From Micrococcales bacterium (GTDB taxonomy: Bacteria; Actinomycetota; Actinomycetes; Actinomycetales; Microbacteriaceae): a DNA stretch of 64,000 nucleotides. Of this stretch, positions 1-64,000 are shown piece after piece. A program made the position numbers and the translations under genes. The stretch is taken from contig JAHEGC010000011.1 in the NCBI GenBank assembly GCA_024639965.1, positions 12,263-76,262 of the forward strand, read 5' to 3'. Within the stretch, counting starts at the first letter, position 1, and the number at the start of each line of letters is the position of its first letter. The notes under the pieces were generated by a model. That model made no database searches, was not told the DNA's origin, and was given only the letters and a program-made list of their open reading frames with translations.

Positions 1-430
1 GAGCAAGGCGGAGGCCGACGAAATCGTCGAGAAGTCACTCAAGAGCGCGAACCTCTGGAAAGAGGTGAAGGATCGACTCGACAAGCCGGGAGGCGGGCTC
101 TCGGGGGGTCAGCAGCAGCGTCTGTGTATCGCTCGCGCAATCGCGATCAAACCCCGCGTCCTTCTCATGGACGAGCCGACGTCGGCGCTCGACCCCATCT
201 CGACGCAGGCGATCGAAGATCTCGTGTCGCAGTTGAAGAAGGATTACACCATCGTCATCGTGACCCACAACATGCAGCAAGCCGCGCGCATCTCGGATCG
301 AACCGCGTTCTTCAACATCGCGGGGGCGGGCGAGCCGGGACGACTGATCGAGTTCGACACGACGTCGACCATCTTCTCCAACCCGAAGGAACGCAACACC
401 GAGGATTACATCTCCGGTCGTTTCGGCTAG
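1..430 (+). CDS. pstB: Phosphate ABC transporter ATP-binding protein PstB (5' end outside window)
   Basis: Frame is open from the window edge. ABC signature [14 protein letters not shown], Walker [13 protein letters not shown]-loop VTHNMQQA, and a PstB-type C-terminus EDYISGRFG. Confidence 0.9.
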
Positions 431-431
431 A

Positions 432-704
432 TCAGCGGGTCGTCAACTCGAGGAACTCGGGGTGACGACGGATGACGACGGGGACGAACGGACACACCCC
501 GACGATTCGGTAGTCGGTGTTGTCGCGGAACCATTCGAGCACACCGACCACGAGTTCGGTTCCCGCTCCCGTATTGCGCATCGTCGGCAAAACCTCGGTG
601 TGGTACAGCCGAGCGACACTGTCGCGAACCTCGAAATCGACCCACCCAGCGGCGACACCGTCACGGTAGCCCGTGGCGCGTTCCCCTTCGACGACGATGT
701 TCAT
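432..704 (-). CDS. Small GNAT-family N-acetyltransferase-like protein (about 90 aa)
   Basis: ORF 432..788. I chose the internal ATG at 704 (MNIVVEGE...) because the longer start overlaps the 3' end of the MFS gene. Resembles the short YjdJ-type GNAT proteins. Confidence 0.55.
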   Translation of the reverse strand: MNIVVEGERATGYRDGVAAGWVDFEVRDSVARLYHTEVLPTMRNTGAGTELVVGVLEWFRDNTDYRIVGVCPFVPVVIRRHPEFLELTTR

Positions 705-712
705 CGTGACTC

Positions 713-2347
713 CTAGTGAGCCGCCGCCGCGGCCGCAGCCTCTTGGTGGCCCGCCTTCTCGCGAAGTGGTTCGGCTTTGATGAACCACGACAGTGCGAAT
801 GCGATGACGGCGATGACGAGGGCGACCGCGTACACCGACTGTGCGGCGACCGCGAAGCCCTCGACGAACGGCGCTTTAAGCACGGAGGCTGCTCCGTTAA
901 GGAACGACGTGTTCCCTGTGAGCGAACCGCTCAGCGAACCCGGGTCGGCCGACGCGCTCGAGAACAGCTCGATGATGCCCTTGTTGGCAGGGTCGTTGGC
1001 GATCGTCGGGTCCTGGAGGGCCGCACCGATTGACTTCTGGGTCTCGGTGCGCGAGAACACGTCTTTGAGCACCTCGGGAATGCGCCCGAACAGAACGGAG
1101 AACAGCACCGCGGTTCCGAGAGTTCCACCGATCTGACGGAAGAAGGTCGCTCCGGCGGTCGCGACACCCATCTGGCGGGGCTCCACCGCGTTCTGGCTCG
1201 CGATCGTGAGGGTCTGCATCATGAGCCCCAATCCAAGACCGACCATAAGCATTCCGACCATAAGGAACATGAGGTCGGAATCCTTGTTGATTTGGATGAG
1301 CCACGAGAATGCGAGAACAAGAAGCCCCGTACCGATGATCGGGAGGATCTTGTATTTGCCCGTCTTCGAGATGATGCGGCCGCCCACCGCGGTGGCGGTC
1401 ATCATGCCGAGCACCATCGGGAGCATCTGCATTCCACTCTCGGTCGGGGTCGACCCTACGACGAGCTGGAGGAAGAGCGGGATCGTCATCATCGCGCCGA
1501 ACATCGCGAAACCGATGAGAACACCGAGGATCGTGATTTGGCTGAACGTGACTGACTTGAAGAGCGAGAGTGGGATGAGGGCGCTCTCCTTCATGCGTGC
1601 CTCAGCGATGATGAAACTGATGATTCCGAGGAGTCCGAGCGAGTACATGAGAATCGAATTCCACGACAGCCAGCCCCACTCACGACCCTGTTCGGCGACG
1701 AGGAGGAGAGGTACGACCGCGAGGATGACCGTGATGACGCCGAGCCAGTCGACCGCAACGTTGTGGCGAATCTGCGGAACGTGGAGGAATCGCCACACCA
1801 TGTACACCGCGACTGCGCCGATCGGGATGTTGATGAGGAACACCCAACGCCATCCGTCGATCCAGAAGATCTGGTCGGCACCGGCGAAGAAACCGCCGAC
1901 GAGCGGACCGAGCACGCTCGACGAGCCGAACACGGCGATGAAGAACCCCTGGTACTTCGCGCGCTCACGCGGCGCGACCATGTCGGCGATGATCGTGAAG
2001 GCGAGTGACATGAGCCCACCGCCACCGATTCCCTGAATTGCACGGAAGGCGGCGAGTGCCGGCATCGACCACGCAAAGCCCGAAGCGATGGATCCGAGAA
2101 GGAAGATGATGATCGACCACATGTAGATGGGACGACGTCCGTAGATGTCGGAGAGCTTGCCCGCAATGGGGGTGATGACCGTCGAGGTGATGAGGTATGC
2201 CGTGGTCACCCACGCCTGCATCGCCAAGCCATTGAGGTCGTCCGAAATGGTGCGCATCGCGGTTCCGACGACGGTTTGGTCGAGGGCGGAGAGGAACATT
2301 CCCGACATGAGGCCGACCAAAACAAGCCAAATTTCGCGGGGGTTCAT
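713..2347 (-). CDS. MFS transporter, DHA2 (EmrB/QacA-like, 14-TMS) family
   Basis: 544 aa from ATG 2347 (MNPREIWLVLVGL...). MFS motifs LSALDQTVVGTAMRTI and GKLSDIYGRRP, and many TM segments. The ORF-track extension to 3127 is antisense to the peptidase gene. Confidence 0.85.
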   Translation of the reverse strand: MNPREIWLVLVGLMSGMFLSALDQTVVGTAMRTISDDLNGLAMQAWVTTAYLITSTVITPIAGKLSDIYGRRPIYMWSIIIFLLGSIASGFAWSMPALAAFRAIQGIGGGGLMSLAFTIIADMVAPRERAKYQGFFIAVFGSSSVLGPLVGGFFAGADQIFWIDGWRWVFLINIPIGAVAVYMVWRFLHVPQIRHNVAVDWLGVITVILAVVPLLLVAEQGREWGWLSWNSILMYSLGLLGIISFIIAEARMKESALIPLSLFKSVTFSQITILGVLIGFAMFGAMMTIPLFLQLVVGSTPTESGMQMLPMVLGMMTATAVGGRIISKTGKYKILPIIGTGLLVLAFSWLIQINKDSDLMFLMVGMLMVGLGLGLMMQTLTIASQNAVEPRQMGVATAGATFFRQIGGTLGTAVLFSVLFGRIPEVLKDVFSRTETQKSIGAALQDPTIANDPANKGIIELFSSASADPGSLSGSLTGNTSFLNGAASVLKAPFVEGFAVAAQSVYAVALVIAVIAFALSWFIKAEPLREKAGHQEAAAAAAAH

Positions 2348-2425
2348 GGCTTCCGCGGAGTGGGAATTCTTCTTTGTCTCTGTTTTAGGCACGCCCGCAA
2401 TCCTACGCCCGCTACCCTTGTGGGA

Positions 2426-3193
2426 ATGACCACCCTTCGCCTTCTGCCACTCGCCGTTGCCGCTCTCCTGGCGGGATGCGTGGCGTCCCCCGCGCTCGAT
2501 ATTCCCGCACCAGTTCAGGAGTCCGCGGTCGCGGCGGAGACCCCGACGCCGACCCCGACGCCCGAGAGCGTGGACCCGCCCGCGTTCGACCGCACCCAAT
2601 ATTCGATCGATTCGGCCGACTCGATTTGGGTTGTCGCAAACAAGACGCGCCGACTCTCGCCGAAGAAGTTCGTCCCGTCGGACCTCGTCACGATGGACGT
2701 GCCGCACACCTACGACCCGACGCTCCGACGCGAGGCCGCGAAGTCCTACCGGACGATGCTCCGCGCGGCGACCCGCGATGGGAAGTCCCTCGTTGTCCAG
2801 AGCGCGTACCGCTCTTACGCGACGCAGGTCTCCGTCTATAACGGATGGGTCAACCAACTGGGTCGCCACGGCGCCGACCTTCAGAGCGCACGACCCGGCT
2901 ATTCCGAGCATCAGATCGGGCTTTCCGTGGACATCGCGGCGGCGTCGCGCGCGTGCACGATCCAGGCGTGTTTCTCCGACACCCCCGAGGGCAAGTGGCT
3001 CACCAAGCACGCGTGGGAGTACGGCTGGGTTCTCCGATACCCCAAGGGAAAGACCAACATCACCGGGTACAAATACGAACCGTGGCACTGGCGTTATGTG
3101 GGAATCCCGCTCGCCGAGCAGATCCACCTCATCGGCGCAAAAGAGACGCTCGAGGAGTTCTGGGAACTCCCCGCGGCTCCCGATTACCTCTAA
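2426..3193 (+). CDS. D-alanyl-D-alanine carboxypeptidase family (VanY/M15B) lipoprotein
   Basis: Start at ATG 2426 (MTTLRLLPLAVAALLAGC, lipobox LAGC). M15 zinc-peptidase motifs SAYRSY, SEHQIGLSVD and EPWHWRYVG. Confidence 0.85.
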   Translation: MTTLRLLPLAVAALLAGCVASPALDIPAPVQESAVAAETPTPTPTPESVDPPAFDRTQYSIDSADSIWVVANKTRRLSPKKFVPSDLVTMDVPHTYDPTLRREAAKSYRTMLRAATRDGKSLVVQSAYRSYATQVSVYNGWVNQLGRHGADLQSARPGYSEHQIGLSVDIAAASRACTIQACFSDTPEGKWLTKHAWEYGWVLRYPKGKTNITGYKYEPWHWRYVGIPLAEQIHLIGAKETLEEFWELPAAPDYL

Positions 3194-3256
3194 GTTCGGC
3201 TCTCCCGCGCCGATTCGGGCGATAGTCTGGAAATCCCGAAACGGAAAGGAGCCGCG

Positions 3257-4180
3257 ATGACCTACGCGTATTTAGGACCCGTCGGCACCTTTACGTGGAC
3301 CGCCCTCGGGCAGGTCGAGGAGGCCGCCGGTCGCGACTGGCTGGCCGTCAACAACGTCGGTGAGGCGCTCGCCGCGGTGTTCGACGGACGCGCCGAAGCG
3401 GCGATGATCGCGGTCGAAAACTCGGTCGAAGGTGGTGTTAGCGCGGCTCAGGACGCGCTCGCCGCTTCGACCGGCTTGCAAATCCTCGGCGAATACCTGG
3501 TACCCGTCAACTTCGACGTCGTCGTGCGACCGGGAACGGCGCTCGCGGACGTTCGCGTCGTCGTTGCGCACCCCGTCGCCTACGCCCAGTGCAGAGCGTG
3601 GCTCGATGCGAACCTGCCCAAGCACGAACACTTGCCGTCTACCTCCAACGTCGCCGCCGCCCGCGAGCTCATGGAGGGTGACCGAGGCGACGCGGCTATT
3701 GCACCCGCCGGTTTTGACGCGCACGCGGATCTCGACACCATCGCGGCTTCCATCGGAGACAACCCCACTGCGGTGACCCGTTTCGTTCTCATCGGCCGTC
3801 GTCGAGCGGTCGCTCCGCGCACGGGTACCGACAAGACGACCGTCATCGTGGAATTACCCGACGACCGACCCGGTGGCCTCCTCGAAATGCTCGAACAGTT
3901 CGCGACGCGCGGCGTCAACCTGTCGCTCCTCGAATCCCGTCCCATTGGCGATTCGCTCGGCCGGTACCGATTCGTCATCGACATCGACGGACATGTCGAC
4001 GACGAACGTGTCGCCGACGCCCTCCGCGGCCTTAAGCGATACAGCCCCGGCGTGCAGTTCCTCGGGTCGTACCGTCGTGCCGATGGCCACCGACCCGTAG
4101 TCCCCGTCCACTATTCGGACGAGGCGTTCGTCGATGCGCGTGAGTGGCTCGACCGTCTCGTCTCGGGAGCCGAGGAGTAA
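3257..4180 (+). CDS. pheA: Prephenate dehydratase
   Basis: PDT domain (YLGPVGTFT...) followed by a C-terminal ACT-like segment ([24 protein letters not shown]). Confidence 0.85.
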
Positions 4181-4182
4181 TC

Positions 4183-5448
4183 GTGATTGACCCTCAGATT
4201 CTTCGATCGAACCCGGATGTGGTGCGCGCGTCGCTTGCCGCCCGCCGGGACGACGAGTCCGTCGTCGATCGCGCCATTGCCGCCGATCTCGCCCGTCGTG
4301 ACGCCATCGCCGCGTTCGAGACGCTGCGCGCCGAACAGAACTCACACGGAAAACTCGTCGCGGCTGCTCCCAAGGAGGAGAAGGCGGCGCTCGTCGCCGC
4401 AGCGCAGGATCTCGCCGAGCGAGTAAAAGCCGCCGATCGCGCCGCGACCGACGCGGGCGAGGAATTCACCCGCATCGCCGGCGGCATCGGCAACGTCATC
4501 ATCGACGGTGTCCCCGCGGGTGGTGAAGAAGACTTCGTGACGCTGCGCGAGGTGGGAACCATTCCCACGTTCGACTTCGAACCGCGTGACCACCTCGAAC
4601 TGGGCGAAATGCTGGGCGCCATCGACATCGCTCGCGGAGTCAAGGTGTCGGGTTCGCGCTTTTACTTCCTGTCGGGTATCGGGGCACGCCTCGAAATCGC
4701 GCTCATGTCGCTCGCCCTCGACCGCGCACTCGCCGAGGGGTTCACGCCCCTCATCACGCCGACTCTCGTGAGCCCCGCGATCATGCAGGGAACGGGTTTC
4801 CTCGGCGCGCACTCCGACGAGATCTATTACCTTCCCGAAGACGAGTTGTATTTGACGGGCACAAGCGAGGTAGCTCTCGCCGGGTTCCACTCTGAGGAGA
4901 TCCTCGACCTCTCCGCCGGACCGAAACGTTACGCCGGCTGGTCGACCTGTTATCGCCGTGAGGCCGGGTCGTACGGCAAAGACACCCGCGGCATCCTCCG
5001 CGTTCACCAGTTCAACAAGCTCGAGATGTTCTCCTACTGCGCGCCGGCCGACGCCGAGGCAGAGCACGATCGTCTCGTCGGGTGGCAGGAGTCGATGTTG
5101 CAACTGCTTGGACTCAGTTACCGCGTTATTGATGTCGCCGCGGGCGACCTCGGTTCCTCGGCCGCACGCAAGTTCGACATCGAAGCGTGGATTCCGACCC
5201 AGGGCACGTACCGCGAGTTGACGTCGACCTCGAACTGCACCACGTTCCAGGCACGTCGACTCAACATCCGTCACCGTCCCGACGGTGGCGCGACGGAGAC
5301 GGTCGCGACGCTCAACGGAACCCTGGCGACGACGCGATGGCTCGTCGCATTACTCGAAACGCACCAGAACTCGGACGGCTCGGTCACGATCCCGGAGGCG
5401 TTGCGACCATACCTCGGCGGGCTCGCCGTGGCGGAACCCGTTTCGTGA
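4183..5448 (+). CDS. serS: Seryl-tRNA synthetase
   Basis: GTG 4183 gives the typical start [11 protein letters not shown]. Class II aaRS motifs follow ([33 protein letters not shown]). The 4144 start would overlap pheA. Confidence 0.93.
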
Positions 5449-6263
5449 CGGTGGGCGACATCGAACCCTGGCTCGTCGCGATCGACATCGACGGAACACT
5501 CATTTCCGATGAGGGGCACCTCAATCCTCGAACCGTTCACGAGGTGAATCGTCTGGTCGAACGGGGGCACGTTGTCACCATCGCAACGGGACGATCCGTT
5601 CCCTGGTCGATGCCCGTCATTGAGCAATTGGGTATCACGCCGGAATTCATCGTGTGCGCCAATGGCGCGATCATCATCCGCCGGGACGACGAATCCACCA
5701 CGGGATACGTTCGCGACACCGTGGAGGTGTTCAACCCCAACGAGATTTTGTTGGCGATGAATCGCACAATCCCGGACGCGCACTACGCGGTCGAAGATGT
5801 CGACGGAACGCTGCGGTACATCGGCTGGTTCCCCGAAGGAAACGTCCACGTTCACACGCAACGCGTTGACACGTTCGAGGAACTCTTGACGGACGAGGCG
5901 ACGCGCGTCGTCGTCATCGCGCCCAAGGCGCGCGAAGACTATTTCACCGACGTCGTCTCGATGCTGGGATTACACAAGGTGACCTATTCAATCGGTTACA
6001 CCTCGTGGCTCGACATCGGACCGGATGGCGTCAACAAGTCGACGGCACTGGAGAAGGTGCGCGACCGCCTCGGAATCCCGCGCGATCGCGTCATGGCGCT
6101 CGGTGACGGCCGCAACGACATCGACATGCTCGAATGGGCGAGTGAGTTCGGGCGCGGAATCGCGATGGGGCAAGCGCCCGAAGAGGTGCGCTTCGCGGCC
6201 AACGAAGTGACTCTCGACGAGGCCGACGGCGGTCTTCCCTCGGCACTCGCCACGCTCGACTGA
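5445..6263 (+). CDS. Cof-type HAD-IIB family hydrolase
   Basis: GTG 5445 overlaps the serS stop. HAD motif I is [10 protein letters not shown] and the C-terminal motif is [12 protein letters not shown]. Confidence 0.8.
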
Positions 6264-6294
6264 CGACCCCGTTTCCCTCGGGTAAACTATTGGC

Positions 6295-6379
6295 GGAGGG
6301 CTGTCCGAGCGGCCGATGGAGCTGGTCTTGAAAACCAGTGGGCAGCAATGTCTCGTGGGTTCGAATCCCACGCCCTCCG
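6295..6379 (+). tRNA. tRNA-Ser (anticodon TGA)
   Basis: Hand-folded cloverleaf. Acceptor GGAGGGC/GCCCTCC, anticodon arm CTGGT-cTTGAaa-ACCAG, long variable arm, T arm GTGGG-TTCGAAT-CCCAC, discriminator G. Confidence 0.85.
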
Positions 6380-6400
6380 CGCCAAAACCCGAGGAGAACT

Positions 6401-7627
6401 GTGGCCGAGAAGAAGATTCGCACCCCCCGCTTCACTAAGCGTGCTGAGGCGACCCCGTTGCCTCGCCACGCCGCGTCTTCGCCGCGTCGCCCCTGGGCGA
6501 CCATTCTCCGCGTGATCGGGTTGACACTCGCCGTCGTTCTCGTGTCGGCTACCGCCGTCGTGGGAATCACCGCGTGGAAGATTCGTTCCTCCATCGTGAC
6601 CGAGGCAATCGGTGGCGAGGTGGGAACCGACGAAGAGATTCGCCTCGCGTCCATCGGTGAAATGCAGGGTGCGTTCAACATTCTCATCGTCGGGACTGAC
6701 ACCCGTGACGGTCAGCGCTCCCGTTTCGGAGACCTCTCCTCGGCCCTCAACGACGTCAACATCGTGGTTCACGTCTCCGAAGATCACACCCGTGCGACCG
6801 CGGTGTCAATCCCGCGCGACATGGTCGTCCCGCTTCCTGCCTGTCCCCGCCCCGACGGTTCGTCGAGCGGTGCGGCATCGGGCCTCCCCATCAACACAGC
6901 GCTGTCCTACGGAGGCCTCAACTGTGTCGTCTTGACGGTTCAGCAGCTCACCGGTCTCAAGATCAAATACGCCGGACTCGTCACCTTTGGTGGCGTTGCC
7001 GCACTCTCCAACGCCATCGGCGGTGTCGAGGTGTGTGTCAATGCCCCCATTCACGACCAATACACCGGCCTCGACCTCCCCAAAGCAGGCAAGTACACGC
7101 TCGCAGGCTGGCGCGCGCTCGCATTCCTCCGCTCGCGCCACGGCGTTGGTGATGGTTCCGACCTCGGTCGAATTTCTTCGCAGCAGGTTTACCTCTCGTC
7201 ACTCGTTCGCAAGATCCAAGACGAGGGAGTCCTCCTCAACCCCGCGATGGTTTATGGGCTCGCGTCGACGGCAGCTCAGTCGATGACCCTCTCGCGTTCG
7301 CTCTCCAGCGTCGACACGATGGTTGCGATGGCACTCGTGCTCAAGGACATCCCTCGCGAGAACATCATTTTCGCGCAGTACCCCGGCACGACGGGCGTCG
7401 GTGGAATCTACACGGGCAAGGTGGCGCCGCTGACGGAGGTCGCGAATACGCTCTTCGCCGCGATTCGTAAGGACAAACCGTTCCGACTCGCCACCGATTC
7501 CACGGGACCCGGTTCGACCATCAAGGGCAAGCCTAAGGATGCCGAAAGCGCCAAGGGCCCCGTGATTCCGGGAGTTTTGGGCCAGAGCGCCGCACAGGAG
7601 ACCTGTTCGGTGGCGTACCACTACTAG
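6401..7627 (+). CDS. LCP (LytR-CpsA-Psr) family cell-wall glycopolymer ligase
   Basis: GTG 6401 is preceded by GAGGAG. N-terminal TM anchor, then the LCP core (NILIVGTDTR..., SIPRDMVV, WRALAFLRSRH, DLGRISSQQ). Confidence 0.85.
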   Translation: MAEKKIRTPRFTKRAEATPLPRHAASSPRRPWATILRVIGLTLAVVLVSATAVVGITAWKIRSSIVTEAIGGEVGTDEEIRLASIGEMQGAFNILIVGTDTRDGQRSRFGDLSSALNDVNIVVHVSEDHTRATAVSIPRDMVVPLPACPRPDGSSSGAASGLPINTALSYGGLNCVVLTVQQLTGLKIKYAGLVTFGGVAALSNAIGGVEVCVNAPIHDQYTGLDLPKAGKYTLAGWRALAFLRSRHGVGDGSDLGRISSQQVYLSSLVRKIQDEGVLLNPAMVYGLASTAAQSMTLSRSLSSVDTMVAMALVLKDIPRENIIFAQYPGTTGVGGIYTGKVAPLTEVANTLFAAIRKDKPFRLATDSTGPGSTIKGKPKDAESAKGPVIPGVLGQSAAQETCSVAYHY

Positions 7628-7635
7628 GAGCCACA

Positions 7636-8562
7636 ATCTCCGTTCGGATTGTTCTTCACATCGGCCCCATGAAGACGGGGACCGAGGCGCTCTCTGCGCG
7701 CTTCGTCGGCGCCGACCTGCCACCGTCGCTCATCGTTCCTCACGGGGACACCTGGACCCAGCCGCGCGCCGATGTGATCAAGCACCCCGAAATCATTCAC
7801 CTCGGAAAGCGCCGCGGTGCCGAAATTGATCGGCGCATCGGTGAAGTCGTTGCCGAAGCGCGAACGCGAAACCTGCCGAAGGTCACGATCCTGTTCATCG
7901 CCGAAGGCGTGAACGTGGTTCGGCAATCGTGGCGAATCGCCGAGCGTCTCGCGTCTCACGCCGATGAGGTCGAAATTGTGTTGTTCGCTCGCGGTCAGGT
8001 TTCCGCCGTTCCAAGTTGGATCGCACAGCGTGTTCAGTCGTGGAAAGAGACCAAGTTCGCCTCTCTAGACTTCGAACTCGATACCATCCCCGCCGGATCG
8101 AGTTATCGATACAACGAAATCGCCGCAGCATGGACCGGGCCGACCCACACCCTGACCGTCATCCCGCACCTCGAATCGGATCGCAAGGGCGATGCGCTCA
8201 TGGCCCGATTCGCGTCGTGGGCCAAAATCCCCGTACCGGACGATTCGGGTTCCCGCGTCAACGAGTCACTTGGGCGCGACGACCTTGTCGAACTGGCGGA
8301 ATTCAAGCGTCGATGGGCATGGGCTCGGGTTACTCCCGTTTCCAACGCAATCGCGACGGTGTTGTTCAACCGTATGCGTGCGCGATTCCGTCGCAACCCG
8401 AGGCCTCGCTGGGCGCTCACGCCCGCACAGAAGCGGGCAATCGCGGACTCTTATCTCGAATCGAATCGCGATCTCAAGAAGTTGCTCGGAAGCCAAGCCC
8501 GACGTGACGACTGGAAAGCGTGGTTCACCGAGGTCGAGAAATTCGCCTCGAATTCTCGATAA
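7636..8562 (+). CDS. Sulfotransferase-fold paralogue 1 (divergent family; start codon uncertain)
   Basis: Paralogue of 8719..9732 and 9732..10742. Has a degenerate PAPS 5'-phosphosulfate-loop-like HIGPMKTGTE and a 3'-phosphate-type R-x7-S (FARGQVSAVPS). The first canonical start (ATG 7669) lies inside the loop motif. AGGAG-N5-ATC at 7626..7638 would restore the conserved N-terminus. Confidence 0.5.
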   Translation: MSVRIVLHIGPMKTGTEALSARFVGADLPPSLIVPHGDTWTQPRADVIKHPEIIHLGKRRGAEIDRRIGEVVAEARTRNLPKVTILFIAEGVNVVRQSWRIAERLASHADEVEIVLFARGQVSAVPSWIAQRVQSWKETKFASLDFELDTIPAGSSYRYNEIAAAWTGPTHTLTVIPHLESDRKGDALMARFASWAKIPVPDDSGSRVNESLGRDDLVELAEFKRRWAWARVTPVSNAIATVLFNRMRARFRRNPRPRWALTPAQKRAIADSYLESNRDLKKLLGSQARRDDWKAWFTEVEKFASNSR

Positions 8563-8578
8563 CATGGAGTGTTGTACT

Positions 8579-8668
8579 GGAGACGTCGCATAGTTCGGCC
8601 TAGTGCACCACCCTGCTAAGGTGGAGTTCCTTTTTTGGGAACCGTGGGTTCAAATCCCACCGTCTCCG
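8579..8668 (+). tRNA. tRNA-Ser (anticodon GCT)
   Basis: Acceptor GGAGACG/CGTCTCC, anticodon arm CCACC-cTGCTaa-GGTGG, long variable arm, T arm GTGGG-TTCAAAT-CCCAC, discriminator G. Confidence 0.85.
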
Positions 8669-8718
8669 CTCGTCGGGCTGTTGAGCCCCACTCAATGTTC
8701 ATTTCGGGAGGACGGCCC

Positions 8719-9732
8719 ATGTCGAAGCCCAAGGCGATAATTCACATCGGACCCATGAAAACCGGAACCACGGCGTTGGGGTACTACTTTTCCGCTGCAA
8801 CCCGAGAGGGAATCCTTCCCGACAACGTGATTTATCCGTCCGGCGATTTGTGGTTCCCCGCTGCCGGAAAAATCGTCAAGCACAACGCGTTGTTCGATTT
8901 CATCTCCGACGAGACAAACACTCCGCGTTTCCGCAAGACAGCGGTTCAGACTCCTTCCGCCGTCGAAGAGAAGGTCCGCTTGGCCGCGGAATTCGCCGCC
9001 GGCCGTGGACGGGGCGCCACCGTCGTGTTCATCAGCGAGACACTCTCGGGTCGAAAGAACTCGCCGGAGCTCGTCACCATGATGTTGAAGTATTTCGAAT
9101 CGATCACGCTTGTTCTCAGCATCCGTTCATTCGCTGCGTCGGGGATGTCCTTCCTCGTTCACCGAATCAAGGATTGGCGCATCGAGCAACACGATCTGGA
9201 CCTTCTCGCCATGCTCCGCACGGGCGGAGAAAACTTCGGTGAGCGTTTCGTTTCCCGTATCGAACGATGGAAGGCGATTCCGAAAACCACTCTGGTTCTC
9301 GTTCCCTATTTCGAACAAGAGAACGATGGCTATTCCAGTGTCGATCGCTTTTACTCGCTGCTCACCGGTTCACCAGCGCCTCGCCTCGCCGAGGATTTCG
9401 GGTCCAAGCGTGTGCATCCCAGCCTGCCGCTCAATTCCCTCAAGCGGCTGATCAGCGTAAAACGCATCGGCCATCGCTTCGGTACACGCAGCCCTTTGGC
9501 GAAACTCGCACAGCTCCTCTTCATGCGAATCCTCGAACGAGACCGTTCGAAATCGATGTATTCGGGATTCGGCGAGCGGAACGCGGCCAAAGGCGACTGG
9601 GAGCTGACCGCCGCTGAGCGTGATGAAATTCGGCGCGCGTACGCACCGTCGTACGCCGCAATCAGGAAGCAACTGGGGTCAACGGCGAACTCCGACGAAT
9701 GGGAGCGGTGGTTCGCCGCCGAGGGCGTGTGA
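8719..9732 (+). CDS. Sulfotransferase-fold paralogue 2 (divergent family)
   Basis: ATG 8719 follows GGGAGGA; the ORF-track start 8635 overlaps the tRNA. Motifs: IIHIGPMKTGTT (compare HIPKTGGT[ST] of family-2 sulfotransferases), R-x7-S in LSIRSFAASGMS, and the C-terminal DEWERWF shared with the other paralogues. Confidence 0.55.
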   Translation: MSKPKAIIHIGPMKTGTTALGYYFSAATREGILPDNVIYPSGDLWFPAAGKIVKHNALFDFISDETNTPRFRKTAVQTPSAVEEKVRLAAEFAAGRGRGATVVFISETLSGRKNSPELVTMMLKYFESITLVLSIRSFAASGMSFLVHRIKDWRIEQHDLDLLAMLRTGGENFGERFVSRIERWKAIPKTTLVLVPYFEQENDGYSSVDRFYSLLTGSPAPRLAEDFGSKRVHPSLPLNSLKRLISVKRIGHRFGTRSPLAKLAQLLFMRILERDRSKSMYSGFGERNAAKGDWELTAAERDEIRRAYAPSYAAIRKQLGSTANSDEWERWFAAEGV

Positions 9733-10742
9733 TGGCAGGCTTCGCTCGAGTCGTCGTTCATCTCGGCCCCATGAAAACCGGGACCTCGGCGTTCGCCGCT
9801 CACCTTTCGATGGCGTCACTCGATGGCACGCTTCCACGAAACATCATTTATCCGGTCAACGACCACTGGTTCCCAGCGACCAGCAAAATCGTCAAGCACC
9901 ATGATCTCGTCGAAATTGCGCCATTCGTGCAGCCCGACGGCACCGTCCACGAGCGACGCACCACCGTCACTCCGGCGATGGTGGAGGAAAAATTGACCGA
10001 GGTGGCACATGAAGCGCGCCGCCGCGGCGACACAACAGTGATCCTCGTCTGTGAATTGGCCGACCAATTGGCCGATCCCGAGCAATTAGGCGCCCGATTG
10101 AGCGCAATCTTCGACAAAGTCGACTTCGTCATCGTGGCGCGACAGCAAGCGGAAGCTTTGCCGTCACTGCTGGGCCAGCAGGCGCGCATGTGGAAGCGCA
10201 AGCAGGTTCGTTCGCTCCGCATTGCACCGTTCCTTCGGTACCACCTCACACAACATTCCTATGACTACTCCTATTTGTGGTCGAAGTGGGCGCGCAAGGG
10301 TTCCACGTATGGCCTTCACTTTGTTCCCTACGTCAGCGGCTCCGGCGGGGGAAACGCACTGAGCCAGAACATTTTCGACCGACTCGGCTTGGGAACCTAC
10401 CCACTTCATCCAGAACTCGTGGCCGGCCCACGCATTCACACCTCGTTCTCGCGCCTCGGGATGCACATGTTGATTGGCGCCAAACGGCTGGAGCGTGCAA
10501 TCGGGTGGCTCCCCGGCGGATCGCGCCTCGCCGAGCGAGTCTTCGAGCGGTTCTTGGGCTTTTGCCACGCGCAACCCCGTCGTCAGGGCGATAAATTCGT
10601 TCCGTGGCGCCTGTCGCAGGGGGACCGTCGAAAGGTCGTTGACGCCTATCGGGGGTCCAACAGCCGTTTCCGGGTCTCCATGGGAACCGACGCGTCCACC
10701 CCCGACTGGACCGCTTGGTTCGACACGGTGGAGGCGTCATGA
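9732..10742 (+). CDS. Sulfotransferase-fold paralogue 3 (divergent family)
   Basis: ATG 9732 overlaps the upstream TGA (TGATG). Motifs: VVHLGPMKTGTS, VARQQAEALPS (R-x7-S) and C-terminal PDWTAWF. Confidence 0.55.
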   Translation: MAGFARVVVHLGPMKTGTSAFAAHLSMASLDGTLPRNIIYPVNDHWFPATSKIVKHHDLVEIAPFVQPDGTVHERRTTVTPAMVEEKLTEVAHEARRRGDTTVILVCELADQLADPEQLGARLSAIFDKVDFVIVARQQAEALPSLLGQQARMWKRKQVRSLRIAPFLRYHLTQHSYDYSYLWSKWARKGSTYGLHFVPYVSGSGGGNALSQNIFDRLGLGTYPLHPELVAGPRIHTSFSRLGMHMLIGAKRLERAIGWLPGGSRLAERVFERFLGFCHAQPRRQGDKFVPWRLSQGDRRKVVDAYRGSNSRFRVSMGTDASTPDWTAWFDTVEAS

Positions 10743-12076
10743 CTCGGTCACGGTCGTCGGTTCCCTTCGTCCTTGACGTGACGTCGGTTTCTGCACTCAA
10801 TTTCACGACCGGGGTCCAGCGCGTCGTTCGCGAATATCTCCGCGTCAACCGCACGGCGGTCGATCTAGTACAGTACGACCACAAGAGTGACACGTGGCGT
10901 GTGATTCCCGAACTTCCCACCTTGGTCACGCGCGAACGCGACGGCGCCGCCGCACGGGTTCGCGTTCTTGCGGAGAAATCCTCGAGCGCCATGGTGCGTG
11001 AGGTGATGCGCCCGCGATTGAAGGCGTTCCTCCGCGAGCTCCCATTCGCCCGTCGCGGATACGAGTGGTGGAAACAGGTCAATGCACGACACCTGCAGGC
11101 ACAGAAAGTCGTTCAAACCTACAAGTTGTCACAGCAGCCGGAATGGCAGCCGAAGGCGGGACAAACGTATGTGATGCTCGACTTGCCGTTGCGCAAAGAG
11201 CACGCGATGGCGATGGAGGATCTCTTCCGTCGGCCCGAGGTGAAGTCGATGGTGTATCTCCACGATCTTTTCCCACTGTCGCACCGCCACCTGTTCGATC
11301 GCGCGGGACATCAACGCGCGCGAACCCTGCACCTCATGTACCTCGACGCGGTCGCTCGAGCCGACGCGGTGGTCGCGAATTCGAAATTCACTCTCGGACA
11401 ATATCGAGATTTCTGCCGCGTTCTCGAAGAGAACTCTTACGAAACGCAAAAGACCGCGGTTGTGCACCTTCCTTGGCCGCACCTGGCGAAGTCGGGTGTT
11501 CCGAACCCCGGAATCGCGAACGTGATGTTCGGCTCGGCGGCGCTCGCGGTGCTGTTGATCGGTCAACTCGATAAGCGCAAGAACTTCCAGGTCGTCGTTC
11601 GAGCGGTCAAGACGTTGATCACCGAAGGTGTCGACGTCCGTCTCGGTATCCTCGCGGGGTACTCCACGCTGACTGACGACGTGCTTAAGGCGGAACTCGA
11701 CGAGTGCACCGACGAGCAACGATCGAGAATCTCAATCGAGGGTGTCGTCACCGATGAGGAACTCGTCGCGATATACGACGCCGCTCACGTGGTCGCTGTC
11801 CCGTCGGTCGCCGAAGGATTCGGACTTCCCGTGATCGAGGCGTTGAGTCGAGGCAAGCGTGTGGTGGCGTCCAGGGCGTCGGCACTGACTGAACTGGGCG
11901 ATGTCTTTGGACACGATGCTGTCACGGTCGTGGACCCCTACGATTCTGACGAATGGGCGAAGAAACTTCGTGCCACCGCGAAACGGGCACCACTCGCTCC
12001 GATGGGCATTCCCGCGTCGATCCCCTCCGATTGGGCGGATTTCCATGCGCGGCTTCTCGCCGTCGCGTCGAGCTAA
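10739..12076 (+). CDS. Glycosyltransferase family 4 (GT1-clan, retaining)
   Basis: ATG 10739 overlaps the upstream stop (ATGA). N-terminal FVLDVTSV...TGVQRVVRE and C-terminal VPSVAEGFGLPVIEAL (E-x7-E type). Confidence 0.8.
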   Translation: MTRSRSSVPFVLDVTSVSALNFTTGVQRVVREYLRVNRTAVDLVQYDHKSDTWRVIPELPTLVTRERDGAAARVRVLAEKSSSAMVREVMRPRLKAFLRELPFARRGYEWWKQVNARHLQAQKVVQTYKLSQQPEWQPKAGQTYVMLDLPLRKEHAMAMEDLFRRPEVKSMVYLHDLFPLSHRHLFDRAGHQRARTLHLMYLDAVARADAVVANSKFTLGQYRDFCRVLEENSYETQKTAVVHLPWPHLAKSGVPNPGIANVMFGSAALAVLLIGQLDKRKNFQVVVRAVKTLITEGVDVRLGILAGYSTLTDDVLKAELDECTDEQRSRISIEGVVTDEELVAIYDAAHVVAVPSVAEGFGLPVIEALSRGKRVVASRASALTELGDVFGHDAVTVVDPYDSDEWAKKLRATAKRAPLAPMGIPASIPSDWADFHARLLAVASS

Positions 12077-12987
12077 TCCTCTTCTTCGTCGGCGTCGAAC
12101 CCGTCCGGGCGCACCGCGCGGGCGGCCATGTTGGCGACAACCTCGGCGACCGTGATGAGTTTGAAGATCGATCGCATCGACAATGCCATGAGGACCAGCA
12201 GGAGCTTGTTGAACGCCTCGTCGACTCCCGACTCGACGTACATCCACGATTCGATGAACGCCGCACCGAGGGACAGAGGAAAGACGACGGCGAGGAGTGG
12301 CCAAATGATCGTGAATCGCTGCACGGGAAGCTTCGCGCGAAGGAGCATACGCTCGGTGTGTACGTGGATTTCGGTTTCCGCCTCGGCGTTACCCGCCGCC
12401 ATTAGTTCGTCGTGCATTTTGGCGTGAGCGACATCATTCTGTTCGAAAACCACGAGCCATTTCTTGACCGCTATGGCGAGATAGAACACGACCGACAGCA
12501 AGATAACCGAGATGATGATCGCCGACGGAATGTAGTTGTAGAGGAACAACGCGACGATGACTCCGAGCACGGTACCGACCGCCGTGGCAAGAAGCATCGT
12601 ACGGCCGAGCAGACGACCGCGCGCCATCATCTTCCACCGTCGTTGCTGATTCGTCATCGTGTCGGAGGACGTTCCGAGTTCGGCGAGCGAGATCTTTTTG
12701 AGGTTGAGGGTGTTGCGGCGTCGAAGGAAGTAGCGCAAGAGCCGCTGACCGTAGCCAGTGACCACCGCGGCGGACAATGCGATCAGCGCGAAGTCCCACG
12801 GCGGAAGCGCCCGCAACGCTCGGGAGAACGACAGCAGCCACGAGAACTGACGGATCCACTCCGGCACGTCGTTCGCTAGCAAAACACCGAGCAAGTAAAG
12901 GCCCGAAAAGCTCAACACGAACCCGATGAGGGTACGAATCGCAATCTCCCCGCCGAATCGGCGGGTGAGGAACAGTAGTTCGGGCAT
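12073..12987 (-). CDS. Hypothetical 6-TM membrane protein with acidic C-terminal tail
   Basis: 304 aa with about six hydrophobic helices, a charged central loop (KKISLAELGTSSDTMTNQQRRWK) and the tail DGFDADEEED. The ATG lies 5 nt downstream of the cysNC stop on the same strand. I recognise no family. Confidence 0.6.
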   Translation of the reverse strand: MPELLFLTRRFGGEIAIRTLIGFVLSFSGLYLLGVLLANDVPEWIRQFSWLLSFSRALRALPPWDFALIALSAAVVTGYGQRLLRYFLRRRNTLNLKKISLAELGTSSDTMTNQQRRWKMMARGRLLGRTMLLATAVGTVLGVIVALFLYNYIPSAIIISVILLSVVFYLAIAVKKWLVVFEQNDVAHAKMHDELMAAGNAEAETEIHVHTERMLLRAKLPVQRFTIIWPLLAVVFPLSLGAAFIESWMYVESGVDEAFNKLLLVLMALSMRSIFKLITVAEVVANMAARAVRPDGFDADEEED

Positions 12988-12992
12988 AGCGC

Positions 12993-14810
12993 TTAGATTC
13001 GACGGGCGAGAATCAGCCCGAGGAGCGTTTGCACGGACTCGTTCACGGGCTGTTCACCGTCGAGAGTGACGTCCGCGGCGAGCGGGGCTTCGTAACCCTG
13101 TCCGACACCCGTCATCTGCATCGTCGAATCCGCTTGGCTGCGGGCGTAAAGACCCTTCGGGTCGCGCTGCATGCAGACCTCGAGCGGAGTGTCAACGAAG
13201 ACCTCGAAGAAGTCGCCCTCGGCGAATCGTTCCTTCGCCATTTCGCGGTCTTCGCGGAACGGCGAGACGAGCGACACGATGACGACGAGTCCGGCTTCCA
13301 TCATGAGCTCGGCGACGCGCGCAACGCGACGCACGTTCTCTTTACGGTCTTCCGGCGAGAATCCGAGATCCTCGGAAAGGGTCGAGCGAACGGTGTCCCC
13401 GTCGAGGGTCGTCGAGCGAATGCCCATGGTCATGAGTGTCTTTTCGAGTTCGTCGGCGACGGTCGACTTTCCCGATCCGGGAAGTCCGGTGAGCCACAGA
13501 ACGCAGGAGCGGAGTCCGTTGAGTGCTTCGCGCTCGGCACGGCCGACAGCGAAGTCGTGCTTGACGACATCCGATTCACGAACGAGCGGGTGCTTCGACA
13601 TTCCCGCCGCGACGGTCATCGCGGTGAGTCGGTCAACGAGGATGAATCCGCCGGTGTGCATCGACTCCGCATACGGGTCGAGCAGAATGGGGCGGTCGGT
13701 GACAATCTCGACGCGACCAATCTCGTTCACCTCGAGGGCGTGGCCGCGGGCCTGCTCGCCGGTCGTGATGTCGCGAACGTAGCGAACGGTTTCTACGCGC
13801 GCGGGAACCTCGATCGGTCCGGCACGAAGAATGTACGACGCCTGGGGGTCGAGCGGCTTCGTATCAATCCACACCATGTCGGCGAGGTGAGCGCGCGACG
13901 AGGGCACCTCACCCTTCGCCCCGACGATGACGTCACCACGAGAGATGTCAACCTCGCGGTCGAGCGTGATGTGAACAGCTTGACCTTCGGCTGCATCCTT
14001 GGACTCGTTCGGAGCGTAGATCCCCTCGACGACGGCCTCGGTGAGGGCGGGCCACACGCGAATGGTGTCGCCAACCTTGACCGATCCGCGGGCGATGGTT
14101 CCCGAATACCAGCGGACGATGCCCGCCTTGGAAACAAACTGAACCGGGAGACGAAGCGATCCGTCGCCCGCCGAGTGGGAGAACGTGCGCTTCTGGTCGA
14201 GCGTGTCAAGAATCGTGACCTTGTCCGCCCACGCCATGTTCTCGGACGGACGGGTGACGTTGTCTCCCGTGAGTCCCGAAACGGGGATGAAAGTGAGATC
14301 CTCGAAGCCAAACTGGTCGAAGCGACGGGTCAGTTCCTCGACGATTCCGTCGAAGACACCCTTGTCGAAACCGACCGCGTCCATCTTGTTGACCGCGACG
14401 ATGATGTGCTTGACGCCCATGAGCGAGTTGATCGCGGCGTGACGGACCGACTGGTCGCGAACACCCTTCGCGGCATCGACGAGAAGAATTCCCATGTCGG
14501 CCTCACTCGCGGCCACGGCCATGTTGCGGGTGTATTGCTCGTGACCGGGCGAGTCGGCGAGAATCGCGCGGCGACCCGAGGGGAGATAGACGTGGCGGTG
14601 TGCCACATCGATCGTGATGCCCTGTTCGCGCTCGGATTCAAGACCGTCGGTCAGTTGCGAGAAGTCGACCTCGCCGTTCGACAGGCGACGGGTGTTGTCG
14701 ATCTCGTCGAGCGGGACCGAGTTGGTCTCGACGAGGAGTCGACCGAGCACGGTGGACTTTCCGTCGTCGACGGCTCCACAAACAACGATGCGAACGAGTG
14801 CGTCGGACAT
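12993..14810 (-). CDS. cysNC: Bifunctional sulfate adenylyltransferase subunit 1 / adenylylsulfate (APS) kinase
   Basis: N-terminal GTPase (GAVDDGKST, DSPGHEQY, NKMD). C-terminal APS kinase (LTGLPGSGKST, LDGDTVR, DLGFSPEDRKENVRR, DPKGLYA). Confidence 0.92.
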   Translation of the reverse strand: MSDALVRIVVCGAVDDGKSTVLGRLLVETNSVPLDEIDNTRRLSNGEVDFSQLTDGLESEREQGITIDVAHRHVYLPSGRRAILADSPGHEQYTRNMAVAASEADMGILLVDAAKGVRDQSVRHAAINSLMGVKHIIVAVNKMDAVGFDKGVFDGIVEELTRRFDQFGFEDLTFIPVSGLTGDNVTRPSENMAWADKVTILDTLDQKRTFSHSAGDGSLRLPVQFVSKAGIVRWYSGTIARGSVKVGDTIRVWPALTEAVVEGIYAPNESKDAAEGQAVHITLDREVDISRGDVIVGAKGEVPSSRAHLADMVWIDTKPLDPQASYILRAGPIEVPARVETVRYVRDITTGEQARGHALEVNEIGRVEIVTDRPILLDPYAESMHTGGFILVDRLTAMTVAAGMSKHPLVRESDVVKHDFAVGRAEREALNGLRSCVLWLTGLPGSGKSTVADELEKTLMTMGIRSTTLDGDTVRSTLSEDLGFSPEDRKENVRRVARVAELMMEAGLVVIVSLVSPFREDREMAKERFAEGDFFEVFVDTPLEVCMQRDPKGLYARSQADSTMQMTGVGQGYEAPLAADVTLDGEQPVNESVQTLLGLILARRI

Positions 14811-15784
14811 CAGAAATACCCCTCGTGCTTCTTGCGTTCCATGGACGAAGCGCCCTTGCCGTCGATGAGTCGACCGGCGCGCTCCGAGGTAGTTGACCGC
14901 GAGAGTTCGTCGATGATCTCGTCGAGCGAGCTCGCTTCACCTTCATCGGCCGCGGTGAGCGGGTAGCACCCGAGGGTGCGGAAACGGATGCGGCGCATGA
15001 CCGTCGACTCGCCCGGCTCGAGCGGGTAGCGGTCGTCATCGATCATGATGAGCTGGCCGTTGCGCTCGATGGTCGGGCGCTCCGCCGAGAAGTAGAGCGG
15101 GACGACTTCGAGATTCTCGCGACGGATGTACTTCCACACGTCGAGCTCGGTCCAGTTCGAGATGGGGAACGCGCGCATCGTCTGGTTCGGCTTGAGCGTC
15201 GAGTTGACGGTGTGCCAGAACTCCGGGCGCTGGCTCGACGGGTCCCAGGCGTGGCCGGGCTCGCGGAGGCTGAACATGCGCTCCTTGGCGCGCGAGCGCT
15301 CTTCGTCACGGCGAGCTCCACCGAGAGCGACGTCGTACCCGCCCGCATCGAGTGCGGCGCGGAGCGCGACGGTCTTCATCAGGCGGGTGTACTCGTCCGA
15401 ACCGTGAGTGAAGGGGGTGATTTTGTCGCCGCGACCGTCGGGGTTCGTGTACACGACCAAGTTGAGGTTGTTGTCGCGCGCAATGCGGTCGCGGAACTCG
15501 ATCATCTCGCGGAACTTCCACGTGGTGTCGATGTGGAGGACAGGGAAGGGAACGGGGGCGGGGGCGAAGGCCTTCACCGCGAGGTGAAGCAGAACTGTCG
15601 AATCCTTACCGATCGAGTAAAGAATGACGGGGTTCTGGAAAGCGCTGGCGGCCTCGCGAATGGCCCAAATCGCCTCGGCCTCGAGTGCGTCGAGGACGGC
15701 GTTTTCGTCGTTCGTGGTCTTGGCATTCACGGAATCAAGCCTACCGTCTCTGACCCTCGCCACCCGTTCCCCTCCATCAATCAT
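14810..15784 (-). CDS. cysD: Sulfate adenylyltransferase subunit 2
   Basis: PAPS-reductase-fold ATP sulfurylase small subunit (YSIGKDSTVLLHL, GARRDEERSRAKER, RFRTLGCYPLT). Its stop overlaps the cysNC start, and its start overlaps the permease stop by 8 nt. Confidence 0.9.
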   Translation of the reverse strand: MIDGGERVARVRDGRLDSVNAKTTNDENAVLDALEAEAIWAIREAASAFQNPVILYSIGKDSTVLLHLAVKAFAPAPVPFPVLHIDTTWKFREMIEFRDRIARDNNLNLVVYTNPDGRGDKITPFTHGSDEYTRLMKTVALRAALDAGGYDVALGGARRDEERSRAKERMFSLREPGHAWDPSSQRPEFWHTVNSTLKPNQTMRAFPISNWTELDVWKYIRRENLEVVPLYFSAERPTIERNGQLIMIDDDRYPLEPGESTVMRRIRFRTLGCYPLTAADEGEASSLDEIIDELSRSTTSERAGRLIDGKGASSMERKKHEGYF

Positions 15785-16601
15785 CGATCGCGAGACCGCG
15801 ATTTCGGCGAATTCGACGCGAAATCGACCCGAACACGCCGTCGACGATCATGCCGATGATGAGGATGACAATCATCGTGGCGATGAGCTCCGGAACCTTC
15901 GACATCTGACGAGCGAAGTCGAGCGTCGTACCGAGCGACGGCGTCTCGGCGATGATGACGAGAAGTTCACCCGCCATCAAGCTTCGCCACGCGAACGACC
16001 AACCCTGCACGAGCCCCGCGACGTAGGTGGGAAGCGCCGCGGGGAGAACAATGTCCCGGTACAGGGCGATGGGGCCAGCGCCGAGCACACGACCGAGCCG
16101 TGTGAAAGCCGGCGGCACGTGGTCGATTCCCGCGATGACGCCGTTCGCGATGGATGGCCCAGCGCCGAGCACAACGACGAAGAGGATTGCTTGCTCGTTG
16201 AGTCCGAACACGAGAATCGCGAGCGGGAACCACGCAATCGACGGCATGACCTGGAGTCCCGTGATGACGTTTCCCACGGCGAGGCGGAGCGGCTTCACGC
16301 GCGCGACCGCAATTCCGACGATGGATCCGAGAACGAGGGCCAGAATGAATCCGGTACCCGCGCGGGTCATCGTGGTTTTCACCGCGAGCCAGAAGCGTTC
16401 GGTTCCCACCATTTGATAGAGCGCTCCGAAGGTGTCACCCGGAGACGGCAACACGTAGCTCGGGCGCCAGCCGGAAAGAAAGAGCGCCTCCCACGCACCG
16501 ATGACCAGCGCGATGGCGAAGAGCTTCGGCCAACCCCACGACCAGGCGGCCGCGAGGCGTGCGCCGGCAGTGCGAGTGGCAGCGATGACGGTTTCGCTCA
16601 T
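15777..16601 (-). CDS. ABC transporter permease, NitT/TauT (aliphatic sulfonate/taurine-type) family
   Basis: 274 aa, about 6 TM, BPD_transp_1-like core. Overlaps the ATPase gene by 4 nt. Confidence 0.8.
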   Translation of the reverse strand: MSETVIAATRTAGARLAAAWSWGWPKLFAIALVIGAWEALFLSGWRPSYVLPSPGDTFGALYQMVGTERFWLAVKTTMTRAGTGFILALVLGSIVGIAVARVKPLRLAVGNVITGLQVMPSIAWFPLAILVFGLNEQAILFVVVLGAGPSIANGVIAGIDHVPPAFTRLGRVLGAGPIALYRDIVLPAALPTYVAGLVQGWSFAWRSLMAGELLVIIAETPSLGTTLDFARQMSKVPELIATMIVILIIGMIVDGVFGSISRRIRRNRGLAIDD

Positions 16602-17359
16602 GAGTCAGCTCCTTGAAGAACGGCCTGGCCGGCCTTGAGTCGGTTGGTGAGATCGGCGGCGCGCGTGGCGATGTCATTAGAGTCCATCTCGCGGGGTCGG
16701 GCCAGCGGAACGGACTGTTCGTGTACCACCCTCCCCGGCCGGCTTCCCATGAGAATGACGCGGTCGCCGAGGCGAACCGCTTCGCGCATGTTGTGCGTGA
16801 CGAACACGACCGTGAGGTTTTGGTCGCGCACGATGCTCTCGATCTCGTCGTGGAGATGATCGCGAGTCATCGCGTCGAGCGCTCCGAGCGGTTCATCCAT
16901 GAGAACAATGCGTGCACCTTGCGCAAGGCAACGCGCCAACGCGACGCGCTGCCGCATCCCACCCGAGAGTTCGTGCGGGCGTTTGTCGGCCCATTCGCCG
17001 AGGCGAACGATTGCGAGCAGTTCGTTGACACGTGTTTCACGGTCGGCGCGAGGAACTCCGGCGTAGGCGAGGGCGAGTTCGATGTTCTTGCGAGCGCTTA
17101 GCCACGGAAGCAAGGTCGCCTCCTGGAACATCAGTGCGACCTTGCCGTTGACGGTGATGGTTCCCGAGGTCGGCTTATCGAGCCCCGCGAACAGGTTGAG
17201 GAGCGTCGACTTGCCACAGCCCGATGCTCCAACGATGGTGACGAATTCTCCCGCGCGAATTGTCATGTCGACACCGGAGAGCGCGACGGTTGCCGCGCCC
17301 TCCGGGCCGAATGACTTGGTGACGCTATCCGCGCGGAGAATGATCTCCGCGTTAGCCAT
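16598..17359 (-). CDS. ABC transporter ATP-binding protein (SsuB/TauB-like)
   Basis: Walker A GASGCGKST, signature LSGGMRQRV, Walker B IVLMDEP, H-loop VTHNM. Confidence 0.88.
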   Translation of the reverse strand: MANAEIILRADSVTKSFGPEGAATVALSGVDMTIRAGEFVTIVGASGCGKSTLLNLFAGLDKPTSGTITVNGKVALMFQEATLLPWLSARKNIELALAYAGVPRADRETRVNELLAIVRLGEWADKRPHELSGGMRQRVALARCLAQGARIVLMDEPLGALDAMTRDHLHDEIESIVRDQNLTVVFVTHNMREAVRLGDRVILMGSRPGRVVHEQSVPLARPREMDSNDIATRAADLTNRLKAGQAVLQGADS

Positions 17360-18435
17360 TACTGAATCGCATCCTCTCCGCGCTCGGCACGAACCGCGTT
17401 GAGCAGGTCGAGCGAGTAGAGCGTTCCCGGCAAGCCGCCGGCGGCGTCGATGCCCGACTGCTCGAGGAGCCCAGCGGACACGGCGTGTTCGGCCGAGGTC
17501 ACGAGGGTGTCCTTGAGCGGGTCAGCGGTGAACGTCACGTTCTCCCACGCCGCGTCGAGAATGGCGGGGTCGATCGACGAGCCGGTGAGGCCGGCGAGGG
17601 CGAGGTTGACGGCGTCCTTGGCGGCCGCGGGGTCACTCGCGATGAGGTCGAGAGCGGCGAGGTGCCCCTTGATCAACGCGGTCACCGCGTCGGGGTGCTG
17701 GTCGATGAAGTCGGTGCGGCAGAGGATGACGGTCGTGACGAACTCACCGTTCGGCCACAGATCGGCTTCGTTCTGGAGAACGTGTGCACCGTTCGCGACG
17801 AACGACGACACCCAGGGCTCGGGAACCCACGCGCCGTCGATGTCCCCCGACGAGAACGCGGCGAGTGCGTCGGAGTTCGACTGGGGCTTGATGGAGACAT
17901 CTCCGCCCCCGTCGACGTCGGCGGTGAGTCCCTGATCGGTGAGCCAGTTCCGCGCCGCGACATCCTGAGTGTTCCCGAGTTGCGGTGTGGCGATGGTCAA
18001 GCCAGCAAGATCGGCGGCGGTGTTGACCCCGTCACGCACAACGAGGGCAGCCCCGCCCGAGGTGGAACCGGCAACAATTCGAACCGCCGCACCCTCGGAC
18101 TGAACGTACGCATTGATCGCGGGGTTCGGCCCGATGTATGAGCAATCGAGCGAATCGGCGAAGAGCGCGGTGACAACATCCGGACCAGCGTTGAACGCGG
18201 TCGGGGTAAGGGTGAGGTCGAGCGCCTTGAGCTCGGTCTTGAACAGACCCTTTTGTGTAGCGATGAGGCCCGGGGCGTGCGTGAGGTTGGGAAAGTACCC
18301 AAGGCGAACCGTGGTGATCTCTGGCACAGCGGGGGAGTCATTCGTGGTGGGTGAGGTCGTCGCACAACCGGCGACGGCAAGAGCGGCGACGGTCGCGAGT
18401 GCGATCGAAGCCCCAAGACGGGAGTTGTTTTTCAT
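17359..18435 (-). CDS. ABC transporter substrate-binding lipoprotein (SsuA/NMT1-like)
   Basis: Signal peptide with lipobox LAVAGC. The NMT1/THI5-like periplasmic binding fold is inferred from context and length. Confidence 0.75.
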   Translation of the reverse strand: MKNNSRLGASIALATVAALAVAGCATTSPTTNDSPAVPEITTVRLGYFPNLTHAPGLIATQKGLFKTELKALDLTLTPTAFNAGPDVVTALFADSLDCSYIGPNPAINAYVQSEGAAVRIVAGSTSGGAALVVRDGVNTAADLAGLTIATPQLGNTQDVAARNWLTDQGLTADVDGGGDVSIKPQSNSDALAAFSSGDIDGAWVPEPWVSSFVANGAHVLQNEADLWPNGEFVTTVILCRTDFIDQHPDAVTALIKGHLAALDLIASDPAAAKDAVNLALAGLTGSSIDPAILDAAWENVTFTADPLKDTLVTSAEHAVSAGLLEQSGIDAAGGLPGTLYSLDLLNAVRAERGEDAIQ

Positions 18436-18585
18436 GTTGTCCTTTCCGATAGTTTGTCTATCGTGTTAGTAGAGAATATAGACAAGATGGGGAAACGTGT
18501 CAAGTCGGCACGGACGGCGTGTGTCGGCGCGCCAGGTTGCCGTAACATTGAGGAGAAATTTCCCCTTCGAAAAAGGATTAGTAAC

Positions 18586-20856
18586 GTGGCCATGACAATC
18601 CGTTCGATCGCCGCCTTTATTGCTGCCGTTGCCCTCTCGTTCATTCCGACCGCCGCACAGGCTGTCGACGACCCGACGACGGTTGCCGTGACAGTGGGCG
18701 GCATCGCACCAACGTCGATTGAACAGGACGACCAACTTGACATCGTTACCCGTGGCCCGATCGCGCAGATCGGCTCGGCGATTCACACGCTGTCCACCGC
18801 GTGGAGCACGCAGAGCCTTCATCTCAAAGGAACGGGTAAATACGACGCCGTTTCCAACCCCGACGGCATCATCGTTCCTCAGGGATGGGCGTTGCAGTAT
18901 TCGACCGATGGAACAAACTTCTCGAACGATGTGCCCAGTGACCCCGACACGATCGTGGCGGTTCGCTCCCGCGGTGACGTGAAGACCAAGGCTCGTGGAC
19001 GATTCGAGACGACGACCACCGGTGAGGAAGTAGCGACGGTCGGGTCGTTCGGTGGCACGGCAGCGGGTGACGGGTTCAACGTTGCCTTCGGCGACGGCTT
19101 TCTGCTCAACTCGTGGCATCATGACCCTTCGGCGCTCAATGTTGAATGCCATTTGATCGACGGCTCAGAGTGCGCCGATTACATCTACACAGTGAGCGGT
19201 TATCAAACCGGGCAGGCGTCGAATCTTTATTTCGATAAGACGACGGACCGCGTTTACACCTACGTTCGCGAGGTTTCGTCGGGAGATATCGGAGTGTATT
19301 GCCTGGATTATTCCGATATCGGAAACGGAAACGTCTCGAACTGCCCGACGGCGTTCACGCCACTCGTGGATCTGGCTCCGGGCGGTACAGGCTTTAGTGT
19401 TCGCGGTTCCAACACATCGCGCTACGGCAACCGAATCTGGGCGCTCGATGTAAGCCAAGGCGACCTGCTGTGTTTCGACATCACCACCAATGCTGAATGT
19501 GGTGACGGGCTCAATGGGTTCAACGTGGGTGCCGCCGGACCGACGTCCGACGGACTGACGAAGGCCCGAGTTGCGGCATGGGGTGGCAGGGTTTACTTCA
19601 CCGTCAACAACAAAATGGGCTGTTTCGACCCGACGAGCACGCCCGCGTCATTGTGTGGTGAACCCGACAGCACCCCTATCGATATTCCTGCTGCTGTATA
19701 TGACACCACGTTCAACCGACACATTCCGCTTCCCGTGAAGAACACGGATGGAACCTTTTTCGGCACGTGTGACTTGAACTCGAGACTCTGCATTGACGCG
19801 AACGGCGCCACCGTGACGATGCCGACGGGTTTGTCGAGCTACCTCGTGGCACATCCCGCAAACAACAAAATCGCGGGTCAGAACGCTCAAGATTGGGCGA
19901 TTTCGGGAACGAAGATGTATTACCCCGGACCGCAGAGTTCAGCCGGTCAGAACCCCTATGGAACCGACTGGTCGTCGACAATCATCTGTTGGGACTACGC
20001 CACCGATGCGCTGTGTTCTTCGTGGGATGATTCGCCGGCCGGCATCTATCTCCCCTACACGGCTAATGTCGACCCCGACAACCCCAGCTGCGTGTGGGTC
20101 AACCAAGACAAGGGATGGGCTCCGTATCTCCCGACATATGCGGGAAAGATCATCCCGCTCAATGCCGCGACGGGCGAAGTGGGTTGTTCGTTTGGTGACC
20201 CCGTAATCGAGCTCCCCTACTCGAGTGTTGTTCCCCGAATGAGTTGCACGGGCGACGGTCGCGTGACCGCGTGGCAGGAAATGTTGCTCGAACTCGGCAC
20301 GCTCGACAACACTGACATTTCAGTAACTGTTTATGATTCCGACGATGTCGCCATTACCGGCTGGGAAGACCTCACGCCAGCGATAGACGGGACAATTGAC
20401 ATGTCGACGCTGTCGGTGGAAGACACCGGGCTGACCCCGTCGATTCAGATCACGGGACTTGGTGATGTCGCGATCGATGAACTTCTCGATGTCACGGGTG
20501 TTGTGACGTTCGATGCGGAAGAGCCGGAGATGTGTGTGAAGCTCGTCGCGGCAACGAATTGTCCTGATGCTGAGATGAATGTTCCCGGTGTCCCCGATGT
20601 TCCTGCGGGAATCGTTGAGGGTGCCAGTGTGACGACGCCGTTAGCTGCGGGAAGTGACGTGGGGAGCAACGAGCGCGTCACGATTGCGGGAACGAACACG
20701 GGGCATTTGTGTGCGGCGAGCATTATGGGTGATGCGACGAAGACTCCTGAGTTGGCGTCGACCGGTTTTGATCCGGGCGGGCTTGCGCTGGGTGGTTTCG
20801 GTGTTCTTGCTGCCGGATTGGGTGCGGTAGCCGCATCACGCCGGCGACGCGCCTAG
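18586..20856 (+). CDS. Sortase-anchored (LAxTG) secreted surface protein with repeated Cys-pair units
   Basis: GTG 18586 or ATG 18592 follows AAGGA. Signal peptide ends ...IPTAAQA|VDD. C-terminal sorting signal is LASTG, a hydrophobic segment and RRRRA. The central region carries about 7 spaced C-x(5-15)-C units. Confidence 0.75.
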   Translation: MAMTIRSIAAFIAAVALSFIPTAAQAVDDPTTVAVTVGGIAPTSIEQDDQLDIVTRGPIAQIGSAIHTLSTAWSTQSLHLKGTGKYDAVSNPDGIIVPQGWALQYSTDGTNFSNDVPSDPDTIVAVRSRGDVKTKARGRFETTTTGEEVATVGSFGGTAAGDGFNVAFGDGFLLNSWHHDPSALNVECHLIDGSECADYIYTVSGYQTGQASNLYFDKTTDRVYTYVREVSSGDIGVYCLDYSDIGNGNVSNCPTAFTPLVDLAPGGTGFSVRGSNTSRYGNRIWALDVSQGDLLCFDITTNAECGDGLNGFNVGAAGPTSDGLTKARVAAWGGRVYFTVNNKMGCFDPTSTPASLCGEPDSTPIDIPAAVYDTTFNRHIPLPVKNTDGTFFGTCDLNSRLCIDANGATVTMPTGLSSYLVAHPANNKIAGQNAQDWAISGTKMYYPGPQSSAGQNPYGTDWSSTIICWDYATDALCSSWDDSPAGIYLPYTANVDPDNPSCVWVNQDKGWAPYLPTYAGKIIPLNAATGEVGCSFGDPVIELPYSSVVPRMSCTGDGRVTAWQEMLLELGTLDNTDISVTVYDSDDVAITGWEDLTPAIDGTIDMSTLSVEDTGLTPSIQITGLGDVAIDELLDVTGVVTFDAEEPEMCVKLVAATNCPDAEMNVPGVPDVPAGIVEGASVTTPLAAGSDVGSNERVTIAGTNTGHLCAASIMGDATKTPELASTGFDPGGLALGGFGVLAAGLGAVAASRRRRA

Positions 20857-21239
20857 GCCTTGTAGGAATCGACCTCGATCTCGACGAGCATGTCGGGGTT
20901 GATGAAGACGAGGCCGGCGAGCATGGTCGCGGCGGGCTTGATGCCGCCGAACACTTCGCCGTGCGCGCGACCAACAGCATCCATGTCGGCTGAGTCTCGC
21001 AAATACATTCGTGTGCGCACCACATCGTCGAGAGAATGTCCCGCGTCGGTGAGCGCCTTCGCAATTACCCCGAGAGCCACTTTGGTCTGCCCGTAGGCGT
21101 CACCCGCGTGCTGGAGCTCACCGTCGATTGTGGCCGTCGAACCCGAAACGTGTACGTACGGGCCGGCGACAACAGCACGGGAGTATCCGATAATGTCCTC
21201 CCAGGGTCCACCGGAGGAGATTCGTCGATCCGCTGACAT
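20853..21239 (-). CDS. RidA/YjgF family protein
   Basis: 128 aa with typical RidA-family sequence (YSRAVVAGPYVHVSG...RTRMYL...EIEVD). Confidence 0.85.
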   Translation of the reverse strand: MSADRRISSGGPWEDIIGYSRAVVAGPYVHVSGSTATIDGELQHAGDAYGQTKVALGVIAKALTDAGHSLDDVVRTRMYLRDSADMDAVGRAHGEVFGGIKPAATMLAGLVFINPDMLVEIEVDSYKA

Positions 21240-21295
21240 GGTTATTCTCTTTCCATTCGGTCTACCCGTTGTGAAGTGGCTAGGGTGAATCCATT

Positions 21296-22693
21296 ATGGT
21301 TCACGAAGTCGTGGAGCGTGCCCGACGAGCACAGCGAGAGTGGTCTCGCGTATCCGTGAGTGAGCGCGCCGCGGTGATGCGTCGGTTGTCACGACTGATT
21401 TACCAACGCCAAGACGAAATCCTCGACACGATTCAGCGCGAAACCTCGAAGAACCGTGTCAGTGCCTTCGAGGAAGTCGCGGATTCCGCCCAGCTCGCGA
21501 ACTTCTACGGACGTCACGGCGCACGCCTCCTGCGACCACGCCGCCGCCGAGGCCTGCTTCCCGTTGTGACCAAGACCGTGGAACATCGCCGCCCGGTGGG
21601 AGTCGTTGCGGTCATTACCCCGTGGAACTATCCCTTCACCCTCCCCGCGACGGATGCTATTCCCGCCCTCCTCGCGGGCAACGCCGTGGTGCTTGTCCCC
21701 GACGCACTCACCAGTGCAACCGCCGATCTCGTCGTCGAACTTTTCCGTTCGGCCGGCATCCCCGACGGCGTGATCGACGTGGTGCATGGAGGTGGGCACG
21801 TCCACGGAGACGCGATCGTCGACGCGGTCGATTATGTGACATTCACTGGATCGACCGAAACGGGCCGACACGTCGCAACTCGAGCGGCACGCCGGTTGAT
21901 CGGTTTTTCTGGCGAACTGGGCGGAAAGAATCCGATGTTGGTCTTGGGCGACGCCGACGTGTCCCGAGCGGCCCGCGGCGCAGTGCGCTCCTGTTTTTCC
22001 AATTCCGGCCAGCTGTGCGTGAGCGTCGAGCGAATTTATGTTGTCGGTCGAAACTTTGAGCGATTCGTCGACGAATTCGCCGCGCACACCCGCGCAATGG
22101 TTTTGGGAAGCGGACCTGACTGGGCAATTGACATGGGGCCGCTCATCAGCGAATCTCACGCCGATCGAGTCATGGCGCATATCGATGACGCGGTATCCCA
22201 CGGTGCTACGGTCGTCGTGGGCGGACGCCGCCGTCCCGATCTTGCACCGACGTTCATCGAACCGACAATCCTGACGGATTTGCCCGATTCAGCGATGTCT
22301 TTTCGCAGCGAGACTTTCGGACCGGTGGTTGCTGTTTTCCCGGTAGCCGACGACGATGAGGCGTTCGCCCGAGCAAACGATTCCGAATTCGGGCTCAACG
22401 CGAGTGTGTGGACGCGGCATCCCAGCCGTATAGGTGCGCGACTTGATGCGGGAACAGTCACGATCAACGAAGGTTATTCGTCGAGTTGGGCATCACACGG
22501 TGCGCCGATGGGCGGTGTCAAACAATCGGGAATGGGGAGGCGTCACGGCGCCGAAGGGATTCTCAACTACACCGAGGCGCAGACGATTGCCGAGCAACGT
22601 GTGTTCGGAATTGCGCCTTTCCCGGGACAATCGAATCGCGGATTCGCCACCCTCATCGCCCGCGTCTTCGCCGCTCTCAATCGAATGCGGTGA
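21296..22693 (+). CDS. Aldehyde dehydrogenase family protein (short N-terminus, class-3-like architecture)
   Basis: Motifs ITPWNYPF, GELGGKNP and the catalytic Cys in NSGQLCVSVERIYV. An in-frame TAG at 21281 limits the N-terminus. Confidence 0.85.
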   Translation: MVHEVVERARRAQREWSRVSVSERAAVMRRLSRLIYQRQDEILDTIQRETSKNRVSAFEEVADSAQLANFYGRHGARLLRPRRRRGLLPVVTKTVEHRRPVGVVAVITPWNYPFTLPATDAIPALLAGNAVVLVPDALTSATADLVVELFRSAGIPDGVIDVVHGGGHVHGDAIVDAVDYVTFTGSTETGRHVATRAARRLIGFSGELGGKNPMLVLGDADVSRAARGAVRSCFSNSGQLCVSVERIYVVGRNFERFVDEFAAHTRAMVLGSGPDWAIDMGPLISESHADRVMAHIDDAVSHGATVVVGGRRRPDLAPTFIEPTILTDLPDSAMSFRSETFGPVVAVFPVADDDEAFARANDSEFGLNASVWTRHPSRIGARLDAGTVTINEGYSSSWASHGAPMGGVKQSGMGRRHGAEGILNYTEAQTIAEQRVFGIAPFPGQSNRGFATLIARVFAALNRMR

Positions 22694-22826
22694 ACTCGTC
22701 CCAACGCACGCCGCGCGACCCACGGTGTCTCGCCATCCGCATCAACGGGGACTCCACACGTGATGAGACAGTCGCGATAGGCTTGCGAGACAAGCTTTCT
22801 CTAAGCCCGATTGAGAAGAATGTGGC

Positions 22827-23900
22827 ATGACATCGATTTCCGTTCAAGTGATGAAGCCGGTACTCCCCGCGCTCGATGTCGTGACCCCTTATCTCGCCGA
22901 AGTCTACGAATCGGGTATCTTCTCTAACCACGGTCCCAAGGTTCGCGCCCTCGAGGAGCGCTACGCGACGTGGTTCAACGTGTCACCCGAGCAGGTCGTC
23001 GCGATCTCTAACGGAACTGTGGCCATCGCGGCCGCCGCGCTCTGGGAAGACAACCCCACATACCTCATCCCCGAATGGACTTTTCCCGCCACCGCGATGG
23101 GTCCTCTCGAGGTCGGTGCGACCATCGAGTTCCGCGACGTTCACCCGACCGAGTGGACACTCACCGTCACGGATGACGATCGCCGCAACGCCAATTCTGT
23201 TGTTCCCGTGGTCGTCGCACCGTTTGGACATCCGATCGACCTTGCAGAGTGGTCCGATTTCCCCCGCGGAATCGTCGATGCGGCGGCGTGCGCGGGTAAC
23301 CGACCCGACCTCTCCGGCATGGGGCCGGGGTGGAGCGCAACCATCTCACTGCACGCCACCAAGGTGCTCGGGTGCGGTGAGGGTGGCCTCGTGATTTTCG
23401 GAGATGTCGCCCGCGCGAAGATCGCCCGGGAATGGATCAACTTCGGTTTCTCCGGCACACGCGTGACGAACCGCGTCGGTACGAACGGGAAGATGTCGGA
23501 GTTCGCCGCATCGTTCGCGCTCGCGGCACTCGACGGAGCCGAGACCGAGCTCGCCGAATGGAAGTCGGTGCGCGAGCGCGCCACCGCAATCAACACCGAA
23601 CTCGGGTTCAACGGCGGACCGATGCCCGCCGACAGCCGCATCCCCTACTGGCTCGTCGCGGTGGACACTGCAGATGAGGCGGCACGCGTTGCCGAGTCGC
23701 TCGACGCAGCGGGAATCCAGACGCGCAAATGGTGGCCGGCGGCACTGACCTCGACGAAGCCGTTCCACGACATGACCACATCGGGCAACGCGGTGGCGAC
23801 CCACCTGGCGGACACCGTGCTGGGACTTCCGATGTTCCGCGAATTGTCGGACGCGCAGTTCGGTCACATCCGCACCACGCTCGCCGACCTTCGGAAGTAG
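22827..23900 (+). CDS. DegT/DnrJ/EryC1/StrS-family PLP-dependent (sugar) aminotransferase
   Basis: PLP Asp in IVDAAACAG, Schiff-base Lys in SLHATKVLGCGEGG, and family-typical length. Confidence 0.85.
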   Translation: MTSISVQVMKPVLPALDVVTPYLAEVYESGIFSNHGPKVRALEERYATWFNVSPEQVVAISNGTVAIAAAALWEDNPTYLIPEWTFPATAMGPLEVGATIEFRDVHPTEWTLTVTDDDRRNANSVVPVVVAPFGHPIDLAEWSDFPRGIVDAAACAGNRPDLSGMGPGWSATISLHATKVLGCGEGGLVIFGDVARAKIAREWINFGFSGTRVTNRVGTNGKMSEFAASFALAALDGAETELAEWKSVRERATAINTELGFNGGPMPADSRIPYWLVAVDTADEAARVAESLDAAGIQTRKWWPAALTSTKPFHDMTTSGNAVATHLADTVLGLPMFRELSDAQFGHIRTTLADLRK

Positions 23901-23907
23901 TTCGCCG

Positions 23908-24792
23908 GTGAGCCCCATTTTCCTTCTCGGATCACCGCGCTCGGGAACGACACTCCTTCGCTTGCTCCTCTCCGCGCACCCCGACCTCGTCATCGCCCCC
24001 GAATCGTCGTTCCTCACCTGGTTTCTCCCGACCTACGGTGATTGGACCGAAGCCGACTGCGACTCCCCTCGCCAAGAGGCGTTCGTCGCCGACTTGATGG
24101 AGGCGCGCAAGTTCGAGACGTGGGGCATCGGGGCACAGGAAATCGCAGCTCGCATCGCGTCCGACCGCCCGGTCTCTTATCGCGAGCTCGTCACAATCCC
24201 GTACCTGCTCTATTGCGACAGGGTCGGCAAGCCCAACGCCCGTTGGGGAGACAAGAACAACATCCACATGGAATTTGTGACCGAGATCGACGCGTTGTTT
24301 CCGTCGTGTGTGTTCCTGCACATCGTGCGGGACGTTCGTGATTGCTTCACCTCGGGGGCGGACATCCGGAAGCTCGACAGCGATTCACCCTACAAACCGC
24401 AACTCGCCGCCGACGCGACGGAATTTGCTTCGGGGTGGGACGACCAAAACCAGAACACGCTCACGTCACTGCGCGCGCTGCCCGACACTCGCTGGGCGTC
24501 GATCCGATACGAGGATCTCGTCGTCGATGCGCGCGCAACACTGACCCCCGTGCTCGAATCGTGGGGGCTCGGCTGGAATGATGCGATGCTTGCCTTCCAC
24601 GAGGAGAATCGTGCCAAGCAGCTCGAACCCACCGAAACTTCGGATTGGAAAAAGTTGGTGTCACAACCCATCACCTCGAGCCAGGTTGGCCGGTTCAGGG
24701 AACAATTGAGTGACTCAGACATCGCCGCGCTTGAGGGTGCGGGACGGGTGACGCTGACAGAATTTGACTATCTGGGTTCGACGGAGAGATGA
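23908..24792 (+). CDS. Sulfotransferase family protein (canonical PAPS motifs)
   Basis: GTG start. 5'-PSB loop LLGSPRSGTTLL and 3'-PB VRDVRDCFTS (R-x7-S). Confidence 0.82.
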   Translation: MSPIFLLGSPRSGTTLLRLLLSAHPDLVIAPESSFLTWFLPTYGDWTEADCDSPRQEAFVADLMEARKFETWGIGAQEIAARIASDRPVSYRELVTIPYLLYCDRVGKPNARWGDKNNIHMEFVTEIDALFPSCVFLHIVRDVRDCFTSGADIRKLDSDSPYKPQLAADATEFASGWDDQNQNTLTSLRALPDTRWASIRYEDLVVDARATLTPVLESWGLGWNDAMLAFHEENRAKQLEPTETSDWKKLVSQPITSSQVGRFREQLSDSDIAALEGAGRVTLTEFDYLGSTER

Positions 24793-25940
24793 CGATGACG
24801 CACGAACTGACCACCGCACCACGCCAATTTTTGGCGGACAAGATGTTCACTGGCCGAGTTTCCGCGCCCGGTGTCGAACTGGTGTGGAAATCGGACGAAC
24901 CGATCGAGGGAGGCGTTCTCGCCTCCGACCTTGCCTTCGTCAACGGCCGTTGGCTCGACCTCGAGCACTGGCGCTATTGGATTGGCAGCAAACGGCCTCG
25001 AAACAGCACCGAACTCATGGCACCCGAGGCGGTCATCAGCGTCAAAGAAGCATTTCTCGGCCCCGACAATCAAATCGTCACCGCGGGCGGCGTCACCGTC
25101 AATTCCCGCTTCTTCGGGTCGGGATTCTTCGACAAGCCGATTCCCGCGGCCAATGTCGTCGCGGAATATTCGGGAACCCACGGGAGCGCCATGCTCAACG
25201 CGCGCAACTACGGGCACTGGCTCCTGCAACGACTCCCGCGATTTGTGACACTTCACGAGCAATTCCCCGGAGTTCCCATCCTCAACTCGGTGTGGGGCGA
25301 CCAAGGGTTGCTGGCTGTCCTCGGGATCGATGAGTCGCAGATTCGCCGGTTCCCCACCAAGGACCGTGGCGAATTCGTCTACGTCGACGAACTTCTCGTT
25401 CCCACGCATCTCTCCCGCCCCGGTCTCAAGCGCGTTCAGGACAAGCACCGGATGGAGCGCATGGTGCGCTCGTACACCGCGGGGATTTCGGACGACCCGA
25501 CCCTTCCCGAATTGCTCTATGTCGCGCGACGCCCCGACGACAAACGATCCGGTGCATCGAACAAGGACGAGTTGCAGGAGTATCTCGAATCACTGGGATT
25601 CGTTACGTGGTACCCCATTGACGATTCGATCGAACGCCAGATCCAACATTTCCGAGCAGCGCGCGTGGTGGTATCGGAAATCGGTAGCCAAGCGCTCACG
25701 TCGATGTTCGCCGGATCCGACACGACCGTCATCATTCTCACCCCGGAGAAATCGAAGGGATGGGGAACGCAGCGCCAGTTCCAGCCGAAGTGGCGCCAGT
25801 GGCAGCGCGTCGTGTGCGAGGCGAGGGGCCAGCACTACGCCCAGATCGTCGCCGCGAGCGACACCGCATACCGCGCTTTCGAGCTCGACATGACGACCGT
25901 GCGACAGGCTCTCGACACCTATCCGTTGCGCACGTGGTGA
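24789..25940 (+). CDS. Glycosyltransferase family 61 (DUF563-type)
   Basis: ATGA overlap with the sulfotransferase stop. Signature NYGHWLLQRLPR, and a C-terminal segment (ARVVVSEIGSQALTSMF) typical of GT61. Confidence 0.65.
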   Translation: MTMTHELTTAPRQFLADKMFTGRVSAPGVELVWKSDEPIEGGVLASDLAFVNGRWLDLEHWRYWIGSKRPRNSTELMAPEAVISVKEAFLGPDNQIVTAGGVTVNSRFFGSGFFDKPIPAANVVAEYSGTHGSAMLNARNYGHWLLQRLPRFVTLHEQFPGVPILNSVWGDQGLLAVLGIDESQIRRFPTKDRGEFVYVDELLVPTHLSRPGLKRVQDKHRMERMVRSYTAGISDDPTLPELLYVARRPDDKRSGASNKDELQEYLESLGFVTWYPIDDSIERQIQHFRAARVVVSEIGSQALTSMFAGSDTTVIILTPEKSKGWGTQRQFQPKWRQWQRVVCEARGQHYAQIVAASDTAYRAFELDMTTVRQALDTYPLRTW

Positions 25941-26007
25941 GCCACGGCCCAGTTTTGGGGCGCCTGCCGCAGGATGCTAGACTCGTCAAGTTGTCGCGAG
26001 ATGACGT

Positions 26008-26080
26008 GCGCCCGTAGCTCAACGGATAGAGTATCTGACTACGGATCAGACGGTTGGGGGTTCGAATCCCTCCGGGCGCG
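26008..26080 (+). tRNA. tRNA-Arg (anticodon ACG)
   Basis: Acceptor GCGCCCG/CGGGCGC, D arm AGCTCAACGGATAGAG, anticodon loop cTACGGa, T loop TTCGAAT. Confidence 0.9.
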
Positions 26081-26082
26081 CT

Positions 26083-27934
26083 CTAGATTCCCGGACGTTG
26101 TGAGCTAAGTCCCTCGTCCATTCGCTTTCGGGCGTCTCGCACGGTGGCACGGTCCGATAGTTCGGGAACACCAACCTGCCAGAATGCACCGCCTTCGGTG
26201 AAGTCGTTGGCGCGCACTTTCGTGACGATCACCGCGGTCTTGTCGGACTTACGCGCGGCGGCGAGGGCACTGGCGAACTGCGACAGACTTTCTACCTCGA
26301 ACGTTTCCGCGCCCATCGACGCGGCATGGGCGGCAAAATTGACCCGTTCGTGTGTACCTGTGCCGTTTGAGTCCGCGAGCATGTTGTTGTAGGACGCACC
26401 ACCTTGGTTCACTTGCAAGCGCTCGATGACCGCATAACCCTTCATTGTCACAAACGACGAGAATCATTTTGTGGCCGGAAAGTACGGACGCATAGATTTC
26501 AGAATTCATCATGAGGTACGAGCCATCCCCGACCATCGCGTAGACATTTCCGGATGGGCGTCCCATCGCGGCGCCCCACGCTCCCGCGATTTCATAGCCC
26601 ATGCACGAAAATCCGTATTCACAGTCGAAGGTCGCTATGCCTTTGCTCATCCAGTTGATGTTGAGTTCGCCGGGTAGTCCGCCTGCCGCTGTGAGGACGT
26701 AGTCCTCCGCTGTCGCGGATTCGTTGACCAACCCCACCAATTGCCCGTAACTGGGAGGCCAAGCCCCGTCGTCGGCGATTCGGGAGTTGACGAATTCGGC
26801 CAGATTCTCCCGCTGCTGGGCGGAACGCGAAGTCCACGCTGGATCGGCACTCCACTCACCGAGCGAAGAGCTCAATTCTTTGAGGGACTCCCGCGCATCC
26901 CCGACGACGGGGAGGGACCGGTGCTTGTGGGCATCGAATCGTGCTGCATTGATTCCAATTATCTGTGCATCGTGCGCGAAGAGAGTCCATGACCCCGTGG
27001 TGAAGTCTTCAAGTCGCGAGCCTACGGCGACCACAACATCGGCCTCGGCGACGACGGTGTTCGCCGCGGCGGCACCGGTCACGCCAAGGGGACCGGAATA
27101 CCGGGGGTGGCTCGCGAGCATCGAGGACTTGCCAGCGACGGTCTCGACAACCGGGATGCCGTGCTTCTCGGCAAAGGTCGCGAGTTCAGATTCGGCGAGC
27201 GAATAGTGAACACCTCCGCCTGCAATGATCACCGGCCGCTTCGCGTCGCGAAGTGCGTCCATCGCGCGCGCGAGTTGGCCTTGGTCAGCGCGGGGCCGCG
27301 GTCGTTCATGTACCGTTACCGCGAAGAACTCTTCGGGGTAGTCAAAAGCATCGGCGGCGATGTCCTGCGGGAGCCCGATGAATGCAGGCCCGCAATCTCC
27401 GGGGTCGAGCATCGTGGCGACCGCCTGCGGCAACGAACTGAGAAGCTGTGCGGGGTGGGTGATGCGATCCCAGTAGCGCACAACAGGGTGAAACGCGTCG
27501 TTCACGGTGATGGAGGGGACACCGAAGTGTTCGACCTGCTGAAGGACGGGATCCGGAAGCCGGGAGACGAAGGTGTCTCCTGCAATGAAGAGCACGGGAA
27601 GGCGATTCGCCATCGCTACCCCTGCCGCGGTGACCATGTTGGTCGCCCCTGGTCCGATAGACGAGGTGCAGACCATGATTTGTTGCCGCCGCGTCGCTTT
27701 CGCAAACGCTGCTGCCGCGAGACCCATCCCCTGCTCGTTCTGGCCACGCCAGACCGGAAGCTCCTCGCGATGCGTTTCCAATGAGTGTCCGAGACTGGTG
27801 ACGTTCCCGTGGCCAAAGATTCCGTAAACTCCCGGGAAAAGTGGAACGGTCACGCCGTCAACGACGGTTCGCTGTGCGATGAGGAATCGAACAAGAGCCT
27901 CCGCAGTCGTGAGTCGAATTGATTTATTTTTCAC
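26083..27934 (-). pseudogene. iolD: iolD, 3D-(3,5/4)-trihydroxycyclohexane-1,2-dione acylhydrolase, interrupted by a +1 frameshift
   Basis: ThDP enzyme. The N-terminal 498 codons (GTG 27934, VKNKSIRLTTAEALV...VVCDNEG) continue in another frame as ...YAVIERLQVNQGGASYNN... (ORF 26083..26451). Span is 1852 nt = 3n+1, and the junction is at the CCC run 26438..26440. Confidence 0.85.
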
Positions 27935-29108
27935 GAATTTCTCCCGCCAGGTCGACAACAGTTTCCCACGTCTTGGAATCCCATGAATCGATGAGTGCTT
28001 GCTGGACATTGACGACGTTGACTGCCTCACGGAAACTGGGAGAGAACGGAGCGTCCGTTGCAACGGCTTCCAGGAAGGAAAAGTCTTCGATTGCCACGAG
28101 GTCTTCGAGCCCAATCGGGTTTGCCTGGCCGGGTGAAAACGCACCGTGGAAGGGGAAACGCTCCCCACCGAAAATGGTCGTGTATCCAGAGCTGGGGTCG
28201 TCGGTCAGCTTGTAGTACTGCAACTCGTTCATTTTTTCGAGGTTCCAGGCGAGAGCGCCCTTTGTTCCGTAAACCTCGAAGGCGTTCTGACTCTCCGGGC
28301 CAACCATCGTTCGACTCACCTCGAAAGTCCCGGTTGCACCGTTCGCGAAGTTGCACAACATGGAGGCGAAATCCTCGTTTTCGACCTCACCCTTAGGGTC
28401 CTCGGGACGACCGCGTCCGTAGTGGCTCGCCGCACCCGTGGGGAGTGGCCGCTTCGGAATGGTGATGTTCTTCATGCCCACCACGTCAGTGATATCTCCG
28501 ACCAGGAATTGGGCGAGCGAAACCGAGTGACTCAAGATATCGCTCGTCACTCCATAGCCGGCTTGATCGAGGATGAATCGCCAGGTCAATAGCCCGAGCT
28601 CGTCACTTCCATACATGGATACAAAACGACCGCGGTAGTGCGTAATATCTCCCAACGCACCAGAGGCAATCAGATGACGTGCGTGGAGTACGAGCGGCGC
28701 CCACAGGTAGTTGTATCCGACGGCCGACCGCACGCCGGCCGTCGCGGCGGCTTTGTACGCCGCGACAGTTTGTTCGGGCTTTCCCCCAATCGGCTTTTCA
28801 CTGAAAACCGCTTTTCCCGCGGCGCACGCCGCTTCAATCATCGGGATGTGCAGCATGTTGGGCGCAGTGACCCAAACCACGTCCACGTCGTCGGAGTTGA
28901 TCGCGTCATGCCAATCGGCCACCGCGCGTTCAAATCCGAAATCTCGCACCGCGCGCTCGCGACGATCCTCTTCGGTGTCCGCGCAAACAACGAGTACCGG
29001 GTCGAACGACCGCTCGGGGAAGAGTGACGGAATGCGAAGCATCGACCGAGCGTGTGACTGCCCCATCCAGCCCAAGCCCAACACGGCAACGCCAATACGA
29101 CGGTTCAT
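27924..29108 (-). CDS. Gfo/Idh/MocA-family oxidoreductase (inositol dehydrogenase-like)
   Basis: ATG 29108 (MNRRIGVAVLGLGWMG, Rossmann motif) forms an ATGA overlap with the iolB stop. Lies within the iol operon. Confidence 0.75.
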   Translation of the reverse strand: MNRRIGVAVLGLGWMGQSHARSMLRIPSLFPERSFDPVLVVCADTEEDRRERAVRDFGFERAVADWHDAINSDDVDVVWVTAPNMLHIPMIEAACAAGKAVFSEKPIGGKPEQTVAAYKAAATAGVRSAVGYNYLWAPLVLHARHLIASGALGDITHYRGRFVSMYGSDELGLLTWRFILDQAGYGVTSDILSHSVSLAQFLVGDITDVVGMKNITIPKRPLPTGAASHYGRGRPEDPKGEVENEDFASMLCNFANGATGTFEVSRTMVGPESQNAFEVYGTKGALAWNLEKMNELQYYKLTDDPSSGYTTIFGGERFPFHGAFSPGQANPIGLEDLVAIEDFSFLEAVATDAPFSPSFREAVNVVNVQQALIDSWDSKTWETVVDLAGEIREK

Positions 29109-30004
29109 CGATCGCCCTTTCTGGTTCGCCCGCTCGCCGAGGTCCACGGCAATCGGGGGTCTTGCGTTTGTGTGCTCCACGAATCACGAATCCAATGGTG
29201 GCCGGGGTCATCACAGAATGCCATCGTGCGGTCTGCCGCGGGCCCGGCGAGAACGTTGAGGAAGTACATCGGGTATTCGGGTGGTGCCACAGTCGGCCCG
29301 TGGTAACCCTGAGGAACGACATACACATCGCCGTCATGAAGTGTCACGGTTTCATCAACGGTTCCGTCAACCGTGTAAACACGGAACAATCCCGTTCCGA
29401 GAGGATTCCCGTGTGGCTCTTCCTCGCGCCCGATTCGAAAATAGTAGATCTCTTCGTTATTCGTGGGACAGTCACCGATTCCGTCGTGGCGATGTGGTGG
29501 CCAGGACGACAGATTTCCGCCGGGTGTGATCACTTCACAAACGTTAATCTTGTGCGCGTTCGTGAACGACCCCGGTGTAGCAATGTTTGTGACCTGACGC
29601 GTGGCACGCCCCGCGCCTCGAACTTCGACCTGGACGTCGGCGGCGGGAATGTGAGCGACGGGGTAGACCTCGGTCGCACGCGCCGTGCAGATCGCCACTT
29701 CCCCCGAATCGCCTCGAAGTGTCACTGAGGATCCGACGGGCGCGTAAATCCAGTCAGATACCGAGTCGAACACTCCAGACCGACCCTCTAGAGTGAACTC
29801 GCGTCCGTCGATGGTGACTCGAACATCTCGTGCTGACAGCGGTATGACGACACCTTCTTCACTATCAAGTGTCAGGCTCACCGACCTATCTGAATGGAGG
29901 GTGTAAACACGGAGTCCGCTGTATTCCCACCCGGCGTTCTCGGGTGTGACATCCACATCGGCATCGCCGTTGTTCAACGAACCGGCAGGGTGAAACCACG
30001 TCAT
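29105..30004 (-). CDS. iolB: 5-deoxy-glucuronate isomerase
   Basis: IolB-like cupin sequence (GWEYSGLRVYTL..., YYFR, PQGYHGP). ATGA overlap with the upstream gene. Confidence 0.8.
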   Translation of the reverse strand: MTWFHPAGSLNNGDADVDVTPENAGWEYSGLRVYTLHSDRSVSLTLDSEEGVVIPLSARDVRVTIDGREFTLEGRSGVFDSVSDWIYAPVGSSVTLRGDSGEVAICTARATEVYPVAHIPAADVQVEVRGAGRATRQVTNIATPGSFTNAHKINVCEVITPGGNLSSWPPHRHDGIGDCPTNNEEIYYFRIGREEEPHGNPLGTGLFRVYTVDGTVDETVTLHDGDVYVVPQGYHGPTVAPPEYPMYFLNVLAGPAADRTMAFCDDPGHHWIRDSWSTQTQDPRLPWTSASGRTRKGDR

Positions 30005-30918
30005 GTCAAGCCTTTCGTACTGTGTGAAGTGTTCGGTCGAATGATCTCTGCAGCACGAGTCACAGCGCTTTCGGGGTCACCCGTTGTGGGGTACAACAGC
30101 GTTCGACCCGCCACTAAGCCACGCACATTGGGCTCGGACATCGCTGTTGCCCACAAGTCAAAAATCGAATCGGGACTCCCGCTCGGTTCGCCCCCAAGCA
30201 TGAGGATAGGCAAGGTCGTCGCGCCCGCGACTTCCGCCATTCTCACGCTCGCCGGCACCTTGAGCCACGTATACGCCGACGAGGATCCCAGCCCCGATGC
30301 GATTGCCACGACTTTGACTAGTGCGTCGTCCGAAGTGTCGAGAGTCGGAATTCCGCTTGTTCCCGTCAAATAGGGGAGTGGCTCGATGAGGGACATGATT
30401 TTGCGATCCGCCAATTCGGTAGAAATTCGAGCGACCGACTCGATCGTTCTCGCGACGCCGGGGTCCGTGGGGTCGATGCGAATAAGGGTCTTGCCGCCAT
30501 CGAGTCCCATGGATTCGACATGATCAACGTCGTACGCAGTCACACGATCGTCCAGTTCCCACGTCGCCCCGATGATTCCGCCGCGGTTTATTGTGCCGAT
30601 GGCGAGTTTGCCATCGAGCGCGCCGAGCCATGCCAACTCTTCGAGTACGTCGGAACTCCCCAAAACACCGTCAACCTCGGGCATAGCAAGACAACGCACG
30701 AGCCGATCGAGAAGAGTGTATCGATCGGCCATCGCGAGCGGTTCCGTGCCGAGCGAGATTTTCCCCCGCGCGGTGTGGTCGGCAGCCAAGATGAGTAGGC
30801 GTCCGTCCTGACCGGAAACGGAACGGCGGCGTCGTGAGACGAGTGCAGAGCCGAGCGACTCCGGCTCAAAAACCCTTGCGTCCAGAAGCGATCGGTAGGT
30901 GTCAATGTCCAGCGTCAC
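30001..30918 (-). CDS. Class I aldolase-like (beta/alpha)8 protein of actinobacterial iol clusters (probable 5-dehydro-2-deoxyphosphogluconate aldolase)
   Basis: GTG start overlaps the iolC stop. DhnA/Cgl0159-like sequence (LILAADHTARG...). Function is assigned from operon position. Confidence 0.55.
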   Translation of the reverse strand: MTLDIDTYRSLLDARVFEPESLGSALVSRRRRSVSGQDGRLLILAADHTARGKISLGTEPLAMADRYTLLDRLVRCLAMPEVDGVLGSSDVLEELAWLGALDGKLAIGTINRGGIIGATWELDDRVTAYDVDHVESMGLDGGKTLIRIDPTDPGVARTIESVARISTELADRKIMSLIEPLPYLTGTSGIPTLDTSDDALVKVVAIASGLGSSSAYTWLKVPASVRMAEVAGATTLPILMLGGEPSGSPDSIFDLWATAMSEPNVRGLVAGRTLLYPTTGDPESAVTRAAEIIRPNTSHSTKGLT

Positions 30919-31868
30919 GCGGCACTCCCCATCATCGCATCGAGTTCCGCTACATCGGGCATGGCATCTGCGCAGGTGAGTCGAGTGGACACCAACGCAC
31001 CAGCAGCATTGGCGAGTCGACCAATGTGCTCAATGTCCCATCCGTTCAACAGTCCATGGCACAGCGCTCCACCGAATGCGTCGCCTGCTCCGAGGCCACA
31101 CACAAGGTTGATGGGGATGGCAGGGATTCGAATTCGCTCGGTCGATGTCGCAAGCAGCGCACCCTCCGCCCCGAGTTTCACGATGGCGAGTCGGACACCA
31201 GTGCTGAGGAGCAGATCCGCCGCGTGATCAGGATCGTTCGTTCCCACGGCGACTTCACATTCCTCACGGTTGCCCACCACAATTGACGCTTGCGATATCG
31301 CACGTGACGCCATATCGCGGGCGGATTCGACTGTGTTCCAGAGCGAGGGCCGGTAGTCGAGGTCGAGGATGGTGTGTTGGTCATTGGTCCGCCAGCTCAT
31401 CCACTGAAGGCAGGTCTCGGCAGTTGAACCTTGCGACAGTGACGCCTGACTAATCCACAAAATCTTTGATTCGCGGACAACTTCCCCGGGAACGTCCTCA
31501 CTAACCAGGGTGGTGTCGGGTGCTGCGGTTCCACGATAGAAAATCACGGTCGGTGATTCAGGTGGAGTGAGTGCGGCGAGGGCGAGTGGCGTTTGGGAGT
31601 GAGGTTGGGATAAGACGAATTCGGTAGATACTCCCCAGGTGGCGAGTCGCGCGCGGATGTACTCTCCGAATCCGTCATCACCGACTTTGGTCGCGAGAGC
31701 AACTCGGTGACCAAGCCTGGCGGCAGCCACCGCTACGTTAGTGGGGCTTCCGCCCACAGACTTCTGAAACGTTTGTTGTCCGTTGAAACCGACATTCGGT
31801 TCCATCGCGTACAAGTCGACGCTGATGCGCCCAACGCTGAGAACCTCGAATGGAACCACGTCGATCAT
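30915..31868 (-). CDS. iolC: 5-dehydro-2-deoxygluconokinase (PfkB family)
   Basis: ATG 31868 (MIDVVPFEVLSVGRISVDLY) overlaps the upstream stop. PfkB motifs GGSPTNVAV and GAGDAFGGAL. Confidence 0.8.
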   Translation of the reverse strand: MIDVVPFEVLSVGRISVDLYAMEPNVGFNGQQTFQKSVGGSPTNVAVAAARLGHRVALATKVGDDGFGEYIRARLATWGVSTEFVLSQPHSQTPLALAALTPPESPTVIFYRGTAAPDTTLVSEDVPGEVVRESKILWISQASLSQGSTAETCLQWMSWRTNDQHTILDLDYRPSLWNTVESARDMASRAISQASIVVGNREECEVAVGTNDPDHAADLLLSTGVRLAIVKLGAEGALLATSTERIRIPAIPINLVCGLGAGDAFGGALCHGLLNGWDIEHIGRLANAAGALVSTRLTCADAMPDVAELDAMMGSAA

Positions 31869-32767
31869 CCGAGGGTTGGGGCGACGACGTCGGTGAGGTA
31901 TTGGAGGGAGGCGGCAACGTGCGTGACGGGACCTTCCCCGTCGGCGGGGAATCCTCCGGTGATTGCAGTGTCTTGCTCGATCACATACCAACCCTGATAA
32001 CCCGACGATTCAAGGGTTTGGACAACACCCAGGATGTCAACGTCTCCTTGGCCGAGAGTGGTGAAGACGCCAGCTTGAGTCGCCGACATCAGGGACACTT
32101 CGCGTCGAAGAACGGCGGGAGCCATGTCGAGACGAACGTCCTTGAGGTGGACATGGCCGACGCGGTCGAACGCGGCCTTCGCGAACTCGACGGGGTCTTG
32201 TCCCCCGAACGCCATATGTCCAGTGTCGAGACAGAAGTGCACATCACACGAGTCGAGAACTCGCTGAATGTCGTCCCTCGTTTCGACGAGCGTCTGAACG
32301 TGGGGGTGAAGAACCTGTTGGAGACCGTATTCACCACAAATTTCGTCGATGACCCCGAACATCTCGGCCATATGCTTCTGTTCCGACGGCGAAAGTGAGT
32401 GGGGATAAGACCACGACATGTCCCGTACGACAGAAGAGACAAATTTTGTCGCCCCCGCCTGTTCGAACAACCGCGCCGTTGCGGTCGCGCTGGCAATGGT
32501 CGCATCCCGCTCGGCAGGATCGTGAAGGATGACGGGGGTGAACCCTCCAAGCAGGGACATCCCGAATTCTGCGAGCTTCGACTTGAGCAATTCCGGATCG
32601 TCAGGGAGGAATCCCGGTGCGCCGAGTTCCGTCGCGGTGAATCCGAGCCCCGCCATCTCCCCGAGCACTCGGTCAATCGGTAGCATCGCCCCCCAATCGG
32701 GAACCTCACAAATGCCCCACGAAATCGGGGCAGACGCGACGCGGGAGATAAAGTCAGCCATTGACAT
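31865..32767 (-). CDS. iolE: Inosose dehydratase-like sugar-phosphate isomerase/epimerase (xylose-isomerase TIM barrel)
   Basis: Motifs APISWGICEV..., HPHVQTLVET, DTGHMAFGG, HVHLKDV and WYVIEQD resemble IolE. First gene of the operon. Confidence 0.65.
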   Translation of the reverse strand: MSMADFISRVASAPISWGICEVPDWGAMLPIDRVLGEMAGLGFTATELGAPGFLPDDPELLKSKLAEFGMSLLGGFTPVILHDPAERDATIASATATARLFEQAGATKFVSSVVRDMSWSYPHSLSPSEQKHMAEMFGVIDEICGEYGLQQVLHPHVQTLVETRDDIQRVLDSCDVHFCLDTGHMAFGGQDPVEFAKAAFDRVGHVHLKDVRLDMAPAVLRREVSLMSATQAGVFTTLGQGDVDILGVVQTLESSGYQGWYVIEQDTAITGGFPADGEGPVTHVAASLQYLTDVVAPTLG

Positions 32768-32793
32768 TCTTTCGTTGAAACGGTGGAATTAGT

Positions 32794-32813
32794 ATGTCAG
32801 AACATAATGACAT
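32794..32813. promoter_or_regulatory. Inverted repeat in the iolE/iolG divergent promoter region (candidate repressor operator)
   Basis: ATGTCA-N8-TGACAT within the 84-bp AT-rich intergenic region. A further TTGACAT lies at 32761. Confidence 0.35.
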
Positions 32814-32851
32814 TCCGCAACATTCGTCCCCAACCGTAAGAGAGGTCGCCC

Positions 32852-33844
32852 GTGAGAGTTCTGGTGATTGGAGCAGGGCGAATGGGAGCAATTCGCGTGG
32901 AAGATCTCGTCGGCGATGACCGTGTCGACGAGGTGCTCATCGCCAATCGAAACGGTCAGCGCGCAGACGACCTGGCGGCGAGGTGGGGGGCATCATCAGT
33001 TCCCTGGGAGGGCATCACAGCAGTTTCCGTCGATGCAGTCGTGGTCGCTGTCGGCACCGACGCCCACGAACAGACACTGCTCGATGTGCTTCCACGGGGA
33101 ATCCCGGTGCTGTGCGAGAAGCCAATCGCGATGACTCTCGCTCAAACCGAATCTGCCATCGAACTTGCGGAAAAAAGCGGTTCACGTCTGCAGATTGGGT
33201 TCCAGCGTCGATTCGACGAGTCGATCCGCGCCGTTCACGACATCATCGAGCACGGAGAGATCGGCACGCTCTACTCGCTGAGCATGACCGCACGTGACCA
33301 TGCACCGAGTGCTCGCGAATTCATTGCGGGAAGTGGTGGGATTTTCCGAGATCTTCATGTCCATGACTTCGACCTCGTGCGCTGGCTCACGGGAAGCGAA
33401 GTCGAGACTGTCTACGCAACCACCGCCGTCCGCGAGCACAGGGATTACTCCGACTTTGACGATGCAGACGTGAGCTCGGTTATCGCCGTGACGACATCGG
33501 GAGTTCAAGTGACAATTGGCGGTGCTCGCCACGATGCTCGAGGGCACGACGTTCGTCTCGAGGCTTTCGGATCAAAGGACTCCGTTTCCGCTGGCCTCAA
33601 CCCGCGCACTCCACTTCGACCGTTAGAAGGCGGTTTCGCCTTGTCGAACGACCCGTATCGAGGGTTTGTTGATCGCTTTCGGGAGGCGTTTAGAACTGAG
33701 ACGCAGACGTTTGTCTCTTTTGCTCGCAACGAAATCGACAACCCGTGCCCGCCGGACGCGGCTCTGGAGAGTCTCCGAATTGCGATCGCGTGTGAGAAAT
33801 CCCTTGCGACGCGGGCTTCCGTAAGGGTTTCCGACGTTCGTTAG
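32852..33844 (+). CDS. iolG: Inositol 2-dehydrogenase-like Gfo/Idh/MocA oxidoreductase
   Basis: GTG 32852 follows AAGAGAGG. Rossmann motif VLVIGAGRMG, and EKPIA. Divergent from the iol operon. Confidence 0.7.
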   Translation: MRVLVIGAGRMGAIRVEDLVGDDRVDEVLIANRNGQRADDLAARWGASSVPWEGITAVSVDAVVVAVGTDAHEQTLLDVLPRGIPVLCEKPIAMTLAQTESAIELAEKSGSRLQIGFQRRFDESIRAVHDIIEHGEIGTLYSLSMTARDHAPSAREFIAGSGGIFRDLHVHDFDLVRWLTGSEVETVYATTAVREHRDYSDFDDADVSSVIAVTTSGVQVTIGGARHDARGHDVRLEAFGSKDSVSAGLNPRTPLRPLEGGFALSNDPYRGFVDRFREAFRTETQTFVSFARNEIDNPCPPDAALESLRIAIACEKSLATRASVRVSDVR

Positions 33845-35703
33845 GCCGTCGATGCCGTCGCCCAGGACCGGAACCAGTCGAGGACTTCCGGGTTCGACAC
33901 GGACGACGTGTCTCGTTCCGCTCGTCCGGACACGATGTCCGCAATCGCCAGCTCCATCAACTTTCCGCTTCGGGTCATGGGTAATCCGGGCGCCGAAACA
34001 ATCAATGTGGGAACGTGTCGAGGACTCGCTTGAGTGCGAAGCATCATCCGAATTCGTTCCTCCAATTCTTCGGTCAACGCTTCGTCCGTGATGACAAAAA
34101 GCACAATTCGAGAGTCGTCGTGGAAGGGCTGTTCCACGGCCATCGCGCCGACCACTCCGGGAACTGCGAGGACTACTCGGTAAATTTCCGCCGTACCGAT
34201 TCGAACACCTTTGACGTTGAGCGTTGCGTCGAGACGACCGAGAATTTCGAAACCACCCGTTACTGTTCGACGCGCGAAATCGCCGTGCGCCCACAGGCCG
34301 GGGAATCGAGTGAAATACGCGTCGTGCCGCCGGAAACCGTCCGTGTCACCCCAGAAGCGGATCGGCACCGAGGGAAAAGGCGTCCGACACACCAACTCGC
34401 CGTCCTCTCCGTTCGGCGCCGTCGTGCCATCAGATCGGAGCACGGTGACGTCAAGACCGAGTGCAGGGCCCTGGATTTCACCCGGTACGACGACTTCCGT
34501 CGCAACACCCAAAACAAGACATCCGCACAAATCCGTTCCGCCTGCGATGGAGGCAACGGATACACGGGGCGAGATCTCACGCGAAACCCAGTCGTATCCA
34601 CTCGCGGCGAGTGGTGAACCGGTCGACGCGATGGTGCGGAGCGAACCAAGGTCGAGCGAATCACCCGGTCGCAATCCTTCACGTCGCCAGACGTCGATCA
34701 GGGCGGCCGAAACTCCAAGGAAAGTGAGGCGCTCCTCCTCGGCGATCCCCCACAAGCGGTCAACGGTGGGGTAGCCGGGGCTTCCATCCACCAACACGAT
34801 CGTCGCCCGTCGTCCTAGTGCGCACACAAGCCAATTCCACATCATCCAGCCACACGTGGTCATGTACATGACTCGATCGCCCGGCTTCACATCGAGGTGG
34901 TAACCCTGTTCGCTGAGCACCTTGAGAAGAACTCCCCCCGCGGAATGGACGATGCACTTCGGGCGGCCTGTTGTTCCGCTCGAGAACAAGATGAAACCCG
35001 GGTGGTCGAACGGCAGGGCCTCCACACGGAGGGGAACACCGCGGTGCGGAGCCAGCCACGATTCCCACGACGAGTGGCCTTTGCTTCGTCCGAGCACCAC
35101 CACCGTGCTCACGCTGGGGAGTGAGCGGGTCACCTCGTCAATCGCCGCAGTCAGCGTGAAATTCTTGCCCCCGTATTGATAGTTTGACGCGACGAGGAGG
35201 ACCGTTGGTTCAATTTGCCCGAAACGATCAATCAACGCCGCTGGCCCGAAGTCGGTTGATGCGGTACTGACAACTGCGCCAATGGAAAGTGCTCCGAGCG
35301 CGAAAATTACGGTTTCCACAACGTTGGGTGTCCACGCGGCTACGCGATCGCCCTTGGACACGCCACAATCACGAAGAGCCGAAGCACAAGCCGCAACTTC
35401 CGCGATCAGCTCGGATCGAGTCACTGCACTTCGCGAACGATTCTCCGAAACGGAGACGATGACCTCATCATCTGGTTCCCCTGCGAGAAGAGTCTCGACG
35501 ATATTGAGTGTCGCATCCGGAAACCAGCGTTTTTCTTCGAATCCGCTCCCCTCGGATTTCCGCACGCCAGGATCGCCCACGATTCCGAGATCGACCCACG
35601 CCTCAGCCCAAAACAAATCGGGATTTCCTATCGACCACGCGTGGAGTTCTCGAAAGTTCGCGAAAGCGTGTCGATCAATGAGCGCCTGCATCAGCATTCG
35701 CAC
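33841..35703 (-). CDS. Acetoacetate-CoA ligase (acetoacetyl-CoA synthetase)
   Basis: AMP-binding motif FSSGTTGRPKCIVH and AacS-like N-terminus (LFWAEAW..., RWFPDATLNIVETLL). Confidence 0.75.
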   Translation of the reverse strand: MRMLMQALIDRHAFANFRELHAWSIGNPDLFWAEAWVDLGIVGDPGVRKSEGSGFEEKRWFPDATLNIVETLLAGEPDDEVIVSVSENRSRSAVTRSELIAEVAACASALRDCGVSKGDRVAAWTPNVVETVIFALGALSIGAVVSTASTDFGPAALIDRFGQIEPTVLLVASNYQYGGKNFTLTAAIDEVTRSLPSVSTVVVLGRSKGHSSWESWLAPHRGVPLRVEALPFDHPGFILFSSGTTGRPKCIVHSAGGVLLKVLSEQGYHLDVKPGDRVMYMTTCGWMMWNWLVCALGRRATIVLVDGSPGYPTVDRLWGIAEEERLTFLGVSAALIDVWRREGLRPGDSLDLGSLRTIASTGSPLAASGYDWVSREISPRVSVASIAGGTDLCGCLVLGVATEVVVPGEIQGPALGLDVTVLRSDGTTAPNGEDGELVCRTPFPSVPIRFWGDTDGFRRHDAYFTRFPGLWAHGDFARRTVTGGFEILGRLDATLNVKGVRIGTAEIYRVVLAVPGVVGAMAVEQPFHDDSRIVLFVITDEALTEELEERIRMMLRTQASPRHVPTLIVSAPGLPMTRSGKLMELAIADIVSGRAERDTSSVSNPEVLDWFRSWATASTA

Positions 35704-35729
35704 ATCCTAGCCGTGGGGCGAATCGCCAC

Positions 35730-37406
35730 TCATTCTGCTGGCGGAACGGGCGTGGGGCAGGCGTAGACCGATTCGATCGTGAAGGTCGTCCATAAGTACG
35801 GCCGAACAACCGACGCAATCGCCGGACCACACGGCGCTTTGGGCTTCTGGCGGGTTCGACTGGACGGGAACTGAACCACCGTGTCGGCCGGCAACGTGGG
35901 TTGGCCAACCGGAGTGGCGGCGTCAAACGCGTCGGGGAATTCTGACGTGGCGGGGCAATTCGTGGTGCACGCTTCACGTTCCTCGAGAGTCAATTGCGAC
36001 CACAATTCGCCCGTCGCGAGCTTTCGGGCGAAGATGTCCCATCGCCCGTCAACACCGGTCGCAACTGTGGTCGGGTTGAAGTAACTGAATTGGTAGGGGA
36101 AGATCTGCACCTGGATCACGGTCGTCATGACCGTGGAAGCAACAAGGAAACCCACGACAGTCGGCCACAGCGCCTTGATTCGGCGCACTGCCGGAGCGGT
36201 CGACGCCAGGAAGAGGATGATCATGAGGAGCATCACGAGGCCGGGGAAGAGGAACGTAAATTGACGCAATCCGCCGTAGACCGTTGATTTCAGCAGGATC
36301 GCTGCGAGAGGGAACGCCGCAAACTGTGCGAACGTCACGACGATAGCGGGGATGGCGAAATCCCGCGCGGTGGAGTTTGAGCGGAACAGGCGGGAGAGAA
36401 CCAACCACACCGCGATGGGCGCGATGACGATTGTCAGAGCGACGACGACCTCAGGGAGTTGAGCGGCCGCCCACTTGGGCAGGTAGTACCAGGGCGGCGG
36501 GGTGCCGAGAAGTTCACCATCGGTGAGGATGTACGTGTCGTGCGGGAAAGCCGCCGTCTCCTTGAAACTCATGAACAGCAACTTCACCGGGTTGATGAAC
36601 GCCGCGGGATAGATCGCGAGCATCGTGAGATACGACGCGGCCACAGCACCGACCGGTGCGACAAGGGTTTTGACCGTCGCCCACGGGTGGGCGAAGTTCG
36701 CGAATCGAAGTCGGATGAGAAGAATTCCGGCGAATGCCAAAGCGATGGCCACCCACGTACCTGGACGGACTCCCCAAAGGATGAGTGTGCCGAAATAGAC
36801 CGCGACGAATCCTTCGATTCGACGTCGCGAATTGCTCCACGCCGCGGGCAGCGTGAGGGCGATGCATCCACTCGTGAAGAGCGTGTAGCCCGCAGCGATC
36901 GGGATGTCCTTGACGTTGAAAATCGCCGAACCCGTCCACATCGGGATTGACATGAGGAGTGCGGAGGTTGCAAGGCCCCACACTCGCGATCGGGTGACGA
37001 GGGCGACTCCCCATCCCGCCGCCGCAACACCGAGGAAGGAGAAGGCGATGACGACAAAGTGGCGGGCGGCAAATGCGGCGTCGGTTGCAGCGATGGAACC
37101 CCAGGCTTCTGCTCCCGTTGCTACGGCGACAAGATGCCCGATCAGGGAGAACAGCGGCCCATAGGAATAGGGGTATCCATTTGCCGAAGAGATGTCGAAA
37201 CCGGTGGAAGACGCCGGTGCGAGCGCGTAGACCCCGTAGGTCAGAAAAGTCTGAATCTTTTCGATGTGAATAATCTCGTCGCCGTAAAAACTGAGTCGTC
37301 CGACCCCCGCAACAGTGAGGACGGCCATTCCGGCGAGGTAGAGCCACAGCAGAGGCTCGACGGCGCGAGTCCAGCGTGACGGTAACGAGGAGTTGCGGGT
37401 GCTCAT
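35730..37406 (-). CDS. GT-C fold polyprenyl-phosphate-sugar-dependent glycosyltransferase, paralogue 1
   Basis: About 12 TM. First-loop acidic motif YGDEIIHIEK, and a C-terminal Cys-containing extracytoplasmic tail. Start is ATG 37406 or GTG 37442. Confidence 0.7.
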   Translation of the reverse strand: MSTRNSSLPSRWTRAVEPLLWLYLAGMAVLTVAGVGRLSFYGDEIIHIEKIQTFLTYGVYALAPASSTGFDISSANGYPYSYGPLFSLIGHLVAVATGAEAWGSIAATDAAFAARHFVVIAFSFLGVAAAGWGVALVTRSRVWGLATSALLMSIPMWTGSAIFNVKDIPIAAGYTLFTSGCIALTLPAAWSNSRRRIEGFVAVYFGTLILWGVRPGTWVAIALAFAGILLIRLRFANFAHPWATVKTLVAPVGAVAASYLTMLAIYPAAFINPVKLLFMSFKETAAFPHDTYILTDGELLGTPPPWYYLPKWAAAQLPEVVVALTIVIAPIAVWLVLSRLFRSNSTARDFAIPAIVVTFAQFAAFPLAAILLKSTVYGGLRQFTFLFPGLVMLLMIILFLASTAPAVRRIKALWPTVVGFLVASTVMTTVIQVQIFPYQFSYFNPTTVATGVDGRWDIFARKLATGELWSQLTLEEREACTTNCPATSEFPDAFDAATPVGQPTLPADTVVQFPSSRTRQKPKAPCGPAIASVVRPYLWTTFTIESVYACPTPVPPAE

Positions 37407-37416
37407 TTCAGACACG

Positions 37417-39486
37417 TTATCGAATCGCCGCACTCGAAACACCCGCGAAATGGATGTCGCTGACGTGAAGAGTGTTGGTTACGGGCGCACCGGCATCGTC
37501 GGAGAGCACAAACTCGATGACGACGCTCGACGTTGACGAACGCGAGATAACGCTGGCCGGGAAGGTGACGACGAAATCGGTCACCATGTCGGCGTCGATC
37601 ACGTCTGTGACCACGGTCTCCCCATTGACCGTGGCAGACACGACGACCGATTCCGCTGAACCACTGCTGACACGGACCTCGAACGTTGCCGAACGCGCGG
37701 GCTCGCCCGAGTCGACCGTGTCACTCCACGCGATTGCGGCGGGTGAACCGGCGGCGGTTGAGACGCCGTCCTCGTTGGCAAGTTGCCAACCCCAATGAAC
37801 GAGTTTGCGCCACCAGCTGGTCGAGCGCGGAGATGAAACGGCATCGGCCGATTCGAGTGGTTCGCCAGTGACGGGGCAATCGAACACATAAATGAGGTCG
37901 AGTGAACTCCAGAGATAGGGTCGCGACACCGAATGAACCTTGTCGCAGTGGCTCCAGTGTTTGGTCGTCGGACCGCGCGACAGGGAGATGCCATGATCGA
38001 ACGGCATCACGGTTCCACCAGTGGGGGCCACGAGATACCGGTCGGGGTAATCCTTGACGTTGCAGTTCTCGCAGTGTTCGCGTTCACTCGCGCTGAGCTG
38101 ACCGTAGGCTTCCCCCTCGACGAGCTCCCATCGATCGACCTCCCAGCGCCCCTCGATACCGCGCGAAAAGGTCGTCGGGTTGAAGTAATTCATCTGGTAC
38201 GGGAAGAGTTGAATCTGGATGACCGTGGTCACGGCGGTCGACGCGACGACGAGACCGACGATGGCGGGCCACACAAAACGGAAGCGACGCACGTTCCACG
38301 CGGAGACGAGGAGGAACAGGAACAGCGTCACCAGCATCGCCGTCGCGGGGATCACGAAAAGGAACTGCCGCAGCCCCGACGTGATTTTCGCACGAAGGAG
38401 AATGGCGGCGAGGGGGAATGCTGCGAATTGCAGGAAGATGAACACGATCGCCGGAAGGGCAAAGTCGAGTTTGTGCGGCGCCGATGAGAAAACACGCTTG
38501 AGGACGAGCCACACGCTTACCGCGGCCGCCGCAATGGCGAGAATGAGGATCACTTCGGGGAGCTGCGCCGCCGCCCACTTGGGGAGGAAATCCCACGACG
38601 GCGGTGCCGTCGGCCATTCGCCGTCCGTGATGCTGCCGCGACGGGTGGCGAAATCGGAGGTGTCGGCGAAGCTCTTGTAGAGAAGCCGGACGGGGTCGAG
38701 GAACACGACCGGGTAAACGATCATCATCGTGGCGTAGGCAGCGAGGAATGCGCTCACGGGCATCACCATCACCCGAGCGGTCGTCTTCCACTCGGTGAAG
38801 TTCGCGAGTCGCGCGTGAATGAGTGCAATCGCCATGAACGCAATCGCAATCGCGGGCCAGAGGCCGGGGCGAACGCCCAACATCACCAGCGAGCCGCCGT
38901 ACAGCGCAAACCACCCACCGAGTCGCGTTCGCTCACCTCGGTGGTCGGCGGGAAGCGTGAGCGCGATGCAGCCGGCGGTGAAGAGCGTGAATCCGGTGGC
39001 GGCGGGCATGTCCTTGATGTTGAACATCGAGAACCCGGTCCACATCGGAATCGACACGAGCATCGCACTCGCGGCCAAACCCCAGGTGCGCGAACGAGTC
39101 ACGATTGAGATTGCCCAGCCGGCAGCGAAGACGCCGATAAAAGAGAAGAGCGCGACGGCGATGTGTCGGGCGACGAACGCGGTGTCCGTTGTTGCGACCG
39201 TGCCCCAGGTTTCAGCTCCCATCGCGACCGCGATCGCGTGTCCGACGAGAGAGAAGATGGGGCCGTAGACGTAGACAAATCCGGCGACGTTGACGGGGGC
39301 GCCGCTGTCGTCCACGGTGACGATGCGGGAATAGAGGCCGTGATCGAGGTAGTTCTGGAGCTTGTCAATGTGCACGTACTCGTCGAGATAGTGGCTCTGA
39401 AGCCCGACGCCCGAGAGGGACATCGCAAACATCGCGAGGATGTAGGCGAGAAGCACCCACGGAATAAATTTGGCCAGTCGAGTCAT
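37417..39486 (-). CDS. GT-C fold glycosyltransferase, paralogue 2, with an extra C-terminal domain of about 146 aa
   Basis: Roughly 60% identical by eye to paralogue 1 across the TM core (YLDEYVHIDK, FNIKDMPAATGFTLFTAGCIALTLPA). Start is ATG 39486, or alternatively 39513. Confidence 0.7.
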   Translation of the reverse strand: MTRLAKFIPWVLLAYILAMFAMSLSGVGLQSHYLDEYVHIDKLQNYLDHGLYSRIVTVDDSGAPVNVAGFVYVYGPIFSLVGHAIAVAMGAETWGTVATTDTAFVARHIAVALFSFIGVFAAGWAISIVTRSRTWGLAASAMLVSIPMWTGFSMFNIKDMPAATGFTLFTAGCIALTLPADHRGERTRLGGWFALYGGSLVMLGVRPGLWPAIAIAFMAIALIHARLANFTEWKTTARVMVMPVSAFLAAYATMMIVYPVVFLDPVRLLYKSFADTSDFATRRGSITDGEWPTAPPSWDFLPKWAAAQLPEVILILAIAAAAVSVWLVLKRVFSSAPHKLDFALPAIVFIFLQFAAFPLAAILLRAKITSGLRQFLFVIPATAMLVTLFLFLLVSAWNVRRFRFVWPAIVGLVVASTAVTTVIQIQLFPYQMNYFNPTTFSRGIEGRWEVDRWELVEGEAYGQLSASEREHCENCNVKDYPDRYLVAPTGGTVMPFDHGISLSRGPTTKHWSHCDKVHSVSRPYLWSSLDLIYVFDCPVTGEPLESADAVSSPRSTSWWRKLVHWGWQLANEDGVSTAAGSPAAIAWSDTVDSGEPARSATFEVRVSSGSAESVVVSATVNGETVVTDVIDADMVTDFVVTFPASVISRSSTSSVVIEFVLSDDAGAPVTNTLHVSDIHFAGVSSAAIR

Positions 39487-39550
39487 CGGATCGCTCTTTC
39501 GGGTTGCGGGCATCGAACGAACGGGATGCAACTCATCGTGCCGTGAAACG

Positions 39551-40525
39551 TCACTTGATGGGTCGCGTGCGAACCTCAACCGAACGGTTGCGCTGGAACA
39601 CCTGGAGTTCGGCGAGAAGGCCGAAGACGAGAAGTTGAATGCCGACCACGGTGAGGAGAACTCCGATGGTCAGAATCGGTCGATTGCCGATCGTTTCGTC
39701 GAGGAAGATGCGGAGAATCGACACGTAGACGAGTATTCCGACTCCGCCGAGGAGCGAAAGAACACCGAACGCACCAATGAGATGCGAGGGGCGGCTCTCG
39801 TAGGCAAGAAGAAAGCGAATCGTGACGAGGTCGATGAAACCGCGCCAAAAGCGCGCGAGACCGTACTTGCTCTTGCCGAGAAGGCGCTTGCGGTGGGTGA
39901 CGTGCACCTCGGTGATGCGGTAGCCGAACCACGACGCGATGACGGTGAGGTAACGGTGCATCTCGCCGTACATCATCGAACCGACGGCCTGCGCAACGGA
40001 AAGGCGCATTACCTTGAATCCAGAGTTGAAATCTTTGCCCTTGACACCCGAGATGGCCGAGGTCGTGGCGTTGTAGAGCTTCGACGTCGTGCGCTTGATG
40101 AAACGGTCGTTGCGGGTGTACCGCGCACCGGTCACGAGGTCATAACCCGAGTCGAGCGTGGCGATGAGCGCCTCGAGCTCGGCGGGGTCGTCTTGCCCGT
40201 CCGCGTCCATCATGATGACGATCTGCCCACCGCGCTCCTCCGCGAGAGCGAAACCGCGCTTGAGGGCGGCCGCCTTGCCCAGGTTGCGGGGCATCGATTC
40301 GCCGATGATTTGGGGGTGCTTCTTCGCGAGTTGGGCGATCGCATCGACGGTGCCATCGGTCGAACCGTCGTCGATGATGATGATTTGGAACTTCGAGTCG
40401 ATTTTCGAGATGTACGAGATGATCTCGGGGACGACGTGGCCGAGGTTTTCCGCCTCGTTATAGGCAGGAATGACGATGACGCAATGACGAGGCTTAGCCA
40501 AAGTAGAATCCAATCTAAGAATCAC
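39551..40525 (-). CDS. Polyprenyl-phosphate glycosyltransferase (GT2; GtrB/ArnC/Dpm1-like)
   Basis: Motifs VIVIPAYNE, IIIDDGSTDGT and DADGQDD (DXD), plus two C-terminal TM helices. The start may be TTG 40501 rather than GTG 40525, because the first 8 codons are AT-rich. Confidence 0.85.
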   Translation of the reverse strand: MILRLDSTLAKPRHCVIVIPAYNEAENLGHVVPEIISYISKIDSKFQIIIIDDGSTDGTVDAIAQLAKKHPQIIGESMPRNLGKAAALKRGFALAEERGGQIVIMMDADGQDDPAELEALIATLDSGYDLVTGARYTRNDRFIKRTTSKLYNATTSAISGVKGKDFNSGFKVMRLSVAQAVGSMMYGEMHRYLTVIASWFGYRITEVHVTHRKRLLGKSKYGLARFWRGFIDLVTIRFLLAYESRPSHLIGAFGVLSLLGGVGILVYVSILRIFLDETIGNRPILTIGVLLTVVGIQLLVFGLLAELQVFQRNRSVEVRTRPIK

Positions 40526-40743
40526 GCCGTGGCATCACGACGTGCCAAATATAGCACTTGGGCGTTGTGCCGGCGGGGATGTCTCGTCGCCATATCGGGC
40601 ACTGGTGCGGGAATTGACGAAAGTTGAGCACGGTCATGGTGTCTCTCAGTGCGCTCGCGTGGCGATCGGGAATTTGGGCTCCCGCCTACCGTCTCGGGGC
40701 GCCGTGGCGTATTCCCGGCCGCTCGAACGACGGCATCCTTCCG

Positions 40744-41472
40744 ATGTTCTCGATCTCTGGTTGCGGGCACGGCGGCACCACCCTTCTCGCGACGATTCTC
40801 GGCGCACACCCCAGCACCCACCTTTTCGACCGTGAGACGAAGTGGTTCCTCGGGCTCGGGCCACTCGCGGTTCTGCGAGAGAACAAGGCGCGAGCAGCGA
40901 TGGCAGCAAAGAATTTCTCGGATGAGACACGCGTCATCATCGAGAAGACTCCCCGCCACGTCTTCCGTATTCCGTACATTCGCCGCATCATGCCCGGCAC
41001 GCGATTTGTCGTAATGGTGCGCGACCCGCGTGACCTCGTCGCCTCGATCGCGAAGCGCATCTCCGATTGGCGTGGTGCCATGGTGCGCGTGCGCCTTGAT
41101 TTCCTTGCCATCAACCGCGTGAAGAACGACAAGGATGTGCTCGTCATCCGCTACGAAGATTTGGTGCGCAACTTCGAGCCAACGATGAGCAAAATCTCGG
41201 AGCACCTCGGCATCGAGTTCGACCAGCGGATGGCGAACCACACCGAGTTCGCCCCGACCTGGTTCAACGCGGACACGGTCGAAGAGACGGATGGCGCGGG
41301 CAAGAAGGCGCACGTTTCCCGCCGAGCCTGGCAGGTTCAGCAACCGTTGTACGACGGGAGTGGACGTTACCGCACCGATCTCACACCGGAACAGATTCGC
41401 GAAGTCGAAGACGCGTTCAGCCCGCTGGTCGCCGACTTCTACCCCGAAGTAGTTCGGCACGAACCCGTCTAA
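40744..41472 (+). CDS. Sulfotransferase family protein (atypical 5'-PSB loop)
   Basis: ATG 40744 (MFSISGCGHGGTTLLATIL). 3'-PB is VRDPRDLVAS (R-x7-S). The antisense 312-aa ORF is rejected. Confidence 0.75.
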   Translation: MFSISGCGHGGTTLLATILGAHPSTHLFDRETKWFLGLGPLAVLRENKARAAMAAKNFSDETRVIIEKTPRHVFRIPYIRRIMPGTRFVVMVRDPRDLVASIAKRISDWRGAMVRVRLDFLAINRVKNDKDVLVIRYEDLVRNFEPTMSKISEHLGIEFDQRMANHTEFAPTWFNADTVEETDGAGKKAHVSRRAWQVQQPLYDGSGRYRTDLTPEQIREVEDAFSPLVADFYPEVVRHEPV

Positions 41473-42419
41473 GGTCGGCGGCGCAACCGCAGACGCATCG
41501 CCCCGTAGAGGGCGGCGACGATTCCGTCGGCAAAGGTGGAATACAGTCGCACGACGATTGAAATCGTGATTGCGTCGACCACGCTGACCCCGAGAGCCGA
41601 CACGATGGCGACGAACGCCGCCTCACGAACACCGATTCCGCTCGGCACGAAAACTGCCCAAACGCCGATGGCGCTCGCGATTGTGTAGGCGGCCGCGATG
41701 GTCACGAGATCCCAGAACGTCGTTCCCGCGGGCAGAATCGACACCGCGAGGAATCCCACGCCAACCCCGTTGACGACGCGCGGCAGGGTGTAGCCACCGA
41801 CAAGGCGCGCGATGGCGACGAGGGACATGTGGGGGAGCGACCGAACGTCGTCCATCTTCCGCATTTTTGCGATCTTTGTGACGACGGGGTTGACCAGATA
41901 TCGAATCGCGACGAGACCCGCTACGGCGGCGAGCACAAGAAGCCCGCCATAGACGACGAGCGATTCGTTGGTGATGAGTTCGGCACGGGCGATGACAATC
42001 GCGACGATGGCACCGAGAATCGAACCGGTCTGCATGAGCGCAAACTCGTAGAAGAAGGCGAGGAATCCCACGGAGGTGCGCACGCCCTCCTTGGACGCCC
42101 AGTTCACCTTGAACAGGGGCTGCGCGACGCTGGGGATGTAACGCACCACCCACGAGCCGAGGTGCGCCGCCGTCGCCGACCACCAACCGATGTGGCGCTC
42201 GCCGAGGGCGCGGAGCACGAGCTGCCACAGCCAACCGGACACCACGACCGATCCCGCGAAGAAGAACAGCGACGACACTTCGGCTGGGCCGACCCGAAGG
42301 TCGTAGCCCTGCACGCGTTCCCAGTTGGAGGCGAGGGTCGACGCGAAGAAGTAGCCGACGGCACCAACGAGAGCGACCATCAACGTCAGGCGTAGAGCCT
42401 TGCGGAGCGTGGGGGACAT
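41469..42419 (-). CDS. Flippase-like membrane protein (UPF0104 / lysyl-PG-synthase TM-region family)
   Basis: 316 aa, about 8 TM, basic C-terminus. This family commonly accompanies GT2 polyprenyl-phosphate glycosyltransferases. Confidence 0.6.
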   Translation of the reverse strand: MSPTLRKALRLTLMVALVGAVGYFFASTLASNWERVQGYDLRVGPAEVSSLFFFAGSVVVSGWLWQLVLRALGERHIGWWSATAAHLGSWVVRYIPSVAQPLFKVNWASKEGVRTSVGFLAFFYEFALMQTGSILGAIVAIVIARAELITNESLVVYGGLLVLAAVAGLVAIRYLVNPVVTKIAKMRKMDDVRSLPHMSLVAIARLVGGYTLPRVVNGVGVGFLAVSILPAGTTFWDLVTIAAAYTIASAIGVWAVFVPSGIGVREAAFVAIVSALGVSVVDAITISIVVRLYSTFADGIVAALYGAMRLRLRRRP

Positions 42420-42515
42420 GTCGAAGCCTCGATTTCGGGAGTGGGGCGCAACGACCCCGACCGATTCAGAATACCGAGAAGCGAACGTCGGACCCGTGGC
42501 GCGAAAGAGCGAGTG

Positions 42516-42839
42516 TCAGAGGAAGGGTCGCAATTCGACACGGCGGTTGCACGCGCGCGAACCCGCTTCGGCGAGCCCCCGAGCTTCATCGGCCGATTCG
42601 ACGTCGATGATCCAGAATCCGCTGTAGAAATCAGGTCCGTCGAACAGTGAACCGGCTCTCGAATCATCGTGTCCGTCGCGATTATCGATCAACGTTGCGG
42701 TGGACGGTGCGCCAATTCCGGCCGCCATCACCCACTGCCCATCGCGCTGAAGCCGATCATTGAAAGCATCGATCGCTGAGATTTCCGCGCCGGTACCGGA
42801 GTTCGAGATGGAATCGATGACGTAGATGACGTAGCGCAT
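42516..42839 (-). CDS. YciI-family protein
   Basis: 107 aa with a YCII-related pattern (MRYVIYV..., GPDFYSGFWIIDVES..EA). Confidence 0.7.
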   Translation of the reverse strand: MRYVIYVIDSISNSGTGAEISAIDAFNDRLQRDGQWVMAAGIGAPSTATLIDNRDGHDDSRAGSLFDGPDFYSGFWIIDVESADEARGLAEAGSRACNRRVELRPFL

Positions 42840-42849
42840 CGGTGGAAAT

Positions 42850-43017
42850 CTATTGCTCGTCGTTGGATTCGGGCACTTCGCCGCGCAGCTCGTCGACCTG
42901 GCGTTCGAACATCTTCGCGAGCTGATCCATCGCCTCGTATTCGGGTGAGCCGGGGCCGGGCATTGCGGTGCGCTGGTATTCGGGCTTGTCGCCGTCGGGC
43001 TGGTCGGTGTCGCTCAT
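42850..43017 (-). CDS. Small acidic hypothetical protein (55 aa)
   Basis: ATG 43017 is preceded by GGGAG that overlaps the upstream stop. No recognisable family. Confidence 0.4.
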   Translation of the reverse strand: MSDTDQPDGDKPEYQRTAMPGPGSPEYEAMDQLAKMFERQVDELRGEVPESNDEQ

Positions 43018-43027
43018 GCTCTGCTCC

Positions 43028-44086
43028 CTAGATGGTCGAGTTGTCGATGACAAAACGGAATTTCACGTCGCCGGCAACGACGCGGTCGAACGCGGCGTTG
43101 ATGCCGTCCGCGTCGATGAGTTCGATGTCACTGACGATGTTGTGCTCGGCGCAGAAATCGAGCATCTCCTGGGTCTCACGCAGTGAACCGATCTGCGACC
43201 CCGCGATGGAACGGTGGCGGCGCATGAGGTTGTACGACGCGAACGGTTCGGTCATCATTCCGACGGCTCCGACGATGACGTAGCTGCCGTTGATGCCGAG
43301 AAGGTTGAGGTACGGGTTCATGTCGTGATCACCGGGGAGTGTTGACACGATGAGGTCGAAGCGCTCGGCGGCCGCCTTCATCGCCTCGGCGTTGGTCGAC
43401 ACGATCACCTCGTCCGCGCCGAGTTCCTTACACATCGCGACCTTCTCGGGGCTCGTCGTGAACGCGACGGTGTGGGCGCCAAGTGCCTTGGCAAATTTCA
43501 CCCCCATGTGTCCGAGACCGCCGATTCCGACGATTCCGACGGTCTTTCCGGGGCCGGCCCCCCAGTTCTTGAGAGGCGAATAGAGTGTGATTCCCGCGCA
43601 GAGAAGCGGCGCGGCGGCGGCCTTGTCGAGTGCATCGGGAACGCGCACCACCATCGACTGGGTCACGACAATTTCCTGAGAATACCCACCCTGCGTCGTC
43701 CAGCCCGGGGTGAAGGGGTCCGGCTCCGAGTACGTGAGAATCGGGTGGCCGGGCGCCTGGCAGAAGTGGTCGTCGCCGCTGCGGCAGTTGGTGCACTCGC
43801 CGCACGACTTGATGAGGCAGCCGACTCCGACGGTGTCGCCGACTGAATACTTCGCCACGTTCGCTCCGACCTCAACCACAGTTCCGACGATTTCGTGACC
43901 GACGACGAGTGGGTAGGGAACCCCGCCCCAGTCGCCGCGGACGGTGTGAATGTCGGAGTGGCAGACGCCACAGAATTCGATGGCAATGCGGACGTCGTCG
44001 GGCAGCACGTTGCGACGCTCGATCGTCATCCTCTCGAGCGGAGCGTTCTCGGCGGGAGCGCCAACGGCGCGAACCTCGTGGGTCAT
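43028..44086 (-). CDS. Zn-dependent NAD(P) alcohol dehydrogenase (cinnamyl-alcohol/YahK-like)
   Basis: Motifs GVCHSDIH, GHEIVG and GIGGLGHMG. ATG 44086 follows GAGAGGA. Confidence 0.85.
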   Translation of the reverse strand: MTHEVRAVGAPAENAPLERMTIERRNVLPDDVRIAIEFCGVCHSDIHTVRGDWGGVPYPLVVGHEIVGTVVEVGANVAKYSVGDTVGVGCLIKSCGECTNCRSGDDHFCQAPGHPILTYSEPDPFTPGWTTQGGYSQEIVVTQSMVVRVPDALDKAAAAPLLCAGITLYSPLKNWGAGPGKTVGIVGIGGLGHMGVKFAKALGAHTVAFTTSPEKVAMCKELGADEVIVSTNAEAMKAAAERFDLIVSTLPGDHDMNPYLNLLGINGSYVIVGAVGMMTEPFASYNLMRRHRSIAGSQIGSLRETQEMLDFCAEHNIVSDIELIDADGINAAFDRVVAGDVKFRFVIDNSTI

Positions 44087-44128
44087 GCGATTCCTCTCAT
44101 CAACGGCGGGCACGGGATTGCCACGACG

Positions 44129-45349
44129 TCACTCCGGCTCGAAGTTCAAGCCCACCTTATTGCGGTACGACATGACCTTCTGGCGCATGCCGATTCCGCA
44201 GACGCCGACCATCTTTCCGTCACGGTAGTAGCCGTAGAGGCAGTCCCCACCAACCTCGCCCTCGAGGAGACGAACGTCCTCGCCCTGGTCGAGCAGACCG
44301 TAGGCGAGAAGGGACACCTCGAACTGGTCGCTCCAGAACGACGGGATGGGGGTGAACTCTTTCGCCATTTCGGCGGCGTGGGCCTCGGCATCGTCGCCGT
44401 GTTCGAGCGCGATCTGGCGGCCGACCTTGCGGGCCATCTCGGTGGGGATGTTCCAGTGTTCTACGCGCCGGGTTTTCGGGTCGAACTGGGGGATGGGGAA
44501 CCGCGCGACGTCCCCGATTGCGTAAACGTTCGCCCACGGTTCGCCGTTGGCGTGCAGCGCGTGCAGCGTGTCGTTGACGTGAATTCCCGATTCGATGTCG
44601 ATGTCGTTACCCTCGAGGAACTCGACGTTGGGGAGTGACCCGACCGCTTCGATGAGGACGTCACACTCGAGGGTCTGCCCATTGTCGAGCTCAACACCCG
44701 TGAGGTGGTCGTCACCGAGGATTCGCACGATGCGGGTGTTGTTGAGGAACGTCACTCCGTGCGCTTCGTGACGGCGCTGGATGTCTTCGGCGAGTTGGCG
44801 GCCGAGCGGACGCAGCATGGGCACCTCGCCTTTGCCGACGACGGTGACGGTCGCACCGAGCTTCGTCGCGGTGGCGGCCGTTTCGCATCCGATGAAGCCC
44901 GCGCCGTAGACAACCACTCGCGCGCCGGGATTCAGTTCCGCGCGCAACGCCATGGCGTCGTCGAGGGTGCGAATCGCGTGGACCCCCGTCGCGGGCCGCC
45001 CGAGTTCGTCGAGTCGACGCGGACGTAAACCCGTCGCGATGATGAGCGTGCCGTAATCGACAACCCGTCCGCTGGCGAGGGTGATGGTGTGGTGATCGAG
45101 ATTGGTGGCGACCACAGCGTCGCCGAGAATCCACTGAACGTCGTCGAGGATCTCGCCGAGGGGGAACGCCACAGCAGCGTGGTCGACGTGCTCCGCGAGC
45201 ACCTCCTTGGAGAGGGGCGGCCGGTTGTACGGGGCGTGCGGTTCGTCTCCGATGACGATCAGCTCACCGGCGTATCCGGTCTTCCGAAGCGTCTCCGCCG
45301 CGCGGAGTCCGCCCATCGACGCACCGACGATGACGACGGGATTGGTCAC
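44129..45349 (-). CDS. FAD-dependent ferredoxin-NAD(P)+ reductase (P450/oxygenase redox partner type)
   Basis: FAD motif VIVGASMGG, NAD motif VVVYGAGFIGCE, and GDV.. near the C-terminal FAD motif. Confidence 0.8.
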   Translation of the reverse strand: MTNPVVIVGASMGGLRAAETLRKTGYAGELIVIGDEPHAPYNRPPLSKEVLAEHVDHAAVAFPLGEILDDVQWILGDAVVATNLDHHTITLASGRVVDYGTLIIATGLRPRRLDELGRPATGVHAIRTLDDAMALRAELNPGARVVVYGAGFIGCETAATATKLGATVTVVGKGEVPMLRPLGRQLAEDIQRRHEAHGVTFLNNTRIVRILGDDHLTGVELDNGQTLECDVLIEAVGSLPNVEFLEGNDIDIESGIHVNDTLHALHANGEPWANVYAIGDVARFPIPQFDPKTRRVEHWNIPTEMARKVGRQIALEHGDDAEAHAAEMAKEFTPIPSFWSDQFEVSLLAYGLLDQGEDVRLLEGEVGGDCLYGYYRDGKMVGVCGIGMRQKVMSYRNKVGLNFEPE

Positions 45350-45356
45350 GACGGGA

Positions 45357-45551
45357 TTATTCGACGAACTTGATCGCCTGCATCGGACAGATGTCGATGG
45401 CGAGCTGGATGTTGTCGCGTTCGCTGTCGTCCGCGGTCGATTCGTATTCGAGCTTGTCGTCCTCGTTGAGGCGGAAGACAGTGGGGGCGTCGAATACGCA
45501 CTGACCGTAGTGCTGGCACTTCTCCATGTCGACGTGGATCTTGAGAGTCAT
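45357..45551 (-). CDS. Small Fe-S ferredoxin (actinobacterial P450-partner type, 64 aa)
   Basis: ATG 45551 follows AGGAGA. Cluster ligands are CQHYGQC...CP. TAATG overlap with the upstream FAH gene. Confidence 0.8.
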   Translation of the reverse strand: MTLKIHVDMEKCQHYGQCVFDAPTVFRLNEDDKLEYESTADDSERDNIQLAIDICPMQAIKFVE

Positions 45552-46426
45552 TATTTCTCCTCGATTGTTGATGGGTAAAGGTCCTTCGACGGAGTGCGAA
45601 TACCGCGGTACTCCCAATCTCCACCCAAGGCGGTTGACACGACCTCTTCGCTTTCCGTCGGCTGGGCGCCGACGTCGGTGCGAATCGGTGTGGGCCCTTC
45701 GACGATGTGGTTGGTGAGGCGGCCGAGTCCTTCGACCTCCACCTCCACGATGTCACCGGGCTGAACGGGTCGCGAGAACGCGGGCGTTCCCGAGAAGAGC
45801 AGGTCGCCGGGTACGAGCGTGATGGTGCGCGCGATGTCGGCCACGAGGTAATGCATGTCCCACTCCATGTTGTCGGTGTTGTCCTCCTGCTTGACCTCAC
45901 CGTTCACATACGTGCGAATCATCTTGTTGCGGAAATCCCAGTCGGTCACCACCCCGGGTCCGACGGGGGCGAGCGTGTCCGACCCCTTGACGCGCAGCAT
46001 CGAGCCGGCGTCGGTGTCGCGGAAGTCGTGCAGCCCGTAGTCGTTGCCCACCGTGTAGCCGGCGATGTATTCCCCCGCGTCCGCCGGTGAGATGTTGCGG
46101 CAGGTCTTGCCGATGACGATGACAATCTCACCCTCGTAGTTGAGCCACTTGCACCCCGCGGGGCGAACGACCGCCGCGTTGTGCGAGTTGAGCGCCGTGA
46201 TGGGTTTGTGGAAGTACGTCGGCGCATCCGGGAGTTTGGTCATGAACTCCTTGGTGCGGCTGTCGTAATTGAGGTGAACGGCGATGATTTTGGTCGGCTC
46301 CACCGGCGGCAGGTGATGAGCGTCGGAGATGGCGACGACACGACCGTCGGCGGCAACGAGGTTCTCCCCGTCGCGCTCGACCTGCGTCGGGTATCCGTCG
46401 AGAAGGATGCGGCGATACTCAGTCAC
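45551..46426 (-). CDS. Fumarylacetoacetate-hydrolase-family enzyme (HpaG/HpcE-like isomerase/decarboxylase)
   Basis: GTG 46426 overlaps the hpaD stop by 8 nt. FAH-domain sequence (NYEGEIVIVIGK, GTPAF..V.PGD). Confidence 0.7.
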   Translation of the reverse strand: MTEYRRILLDGYPTQVERDGENLVAADGRVVAISDAHHLPPVEPTKIIAVHLNYDSRTKEFMTKLPDAPTYFHKPITALNSHNAAVVRPAGCKWLNYEGEIVIVIGKTCRNISPADAGEYIAGYTVGNDYGLHDFRDTDAGSMLRVKGSDTLAPVGPGVVTDWDFRNKMIRTYVNGEVKQEDNTDNMEWDMHYLVADIARTITLVPGDLLFSGTPAFSRPVQPGDIVEVEVEGLGRLTNHIVEGPTPIRTDVGAQPTESEEVVSTALGGDWEYRGIRTPSKDLYPSTIEEK

Positions 46427-47330
46427 GCGAGAGCACCAGATCCTTCGGTCGCGGGAATCCGCCCTCGGGCTTGGGGAACCACACGTGAACCTGACCGGTT
46501 CCGATGGAGTTCTCATATTCGCTGTAGAGCTCACCCGGCGCGGTGAGCGCCTCTTCACCGAGGGCGCCGGCGAGCGCGAGGTAGTGGAAGAACCCCGCCT
46601 CCGGCTTGTACTTCCGGAAGGTGTCGAAGTCGTCGAGGATCGCCTTGTGGTCGCCCGCCTTCATCCACTCGAGCACCTTGAGGTCGTACTGGTAGGCCTC
46701 CGGTGTGTAGATGTGCTTGGGGTCGCTCGCCTCGTGCTTGCGCAGGTCGCGAAGTTTGTGGAACGTGTGCGACAGCGCGCCCGAGCCGAGGATGAGCACC
46801 TTGCGGTCGGAGTCGCGAATCGCTTCCCCGAGAGCACGTCCCGCGCGAATGAAGTCCTCCGGAGTCGCGGTCTGGCACACCGACATCGAGATCCACGCCT
46901 TTTCGTCGAGACCGCGGCCGAGGTAGTGCCACAGATTGACGGTCGCGTAGAAGATGGGGAGGTGCGGGTCGGCGATGGGGGTCACCCACGTGCCATTCTT
47001 TTCGTCGTAGTTCGCGACGGCTTTGGCGAGTTCGGGGTCACCCTTGATCGCATAGGGAATTTGGGTCATGCCGCGGGGGAGTTCCTCCGAGGTGAACAGG
47101 CCACTGCGCTCGGCGGCCGAGGTGATGACGAATTCGACGGTCGTCGCCCAGTGCGAGTCGAGCACAACGACGGTGTCGTAATCGAGGGTTTCGAAGACGT
47201 CCTTGCGAAGTTTCTTGAGCCCCGGTACGAGCGAAAGTTCCTTGCCGTCGTTGAGGTCTTTACGAACCGCCTCCGGCAACATGATCGTGGGCACGTGAGC
47301 CAGAATGGCGGCTCCGACAACTTCTCCCAT
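46419..47330 (-). CDS. hpaD: 3,4-dihydroxyphenylacetate (homoprotocatechuate) 2,3-dioxygenase, LigB-type extradiol dioxygenase
   Basis: Resembles E. coli HpaD/HpcB along its length (AHVPTIML, VVLDSHWATT, SGALSHTF, SIGTGQVHVWFP). Confidence 0.78.
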   Translation of the reverse strand: MGEVVGAAILAHVPTIMLPEAVRKDLNDGKELSLVPGLKKLRKDVFETLDYDTVVVLDSHWATTVEFVITSAAERSGLFTSEELPRGMTQIPYAIKGDPELAKAVANYDEKNGTWVTPIADPHLPIFYATVNLWHYLGRGLDEKAWISMSVCQTATPEDFIRAGRALGEAIRDSDRKVLILGSGALSHTFHKLRDLRKHEASDPKHIYTPEAYQYDLKVLEWMKAGDHKAILDDFDTFRKYKPEAGFFHYLALAGALGEEALTAPGELYSEYENSIGTGQVHVWFPKPEGGFPRPKDLVLSRD

Positions 47331-47333
47331 GGG

Positions 47334-48797
47334 TTACTCCTTCCATCCGTTCGGTGAAATGACAGTGTTCTTGACATCGGCGTAAAAGTCGAACGACCAA
47401 ATCCCGCCGTCACGGCCGATTCCCGATTTCTTGGAACCGCCGAAGGGGGCGCGGAGGTCGCGCACGAAGAAGCAGTTGACCCAGATGGTGCCCGCGACGA
47501 GTTCGTTCGTGATGCGCGCCGCGTGGTCGCGGTCGCCCGAGACGACGACGGCGGCGAGCCCGAATTCGGTGCCGTTTGCCATCGCGATGACCTCGTCGTC
47601 GGTGGAGAAGGTTTGCATCACCAGCACGGGGCCGAAGATTTCACTCGTGACGATTTCACTGCCGGGGGCCGGGTTCATGACGAGGGTCGGAGTGAAGTAG
47701 AGCCCGCCGAGTTCGGCGTTCGGTTCGCCACCCCAAACGATGTTGTGACCCTCGGCGATGGCGCGGTCGACGAACCCCTTGATGCGGTCGAAGTGGACCT
47801 GGTGGATTTGTGGGCCGATATCGGTCGCGGGGTCGCGCGGGTCACCCTGAGTGAGCGCCGCCGCCTTCTCTCGGAATTTCTCGGCGAATGCGTCGGCGAT
47901 CGATTCGTGCACGAGGATGCGCGTACCCGAGAGGCACACCTGACCGGCGTTGTCGTATTGTTCGACGGCGATCTCGGCTGCGAGGTCGAGGTCGGCGTCG
48001 GCGAGCACGATGCACGGGCTCTTTCCGCCGAGTTCAAACGACACGGGCGTGAGGTTGTCGGCCGCGGCGTGGGCGATGATCTTCGCCGTCGGGACTGAGC
48101 CGGTGAACGAGATTCGGGCGATTCCGGGGTGCGCGGTGAGCGCCGAGCCCGCCTCCTTACCGTATCCGTTGACGACGTTGAAGACGCCGTCGGGGATGCC
48201 CGCCTGCTTGGTGAGGTCGGCGAAGTACGAGGCGGTGAGCGGCGTCCATTCCGCCGGCTTGAGAACGACGGTGTCGCCCGCGGCGAGGGCCGGGCCGATT
48301 TTCCAGGTCGCGAGCATGAGCGGTGCGTTCCACGGCGTGATGAGCGCGGCGACGCCTGACGGATCCCAGGAGACGTTGTTGGTGTGGCCACGAGTCTCAA
48401 ACACATCGTGCTTGAGTTCGTTCATTGCGAAGTCGGCGAAGAACCGAATGTTCATGGCGACGCGAGGCATGACGCCGCGCAGGTGTGAACGGAGGAGTGC
48501 GCCGTTATCGAGCGTCTCAATGTTGGCGAGGGTCTCGATGTTGGCCTCAACGAGGTCGGCGAGTTTGTTGAGCAGTTCGCCCCGTTTGTGGGGGCCGAGC
48601 TTCGACCAGGCGGGGAACGCGGCGCGAGCGGCCCGAACGGCGAGATCGATTTCGGCTTCGCCTCCGCGGGCGATGTCACCGAGGAAGGTTCCGTCGATGG
48701 GCGAGGTGTTGACGTAGGTCTCCGCCGAGGCGACGCGCTGGCCATTGATGTAGTGGCGCGTGTCGACCGCGACACCGGCGACGTCGATGGTGCTCAT
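47334..48797 (-). CDS. hpaE: 5-carboxymethyl-2-hydroxymuconate semialdehyde dehydrogenase
   Basis: ALDH motifs (ITPWNAPL, ELGGKSP, catalytic Cys in NAGQVCLSGTR) and HpaE-like N- and C-termini. ATG 48797 follows GAGG. Confidence 0.75.
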   Translation of the reverse strand: MSTIDVAGVAVDTRHYINGQRVASAETYVNTSPIDGTFLGDIARGGEAEIDLAVRAARAAFPAWSKLGPHKRGELLNKLADLVEANIETLANIETLDNGALLRSHLRGVMPRVAMNIRFFADFAMNELKHDVFETRGHTNNVSWDPSGVAALITPWNAPLMLATWKIGPALAAGDTVVLKPAEWTPLTASYFADLTKQAGIPDGVFNVVNGYGKEAGSALTAHPGIARISFTGSVPTAKIIAHAAADNLTPVSFELGGKSPCIVLADADLDLAAEIAVEQYDNAGQVCLSGTRILVHESIADAFAEKFREKAAALTQGDPRDPATDIGPQIHQVHFDRIKGFVDRAIAEGHNIVWGGEPNAELGGLYFTPTLVMNPAPGSEIVTSEIFGPVLVMQTFSTDDEVIAMANGTEFGLAAVVVSGDRDHAARITNELVAGTIWVNCFFVRDLRAPFGGSKKSGIGRDGGIWSFDFYADVKNTVISPNGWKE

Positions 48798-48909
48798 CGG
48801 GTCCAACCTCACTTCATCGGGAGAAAGATAATCATTCGCATACTAACGATTGTTTCCCTGATATAAAAGTCCTGTTGCAATCTTTTTTGCGAATCCCGAA
48901 AGGCTCACC

Positions 48910-49608
48910 ATGACGCACGCACCCCGTCCGCGAATCGCCATTCTCGCGCGCTTCGCCGAGAGCACCTCGGCGACTCGTTACGCGGCGATTGTGACGGCTC
49001 GCCGTCTCGCCGAACTCGTCTGGGCTGCCGGTGGCGAACCCCTGACGATGCTCCCCGTCGCGGGTGCGGATTGGTCCGATCGCCTCCGTGGAATTGATGG
49101 CGTGCTCATGCCGGGAGGCGCCGACATCAACCCGCGAACCTACGGACAAGAAATTGCCTCCGACCACGTTTACGACGTGGACGACCTCGCCGACGAGGCG
49201 GACATCGCACTCGTGAAGCACGCGCTCGCCTCGGGCCTCCCCTATCTCGCGATTTGCCGTGGGCTCCAGATCACCAATGTCGCCCTCGGTGGAACACTTG
49301 TTCAACACATGGAGCAGCCGCATCAACACCACGTGGCGCCTGTCACATTCGAAAGCCACGTCGACGAGCTCGGCCTCTCGACCGCCACGGTTCAGGCGTC
49401 GTGTTACCACCACCAAATGATCGACGAGGTCGCCCCCGGCATCGAGGTCATCGCCCGGTCGGCCGAAGGGCACGTCGAAGCGGCGAAGATCCCGGCGAAG
49501 GGATGGGCGTTCGGAGTGCAGTGGCACCCCGAGGACAACTACGACACCAACGCCCCACAGCTCGAGCTCGTGACGCGGTTCGTTGCCGAGGCGAAGGCGC
49601 GCGCCTAG
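48910..49608 (+). CDS. Gamma-glutamyl-GABA hydrolase family (PuuD-like, peptidase C26 class-I amidotransferase)
   Basis: Nucleophile elbow AICRGLQ, plus HHQ and GVQWHPE. Confidence 0.8.
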   Translation: MTHAPRPRIAILARFAESTSATRYAAIVTARRLAELVWAAGGEPLTMLPVAGADWSDRLRGIDGVLMPGGADINPRTYGQEIASDHVYDVDDLADEADIALVKHALASGLPYLAICRGLQITNVALGGTLVQHMEQPHQHHVAPVTFESHVDELGLSTATVQASCYHHQMIDEVAPGIEVIARSAEGHVEAAKIPAKGWAFGVQWHPEDNYDTNAPQLELVTRFVAEAKARA

Positions 49609-50099
49609 CCCTCGATCTTCGCTGTAATCGCGCGGAGCATGTCAGCGAGGTCCGTGCGCTTGCCGTCCGGAATCGCCGAGACAACGTCGATCTCCTGCTT
49701 GTTGAACGCGGGGAAAAGATTCTCCATCAGTTTGTGACCCGCGGGGAGCAGCGTCACGATGACAAGTCGCCCGTCTGACGCGCTGCGCGAGCGCTTCGCG
49801 AGTCCCATTTTTTCGAGCGTCGTGAGTACACCCGTGAGCGTCGCTTTGGAGATGCTCGCCTCGGCCGCGATCTCGCGTGTTTCGGCCGGCTCCCAAATCC
49901 ACGTCACCCACAGCACGACGAACGCCGTCCAGGAAAGACCGGATGCGGCGAGAACGGTGCGCTCGAAGTTGTTGCGAACGGCGCTCGCTGCGCGAAAAAG
50001 ATTGGAGGACACCGCCATCGCCTCGAAATCGAGGGTCATGTGGCTCAACCGGTTGGCGACGCGCGCTTCGGTCTCCGCGAGGGTGTGGCTGCCAGTCAT
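49605..50099 (-). CDS. MarR-family transcriptional regulator
   Basis: 164 aa with a winged-helix core (LTGVLTTLEKMGLAKRSRSASDGR). Divergent from the P450 gene. Confidence 0.8.
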   Translation of the reverse strand: MTGSHTLAETEARVANRLSHMTLDFEAMAVSSNLFRAASAVRNNFERTVLAASGLSWTAFVVLWVTWIWEPAETREIAAEASISKATLTGVLTTLEKMGLAKRSRSASDGRLVIVTLLPAGHKLMENLFPAFNKQEIDVVSAIPDGKRTDLADMLRAITAKIEG

Positions 50100-50107
50100 T
50101 TGTATCC

Positions 50108-50132
50108 TAAGAATCGGTTTTCCCTATTCTTA
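50108..50132. promoter_or_regulatory. Inverted repeat between marR and the P450 gene (candidate MarR operator)
   Basis: TAAGAAT-N11-ATTCTTA, starting 9 nt upstream of the marR start codon. Confidence 0.4.
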
Positions 50133-50182
50133 TGCACCCTCTTGACGGGCATACGGGGTTTGGTATTAGTATTGTTTATATT

Positions 50183-50195
50183 ATTCGTACCCGAA
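50183..50195. promoter_or_regulatory. ATTCGTACCCGAA box upstream of the P450 gene (copy 1 of 2)
   Basis: Same 13-mer as at 54630..54642. It ends 21 nt before the P450 ATG. Confidence 0.35.
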
Positions 50196-50216
50196 CAATC
50201 TCAACGAGGAGAAATC

Positions 50217-51455
50217 ATGGCGACGCAATCACTCGCAGATCTTGATCTGTTTGACAAGGGCGCACCGTGGGACGTCTTCGCGGAACTCCGTGAGAAGGCC
50301 CCCATCAACTGGAGCGACGAGACCGACGGCGGCTCGGGATTCTGGTCGGTCATGAAGTACCACGACATCGTCAACGTTCTCCGCGATCCCGCGACGTTCA
50401 CGAGCGAACACTTCACCAACCTCGAGGAACTCGAACCCGACCAAGAAGAAGCGCGTCGCTCGCTCATCGACACCGACGGCACGCGTCACCGCGCACTGCG
50501 CCGTCTCCTCCAGGGGGAGTTCACGCCCAACAACGTCGCCAAGTACGAGACGTTCCTCCGTGGTCTGACCGCGACGACCCTCGACCAAGCGTTCGCGAAG
50601 GGCGAATTCGACTTCCTCCAGGATGTCGCCGCCGACTTCCCCATCCGCGTGCTCTCACGACTTCTCGATGTGCCCGACACCGACATCGACGACATCATCC
50701 GGTGGGGAAACGCGATGATCGGAAACTCCGACCCCGAACTCTCGTCGATGCTTCCGACCGACCCGGAGAGCGAGAAGTTCCGCCTCGTTCCGTTCCGTTC
50801 GCCGGCCGCCCTCGAGGTGTTCGCCTACGGTGACGAGCTCAAGCGCCAGCGCCTCGGGCACAACGGTGTCGACCTCGTGTCGAAGATGATCAACCAGACG
50901 CCGATGGACGGAACCCCGCTCAGCGATCGCGACTTCCACACCAACTTCCTGCTGCTCATCGTTGCGGGTCACGAGACGACGCGTCAGACGATCGCGCACA
51001 CGATGAACAACCTCATCGACAACCCGCAGGTCATCGAGTATCTCCAGCAGAACCCGCAGGACATCCCGTGGGCGGTCGAAGAGTTCCTTCGCTTGGCGAG
51101 CCCCGTTTACCACTTCCGCCGAACCGCGACGAAGGACGTCGACTTCAAGGGTCAGCACATCGAGAAGGGCCAGAAGGTCGTCGTGTGGTTCGCGTCGGGA
51201 AACCGCGACCCCGAGATCTTCAAGGACCCCAACGCGATGAACCCGACCCGTATGCCGAACGAGCACATGTCGTTCGGTCGCGGCGGACCCCACCTCTGTC
51301 TCGGAAACGCGCTCGCGCGTATCGAGCTCATCATCATGTTCGAAGACCTCATCGGCCGTATTTCGTCGATGGAACGCACCGCACCGATCGAGTACCTTCA
51401 CTCAAACTTCGTGCACGGCGTCAAGGGGATGCCCGTCAAGGTGACCCTGCGCTAA
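50217..51455 (+). CDS. Cytochrome P450
   Basis: ATG 50217 follows GAGGAGA. I-helix AGHETT, EEFLR (ExxR), heme loop FGRGGPHLCLGNALAR. The 50040 start would overlap marR. Confidence 0.9.
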   Translation: MATQSLADLDLFDKGAPWDVFAELREKAPINWSDETDGGSGFWSVMKYHDIVNVLRDPATFTSEHFTNLEELEPDQEEARRSLIDTDGTRHRALRRLLQGEFTPNNVAKYETFLRGLTATTLDQAFAKGEFDFLQDVAADFPIRVLSRLLDVPDTDIDDIIRWGNAMIGNSDPELSSMLPTDPESEKFRLVPFRSPAALEVFAYGDELKRQRLGHNGVDLVSKMINQTPMDGTPLSDRDFHTNFLLLIVAGHETTRQTIAHTMNNLIDNPQVIEYLQQNPQDIPWAVEEFLRLASPVYHFRRTATKDVDFKGQHIEKGQKVVVWFASGNRDPEIFKDPNAMNPTRMPNEHMSFGRGGPHLCLGNALARIELIIMFEDLIGRISSMERTAPIEYLHSNFVHGVKGMPVKVTLR

Positions 51456-51506
51456 AAAAAGCGTGCCGGGCCGGCCTCGTGGTGGAGTCGGCCCCGTACC
51501 CATACA

Positions 51507-51534
51507 GAACGGCCCCGCAGAAGCGGGGCCGTTC
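51507..51534. terminator. Bidirectional stem-loop between convergent P450 and amidotransferase genes
   Basis: Perfect 12-bp stem GAACGGCCCCGC-agaa-GCGGGGCCGTTC. Confidence 0.7.
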
Positions 51535-51552
51535 TCACGTTGAGAGGGGGAT

Positions 51553-52260
51553 CTAGATGAGCTTCGCGACGCGGTGGAGGAACGCGTCGATGAGTTTGTA
51601 GGTTCGCGCCTCGCCCGCCGCATCCTCGGCGATCGTTTGCGCGAGCATCACGTCGGGGTCTTGGTTGTCCTTGATGACGAGCGGAACCCCGCCCTCGTCG
51701 AGCCACCCCTTGAGAGCGGCCGAGTCGAGTTCGGGGTGGAACTGCACCGCGAGCGAGCGGTTGATGACGAACGCTTGCGACGCGACCGGGTTGCGCGCGA
51801 TCTCCGTCGCTCCGGGCGGCACCTGCCAGCGGTCGTAGTGGAACTGGAACCACGGACCGTTTCCGACGAGGTCGTGGTCGTCGCTCCAAATGTTGGTCCA
51901 CCCGATCTCGGGGTGCTCTCCGGGGGCGACCGAGCCACCCATCGCGCGGGCCATCAGTTGACCGCCGAAGCAGATTCCGAGAACGGGCCGGTCCGCGGCG
52001 ACGAGGTCGCGGCACATCTCGAGTTCCGGGGTGAGCCAGTTCCCAATACACGCGTCATCCCACGCACCCCAGGGCGCTCCGAGAAAGACGACGAGGTCGA
52101 ATTGCGTCGGGTCGGGGAAGTCGACGGCGACGTTCGGTTCACGGAACGACGTCTCGGGGACAACGAGGAATTCGGTGATATCGAAACCGTGGTGTTCGAG
52201 ACGTTTGCCGACTGGGCCTGTGGGGCTCACGTGGTCGTGCTGAATGACGAGGGCTTTCAT
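51553..52260 (-). CDS. Class I glutamine amidotransferase-like protein (probable gamma-glutamyl-amide hydrolase)
   Basis: Nucleophile elbow GICFGGQ and QFHPE. Paralogue of 60433..61152. Confidence 0.75.
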   Translation of the reverse strand: MKALVIQHDHVSPTGPVGKRLEHHGFDITEFLVVPETSFREPNVAVDFPDPTQFDLVVFLGAPWGAWDDACIGNWLTPELEMCRDLVAADRPVLGICFGGQLMARAMGGSVAPGEHPEIGWTNIWSDDHDLVGNGPWFQFHYDRWQVPPGATEIARNPVASQAFVINRSLAVQFHPELDSAALKGWLDEGGVPLVIKDNQDPDVMLAQTIAEDAAGEARTYKLIDAFLHRVAKLI

Positions 52261-52338
52261 GAACTTCTCCTTAGGAGCGGCGATGCTCCACGACTATTGT
52301 GACTCAGAAGGGCGATTCGATACAATTCATTTGCCCCC

Positions 52339-52352
52339 TAACGATATCGTTA
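52339..52352. promoter_or_regulatory. Perfect 14-bp palindrome upstream of the GS-like gene
   Basis: TAACGATATCGTTA, ending 30 nt upstream of ATG 52383. Confidence 0.4.
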
Positions 52353-52382
52353 CCTCAACAGACTTGCCACAAAGGAGTAGCA

Positions 52383-53735
52383 ATGGTCAAGGATCTCGCC
52401 AAACTGCGCGACGACCTCGGAGAGCGTGGAATCGATGTGCTTCGCGTGATGTATGCGGACGTTCTCGGCATCGCACGCTCGAAGGACATCCTCGTCAGCC
52501 AGCTCGACAAGGCGGCCCACAACGGTCCGGCATTCAGTCAGGGCGTGTGGACGACGACGACGGGCGGAGAGTTCCACGAGGCAAACGGCATCGCGAACGA
52601 CGGGTTGCAGGACTTCCTCACAAAGATCCTCCCCAGTTCGATCTCACCGCTCGCCTGGGAACCCGGTGTCGCCTACGTGATCGGTGATGCGTTCAACCCG
52701 AACGGCAAACCCAACATGATGTCGCCGCGTTCGGTGCTCCAGAAGGTCCTCGAAAGCTACAAGAACCTCGGGCTCCACCCCGTCGTCGGACCGGAACTCG
52801 AGTTCTACATTTCGACTCAGGACGAGCACGGCACCTACCACCGCTTCGCCAAGGAGACGGGTCGCGTGTACACGACCGGAACGCAGGTCGACCCCGACGG
52901 CGACTTCCTCTATCTCATGCGCATGCTCGACAACCTCAACATCGGCGCGTTCGCGGGCAACCACGAGTTCAGCCCGAGCCAGTACGAAATCAACCTCTGG
53001 CACTCCGAAGCGCTGGATGCGGCCGACCGCACCTTCTTCTTCAAGACGGCGGTCAAGGACATCATCGCCAAGCGGGGTAAGCACGCGACCTTCCTCGGCA
53101 AGCCGTGGAGCGACGAGGGCGGCTCCGGCTTCCACCTTCACTTCTCCATCACCGACGCCGACGGCATCAACCAGATGCACGACGGCCGCGGGCGGCTTTC
53201 TGATGCGGCGAAGATGCTGATCGCGGGAATCGTCAAAAATGCGAACGCCCTCACCGCGTTCACCAATCCGACCGTCAACGCGTTCAAGCGACTCGGCCCC
53301 GACACCCTCGCGCCCTACCGGTCGAACTGGGGTTACGACAACCGTTCGTGCATGGTGCGCATTCCTCCGGAGCGCGGCCAGGGCACTCGACTCGAAATTC
53401 GCGTCGGCGACGGTGCGGCGAACCCCTACCTCGTCATCGCGGGAATTCTCGCGGCGGGTCTCGACGGAATCGTCAATGAACTCGAATGCCCGCCCGACGC
53501 CGTCGGCATGGCCTATGACAACGAGGGCGCCGAGGTGCTCCCGCAGTCGTTCACCGAAGCGCTCGATGCGCTCGAGGCGAACGACGCCCTTCGTACTCAG
53601 ATGTCGCAGGAGCTCATCAACGTGTTCATGGTTCTCAAGCGCGACGAAATCGCGCGCTACGAAGCCGAAGTCTCCGACCCCACGACCCGCGAGGTTACCG
53701 ATTGGGAGATCAAGGAATACGGCTCCGCCTACTAG
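52383..53735 (+). CDS. Glutamine synthetase family protein (GlnA-like gamma-glutamyl-amine synthetase)
   Basis: ATG 52383 follows AAGGAG. GS catalytic motifs PELEFY, NHEFSPSQYEIN, GSGFHLHFS and RVGDGAANPYL. Confidence 0.85.
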   Translation: MVKDLAKLRDDLGERGIDVLRVMYADVLGIARSKDILVSQLDKAAHNGPAFSQGVWTTTTGGEFHEANGIANDGLQDFLTKILPSSISPLAWEPGVAYVIGDAFNPNGKPNMMSPRSVLQKVLESYKNLGLHPVVGPELEFYISTQDEHGTYHRFAKETGRVYTTGTQVDPDGDFLYLMRMLDNLNIGAFAGNHEFSPSQYEINLWHSEALDAADRTFFFKTAVKDIIAKRGKHATFLGKPWSDEGGSGFHLHFSITDADGINQMHDGRGRLSDAAKMLIAGIVKNANALTAFTNPTVNAFKRLGPDTLAPYRSNWGYDNRSCMVRIPPERGQGTRLEIRVGDGAANPYLVIAGILAAGLDGIVNELECPPDAVGMAYDNEGAEVLPQSFTEALDALEANDALRTQMSQELINVFMVLKRDEIARYEAEVSDPTTREVTDWEIKEYGSAY

Positions 53736-53744
53736 GCCAGATAC

Positions 53745-53784
53745 GAACGACGCCCGCCAACCGATCGGTTGACGGGCGTCGTTC
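53745..53784. terminator. Bidirectional stem-loop between convergent GS-like and ADC-like genes
   Basis: Stem GAACGACGCCCG...CGGGCGTCGTTC with an inner palindrome CAACCGATCGGTTG. Confidence 0.65.
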
Positions 53785-53793
53785 GTTCAATGA

Positions 53794-54609
53794 TTAGATC
53801 GAGGGGTTGGATCCGAGGTCGGCGACGAGCGTTCCGCCGTTGAAGGTGGTTCCTACCTCGCGGAAGTAACCGCCGAGAATCTCCTTCACCGGAAGGATCG
53901 AGCCGAGCTCGTCCCATTGCGAATCGCTCAGGGTCAGTTCCGCGGTGCCACCCCACGCCGGACCGAGATCGAGGTCGACGCCACCCATCGTGATGAGCTG
54001 GTCGAGGGAGTTGCCCTTGCCGGGGGTGATCGACGGAACCCAGCGGTTGTGGAGCATTTTGTGACCGTTGACGAAACCGTTGCTCTCAACGGGACCTGTG
54101 AGGGTCACCTTCGCCGACGCGAGGCGGTGGTCGTACGCCGCGAGGCTCGCACCAAACTTCGCGCCTTTCTCGAGGCGGGGTGTTGCCTTGCCACGGTTGT
54201 ACACACGCGTCGCGTGCATCGAACCCAGCTTCTTCGGGTAGCCCTGGAACCAACCGCGCGCCATGGCGAAATCCTTGGTCACCCAGATCGCGACACAACG
54301 GCTGTACGTAACGCCGTCGTACTTGCAGCGAACAACGACGAACGTCTCCATATATTGTGAACGATCGGGATCGAGCAACTCCTCGAAGTCGTCACTACAC
54401 GACTGCCAGTCGGCCCAGATGAGCGCGACCGCGCCCGGCTGCTCGTCGGCGAGATCGAGTTCGGCGGGCAGGATAGCGCGGACGTTCGCCGGGTCGGTGA
54501 GGTACTCCACGGTGAGTAGTGTGCCCGAATAGTGCCACGGCATCTCGGGGATAACGGCGCTCTTCCCCGACGGGGTCTTGGGCGCAAGAAAGCCTTTAAG
54601 TTCGCTCAT
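53794..54609 (-). CDS. Acetoacetate decarboxylase (ADC) family protein
   Basis: 271 aa with an N-terminal MPWHYSGTLLTVEYLTD-type pattern and a length typical of the ADC/MppR-like family. Confidence 0.6.
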   Translation of the reverse strand: MSELKGFLAPKTPSGKSAVIPEMPWHYSGTLLTVEYLTDPANVRAILPAELDLADEQPGAVALIWADWQSCSDDFEELLDPDRSQYMETFVVVRCKYDGVTYSRCVAIWVTKDFAMARGWFQGYPKKLGSMHATRVYNRGKATPRLEKGAKFGASLAAYDHRLASAKVTLTGPVESNGFVNGHKMLHNRWVPSITPGKGNSLDQLITMGGVDLDLGPAWGGTAELTLSDSQWDELGSILPVKEILGGYFREVGTTFNGGTLVADLGSNPSI

Positions 54610-54629
54610 GAGTCCCGAGTGTAGCGGTC

Positions 54630-54643
54630 ATTCGTACCCGAAT
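54630..54643. promoter_or_regulatory. ATTCGTACCCGAAT box upstream of the ADC-like gene (copy 2 of 2)
   Basis: Palindromic arms ATTCG/CGAAT. It begins 20 nt upstream of the ADC-like start codon at 54609. Confidence 0.35.
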
Positions 54644-54714
54644 AAATAGTCGCGGCTGATTTCCGTCGGAAAAAATATTCCATATTAAGTGCTTGCGTTC
54701 GCGCTCAATTTTTG

Positions 54715-54748
54715 AAACGATAGGGGTAATCGTTTACCCCCAAACGAT
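54715..54748. promoter_or_regulatory. AAACGAT inverted repeat plus a third half-site upstream of the permease gene
   Basis: AAACGAT-N7-ATCGTTT (54715..54735) and another AAACGAT at 54742..54748. Confidence 0.35.
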
Positions 54749-54776
54749 TTTCATGAACTCAATGAGGAGATCAGAT

Positions 54777-56270
54777 ATGTCGTCGACTAAAGAGAAGAAG
54801 AGCGAAGGGCTCCGTAAAGGACGCCTCGGCATCGCCGGCATCGCCTTCTTCGTCGTGGCCGCTTCGGCGCCCATGGCGGGAATGACGGGTACAGTCCCCG
54901 TCGCATCAGTACTTGGTAATGGAACGGCCGTCCCCGGCGCATTCGTTGCCGTCGGACTCATCCTTTTGGTGTTCAGCGTGGGCTTCACCGCGATGAGCCA
55001 CAAGGTCACCAACGCCGGAGCGTTTTTCGCTTACGTCGGTAAGGGCCTCGGAACCAACATGGGCGTCGGCTCGGCATTCGTGTCGATTCTTTCGTACCTG
55101 ACGGTTCAGCTCGCCGTCTACGGCTTCTTCGGTGCCATCGCCAACGCATTCTTCACGCCGATCGTCGGCGACTGGGGCTGGCTCACCTGGTGTGCCATCG
55201 CGTGGGCGGCCGTCACCGCACTGTCGCTGCTGACGGTCGATGTCGGTGCGAAGTTCCTCGGAATTCTCACCTCGCTCGAGATTCTCTCGCTCGTCGTGAC
55301 GGGAGTTGCGATTCTCGCCAAGGGCGGCCCGGAGGGGTACAACTTCCAGGCCTCGTTCGACCCGTCGCTCATCTTCGCGGGAGGCTTCGCCGGTACTGCC
55401 GGTATCGCCCTCTCGTTCGCGTTCGCGTCCTTCATCGGATTCGAATCGACGGCGATCTATGGCGAAGAAGCAAAAGACCCGAAGAACACCGTTCGTCGCG
55501 CCACCTACGTCGCCGTGAGCGTCATCGCCGGTCTCTTCACCCTCGTGAGCTTCGCGATGGTCACTGGCCTCGGAGCGAGCACGTACATCGACCAGACGCT
55601 CGCGCTCTCGGAAGGACTCGTCAACCCCGCCGGAGTTCTCTTCTCGCTCGCGAGTGACGCGGTTGGACCGTGGATGGCCGACGCCATGAACGTCTTCCTC
55701 ATCACGTCGATGTTCGCTGGTCTTCTCGCGTTCCAGAACGCCGCGTCACGATACTTCTTCGCGATGGGCCGCGGTGGAGTTCTCCCCCGCGCACTCGCCG
55801 CGACGAACCGTCGTGGAGCCCCTCAGGGTGGTGTCATCGCTACCTCGGTCATTGCCATGATCGTTATGGTGCTGTTCTTCGTGAACGCTCTTGACCCGGT
55901 TCTCCACCTGTTCTACTGGACCAGCACGATTGCCGTGCTCGCAATTACCCTCGTCGAGATCTTCGTCTCGATCGCGGTTATCGCGTACTTCCGCAAGAAC
56001 AAGGGTGCAAGCCTTTGGCAGGGAACGATCGCCCCGGCGCTCGCCACCCTCGGAATGGCGCTCGCGATGTACCTCATCATCGCGCGCTTCAACCTCCTCG
56101 CGGGCACCGTGGCCGATAACGTCGACCCGACCCTCCCGGAGAGCGCATTTGCGTTGAGCCCGTTCGGTTGGTTCCTCGTGGCGCTGCCCTTCATCTTCTT
56201 CGTGATCGGCCTCGTCAGCGGCGTGGTCAACAAGAAGGAGAACTCGTCGCTCGTTTCGGACATGTCCTAA
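54777..56270 (+). CDS. APC-superfamily amino acid/amine permease
   Basis: ATG 54777 follows GAGGAGA. About 12 TM, with an APC-like N-terminal segment (GIAGIAFFVVAASAPMAG). Confidence 0.8.
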   Translation: MSSTKEKKSEGLRKGRLGIAGIAFFVVAASAPMAGMTGTVPVASVLGNGTAVPGAFVAVGLILLVFSVGFTAMSHKVTNAGAFFAYVGKGLGTNMGVGSAFVSILSYLTVQLAVYGFFGAIANAFFTPIVGDWGWLTWCAIAWAAVTALSLLTVDVGAKFLGILTSLEILSLVVTGVAILAKGGPEGYNFQASFDPSLIFAGGFAGTAGIALSFAFASFIGFESTAIYGEEAKDPKNTVRRATYVAVSVIAGLFTLVSFAMVTGLGASTYIDQTLALSEGLVNPAGVLFSLASDAVGPWMADAMNVFLITSMFAGLLAFQNAASRYFFAMGRGGVLPRALAATNRRGAPQGGVIATSVIAMIVMVLFFVNALDPVLHLFYWTSTIAVLAITLVEIFVSIAVIAYFRKNKGASLWQGTIAPALATLGMALAMYLIIARFNLLAGTVADNVDPTLPESAFALSPFGWFLVALPFIFFVIGLVSGVVNKKENSSLVSDMS

Positions 56271-56286
56271 ACATCACGCGCAACGC

Positions 56287-56316
56287 GAAGGCCCCCGTCG
56301 ATCGGCGGGGGCCTTC
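56287..56316. terminator. Stem-loop downstream of the permease gene
   Basis: Stem GAAGGCCCCCG-tcgatcgg-CGGGGGCCTTC, starting 17 nt after the stop. Confidence 0.65.
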
Positions 56317-56369
56317 GTCATTCCCCCACCCCACTCCTGATTCTGCAGACTTCTCCGCTAGATCAGATA

Positions 56370-56437
56370 GTTTCTGCAGACATTTGCGCACAAACTGCGG
56401 ATTTGCGCCCCACAAGGGGCCGAATGTCTGCAGAAAC
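56370..56437. repeat. 68-bp element bounded by perfect 15-bp inverted repeats in a convergent intergenic region
   Basis: GTTTCTGCAGACATT (56370..56384) and AATGTCTGCAGAAAC (56423..56437). A third TTCTGCAGAC copy lies at 56341..56350. Confidence 0.6.
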
Positions 56438-56446
56438 AGGTGGGGG

Positions 56447-57955
56447 TCAGAGCTTGATGTAGGTCGTCTTGAGTTCGGTGTACTTCTCGAGAGCGTGACG
56501 CGACTTGTCGCGACCGTTGCCCGACATCTTGAAGCCACCGAACGGTACGGTGAGGTCGCCCTCTTCGTAGCAGTTGACCCACACGGTGCCGGCACGAATG
56601 CGGCGGGCGAGACGGTGAACGGTGGAGACGTTTGCGGTCCACAGACCGGCAGCGAGGCCGTAATCGGTGTTGTTCGCGACGCGAATCGCTTCGTCTTCGT
56701 CCTTCACCGTGGTGACCGAGAGCACGGGGCCGAAGACCTCGTTTTGGGCCAACGACGAGTCGGGCGCGACGTTGGTGAACACGGTCGGCTGATAATACGC
56801 ACCGCCCGCGAGGACGCCCTCGAGGTCAATCGCGCCACCGCCGATTTCGAGCGTCGAGCCATCGGCCAGTGCGCGATCGACGTGCGCTTGAACCTCGGCA
56901 CGGCGCGACATCGATGCGAGCGGGCCCATCGTGGTGGAGTCATCGAACGGGTCGCCGGGGGCGTATTTCTTCGCCGCGGCGAGCACGCCCGCGATGACCT
57001 CGTCGGCGACGTCCTGGTGCACGATGAGTCGTGACGGGGCGGTGCACATCTGACCCGTGTTGAAGAAGATGCCCCACGCGGCCGTGTCGATCGCGGTCTG
57101 CAGGTCGGGTGCGTCGGGGAGGATGATGTTCGGCGACTTGCCGCCGAGCTCGAGCCAAACCCGCTTGAGGTTCGACTGTGCTGCGTATTCCATGTAAGCG
57201 CGTCCCACCTCGGTGGAGCCGGTGAATGCGAGCGAGTCGACGGCCTTGTGAAGACCGAGACCCTTACCGATTACCGAGCCGCGACCGGGGAGCACGTTGA
57301 GAACGCCGGCAGGGATTCCCGCCTCGAGGGCGAGCTCCGCGATGCGCACCGCGGTGAGAGGGGTGAGGTCGGCCGGCTTGTGCACGACGGTGCAGCCGAC
57401 CGCGAGCGCGGGTGCAATCTTCCACGCGGACAGCGTCAGCGGGAAGTTCCACGGGGTGACGACTGCCACGACTCCGACGGGTTCGCGGGTGATGAGCGCA
57501 AGATCGTCGTCGCCGACGGGCGACACCTCGTCGAGTTCCTTGTCCGCCATCTCGGCGTACCAGCGGTACGAGTTGATGAGCGCGCGAAGCTCGATGCCCC
57601 ACGCGTCGGCGATGGGCTTGCCCATTTCGACGGACAGCATCGTGGCGAGTTCGGTGCGGTGCTCCTCCATCAACGCAACCCAGGCGAGCATGAGTTCCTT
57701 GCGCTGCTTCGGCGCCATGCGCGGCCACGGACCCTCGTCGAAGGCCTTTCGTGCGGCGGCGACGGCGAGCTCGAGTTCGTCCTCGGTGGCGTAGGGCACG
57801 GTCGTCACGACCGAGCCATCACGAGGGGTAACGAGGTCGACGCGCGCTTCGTCCTTGCCGGCACGGTGCTTCCCGTCGATGACCATTGCTTCGGGCCAGG
57901 TGAGCGACTCCGCGTAGGCGGTCCATTCGGCGACGGATTTGGTGGGGAAGTTCAT
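56447..57955 (-). CDS. Aldehyde dehydrogenase (PuuC-like gamma-glutamyl-aminoaldehyde dehydrogenase candidate)
   Basis: Motifs VTPWNFP, ELGGKSP and the catalytic Cys in NTGQMCTAPSR. Confidence 0.8.
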   Translation of the reverse strand: MNFPTKSVAEWTAYAESLTWPEAMVIDGKHRAGKDEARVDLVTPRDGSVVTTVPYATEDELELAVAAARKAFDEGPWPRMAPKQRKELMLAWVALMEEHRTELATMLSVEMGKPIADAWGIELRALINSYRWYAEMADKELDEVSPVGDDDLALITREPVGVVAVVTPWNFPLTLSAWKIAPALAVGCTVVHKPADLTPLTAVRIAELALEAGIPAGVLNVLPGRGSVIGKGLGLHKAVDSLAFTGSTEVGRAYMEYAAQSNLKRVWLELGGKSPNIILPDAPDLQTAIDTAAWGIFFNTGQMCTAPSRLIVHQDVADEVIAGVLAAAKKYAPGDPFDDSTTMGPLASMSRRAEVQAHVDRALADGSTLEIGGGAIDLEGVLAGGAYYQPTVFTNVAPDSSLAQNEVFGPVLSVTTVKDEDEAIRVANNTDYGLAAGLWTANVSTVHRLARRIRAGTVWVNCYEEGDLTVPFGGFKMSGNGRDKSRHALEKYTELKTTYIKL

Positions 57956-57996
57956 GGTGCTGCTTTCGGTGTTGCCGACGATCAGGTCGTTCGGGT

Positions 57997-58956
57997 CTAA
58001 ACGGTTAGGACTACTCGACCACGAATCTCTCCGCGGCGCAAGCGATCGAGTGCTTCTTGTGCGTCGGCGAGAGGCATCGTTTCGACGAGGTGTTCGACGC
58101 CCTCGGCGCGCACGAAGTCGAGAAGTTCGCGGAGTTCATCCAGTCCTCCCCAAATCGAACTCGTGAGGACCGCTTCGCTCGGGATGATGCCGACGCCGAA
58201 TTCGAGTCGACCCCCGGCGAGCCCGACCACCGCGATGATCCCTTGGCGTTGGACGTGTGCTCCCGCGACGGCGAGCGTAGCGTTCGCCCCGACGAAGTCG
58301 ATGATCGCGTCGTAGCGGACACCTTCGGGGAGTTTCTTGACCGCGTGGTCAGCCCCCAACTTGAGCGCGGCCTCGAGCTTGTCGTCGGCCATGTCGAGTA
58401 CCGTCAGTTCGACGTCGGCAAGCTTCTTGAGGAATTGAACGGCGAACTGTCCAAGCCCACCCGCTCCGATGACGACTGCCGTGGCGCCCTTGTGCGCGAG
58501 GTGGGGTAAAACGCGCTTCGTCGCGCGGAAAGCGGTGAGTCCGCCGCACGCGAGCGGTGCGGTGTTGACGGGGTCGAGGTCGCCAATGGGGAAGAGGTAG
58601 TCGCGGCTCGGCACGCGCATGTATTCCTGATATCCGCCGTCGTCGACGACGCCCGCCTCGTGACTGTTTGCACAAATCATTTCGAGCCCGGCAGCACACT
58701 GGCGACAATCAGGCTTGCGGCATCCCCACGGCGCGTAAACGAGGACGCGGCCGAGTTCGGGGTGCTCGCCCACGACCTCGTGGCCCAGCACGATCGGCAA
58801 CGGCCCGCCGAAGTGTCCGTCTGCGACGTGAATGTCGGAATGGCACACGCCACAGGCGATCACCTTGATGACTTCTTCACCCGGTCCGGCAACGGGGATG
58901 TTCCGTTCCTCGGCGACGAGTGGCTCGGTGACGTTGACGAGAACTAGGGATTTCAC
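57997..58956 (-). CDS. Zn-dependent alcohol dehydrogenase
   Basis: GTG 58956 follows GGAGG. Motifs GVCHSDIH, GHEVVG and GAGGLGQFAVQ. Confidence 0.8.
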   Translation of the reverse strand: MKSLVLVNVTEPLVAEERNIPVAGPGEEVIKVIACGVCHSDIHVADGHFGGPLPIVLGHEVVGEHPELGRVLVYAPWGCRKPDCRQCAAGLEMICANSHEAGVVDDGGYQEYMRVPSRDYLFPIGDLDPVNTAPLACGGLTAFRATKRVLPHLAHKGATAVVIGAGGLGQFAVQFLKKLADVELTVLDMADDKLEAALKLGADHAVKKLPEGVRYDAIIDFVGANATLAVAGAHVQRQGIIAVVGLAGGRLEFGVGIIPSEAVLTSSIWGGLDELRELLDFVRAEGVEHLVETMPLADAQEALDRLRRGEIRGRVVLTV

Positions 58957-59068
58957 GGTACCTCCACGATGAGATTTCGGAGAGTAGTTGCCGGCGATGA
59001 AAGCCTCGGTTACTCTATAAAATATTGTATATCCGATTTGCGGATTCGACACTCAAAGATGAGGAACC

Positions 59069-60412
59069 ATGGCAGCGAGCACCAGACAAGCGCCCGTCAC
59101 GATGGCGGATTGCGCCGCAATCATTGCAGCGAACGACATCCACACCGTCGAATGTATCTTCACCGACACCTGGGGCATGCCTCGCGGTAAGCGACTCCCG
59201 GTCGACCAGTTCCTCACCGGTGCCGGCTTCGCGATCTCGGCCGTTGCGTTCTCGTGGAACTTCCGCTCCGACGTCGAGGCGACCCCGTGGTTCGAGCGCG
59301 ACATGGGCGCACCCGACATGAAGGCGGTTCCCGACCTCGGGTCGTTCCGCATTGCGGGGTGGGACGAGGGCATGGCCACCGTCATGTGCGACATGGTCGA
59401 CGGCCACACCGGCGAACCCATCACGATGGACGGCCGCGGCATGCTCAAAAAAACCATCGCCGAATACCGCGACATGGGCTACCTCATCAACATGGCGACG
59501 GAACTCGAGTTCCACCTGTTCGACGAGAACTGGAACCCAATCAGCGACCAGGCGTACTGCTATTCGATGGACCGAGCCGACGAACTCGAGGGAGTGATCG
59601 GCGGTATTCGTCACGCGTTGCACCGCACGGGCATCGCCGTCGAAGCGAGCAACGTCGAATACGGGCCGTCCCAGATCGAGATCAACGTCGCCTACGACGA
59701 CGCCCTGACAATGATGGACAAGACCATCCTTTTCCGTCACATTGTCCGTCGTGTGGCGCGACAGAACGGGCTCCACGCCACGTTCATGGCGAAGCCCATC
59801 AACGGTGGCTCGGGTTCGGGCATGCACGTGCACCAGAGCCTCACCGATCTCAAGGGGACGAACGTCTTCGCCGCCGAGGACAGCGACCACGCGGTTCACT
59901 CCGACGTAATGCGCAAGTACCTGGCGGGCGTGCTCAAGCACAACCTCGAGTTGCAGATCATCGCTCAGCCCACCATTAACGACTACAAGCGCATCGTCGA
60001 CTACTCCTTCTCGCCCACGCAGGTGTGCTGGGGGCTCGATAACCGCATGGTCGGAGTTCGCTGCATCACCCACCAGGGTCCGGGCACACGCATCGAGGTT
60101 CGCTGGGCGGCCGCCGACTCGAACCCGTACCTCGTCGCACAGGGCTACCTCCAGGCCGGTCTCGACGGGCTGCGCAACGACTTCCCGCTCCAGCCACAGT
60201 CGATCGGCGACCCACACGTCGACGAGAGCCTCCCGCGGTTCGCCACGGCAATGCGCGACTCGCTCGACAACTTCTCGTCGAGCGACTGGAGCCGCACGGT
60301 CTACGGCGACGACTTCGTCGAAAACTTCACCATCATGCAGAAGAACGAGATGGCGGCGTTTGCCGGATGGGTCACCGACTGGGAAACTCAGCGTTACCGC
60401 GACGTCATCTGA
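59069..60412 (+). CDS. Glutamine synthetase family protein (second GlnA-like gamma-glutamyl-amine synthetase)
   Basis: Motifs ELEFHLF, NVEYGPSQIEIN, GSGSGMHVHQS and RWAAADSNPYL. Confidence 0.85.
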   Translation: MAASTRQAPVTMADCAAIIAANDIHTVECIFTDTWGMPRGKRLPVDQFLTGAGFAISAVAFSWNFRSDVEATPWFERDMGAPDMKAVPDLGSFRIAGWDEGMATVMCDMVDGHTGEPITMDGRGMLKKTIAEYRDMGYLINMATELEFHLFDENWNPISDQAYCYSMDRADELEGVIGGIRHALHRTGIAVEASNVEYGPSQIEINVAYDDALTMMDKTILFRHIVRRVARQNGLHATFMAKPINGGSGSGMHVHQSLTDLKGTNVFAAEDSDHAVHSDVMRKYLAGVLKHNLELQIIAQPTINDYKRIVDYSFSPTQVCWGLDNRMVGVRCITHQGPGTRIEVRWAAADSNPYLVAQGYLQAGLDGLRNDFPLQPQSIGDPHVDESLPRFATAMRDSLDNFSSSDWSRTVYGDDFVENFTIMQKNEMAAFAGWVTDWETQRYRDVI

Positions 60413-60432
60413 ACCGAGAGAAGAACACCACC

Positions 60433-61152
60433 GTGCCCAAAACCATCCTCCTCGTCACGCACGAGGAGACCGTCGCCACCGACTACGGCTACATTGCCGG
60501 TTACCTCGAGGAACTCGGTCACACGATCGTGCACCACACCGTGCTCGAAGCAACACCGGCTCACGACGGGTTCCTTCCCGCCAACGTCGACTTCCCGTCG
60601 CTCGATGGAATCGACTCGGTCATTATTTTCGGGTCATTCACCCACGCCTACGACGAACGCACGCGTGCGTGGGTGGAGCGAGAGATGGATTTCATCCGCG
60701 AGATCCGTGACCGCGGCATCCCCTATCTCGGCATCTGCTTTGGTGCTCAGTTGCTCGCCGAGGTGCTCGGCGGCAAGACGGTCAAGGCGGAGAAGCTCGA
60801 GGCGGGCATGATTGATTTCCAGGCGACCCCCTCGTGCCCCGTCGCTGCCGGCCCGTGGTTCTCGTGGCACAACGACAAGGTCGAACTTCCCGCCGACGTC
60901 GAGGTGCTCGCCGAGAACGAAATCGCGCCGCAGGTCTTCAAGTCGGGCAACTCACTCGGAGTGCAGTTCCACCCCGAGGTCACGACCGAACTCATGGAGG
61001 AGTGGCTCCGCGTGGGCGGCGACGAGCTCGTCGGCAAACTCAACCCCGACGAATTTCGACGACAGTGGAACGAGGGCGGTCAGACCGCCCAGCGTCACGG
61101 TCGTGAATTGCTCGATTGGTTCCTCGCGGTCGAGCCCGTCGCACACGCGTAA
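60433..61152 (+). CDS. Class I glutamine amidotransferase-like protein (probable gamma-glutamyl-amide hydrolase)
   Basis: GTG 60433 lies 21 nt after the GS-like stop. Motifs GICFGAQ and QFHPE. Confidence 0.75.
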   Translation: MPKTILLVTHEETVATDYGYIAGYLEELGHTIVHHTVLEATPAHDGFLPANVDFPSLDGIDSVIIFGSFTHAYDERTRAWVEREMDFIREIRDRGIPYLGICFGAQLLAEVLGGKTVKAEKLEAGMIDFQATPSCPVAAGPWFSWHNDKVELPADVEVLAENEIAPQVFKSGNSLGVQFHPEVTTELMEEWLRVGGDELVGKLNPDEFRRQWNEGGQTAQRHGRELLDWFLAVEPVAHA

Positions 61153-61166
61153 TCGTTAAACGTGAG

Positions 61167-61193
61167 CGGCCGGTACCCGAGGGTGCCCGGCCG
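61167..61193. terminator. Stem-loop between convergent amidotransferase and gabD genes
   Basis: 7-bp GC stem CGGCCGG...CCGGCCG. Confidence 0.45.
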
Positions 61194-61207
61194 TTGACGT
61201 TGGTGCT

Positions 61208-62686
61208 TTAAACGGTCTCGCGACGCTTCATCGTGAAGTAGCGAATCTCCTGGTACTCGTCGAGTCCCTCGGCGCCGCCCTCACGACCCGTCCCCGAGGA
61301 CTTGACGCCTCCGAACGGCGCGGCGATGTTCGAGAGTAGCCCGTTGTTGATTCCGACCATTCCCGTCTCGAGTGACTCGGCGACGTTGATCGCCCGGTCG
61401 AGGTCCTGGGTGAACACGAACGCGGCGAGACCGAACTCGGTGTCGTTCGCCTTCTCGACGGCTTCGGCCTGGGTCGTGAATCGGGTGATGGCCGCGACGG
61501 GACCAAAAATCTCGGTCGTCGCGATGTCAGCATTCGCCGGCACGTTGTCGAGCACGGTCGGCTCAAAGTAGTGCCCCTTGCGGTCGGGCGACTTCCCTCC
61601 GGTGAGGAGCGTGGCACCCTTGGCCACGGCATCGTCGACGAGGTGTTGGAGGCGTTGCACCGCGCGGTCATCGATGACGGGCCCGAGGGTCACCTCTTTG
61701 TTCATCGCATTTCCCAACTTGTGGGCGGCCATCGCGGCGGTGAACTTCTCGACGAACGCGTCGGCGATGCCCTCCTGCACGAACATACGGTTTGCCGCAA
61801 CACAGGTTTGGCCGCCGTTGCGCATCTTGGCCAGAATCGCCCCTTCGACCGCGCGGTCGAGGTCGGCGTCGTCGAAAACGAGCAGCGGTGCGTTTCCGCC
61901 GAGCTCCATCGAACTCTTGACGATGTTCTGTGCGGCGAGCGCCATGAGCGTGCTGCCGACGGGGGTGGATCCCGTGAACGAGATCTTGCGCACGCGCTGG
62001 TCGGCGAGCAGCGTGCTGGAGAAGCCCGATGCGTTGGTCGTCGTGATGACCTGAACGAGGTCCTCGGGAACACCCGCCTGGATCATGAGGTCGAGCACGA
62101 TGACGGTCGTGAGAGGGGTCAGGGCGGCCGGTTTGACGACGCAGGCACAGCCCGCGGCGAGCGCGGGGGCGATCTTGCGCGTCGCCATCGCCATCGGGAA
62201 GTTCCACGGGGCGATGAGCACCGCGTTGCCGATGGGGCTGCGACGAACGAGGATTGTTGCGTCGCCGGCGGGCGAGTCGCGATAGAGGCCCTGCGATCGC
62301 AACGCCTCCTCGGCGAACCAGCGCACGTAGTCAGCGGAGTATTGCACTTCGGCGTAGCCTTCGGCGAGTGGCTTGCCCATCTCGCGCGAGATGACGTACG
62401 CGAGCGTGTCCTTGTTGTCGATGAGCGTTCGGTACACCGCGTGCAGCACGTCGGAGCGGTGGCGCGGACTCGTCTTCGCCCATGCCTTACCCGCCGCATC
62501 CGCCTTGGTCAAGGCTTCGAGTGCGTGCTCGGGCGTGTGGTCGGGGAGAGAGCCGATGACCTCTTCGGTCGCAGGGTCGTGAATGTCGAAGGTCGTTGCG
62601 GCTTTGAGCAGGCGGCCGACGTTGACGCTGGCGAGTGCCTTGTTTGAGGCGGCGAGCAGGTCGGCATCGGGTTCGAAATACGACAT
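61208..62686 (-). CDS. gabD: NAD(P)-dependent succinate-semialdehyde dehydrogenase
   Basis: GabD-like ALDH with IAPWNFP, ELGGNAP and the catalytic Cys in NGGQTCVAANR. Confidence 0.78.
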   Translation of the reverse strand: MSYFEPDADLLAASNKALASVNVGRLLKAATTFDIHDPATEEVIGSLPDHTPEHALEALTKADAAGKAWAKTSPRHRSDVLHAVYRTLIDNKDTLAYVISREMGKPLAEGYAEVQYSADYVRWFAEEALRSQGLYRDSPAGDATILVRRSPIGNAVLIAPWNFPMAMATRKIAPALAAGCACVVKPAALTPLTTVIVLDLMIQAGVPEDLVQVITTTNASGFSSTLLADQRVRKISFTGSTPVGSTLMALAAQNIVKSSMELGGNAPLLVFDDADLDRAVEGAILAKMRNGGQTCVAANRMFVQEGIADAFVEKFTAAMAAHKLGNAMNKEVTLGPVIDDRAVQRLQHLVDDAVAKGATLLTGGKSPDRKGHYFEPTVLDNVPANADIATTEIFGPVAAITRFTTQAEAVEKANDTEFGLAAFVFTQDLDRAINVAESLETGMVGINNGLLSNIAAPFGGVKSSGTGREGGAEGLDEYQEIRYFTMKRRETV

Positions 62687-62713
62687 TGTGTTTCCTTGCG
62701 TTGTGTGGGTGGT

Positions 62714-63868
62714 TTACAGTCCGCCGCGCGCGACGAGTTGAGCGGCGATGACGTTCTTCTGGATCTCGTTGGTTCCCTCACCGACGATCATGAGTGGGGC
62801 ATCACGGTAATAACGTTCGACGTCGTACTCGGTCGAGTAGCCGTATCCGCCGTGAATGCGGATCGCGTTGAGCGATATTTCCTGAGCGACCTCGGAAGCG
62901 AACAGTTTGGCCATGCCCGCCTCCATGTCGCAGCGCTCGCCGCTTTCGTACTTCTCGCCCGCAAACAGAGTGAGCTGACGAGCGGCGGTGAGCTTGGTCG
63001 CCATCTCTGCCAGGTAGTTGCCAATCGATTGGTGCTTCCAGATGGGTTTGCCGAAGGTTTCGCGCTCCTGGGCGTAGCGGAGTGAATCCTCGAGTGCCGC
63101 GGTGGCAACGCCCAGCGAGCGGGCGGCGACCTGGATGCGCCCAACCTCGAGCCCCTTCATGAACTGCGAGAAGCCCTTGCCCGCTTCGCCACCGAGGATC
63201 TGCGCCTTCGGCGTGCGGTAGTTATCAAATGAGATTTCGCAGGACTCCACGCCCTTGTAGCCGAGTTTGGGCAGGTCGCGCGAGATGCTGAACCCGTCAC
63301 CCGGCTCGACGAGAACGATGGACATCCCCGTGTGCCGCGGCTCGGCGTTGGGGTCGGTCTTGACGAGAAGCGCGATGAGGCCGCTGCGACGCACGTTGGA
63401 GATCCACGTCTTCGATCCGTTGATGACGAGGTCGTCGCCGTCGGTTTTTGCCGTCGTCGTGATCGCCTGGAGGTCGGAGCCGCCGTTGGGTTCGGTGAGC
63501 GCCATCGTTGCGCGAAGCTCGCCCGTCGCCATGAGGGGTAGGTACTTCTGCTTCTGCTCGTCGGTGCCGTACATCGTGAGGAGTTTGGCGACGACGGTGT
63601 GACCGCCCATTGCCCCGGAGAGGCTCATCCACCCGCGAGCGAGTTCTTCGGTGACGCGAATGTAGGCGGGCATCGAGACGGGGAGGCCGTCGTATTCTTC
63701 GGGGACCGCGAGTCCAAAGATGCCCATCTCCTTCATCGCCTCGATCCACGCTTCGGGGTATTCGTTCGCGTGCTCGACTTCGTTGACGGTGGGCTTGACG
63801 TCGCGGTCGATGAACGCTCGGACGGTGTCGACGAGCATCTGTTCTTCGTCGCTGAGAAGACTGGTCAT
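62714..63868 (-). CDS. Acyl-CoA dehydrogenase
   Basis: Three-domain ACAD sequence (LTEPNGGSD, catalytic region ...YRDAPLMIVGEGTNEIQ). Confidence 0.85.
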   Translation of the reverse strand: MTSLLSDEEQMLVDTVRAFIDRDVKPTVNEVEHANEYPEAWIEAMKEMGIFGLAVPEEYDGLPVSMPAYIRVTEELARGWMSLSGAMGGHTVVAKLLTMYGTDEQKQKYLPLMATGELRATMALTEPNGGSDLQAITTTAKTDGDDLVINGSKTWISNVRRSGLIALLVKTDPNAEPRHTGMSIVLVEPGDGFSISRDLPKLGYKGVESCEISFDNYRTPKAQILGGEAGKGFSQFMKGLEVGRIQVAARSLGVATAALEDSLRYAQERETFGKPIWKHQSIGNYLAEMATKLTAARQLTLFAGEKYESGERCDMEAGMAKLFASEVAQEISLNAIRIHGGYGYSTEYDVERYYRDAPLMIVGEGTNEIQKNVIAAQLVARGGL

Positions 63869-64000
63869 AAATACATAATATATGGCTCACGGTGCTCGCC
63901 GGCAAGAGCAACGATCACTCCCATCCGGTGCCCGCTTCCGCATATTATGTACAATGCACGCGGTTCGCCGAGCGTGTTTCCCTTTTCGAACCAGGCAACG

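What the first reader, a model, noticed from the sequence alone, without database searches (positions are those of the whole stretch)
48910..53735. MarR-controlled P450 embedded among gamma-glutamylation enzymes: oxygenation of a gamma-glutamyl-amine?
Seen: in 4.8 kb the genes, on alternating strands, are a PuuD-like C26 hydrolase, marR, a P450, a class-I amidotransferase-like hydrolase and a GlnA-like synthetase. Established: GlnA-like enzymes ligate glutamate to amines, as in E. coli PuuA and the Streptomyces GlnA2-4 paralogues for polyamines and ethanolamine. In aniline and isopropylamine degradation, the gamma-glutamylated amine, not the free amine, is the substrate of the oxygenase, after which an amidotransferase-like hydrolase releases glutamate. 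Inference: here a P450 may act as the oxygenase on a gamma-glutamyl-(aryl)alkylamine, with its ferredoxin and reductase at 44129-45551. Given the adjacent homoprotocatechuate genes, tyramine or phenylethylamine-type amines are plausible substrates. I am not aware of such a P450-dependent variant being characterised.
Basis: partly seen in the sequence, partly recalled or inferred. Interest (0 to 1): 0.6.

Follow-up and report, generated by a model that had tools for sequence, protein, structure and literature searches.

The report
Glutamate-tagged aromatic amine breakdown cluster
A small freshwater actinobacterium carries a widely conserved but uncharacterised gene set that most likely attaches glutamate to a tyramine-like amine, oxidises it with a P450 and then opens the aromatic ring; I found no published description of this route.

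Summary
The five genes are real, at the stated coordinates and on alternating strands. Two starts need correcting: the P450 starts at 50217 and the GS-like gene probably at 52383.

They are part of a conserved unit, not a chance neighbourhood. Of 58 P450-anchored loci with full flanks from many Actinomycetota:
- 57 keep the GS-like ligase
- 56 keep an MppR/Sbi00515-like ADC-family enzyme
- 55 keep the LigB-type extradiol dioxygenase
- 55 keep the HpaE-like ALDH
- 52 keep the HpcE-like FAH enzyme

Most also keep the ferredoxin, reductase and permease.

Distant variants replace LigB with a VOC-type extradiol dioxygenase. They often add an aromatic-amino-acid-type decarboxylase. No deaminating enzyme is conserved.

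Best reading, by inference only: an arylethylamine of the tyramine type is gamma-glutamylated and turned into a catechol by the P450. It is then ring-cleaved with the glutamyl group still attached, ending in a gamma-glutamyl amino acid that the PuuD-like hydrolase splits.

A P450 acting on a gamma-glutamyl amine is not new in concept, because the Ipu clusters of Paenarthrobacter aurescens TC1 are annotated that way. Fusion with a meta-cleavage pathway appears undescribed.

This scan reached the same reading earlier on other genomes. No step has been tested experimentally.

The parts
44129..45349 (-). Ferredoxin-NAD(P) reductase, P450 redox partner
   Evidence: Pyr_redox_2 1.6e-56 and Reductase_C. 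An orthologue lies in 45 of 58 full-flank P450 loci.
45357..45551 (-). 64-aa single-cluster ferredoxin, P450 redox partner
   Evidence: ORF found. Fer4_13 1.2e-10 and Fer4_15. Present in 48 of 58 loci.
45551..46426 (-). FAH-family enzyme, HpcE-like (OPET decarboxylase / HHDD isomerase type)
   Evidence: FAA_hydrolase 6.3e-55. Nearest structure is the E. coli HpcE C-domain 1gtt, 2.3e-63. HpaG-C-term scores 206 bits, below the 276 cut-off. Present in 52 of 58 loci. The start shown is a probable GTG; the longest ORF runs to 46558.
46419..47330 (-). LigB-type extradiol ring-cleavage dioxygenase
   Evidence: LigB 3.7e-25. Nearest structure is 3,4-dihydroxyphenylacetate 2,3-dioxygenase 8iq8, 3.8e-22; aminophenol dioxygenases score only 5e-11. 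HpaD_Fe scores 134 bits, below the 316 cut-off. Present in 55 of 58 loci. Orthologues sampled elsewhere sit in the same kind of cluster.
47334..48812 (-). Aldehyde dehydrogenase 1, ring-fission semialdehyde dehydrogenase (HpaE-like)
   Evidence: Aldedh 1.6e-153. Best NCBIfam hit is HpaE at 515 bits, below the 638 cut-off. Present in 55 of 58 loci.
48910..49608 (+). PuuD-like gamma-glutamyl-amide hydrolase (peptidase C26)
   Evidence: Peptidase_C26 3.4e-42. PuuD equivalog scores 72.5 bits, below the 266 cut-off. Cys-His-Glu motifs present. Present in 26 of 58 loci; 12 of these also hold an ALDH2 orthologue, usually directly beside it.
49605..50099 (-). MarR-family regulator, divergent from the P450
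   Evidence: MarR 1.4e-12. Best NCBIfam hit is HpaR at 52.9 bits, below the 121 cut-off. Found divergent from the P450 in 32 of 58 loci.
50183..50195 (.). Near-palindromic box ATTCGTACCCGAA (TTCG-N4-CGAA) 21 nt upstream of the P450 start; candidate operator
   Evidence: It occurs exactly twice in the window, both times in promoter regions. TTCG-N4-CGAA recurs in the MarR-P450 intergenic region of 8 of 19 related loci.
50217..51455 (+). Cytochrome P450 (412 aa) of the CYP125/126/124/268 clade
   Evidence: p450 6.6e-28. Motifs AGHETT, EEFLR and FGRGGPHLCLG are present. Nearest structures are a reconstructed CYP125 ancestor (1.3e-96) and CYP126 (6e-62). Only 30% identical to the TC1 Ipu P450.
51553..52260 (-). 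Class I amidotransferase-like hydrolase (GAT1)
   Evidence: GATase 5.2e-11. PRK07053 scores 114.6 bits, below the 250 cut-off. Cys and His-Glu motifs present. Found in Microbacteriaceae and Nanopelagicales loci and in most distant variants.
52339..52352 (.). Palindrome TAACGATATCGTTA upstream of the GS-like gene
   Evidence: Read directly. A related AAACGAT-N7-ATCGTTT lies at 54715-54735 upstream of the permease.
52383..53735 (+). GS-like gamma-glutamyl-amine ligase (GS1)
   Evidence: Gln-synt_C 5.7e-91. Metal, ATP and glutamate residues are invariant, but the DGSS ammonium site and the flap Glu (Leu here) are lost (alignment A2). Present in 57 of 58 loci. PuuA equivalog scores 243.7 bits, below the 650 cut-off. 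34% identical to IpuC.
53794..54609 (-). ADC-superfamily enzyme of the MppR/Sbi00515 type; proposed hydratase-aldolase
   Evidence: ADC 4.4e-55. Nearest structures are MppR 4jm3 (1.5e-49) and 4zbo/6eej, recalled as Sbi00515 (about 7e-46). K126 aligns with position 156 of the MppR chain, recalled as its Schiff-base lysine. Present in 56 of 58 loci. It is the only ADC-family gene found in the genome.
54630..54642 (.). Second exact copy of the ATTCGTACCCGAA box, 20 nt upstream of the ADC-family gene start, in the ADC/permease divergent region
   Evidence: TTCG-N4-CGAA also lies in the ADC-permease region of 3 related loci.
54693..56270 (+). APC-family amino acid/amine permease (true start probably near 54753)
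   Evidence: AA_permease_2 1.2e-24. Orthologues lie in 44 of 58 loci.
56447..57955 (-). Aldehyde dehydrogenase 2, PuuC-like. It is in an operon with the neighbouring module but is orthologous to the ALDHs that sit beside PuuD-like genes in other clusters.
   Evidence: Best NCBIfam hit is PuuC at 515.7 bits, below the 850 cut-off. Orthologues of 54-60% identity lie in 14 of 58 full-flank loci, 12 of which also hold a PuuD-like gene.

Best explanation
The locus is the regulatory and activating half of one conserved catabolic pathway for an aromatic amine whose nitrogen sits on a side chain. A tyramine- or dopamine-type arylethylamine is the most likely substrate.

Proposed route; every chemical step is inferred:
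1. The APC permease takes up the amine. In relatives that carry a linked aromatic-amino-acid-type decarboxylase, it may take up the parent amino acid instead.
2. GS1 ligates glutamate to the amine nitrogen, using ATP.
3. The P450, with its ferredoxin and reductase, oxygenates the gamma-glutamyl amide to give a catechol. This would be ring hydroxylation, or O-demethylation of a methoxy analogue.
4. The LigB-type dioxygenase opens the ring while the nitrogen is still blocked. This would prevent the free amine from cyclising onto the ring-fission aldehyde.
5. ALDH1 oxidises the semialdehyde. The HpcE-like FAH enzyme isomerises and decarboxylates it.
6. The MppR/Sbi00515-like ADC-family enzyme acts as hydratase-aldolase. 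It releases pyruvate and a gamma-glutamyl amino-aldehyde, which would be gamma-glutamyl-4-aminobutanal if the substrate is a phenethylamine.
7. A PuuC-like ALDH and the PuuD-like or GAT1 hydrolase give the amino acid (GABA) and regenerate glutamate.

The MarR protein probably represses the P450 and ADC/permease promoters through the shared TTCG-N4-CGAA box.
For: **Conserved gene set**
- Of 58 full-flank loci anchored on orthologous P450s, GS1 is present in 57, ADC in 56, LigB in 55, ALDH1 in 55, FAH in 52, Fdx in 48, FdR in 45 and the permease in 44. The neighbouring ADH/GS2/GAT2/ALDH3 genes appear in none.
- Loci anchored independently on GS1 (16 of 16) and on LigB (most of 14) show the same set.
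- In distant variants the LigB gene is replaced by a two-domain VOC-type dioxygenase at the same operon position. The function (extradiol cleavage), not the fold, is what is conserved.

**What is missing or added**
- No amine oxidase, transaminase or other deaminating enzyme is conserved among neighbours. The commonest extra family is in only 9 of 80 loci.
- Group II PLP decarboxylases are linked in 15 of 80, 9 of 16 and 6 of 14 loci, and are in-operon in some. Their nearest structures are mainly tyrosine, tryptophan and DOPA decarboxylases.
- PuuC-like ALDH2 orthologues lie in 14 of 58 loci; 12 of these also hold a PuuD-like hydrolase, usually directly beside it, as in the puu operon.
- The S. 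lunaelactis plasmid pSLUN1 keeps GS1, LigB, ALDH1, FAH, ADC, ALDH2, PuuD, MarR and the permease. It has no orthologous P450 on the whole plasmid, as expected if a substrate that is already a catechol needs no P450.

**Individual enzymes**
- GS1 keeps the catalytic residues but lacks the ammonium-site DGSS motif and the flap Glu.
- LigB is nearest to a homoprotocatechuate dioxygenase and FAH to HpcE.
- The ADC enzyme is MppR/Sbi00515-like and keeps the lysine that aligns with position 156 of MppR.
- MppR condenses pyruvate with an aldehyde, and MppR-like proteins are induced with a meta-cleavage pathway in Saccharolobus (PMC7820114).

**This genome**
- At 94% completeness, no HpaB-type hydroxylase and no copper amine oxidase was found.
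- The exact 13-mer box lies upstream of both the P450 and the ADC gene. It recurs in relatives.
Against: - No enzyme activity, metabolite or growth phenotype is known for any member.
- The substrate is inferred from gene content only.
- The P450 belongs to a clade (CYP125/124/126/268) best known for hydroxylating aliphatic chain termini, not aromatic rings.
- About half of the full-flank loci, mainly the nine-gene Streptomyces form, have no gamma-glutamyl hydrolase within 10 kb (29 of 58 have one). There the last steps would have to be supplied in trans.
- ALDH2 in this window is in an operon with the neighbouring ADH2 of a different module.
- No decarboxylase lies in this window. A homologue is on another contig, next to an agmatine-deiminase-like gene.
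- The regulator that binds the box has not been identified.
- The literature library searched lacks most subscription journals.
Confidence: 0.5

Rival explanations
1. Oxidative-deamination surrogate. The P450 hydroxylates the carbon next to the amide nitrogen of the gamma-glutamyl amide. The carbinolamide then falls apart into L-glutamine plus an arylacetaldehyde. An ALDH makes homoprotocatechuate (from dopamine), which a genuine HPC meta-cleavage pathway degrades to pyruvate and succinic semialdehyde.
For: - It explains why about half of the loci have no gamma-glutamyl hydrolase nearby.
- ALDH2's third-best NCBIfam hit is phenylacetaldehyde dehydrogenase StyD.
- An SSADH-like ALDH3 lies at 61208-62686.
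- LigB and FAH are nearest to HPC-pathway enzymes.
- In Ruegeria sp. TM1040, a GAT-P450-GS trio (P450 38% identical) sits next to paaABCD phenylacetate genes and lacks ring-cleavage genes.
- From memory only, not verified here: P450 oxidation next to the nitrogen of gamma-glutamyl-piperidide has been reported for a Pseudomonas piperidine pathway.
Against: - The P450-less pSLUN1 cluster still keeps GS1 and PuuD. That makes no sense if the ligase exists only to feed the P450.
- Hydrolases are core operon members in the distant variants and in the freshwater lineages.
- With tyramine as substrate a 4-HPA 3-hydroxylase would be needed, and none was found in this genome.
- ALDH3 is not conserved with the cluster.
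- LigB, ALDH1 and FAH all score below the HpaD/E/G equivalog cut-offs.
Confidence: 0.15
2. Ipu-style order of events. The gamma-glutamyl amine is hydroxylated by the P450, then immediately hydrolysed by GAT1 or PuuD to the free catecholamine. An unlinked enzyme deaminates this to homoprotocatechuate for ordinary meta-cleavage.
For: - Two hydrolases flank the P450 in this window.
- The Ipu pathway hydrolyses directly after hydroxylation (PMC6776027).
- The genome has three class III aminotransferases elsewhere.
Against: - No deaminating enzyme is conserved in any of about 110 loci examined.
- No copper amine oxidase was found in this genome.
- The recurrence of PuuC-like and PuuD-like genes together suggests a gamma-glutamyl aldehyde intermediate late in the pathway.
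- Glutamylating and then deglutamylating before the step that needs protection gives no obvious benefit.
Confidence: 0.12
3. Arylamine (aniline-type) pathway. The nitrogen is on the ring. The gamma-glutamyl-anilide is ortho-hydroxylated by the P450 and hydrolysed to an aminophenol. The LigB enzyme cleaves this as in the amn pathway.
For: - GS-like ligases start the aniline and 1-naphthylamine pathways (PMC11335346 and PMC4539516, listed).
- LigB-family 2-aminophenol dioxygenases are detectable relatives (5e-11).
Against: - LigB is much closer to homoprotocatechuate dioxygenase (3.8e-22) than to AmnB. It also has no partner alpha subunit.
- There is no 2-aminomuconate deaminase in the cluster.
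- The linked aromatic-amino-acid-type decarboxylases would produce side-chain amines.
- The PuuC/PuuD-like pair would have no role.
Confidence: 0.08
4. Alkylamine hydroxylation of the Ipu type (for example isopropylamine to alaninol), with the meta-cleavage genes being functionally unrelated neighbours.
For: - The P450 clade (CYP125/124) typically hydroxylates methyl-branched chain termini.
- The TC1 ipu clusters combine IpuC, a P450, Fdx, FdR and an amidotransferase.
- ADH and ALDH genes lie nearby in this window.
Against: - The ring-cleavage, FAH and ADC genes accompany the P450 and GS1 in 52-56 of 58 loci across many genera. They share a promoter box with the P450.
- Identity to the Ipu proteins is only 30-34%.
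- The nearby ADH genes are not conserved with the cluster.
Confidence: 0.05

Closest known systems
Isopropylamine (Ipu) pathway: Pseudomonas sp. KIE171 ipuABCDEFGH and the ipu clusters of Paenarthrobacter aurescens TC1 plasmids pTC1/pTC2
   Same: A GS-like ligase makes a gamma-glutamyl amide. That amide, not the free amine, is the substrate of a multicomponent monooxygenase, annotated as P450 + ferredoxin + reductase in TC1. An amidotransferase-like hydrolase regenerates glutamate, and a permease sits alongside (PMC6776027; pTC1 annotation).
   Different: - Our P450 is 30% identical to the TC1 P450. GS1 is 34% and GS2 33% identical to IpuC.
- The Ipu clusters have no extradiol dioxygenase, FAH or ADC-family genes.
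- The Ipu substrate is a small alkylamine, and glutamate is removed right after hydroxylation.
Homoprotocatechuate (4-hydroxyphenylacetate) meta-cleavage pathway, E. coli hpa/hpc genes (HpaD/HpcB, HpaE, HpaG/HpcE, HpaH, HpaI, HpaR)
   Same: It has a LigB-type extradiol dioxygenase, a semialdehyde dehydrogenase, a FAH-fold isomerase/decarboxylase and a MarR-type regulator. The nearest solved structures are HPC dioxygenase and HpcE. The best NCBIfam hits are HpaD, HpaE, HpaG and HpaR.
   Different: - All four score below the curated equivalog cut-offs.
- The cluster has no HpaH hydratase, HpaI aldolase or HpaF isomerase. An ADC-superfamily enzyme takes their place.
- No HpaBC hydroxylase was found in the genome.
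- A GS-like ligase and a P450 are integral members.
E. coli putrescine utilisation (Puu) pathway: PuuA, PuuB, PuuC, PuuD
   Same: The glutamyl group is kept on the nitrogen as a protecting group while the rest of the molecule is oxidised. A gamma-glutamyl aldehyde dehydrogenase is followed by a C26 gamma-glutamyl hydrolase. The predicted late intermediates (gamma-glutamyl-4-aminobutanal and gamma-glutamyl-GABA) would be the same compounds.
   Different: - GS1, PuuD-like and ALDH2 are far below the PuuA, PuuD and PuuC equivalog cut-offs.
- There is no PuuB oxidase.
- The carbon skeleton is proposed to come from an aromatic ring rather than a diamine.
Aniline / 1-naphthylamine gamma-glutamylation pathways (AtdA1/TdnQ, NpaA1) with Rieske dioxygenases
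   Same: An aromatic amine is activated by a GS-like ligase before oxygenation. An amidotransferase-like hydrolase is encoded alongside (PMC11335346 and PMC4539516, listed).
   Different: There the oxygenase is a Rieske dioxygenase and the nitrogen is on the ring. Here the oxygenase is a P450. The linked decarboxylases and the HPC-like downstream enzymes point to a side-chain amine.
MppR (enduracididine biosynthesis) and Sbi00515, ADC-superfamily enzymes acting on 2-oxo acids
   Same: The ADC-family protein matches MppR (4jm3) at 1.5e-49 and entries 4zbo/6eej at about 7e-46. The PDB titles those entries only 'acetoacetate decarboxylase'; I recall them as Sbi00515. K126 aligns with position 156 of the MppR chain, recalled as its Schiff-base lysine. 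MppR condenses pyruvate with an aldehyde (PMC7820114), which is the reverse of the hydratase-aldolase step proposed here.
   Different: The MppR equivalog scores 181.7 bits, below the 380 cut-off. The context is catabolic, not an antibiotic cluster. The substrate is unknown.

Membership tests
GS-like gamma-glutamyl-amine ligases (PuuA / IpuC / GlnA3-4 / AtdA1 type) | Glutamine-synthetase catalytic domain with conserved metal, ATP and glutamate ligands | tested here: met
   Gln-synt_C 5.7e-91. E132, E134, E215, E223, H272, R325, R348, R360, E362 and R364 (numbering of the genome's own GlnA) are invariant in alignment A2.
GS-like gamma-glutamyl-amine ligases (PuuA / IpuC / GlnA3-4 / AtdA1 type) | Loss of the ammonium-site residues of true GS (DGSS motif with Asp50/Ser53; flap Glu327) | tested here: met
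   The genome's two true GS paralogues have DGSS and G(F/G)EAP. GS1 and its orthologues have an insertion instead of DGSS, and DTLAP/DTTAP in place of the flap motif. The assignment of these motifs to E. coli residue numbers rests on my knowledge.
GS-like gamma-glutamyl-amine ligases (PuuA / IpuC / GlnA3-4 / AtdA1 type) | Orthology to a characterised member (PuuA, IpuC) | tested here: not met
   GGputSyn scores 243.7 bits against a 650 cut-off. GS1 is 34% identical to TC1 IpuC. It forms a separate subfamily.
GS-like gamma-glutamyl-amine ligases (PuuA / IpuC / GlnA3-4 / AtdA1 type) | ATP-dependent ligation of glutamate to an organic amine | not testable with these tools
   Needs an enzyme assay.
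Class I (three-component) bacterial cytochrome P450 | Heme-thiolate loop FxxGxxxCxG, ExxR, and I-helix acid-alcohol pair | tested here: met
   FGRGGPHLCLG, EEFLR and AGHETT are present in the translation. p450 Pfam 6.6e-28.
Class I (three-component) bacterial cytochrome P450 | Cognate ferredoxin and FAD reductase encoded with it | tested here: met
   Fdx is at 45357-45551 and FdR at 44129-45349. They co-occur with the P450 in 48 and 45 of 58 loci.
Named CYP family (CYP125, CYP126, CYP124, CYP268, CYP151 ...) | More than 40% identity to a named extant member | tested here: inconclusive
   The best match is a reconstructed CYP125 ancestor (1.3e-96). Extant CYP126, CYP268, CYP124 and CYP125 score 6e-62 to 7e-57. 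Identities to extant members were not computed, and the nomenclature database is not on hand.
Ipu (isopropylamine) pathway | Orthologous IpuC ligase and Ipu monooxygenase, with no ring-cleavage genes | tested here: not met
   Identity is 30% for the P450 and 33-34% for the ligases. The TC1 cluster lacks LigB, FAH and ADC, which are core here.
Homoprotocatechuate meta-cleavage pathway (hpa/hpc) | HpaD, HpaE and HpaG equivalogs | tested here: not met
   HpaD_Fe scores 134 against 316, HpaE 515 against 638, and HpaG-C 206 against 276. They are clear relatives but fall below the curated thresholds.
Homoprotocatechuate meta-cleavage pathway (hpa/hpc) | HpaH hydratase and HpaI aldolase in the cluster, and an HpaBC hydroxylase feeding it | tested here: not met
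   Neither is among the conserved neighbours. No HpaB was found in the 94%-complete genome. HpcH/HpaI-family genes exist elsewhere, one about 4.8 kb beyond the window end, but they are not conserved with the cluster.
Puu pathway | PuuD-type C26 hydrolase with a Cys-His-Glu triad | tested here: met
   Peptidase_C26 3.4e-42. AICRG and WHPE motifs present. The PuuD equivalog score is 72.5 against 266, so it is not an orthologue.
Puu pathway | PuuA, PuuB and PuuC orthologues | tested here: not met
   PuuA-type scores 243.7 against 650. PuuC is the best hit of ALDH2, but at 515.7 against 850. There is no PuuB-type oxidase among the neighbours.
ADC superfamily, MppR/Sbi00515 branch | ADC fold with the Schiff-base lysine | tested here: met
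   PF06314 4.4e-55. K126 aligns with position 156 of the MppR chain, recalled as its Schiff-base lysine. The MppR equivalog scores 181.7 against 380, so it is not an MppR orthologue.
MarR-family repressors | Winged-helix MarR domain, divergent from the regulated operon, with a palindromic operator | tested here: inconclusive
   The domain is present. The gene is divergent from the P450 in 32 of 58 loci. A conserved TTCG-N4-CGAA box lies in the shared intergenic region. Binding has not been shown.

The most novel reading that the evidence does not exclude
The gamma-glutamyl group serves as an N-protecting group that is carried through P450 oxygenation and extradiol ring fission of a tyramine- or dopamine-type amine. 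The pathway would then converge on the Puu intermediates gamma-glutamyl-4-aminobutanal and gamma-glutamyl-GABA.

Where a decarboxylase is linked, this would be a previously undescribed tyrosine/arylethylamine catabolic route, with an ADC-fold hydratase-aldolase replacing HpaH/HpaI. It would be widespread in Actinomycetota, including loci titled Candidatus Nanopelagicales and genome-streamlined freshwater Microbacteriaceae, and in some Alphaproteobacteria.
Probability: 0.4. Interest if true: 0.75.

Novelty: new variant of a known kind. Interest (0 to 1): 0.6.

Why it matters
If the reading is right, four things follow.

- **A new logic for aromatic amine breakdown.** Bacteria would degrade biogenic aromatic amines without first removing the nitrogen. 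That combines the glutamyl protection of the Puu and Ipu pathways with meta-cleavage chemistry.
- **A physiological role for two enzyme groups.** It would assign one to a large, unannotated P450 subfamily. About 4,800 related proteins scored E <= 1e-30 among the candidates examined. It would also assign one to catabolic MppR/Sbi00515-like ADC-fold enzymes.
- **Ecological weight.** The cluster is retained in a 1.37-Mb streamlined freshwater genome and in loci titled Candidatus Nanopelagicales. That suggests such amines are a relevant carbon and nitrogen source in lakes and rivers.
- **A practical caution.** Annotating these genes as glutamine synthetase, homoprotocatechuate genes and acetoacetate decarboxylase hides a single pathway.

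Tried and rejected
**Literature**
- I searched for gamma-glutamyl-tyramine or -dopamine catabolism, for tyramine with GS-like, P450 and extradiol terms, for Sbi00515/Swit_4259, and for KU43P/CYP151/morpholine. None gave a description of this cluster.
- The KIE171 Ipu paper (PMC127573) is not held.
- A Pseudomonas piperidine pathway with a P450 acting on gamma-glutamyl-piperidide is recalled from memory only and could not be checked.
- The library lacks most subscription journals, so absence of a paper is weak evidence.

**Databases**
- pTC1 under NC_008712 and pTC2 under NC_008713 were not in the plasmid collection. pTC1 was reached as CP000475.

**Sequencing runs**
- Three riverine metagenome runs of one study hold 0.99 of the sampled words. 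They may be the source of this DNA, so they are not independent.
- One riverine metatranscriptome run of the same study gave short contigs on parts of the FdR/Fdx, PuuD/MarR, P450, GS1-ADC and permease genes. DNA carry-over cannot be excluded and contigs cannot rank expression. I treat this as no more than a weak hint of in-situ expression.
- Bins without RNA cover say nothing.

**Readings rejected**
- The right-hand GS2/GAT2/ADH2 set is not part of the same conserved unit. It appears in none of the 58 loci.
- The LigB enzyme is not a 2-aminophenol dioxygenase.
- The cluster is not a member of the Ipu pathway.

**Not attempted**
- Structure prediction, fold search and complex prediction were not run. 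None would decide substrate or regiochemistry.

Full report
**Observation**

- 48910-49608 (+): PuuD-like peptidase C26.
- 49605-50099 (-): MarR.
- 50040-51455 (+): P450.
- 51553-52260 (-): class I amidotransferase-like protein.
- 52299-53735 (+): glutamine-synthetase-like protein.

Two starts need correcting.
- The P450 begins at ATG 50217, behind a GAGGAG ribosome site. This leaves a 117-bp AT-rich divergent region shared with marR.
- The GS-like gene most likely begins at ATG 52383, behind AAGGAG. Its orthologues lack the 28-residue extension.

Both hydrolases keep the Cys and His-Glu motifs of class I amidotransferase-type hydrolases. The P450 has the heme-thiolate loop, ExxR and the I-helix AGHETT.

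**Wider context in the window**

- Left of the finding is a minus-strand operon: ALDH1 (HpaE-like), a LigB-type extradiol dioxygenase, an HpcE-like FAH-family enzyme, the ferredoxin, the reductase and a Zn-ADH.
- Right of it are an ADC-superfamily gene (53794-54609) and an APC permease.
- Further right is a second set: ALDH2, ADH2, a second GS-like gene and a second amidotransferase-like gene. An SSADH-like ALDH and an acyl-CoA dehydrogenase follow.

**The organism**

- The P450 is 90% identical to a protein from a MAG labelled Actinomycetota bacterium, and 82% identical to that of Aurantimicrobium sp. MWH-Uga1. Many freshwater Microbacteriaceae and Rhodoluna proteins follow at 70-85%.
- The genome held is 1.37 Mb and 94% complete.

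**Is the neighbourhood meaningful?**

I fetched 80 loci around orthologous P450s (52-87% identical) from one genome per species. I assigned their ORFs to the window's proteins by best BLASTP hit. The 58 loci with full 10-kb flanks contain:

| Gene | Loci of 58 |
|---|---|
| GS1 | 57 |
| ADC-family gene | 56 |
| LigB | 55 |
| ALDH1 | 55 |
| FAH | 52 |
| Ferredoxin | 48 |
| Reductase | 45 |
| Permease | 44 |
| MarR | 32 |
| PuuD-like | 26 |
| ALDH2-like | 14 |
| GAT1 | 12 |

- None contains ADH1, ADH2, GS2, GAT2 or ALDH3. The finding is therefore one half of a conserved unit, and the right-hand GS2 set is a separate module.
- The carriers include Microbacteriaceae, MAGs titled Candidatus Nanopelagicales, Streptomyces, Kitasatospora, Actinomadura, Amycolatopsis, Kibdelosporangium and Nocardioides.
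- A Novosphingobium plasmid carries the same set around a 39%-identical P450.

Anchoring on other genes gives the same picture.
- All 16 genomes of a 401-genome sample that have a GS1 orthologue also have the P450, ADC, ALDH1 and FAH next to it.
- LigB orthologues found in 33 further genomes of that sample again lie, in most of the 14 loci I fetched, with a P450, a more divergent GS-like gene, ADC, FAH and ALDH1.

**Three variations that help interpretation**

1. *Dioxygenase replacement.* In the distant operon form (FAH, GAT1, GS1, P450, X, ADC, ALDH1, permease, decarboxylase), gene X is not LigB. It is a two-domain VOC-type protein of the type I extradiol dioxygenase fold (L104:11828-12751). 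A non-orthologous replacement at the same position argues that extradiol ring cleavage is an obligatory step of this pathway.
2. *Linked decarboxylases.* A group II PLP decarboxylase is linked in 15 of 80 P450-anchored, 9 of 16 GS1-anchored and 6 of 14 LigB-anchored loci.
   - It is sometimes directly downstream of the P450 (L071, L016, L020). In others it sits in an ALDH1-LigB-permease-decarboxylase run.
   - Its nearest solved structures are mainly tyrosine, tryptophan, DOPA and other aromatic amino acid decarboxylases. Diaminobutyrate decarboxylase scores similarly for one subtype.
   - This window has no such gene. A 50-53% identical homologue lies at the end of another contig, next to an agmatine-deiminase-like gene.
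3. *A P450-less form.* The S. lunaelactis plasmid pSLUN1 has GS1, LigB, ALDH1, FAH, ADC, ALDH2, PuuD-like, MarR and the permease. It has no orthologous P450 anywhere on the plasmid; the best match is 35% identical.

No deaminating enzyme is conserved. After removing the assigned genes, the commonest extra family occurs in only 9 of 80 loci.

**The individual enzymes**

- *GS1.* It keeps every metal, ATP and glutamate ligand shared with the genome's two true glutamine synthetases. It lacks their DGSS motif and has Leu where the flap Glu sits (alignment A2). This is the usual signature of ligases that take an organic amine instead of ammonium. It is not an orthologue of PuuA (243.7 bits against 650) or of IpuC (34% identity).
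- *P450.* It falls in the CYP125/126/124/268 clade. The best match is a reconstructed CYP125 ancestor at 1.3e-96; extant members score 6e-62 or weaker. It is only 30% identical to the Ipu-cluster P450 of TC1.
- *LigB.* It is nearest to a 3,4-dihydroxyphenylacetate 2,3-dioxygenase (3.8e-22) and much further from 2-aminophenol dioxygenases.
- *FAH.* It is nearest to the C-terminal domain of E. coli HpcE (2.3e-63).
- *HpaD, HpaE, HpaG and HpaR models.* These are the best NCBIfam hits, but all fall below their curated cut-offs.
- *ADC-family protein.* It matches MppR (4jm3, 1.5e-49) and entries 4zbo/6eej, which I recall as Sbi00515 (about 7e-46). K126 aligns with position 156 of the MppR chain, recalled as its Schiff-base lysine. 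MppR condenses pyruvate with an aldehyde. MppR-like proteins are induced together with a meta-cleavage pathway in Saccharolobus (PMC7820114). A hydratase-aldolase role, replacing HpaH/HpaI, is therefore reasonable. It is the only ADC-family gene found in the genome.
- *ALDH2.* Its best family hit is PuuC. Of the 14 full-flank loci that have an orthologue of it, 12 also have a PuuD-like gene, usually directly beside it.

**Regulation**

- The 13-mer ATTCGTACCCGAA occurs exactly twice in 64 kb. One copy is 21 nt upstream of the P450 start and the other is 20 nt upstream of the ADC-family gene start.
- Its core, TTCG-N4-CGAA, is a palindrome.
- The core recurs in the MarR-P450 intergenic region of 8 of 19 related loci, and in the ADC-permease region of 3. 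By my arithmetic, about 0.04 chance occurrences would be expected in those short regions.
- This fits one regulon, probably under the MarR protein. Binding has not been shown.
- A different palindrome family (TAACGATATCGTTA at 52339; AAACGAT-N7-ATCGTTT at 54715) precedes GS1 and the permease.

**Mechanism**

Putting this together, the best-supported reading is a gamma-glutamyl-dependent pathway for an aromatic amine whose nitrogen is on a side chain.
1. The amine is taken up, or made from the amino acid where a decarboxylase is linked.
2. GS1 glutamylates the amine.
3. The P450 makes the catechol.
4. The dioxygenase opens the ring.
5. ALDH1 and the HpcE-like enzyme process the fission product.
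6. The ADC-fold enzyme releases pyruvate.

If the substrate is a phenethylamine, simple carbon counting on the homoprotocatechuate scheme applies. The aldehyde left after the aldol cleavage would then be gamma-glutamyl-4-aminobutanal, which is the Puu intermediate. That explains the PuuC-like and PuuD-like genes found together.

Keeping the nitrogen acylated would also prevent a known problem. A free amine cyclises onto a ring-fission aldehyde, as in betalamic acid formation from seco-DOPA (my knowledge).

Further points in favour:
- No HpaB-type hydroxylase and no copper amine oxidase was found in this 94%-complete genome. The classical tyramine to 4-HPA to HPC route is therefore not visibly encoded.
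- The P450-less pSLUN1 form fits a substrate that is already a catechol.

All chemical steps are inferences from gene content.

**Rivals**

- *Oxidative-deamination surrogate (most serious).* The P450 hydroxylates the carbon next to the amide nitrogen, giving glutamine plus an arylacetaldehyde that enters a true HPC pathway.
  - For: about half of the loci have no hydrolase within 10 kb. The Ruegeria TM1040 locus places a related GAT-P450-GS trio next to paa genes.
  - Against: it does not explain the P450-less form, the PuuC/PuuD-like genes found together, or the hydrolase being a core operon gene in distant variants.
- *Ipu-like order.* Hydrolysis right after hydroxylation would need an unlinked deaminase.
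- *Aniline-type reading.* It fits neither the dioxygenase nor the decarboxylases.
- *Pure alkylamine reading.* It ignores the conserved ring-cleavage genes.

**Comparison with what is known, and novelty**

- The idea of a P450 acting on a gamma-glutamyl amine is not new. The Ipu clusters of P. aurescens TC1 are described with IpuC, a multicomponent P450 system and an amidotransferase (PMC6776027, PMC1713258).
- What I could not find described is the union of this activation module with an extradiol meta-cleavage pathway and an ADC-fold aldolase. I also found no catabolic role for gamma-glutamyl-tyramine or -dopamine in bacteria.
- The library lacks most subscription journals, so this is a limited negative.
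- Other agents of this scan reached the same tyramine/dopamine reading on other genomes. I reached mine before reading theirs, but these are not independent evidence.

**Other data**

- The DNA is held almost completely by three riverine metagenome runs that may be its source.
- A metatranscriptome run of the same study gave short contigs on several cluster genes. DNA carry-over cannot be excluded, so this is at most a weak hint of expression.

**Verdict**

- The locus is a new variant of known gamma-glutamylation pathways. It is widely conserved, coherent and untested.

Noticed in passing
L097:7640-13616 (G000 contig C18, about 22.6-28.6 kb): The same 1.37-Mb genome has a second, unrelated P450-linked glutamylation module. 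It comprises an APC permease (minus strand), a P450 (411 aa, 25% identical to the window's), a GS-like gene (484 aa) and a PuuD-like hydrolase, with a GntR/FCD regulator nearby. It has no ring-cleavage genes. It is also not close to the TC1 Ipu proteins (26-27% for the P450 and ligase, 39% for the hydrolase).
   Followed up: partly
whole genome G000: This streamlined genome has six glutamine-synthetase-family genes and three P450 genes. Two of the P450s sit next to GS-like genes. That suggests an unusual investment in gamma-glutamyl amine metabolism.
   Followed up: partly
window 56447-61152: A separate module holds ALDH2 and ADH2 (minus strand) divergent from GS2 and GAT2. It resembles what I recall of the Streptomyces GlnA4 ethanolamine cluster. 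GS2, GAT2 and ADH2 are absent from all 58 P450-anchored loci, whereas ALDH2 has orthologues beside PuuD-like genes in other clusters. ALDH2 may therefore serve both modules. The comparison with SCO1613 was not run.
   Followed up: partly
window 52339-52352 and 54715-54735: A second palindrome family, distinct from the TTCG-N4-CGAA box. TAACGATATCGTTA precedes GS1 and AAACGAT-N7-ATCGTTT precedes the permease. This may indicate a second regulator.
   Followed up: partly
L104:11828-12751 (also L103, L105, L106, L109, L110, L112-L116): In a distant operon form of the cluster, the LigB-type dioxygenase is replaced at the same position by a two-domain VOC (glyoxalase-fold) protein. The operon ends with a permease and a group II decarboxylase.
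   Followed up: partly
L100:8151-11677 (Ruegeria sp. TM1040 megaplasmid): An amidotransferase-like gene, a P450 (38% identical) and a GS-like gene lie directly beside paaABCD phenylacetyl-CoA epoxidase genes, without LigB, FAH or ADC genes. This may be a phenylethylamine-type variant feeding the paa pathway.
   Followed up: no
L027, L028, L034: Some clusters carry two paralogous P450s of this subfamily (56% and 46-48% identical to the window's). That would fit two successive oxygenations or a broader substrate range.
   Followed up: no
L075:10443-11651 (also L082, L083, L085): In Nocardioides/Marmoricola-type loci, a Rieske VanA-like oxygenase lies next to the P450, and no ferredoxin or reductase pair was detected in the locus. 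This hints at methoxylated substrates or a different electron supply.
   Followed up: no
L099:6581-8627 (G000 contig C28 end): The genome's homologue of the cluster-linked decarboxylases (50-53% identical to those next to the P450 in Frigoribacterium and Salinibacterium loci) is cut by the contig end. It sits beside an agmatine-deiminase-like (PAD_porph) gene, so its role here is unclear.
   Followed up: partly
G000:C10:81019-81621 (about 4.8 kb beyond the window's right end): An HpcH/HpaI-family gene (aldolase or citrate-lyase-beta type) lies on the same contig just outside the window. It is not among the conserved neighbours of the cluster in other genomes.
   Followed up: no
window 43028-44113: An Ahr-like Zn-dependent alcohol dehydrogenase or aldehyde reductase closes the minus-strand operon here. 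It is absent from all 58 related loci, so it appears to be a lineage-specific addition.
   Followed up: partly
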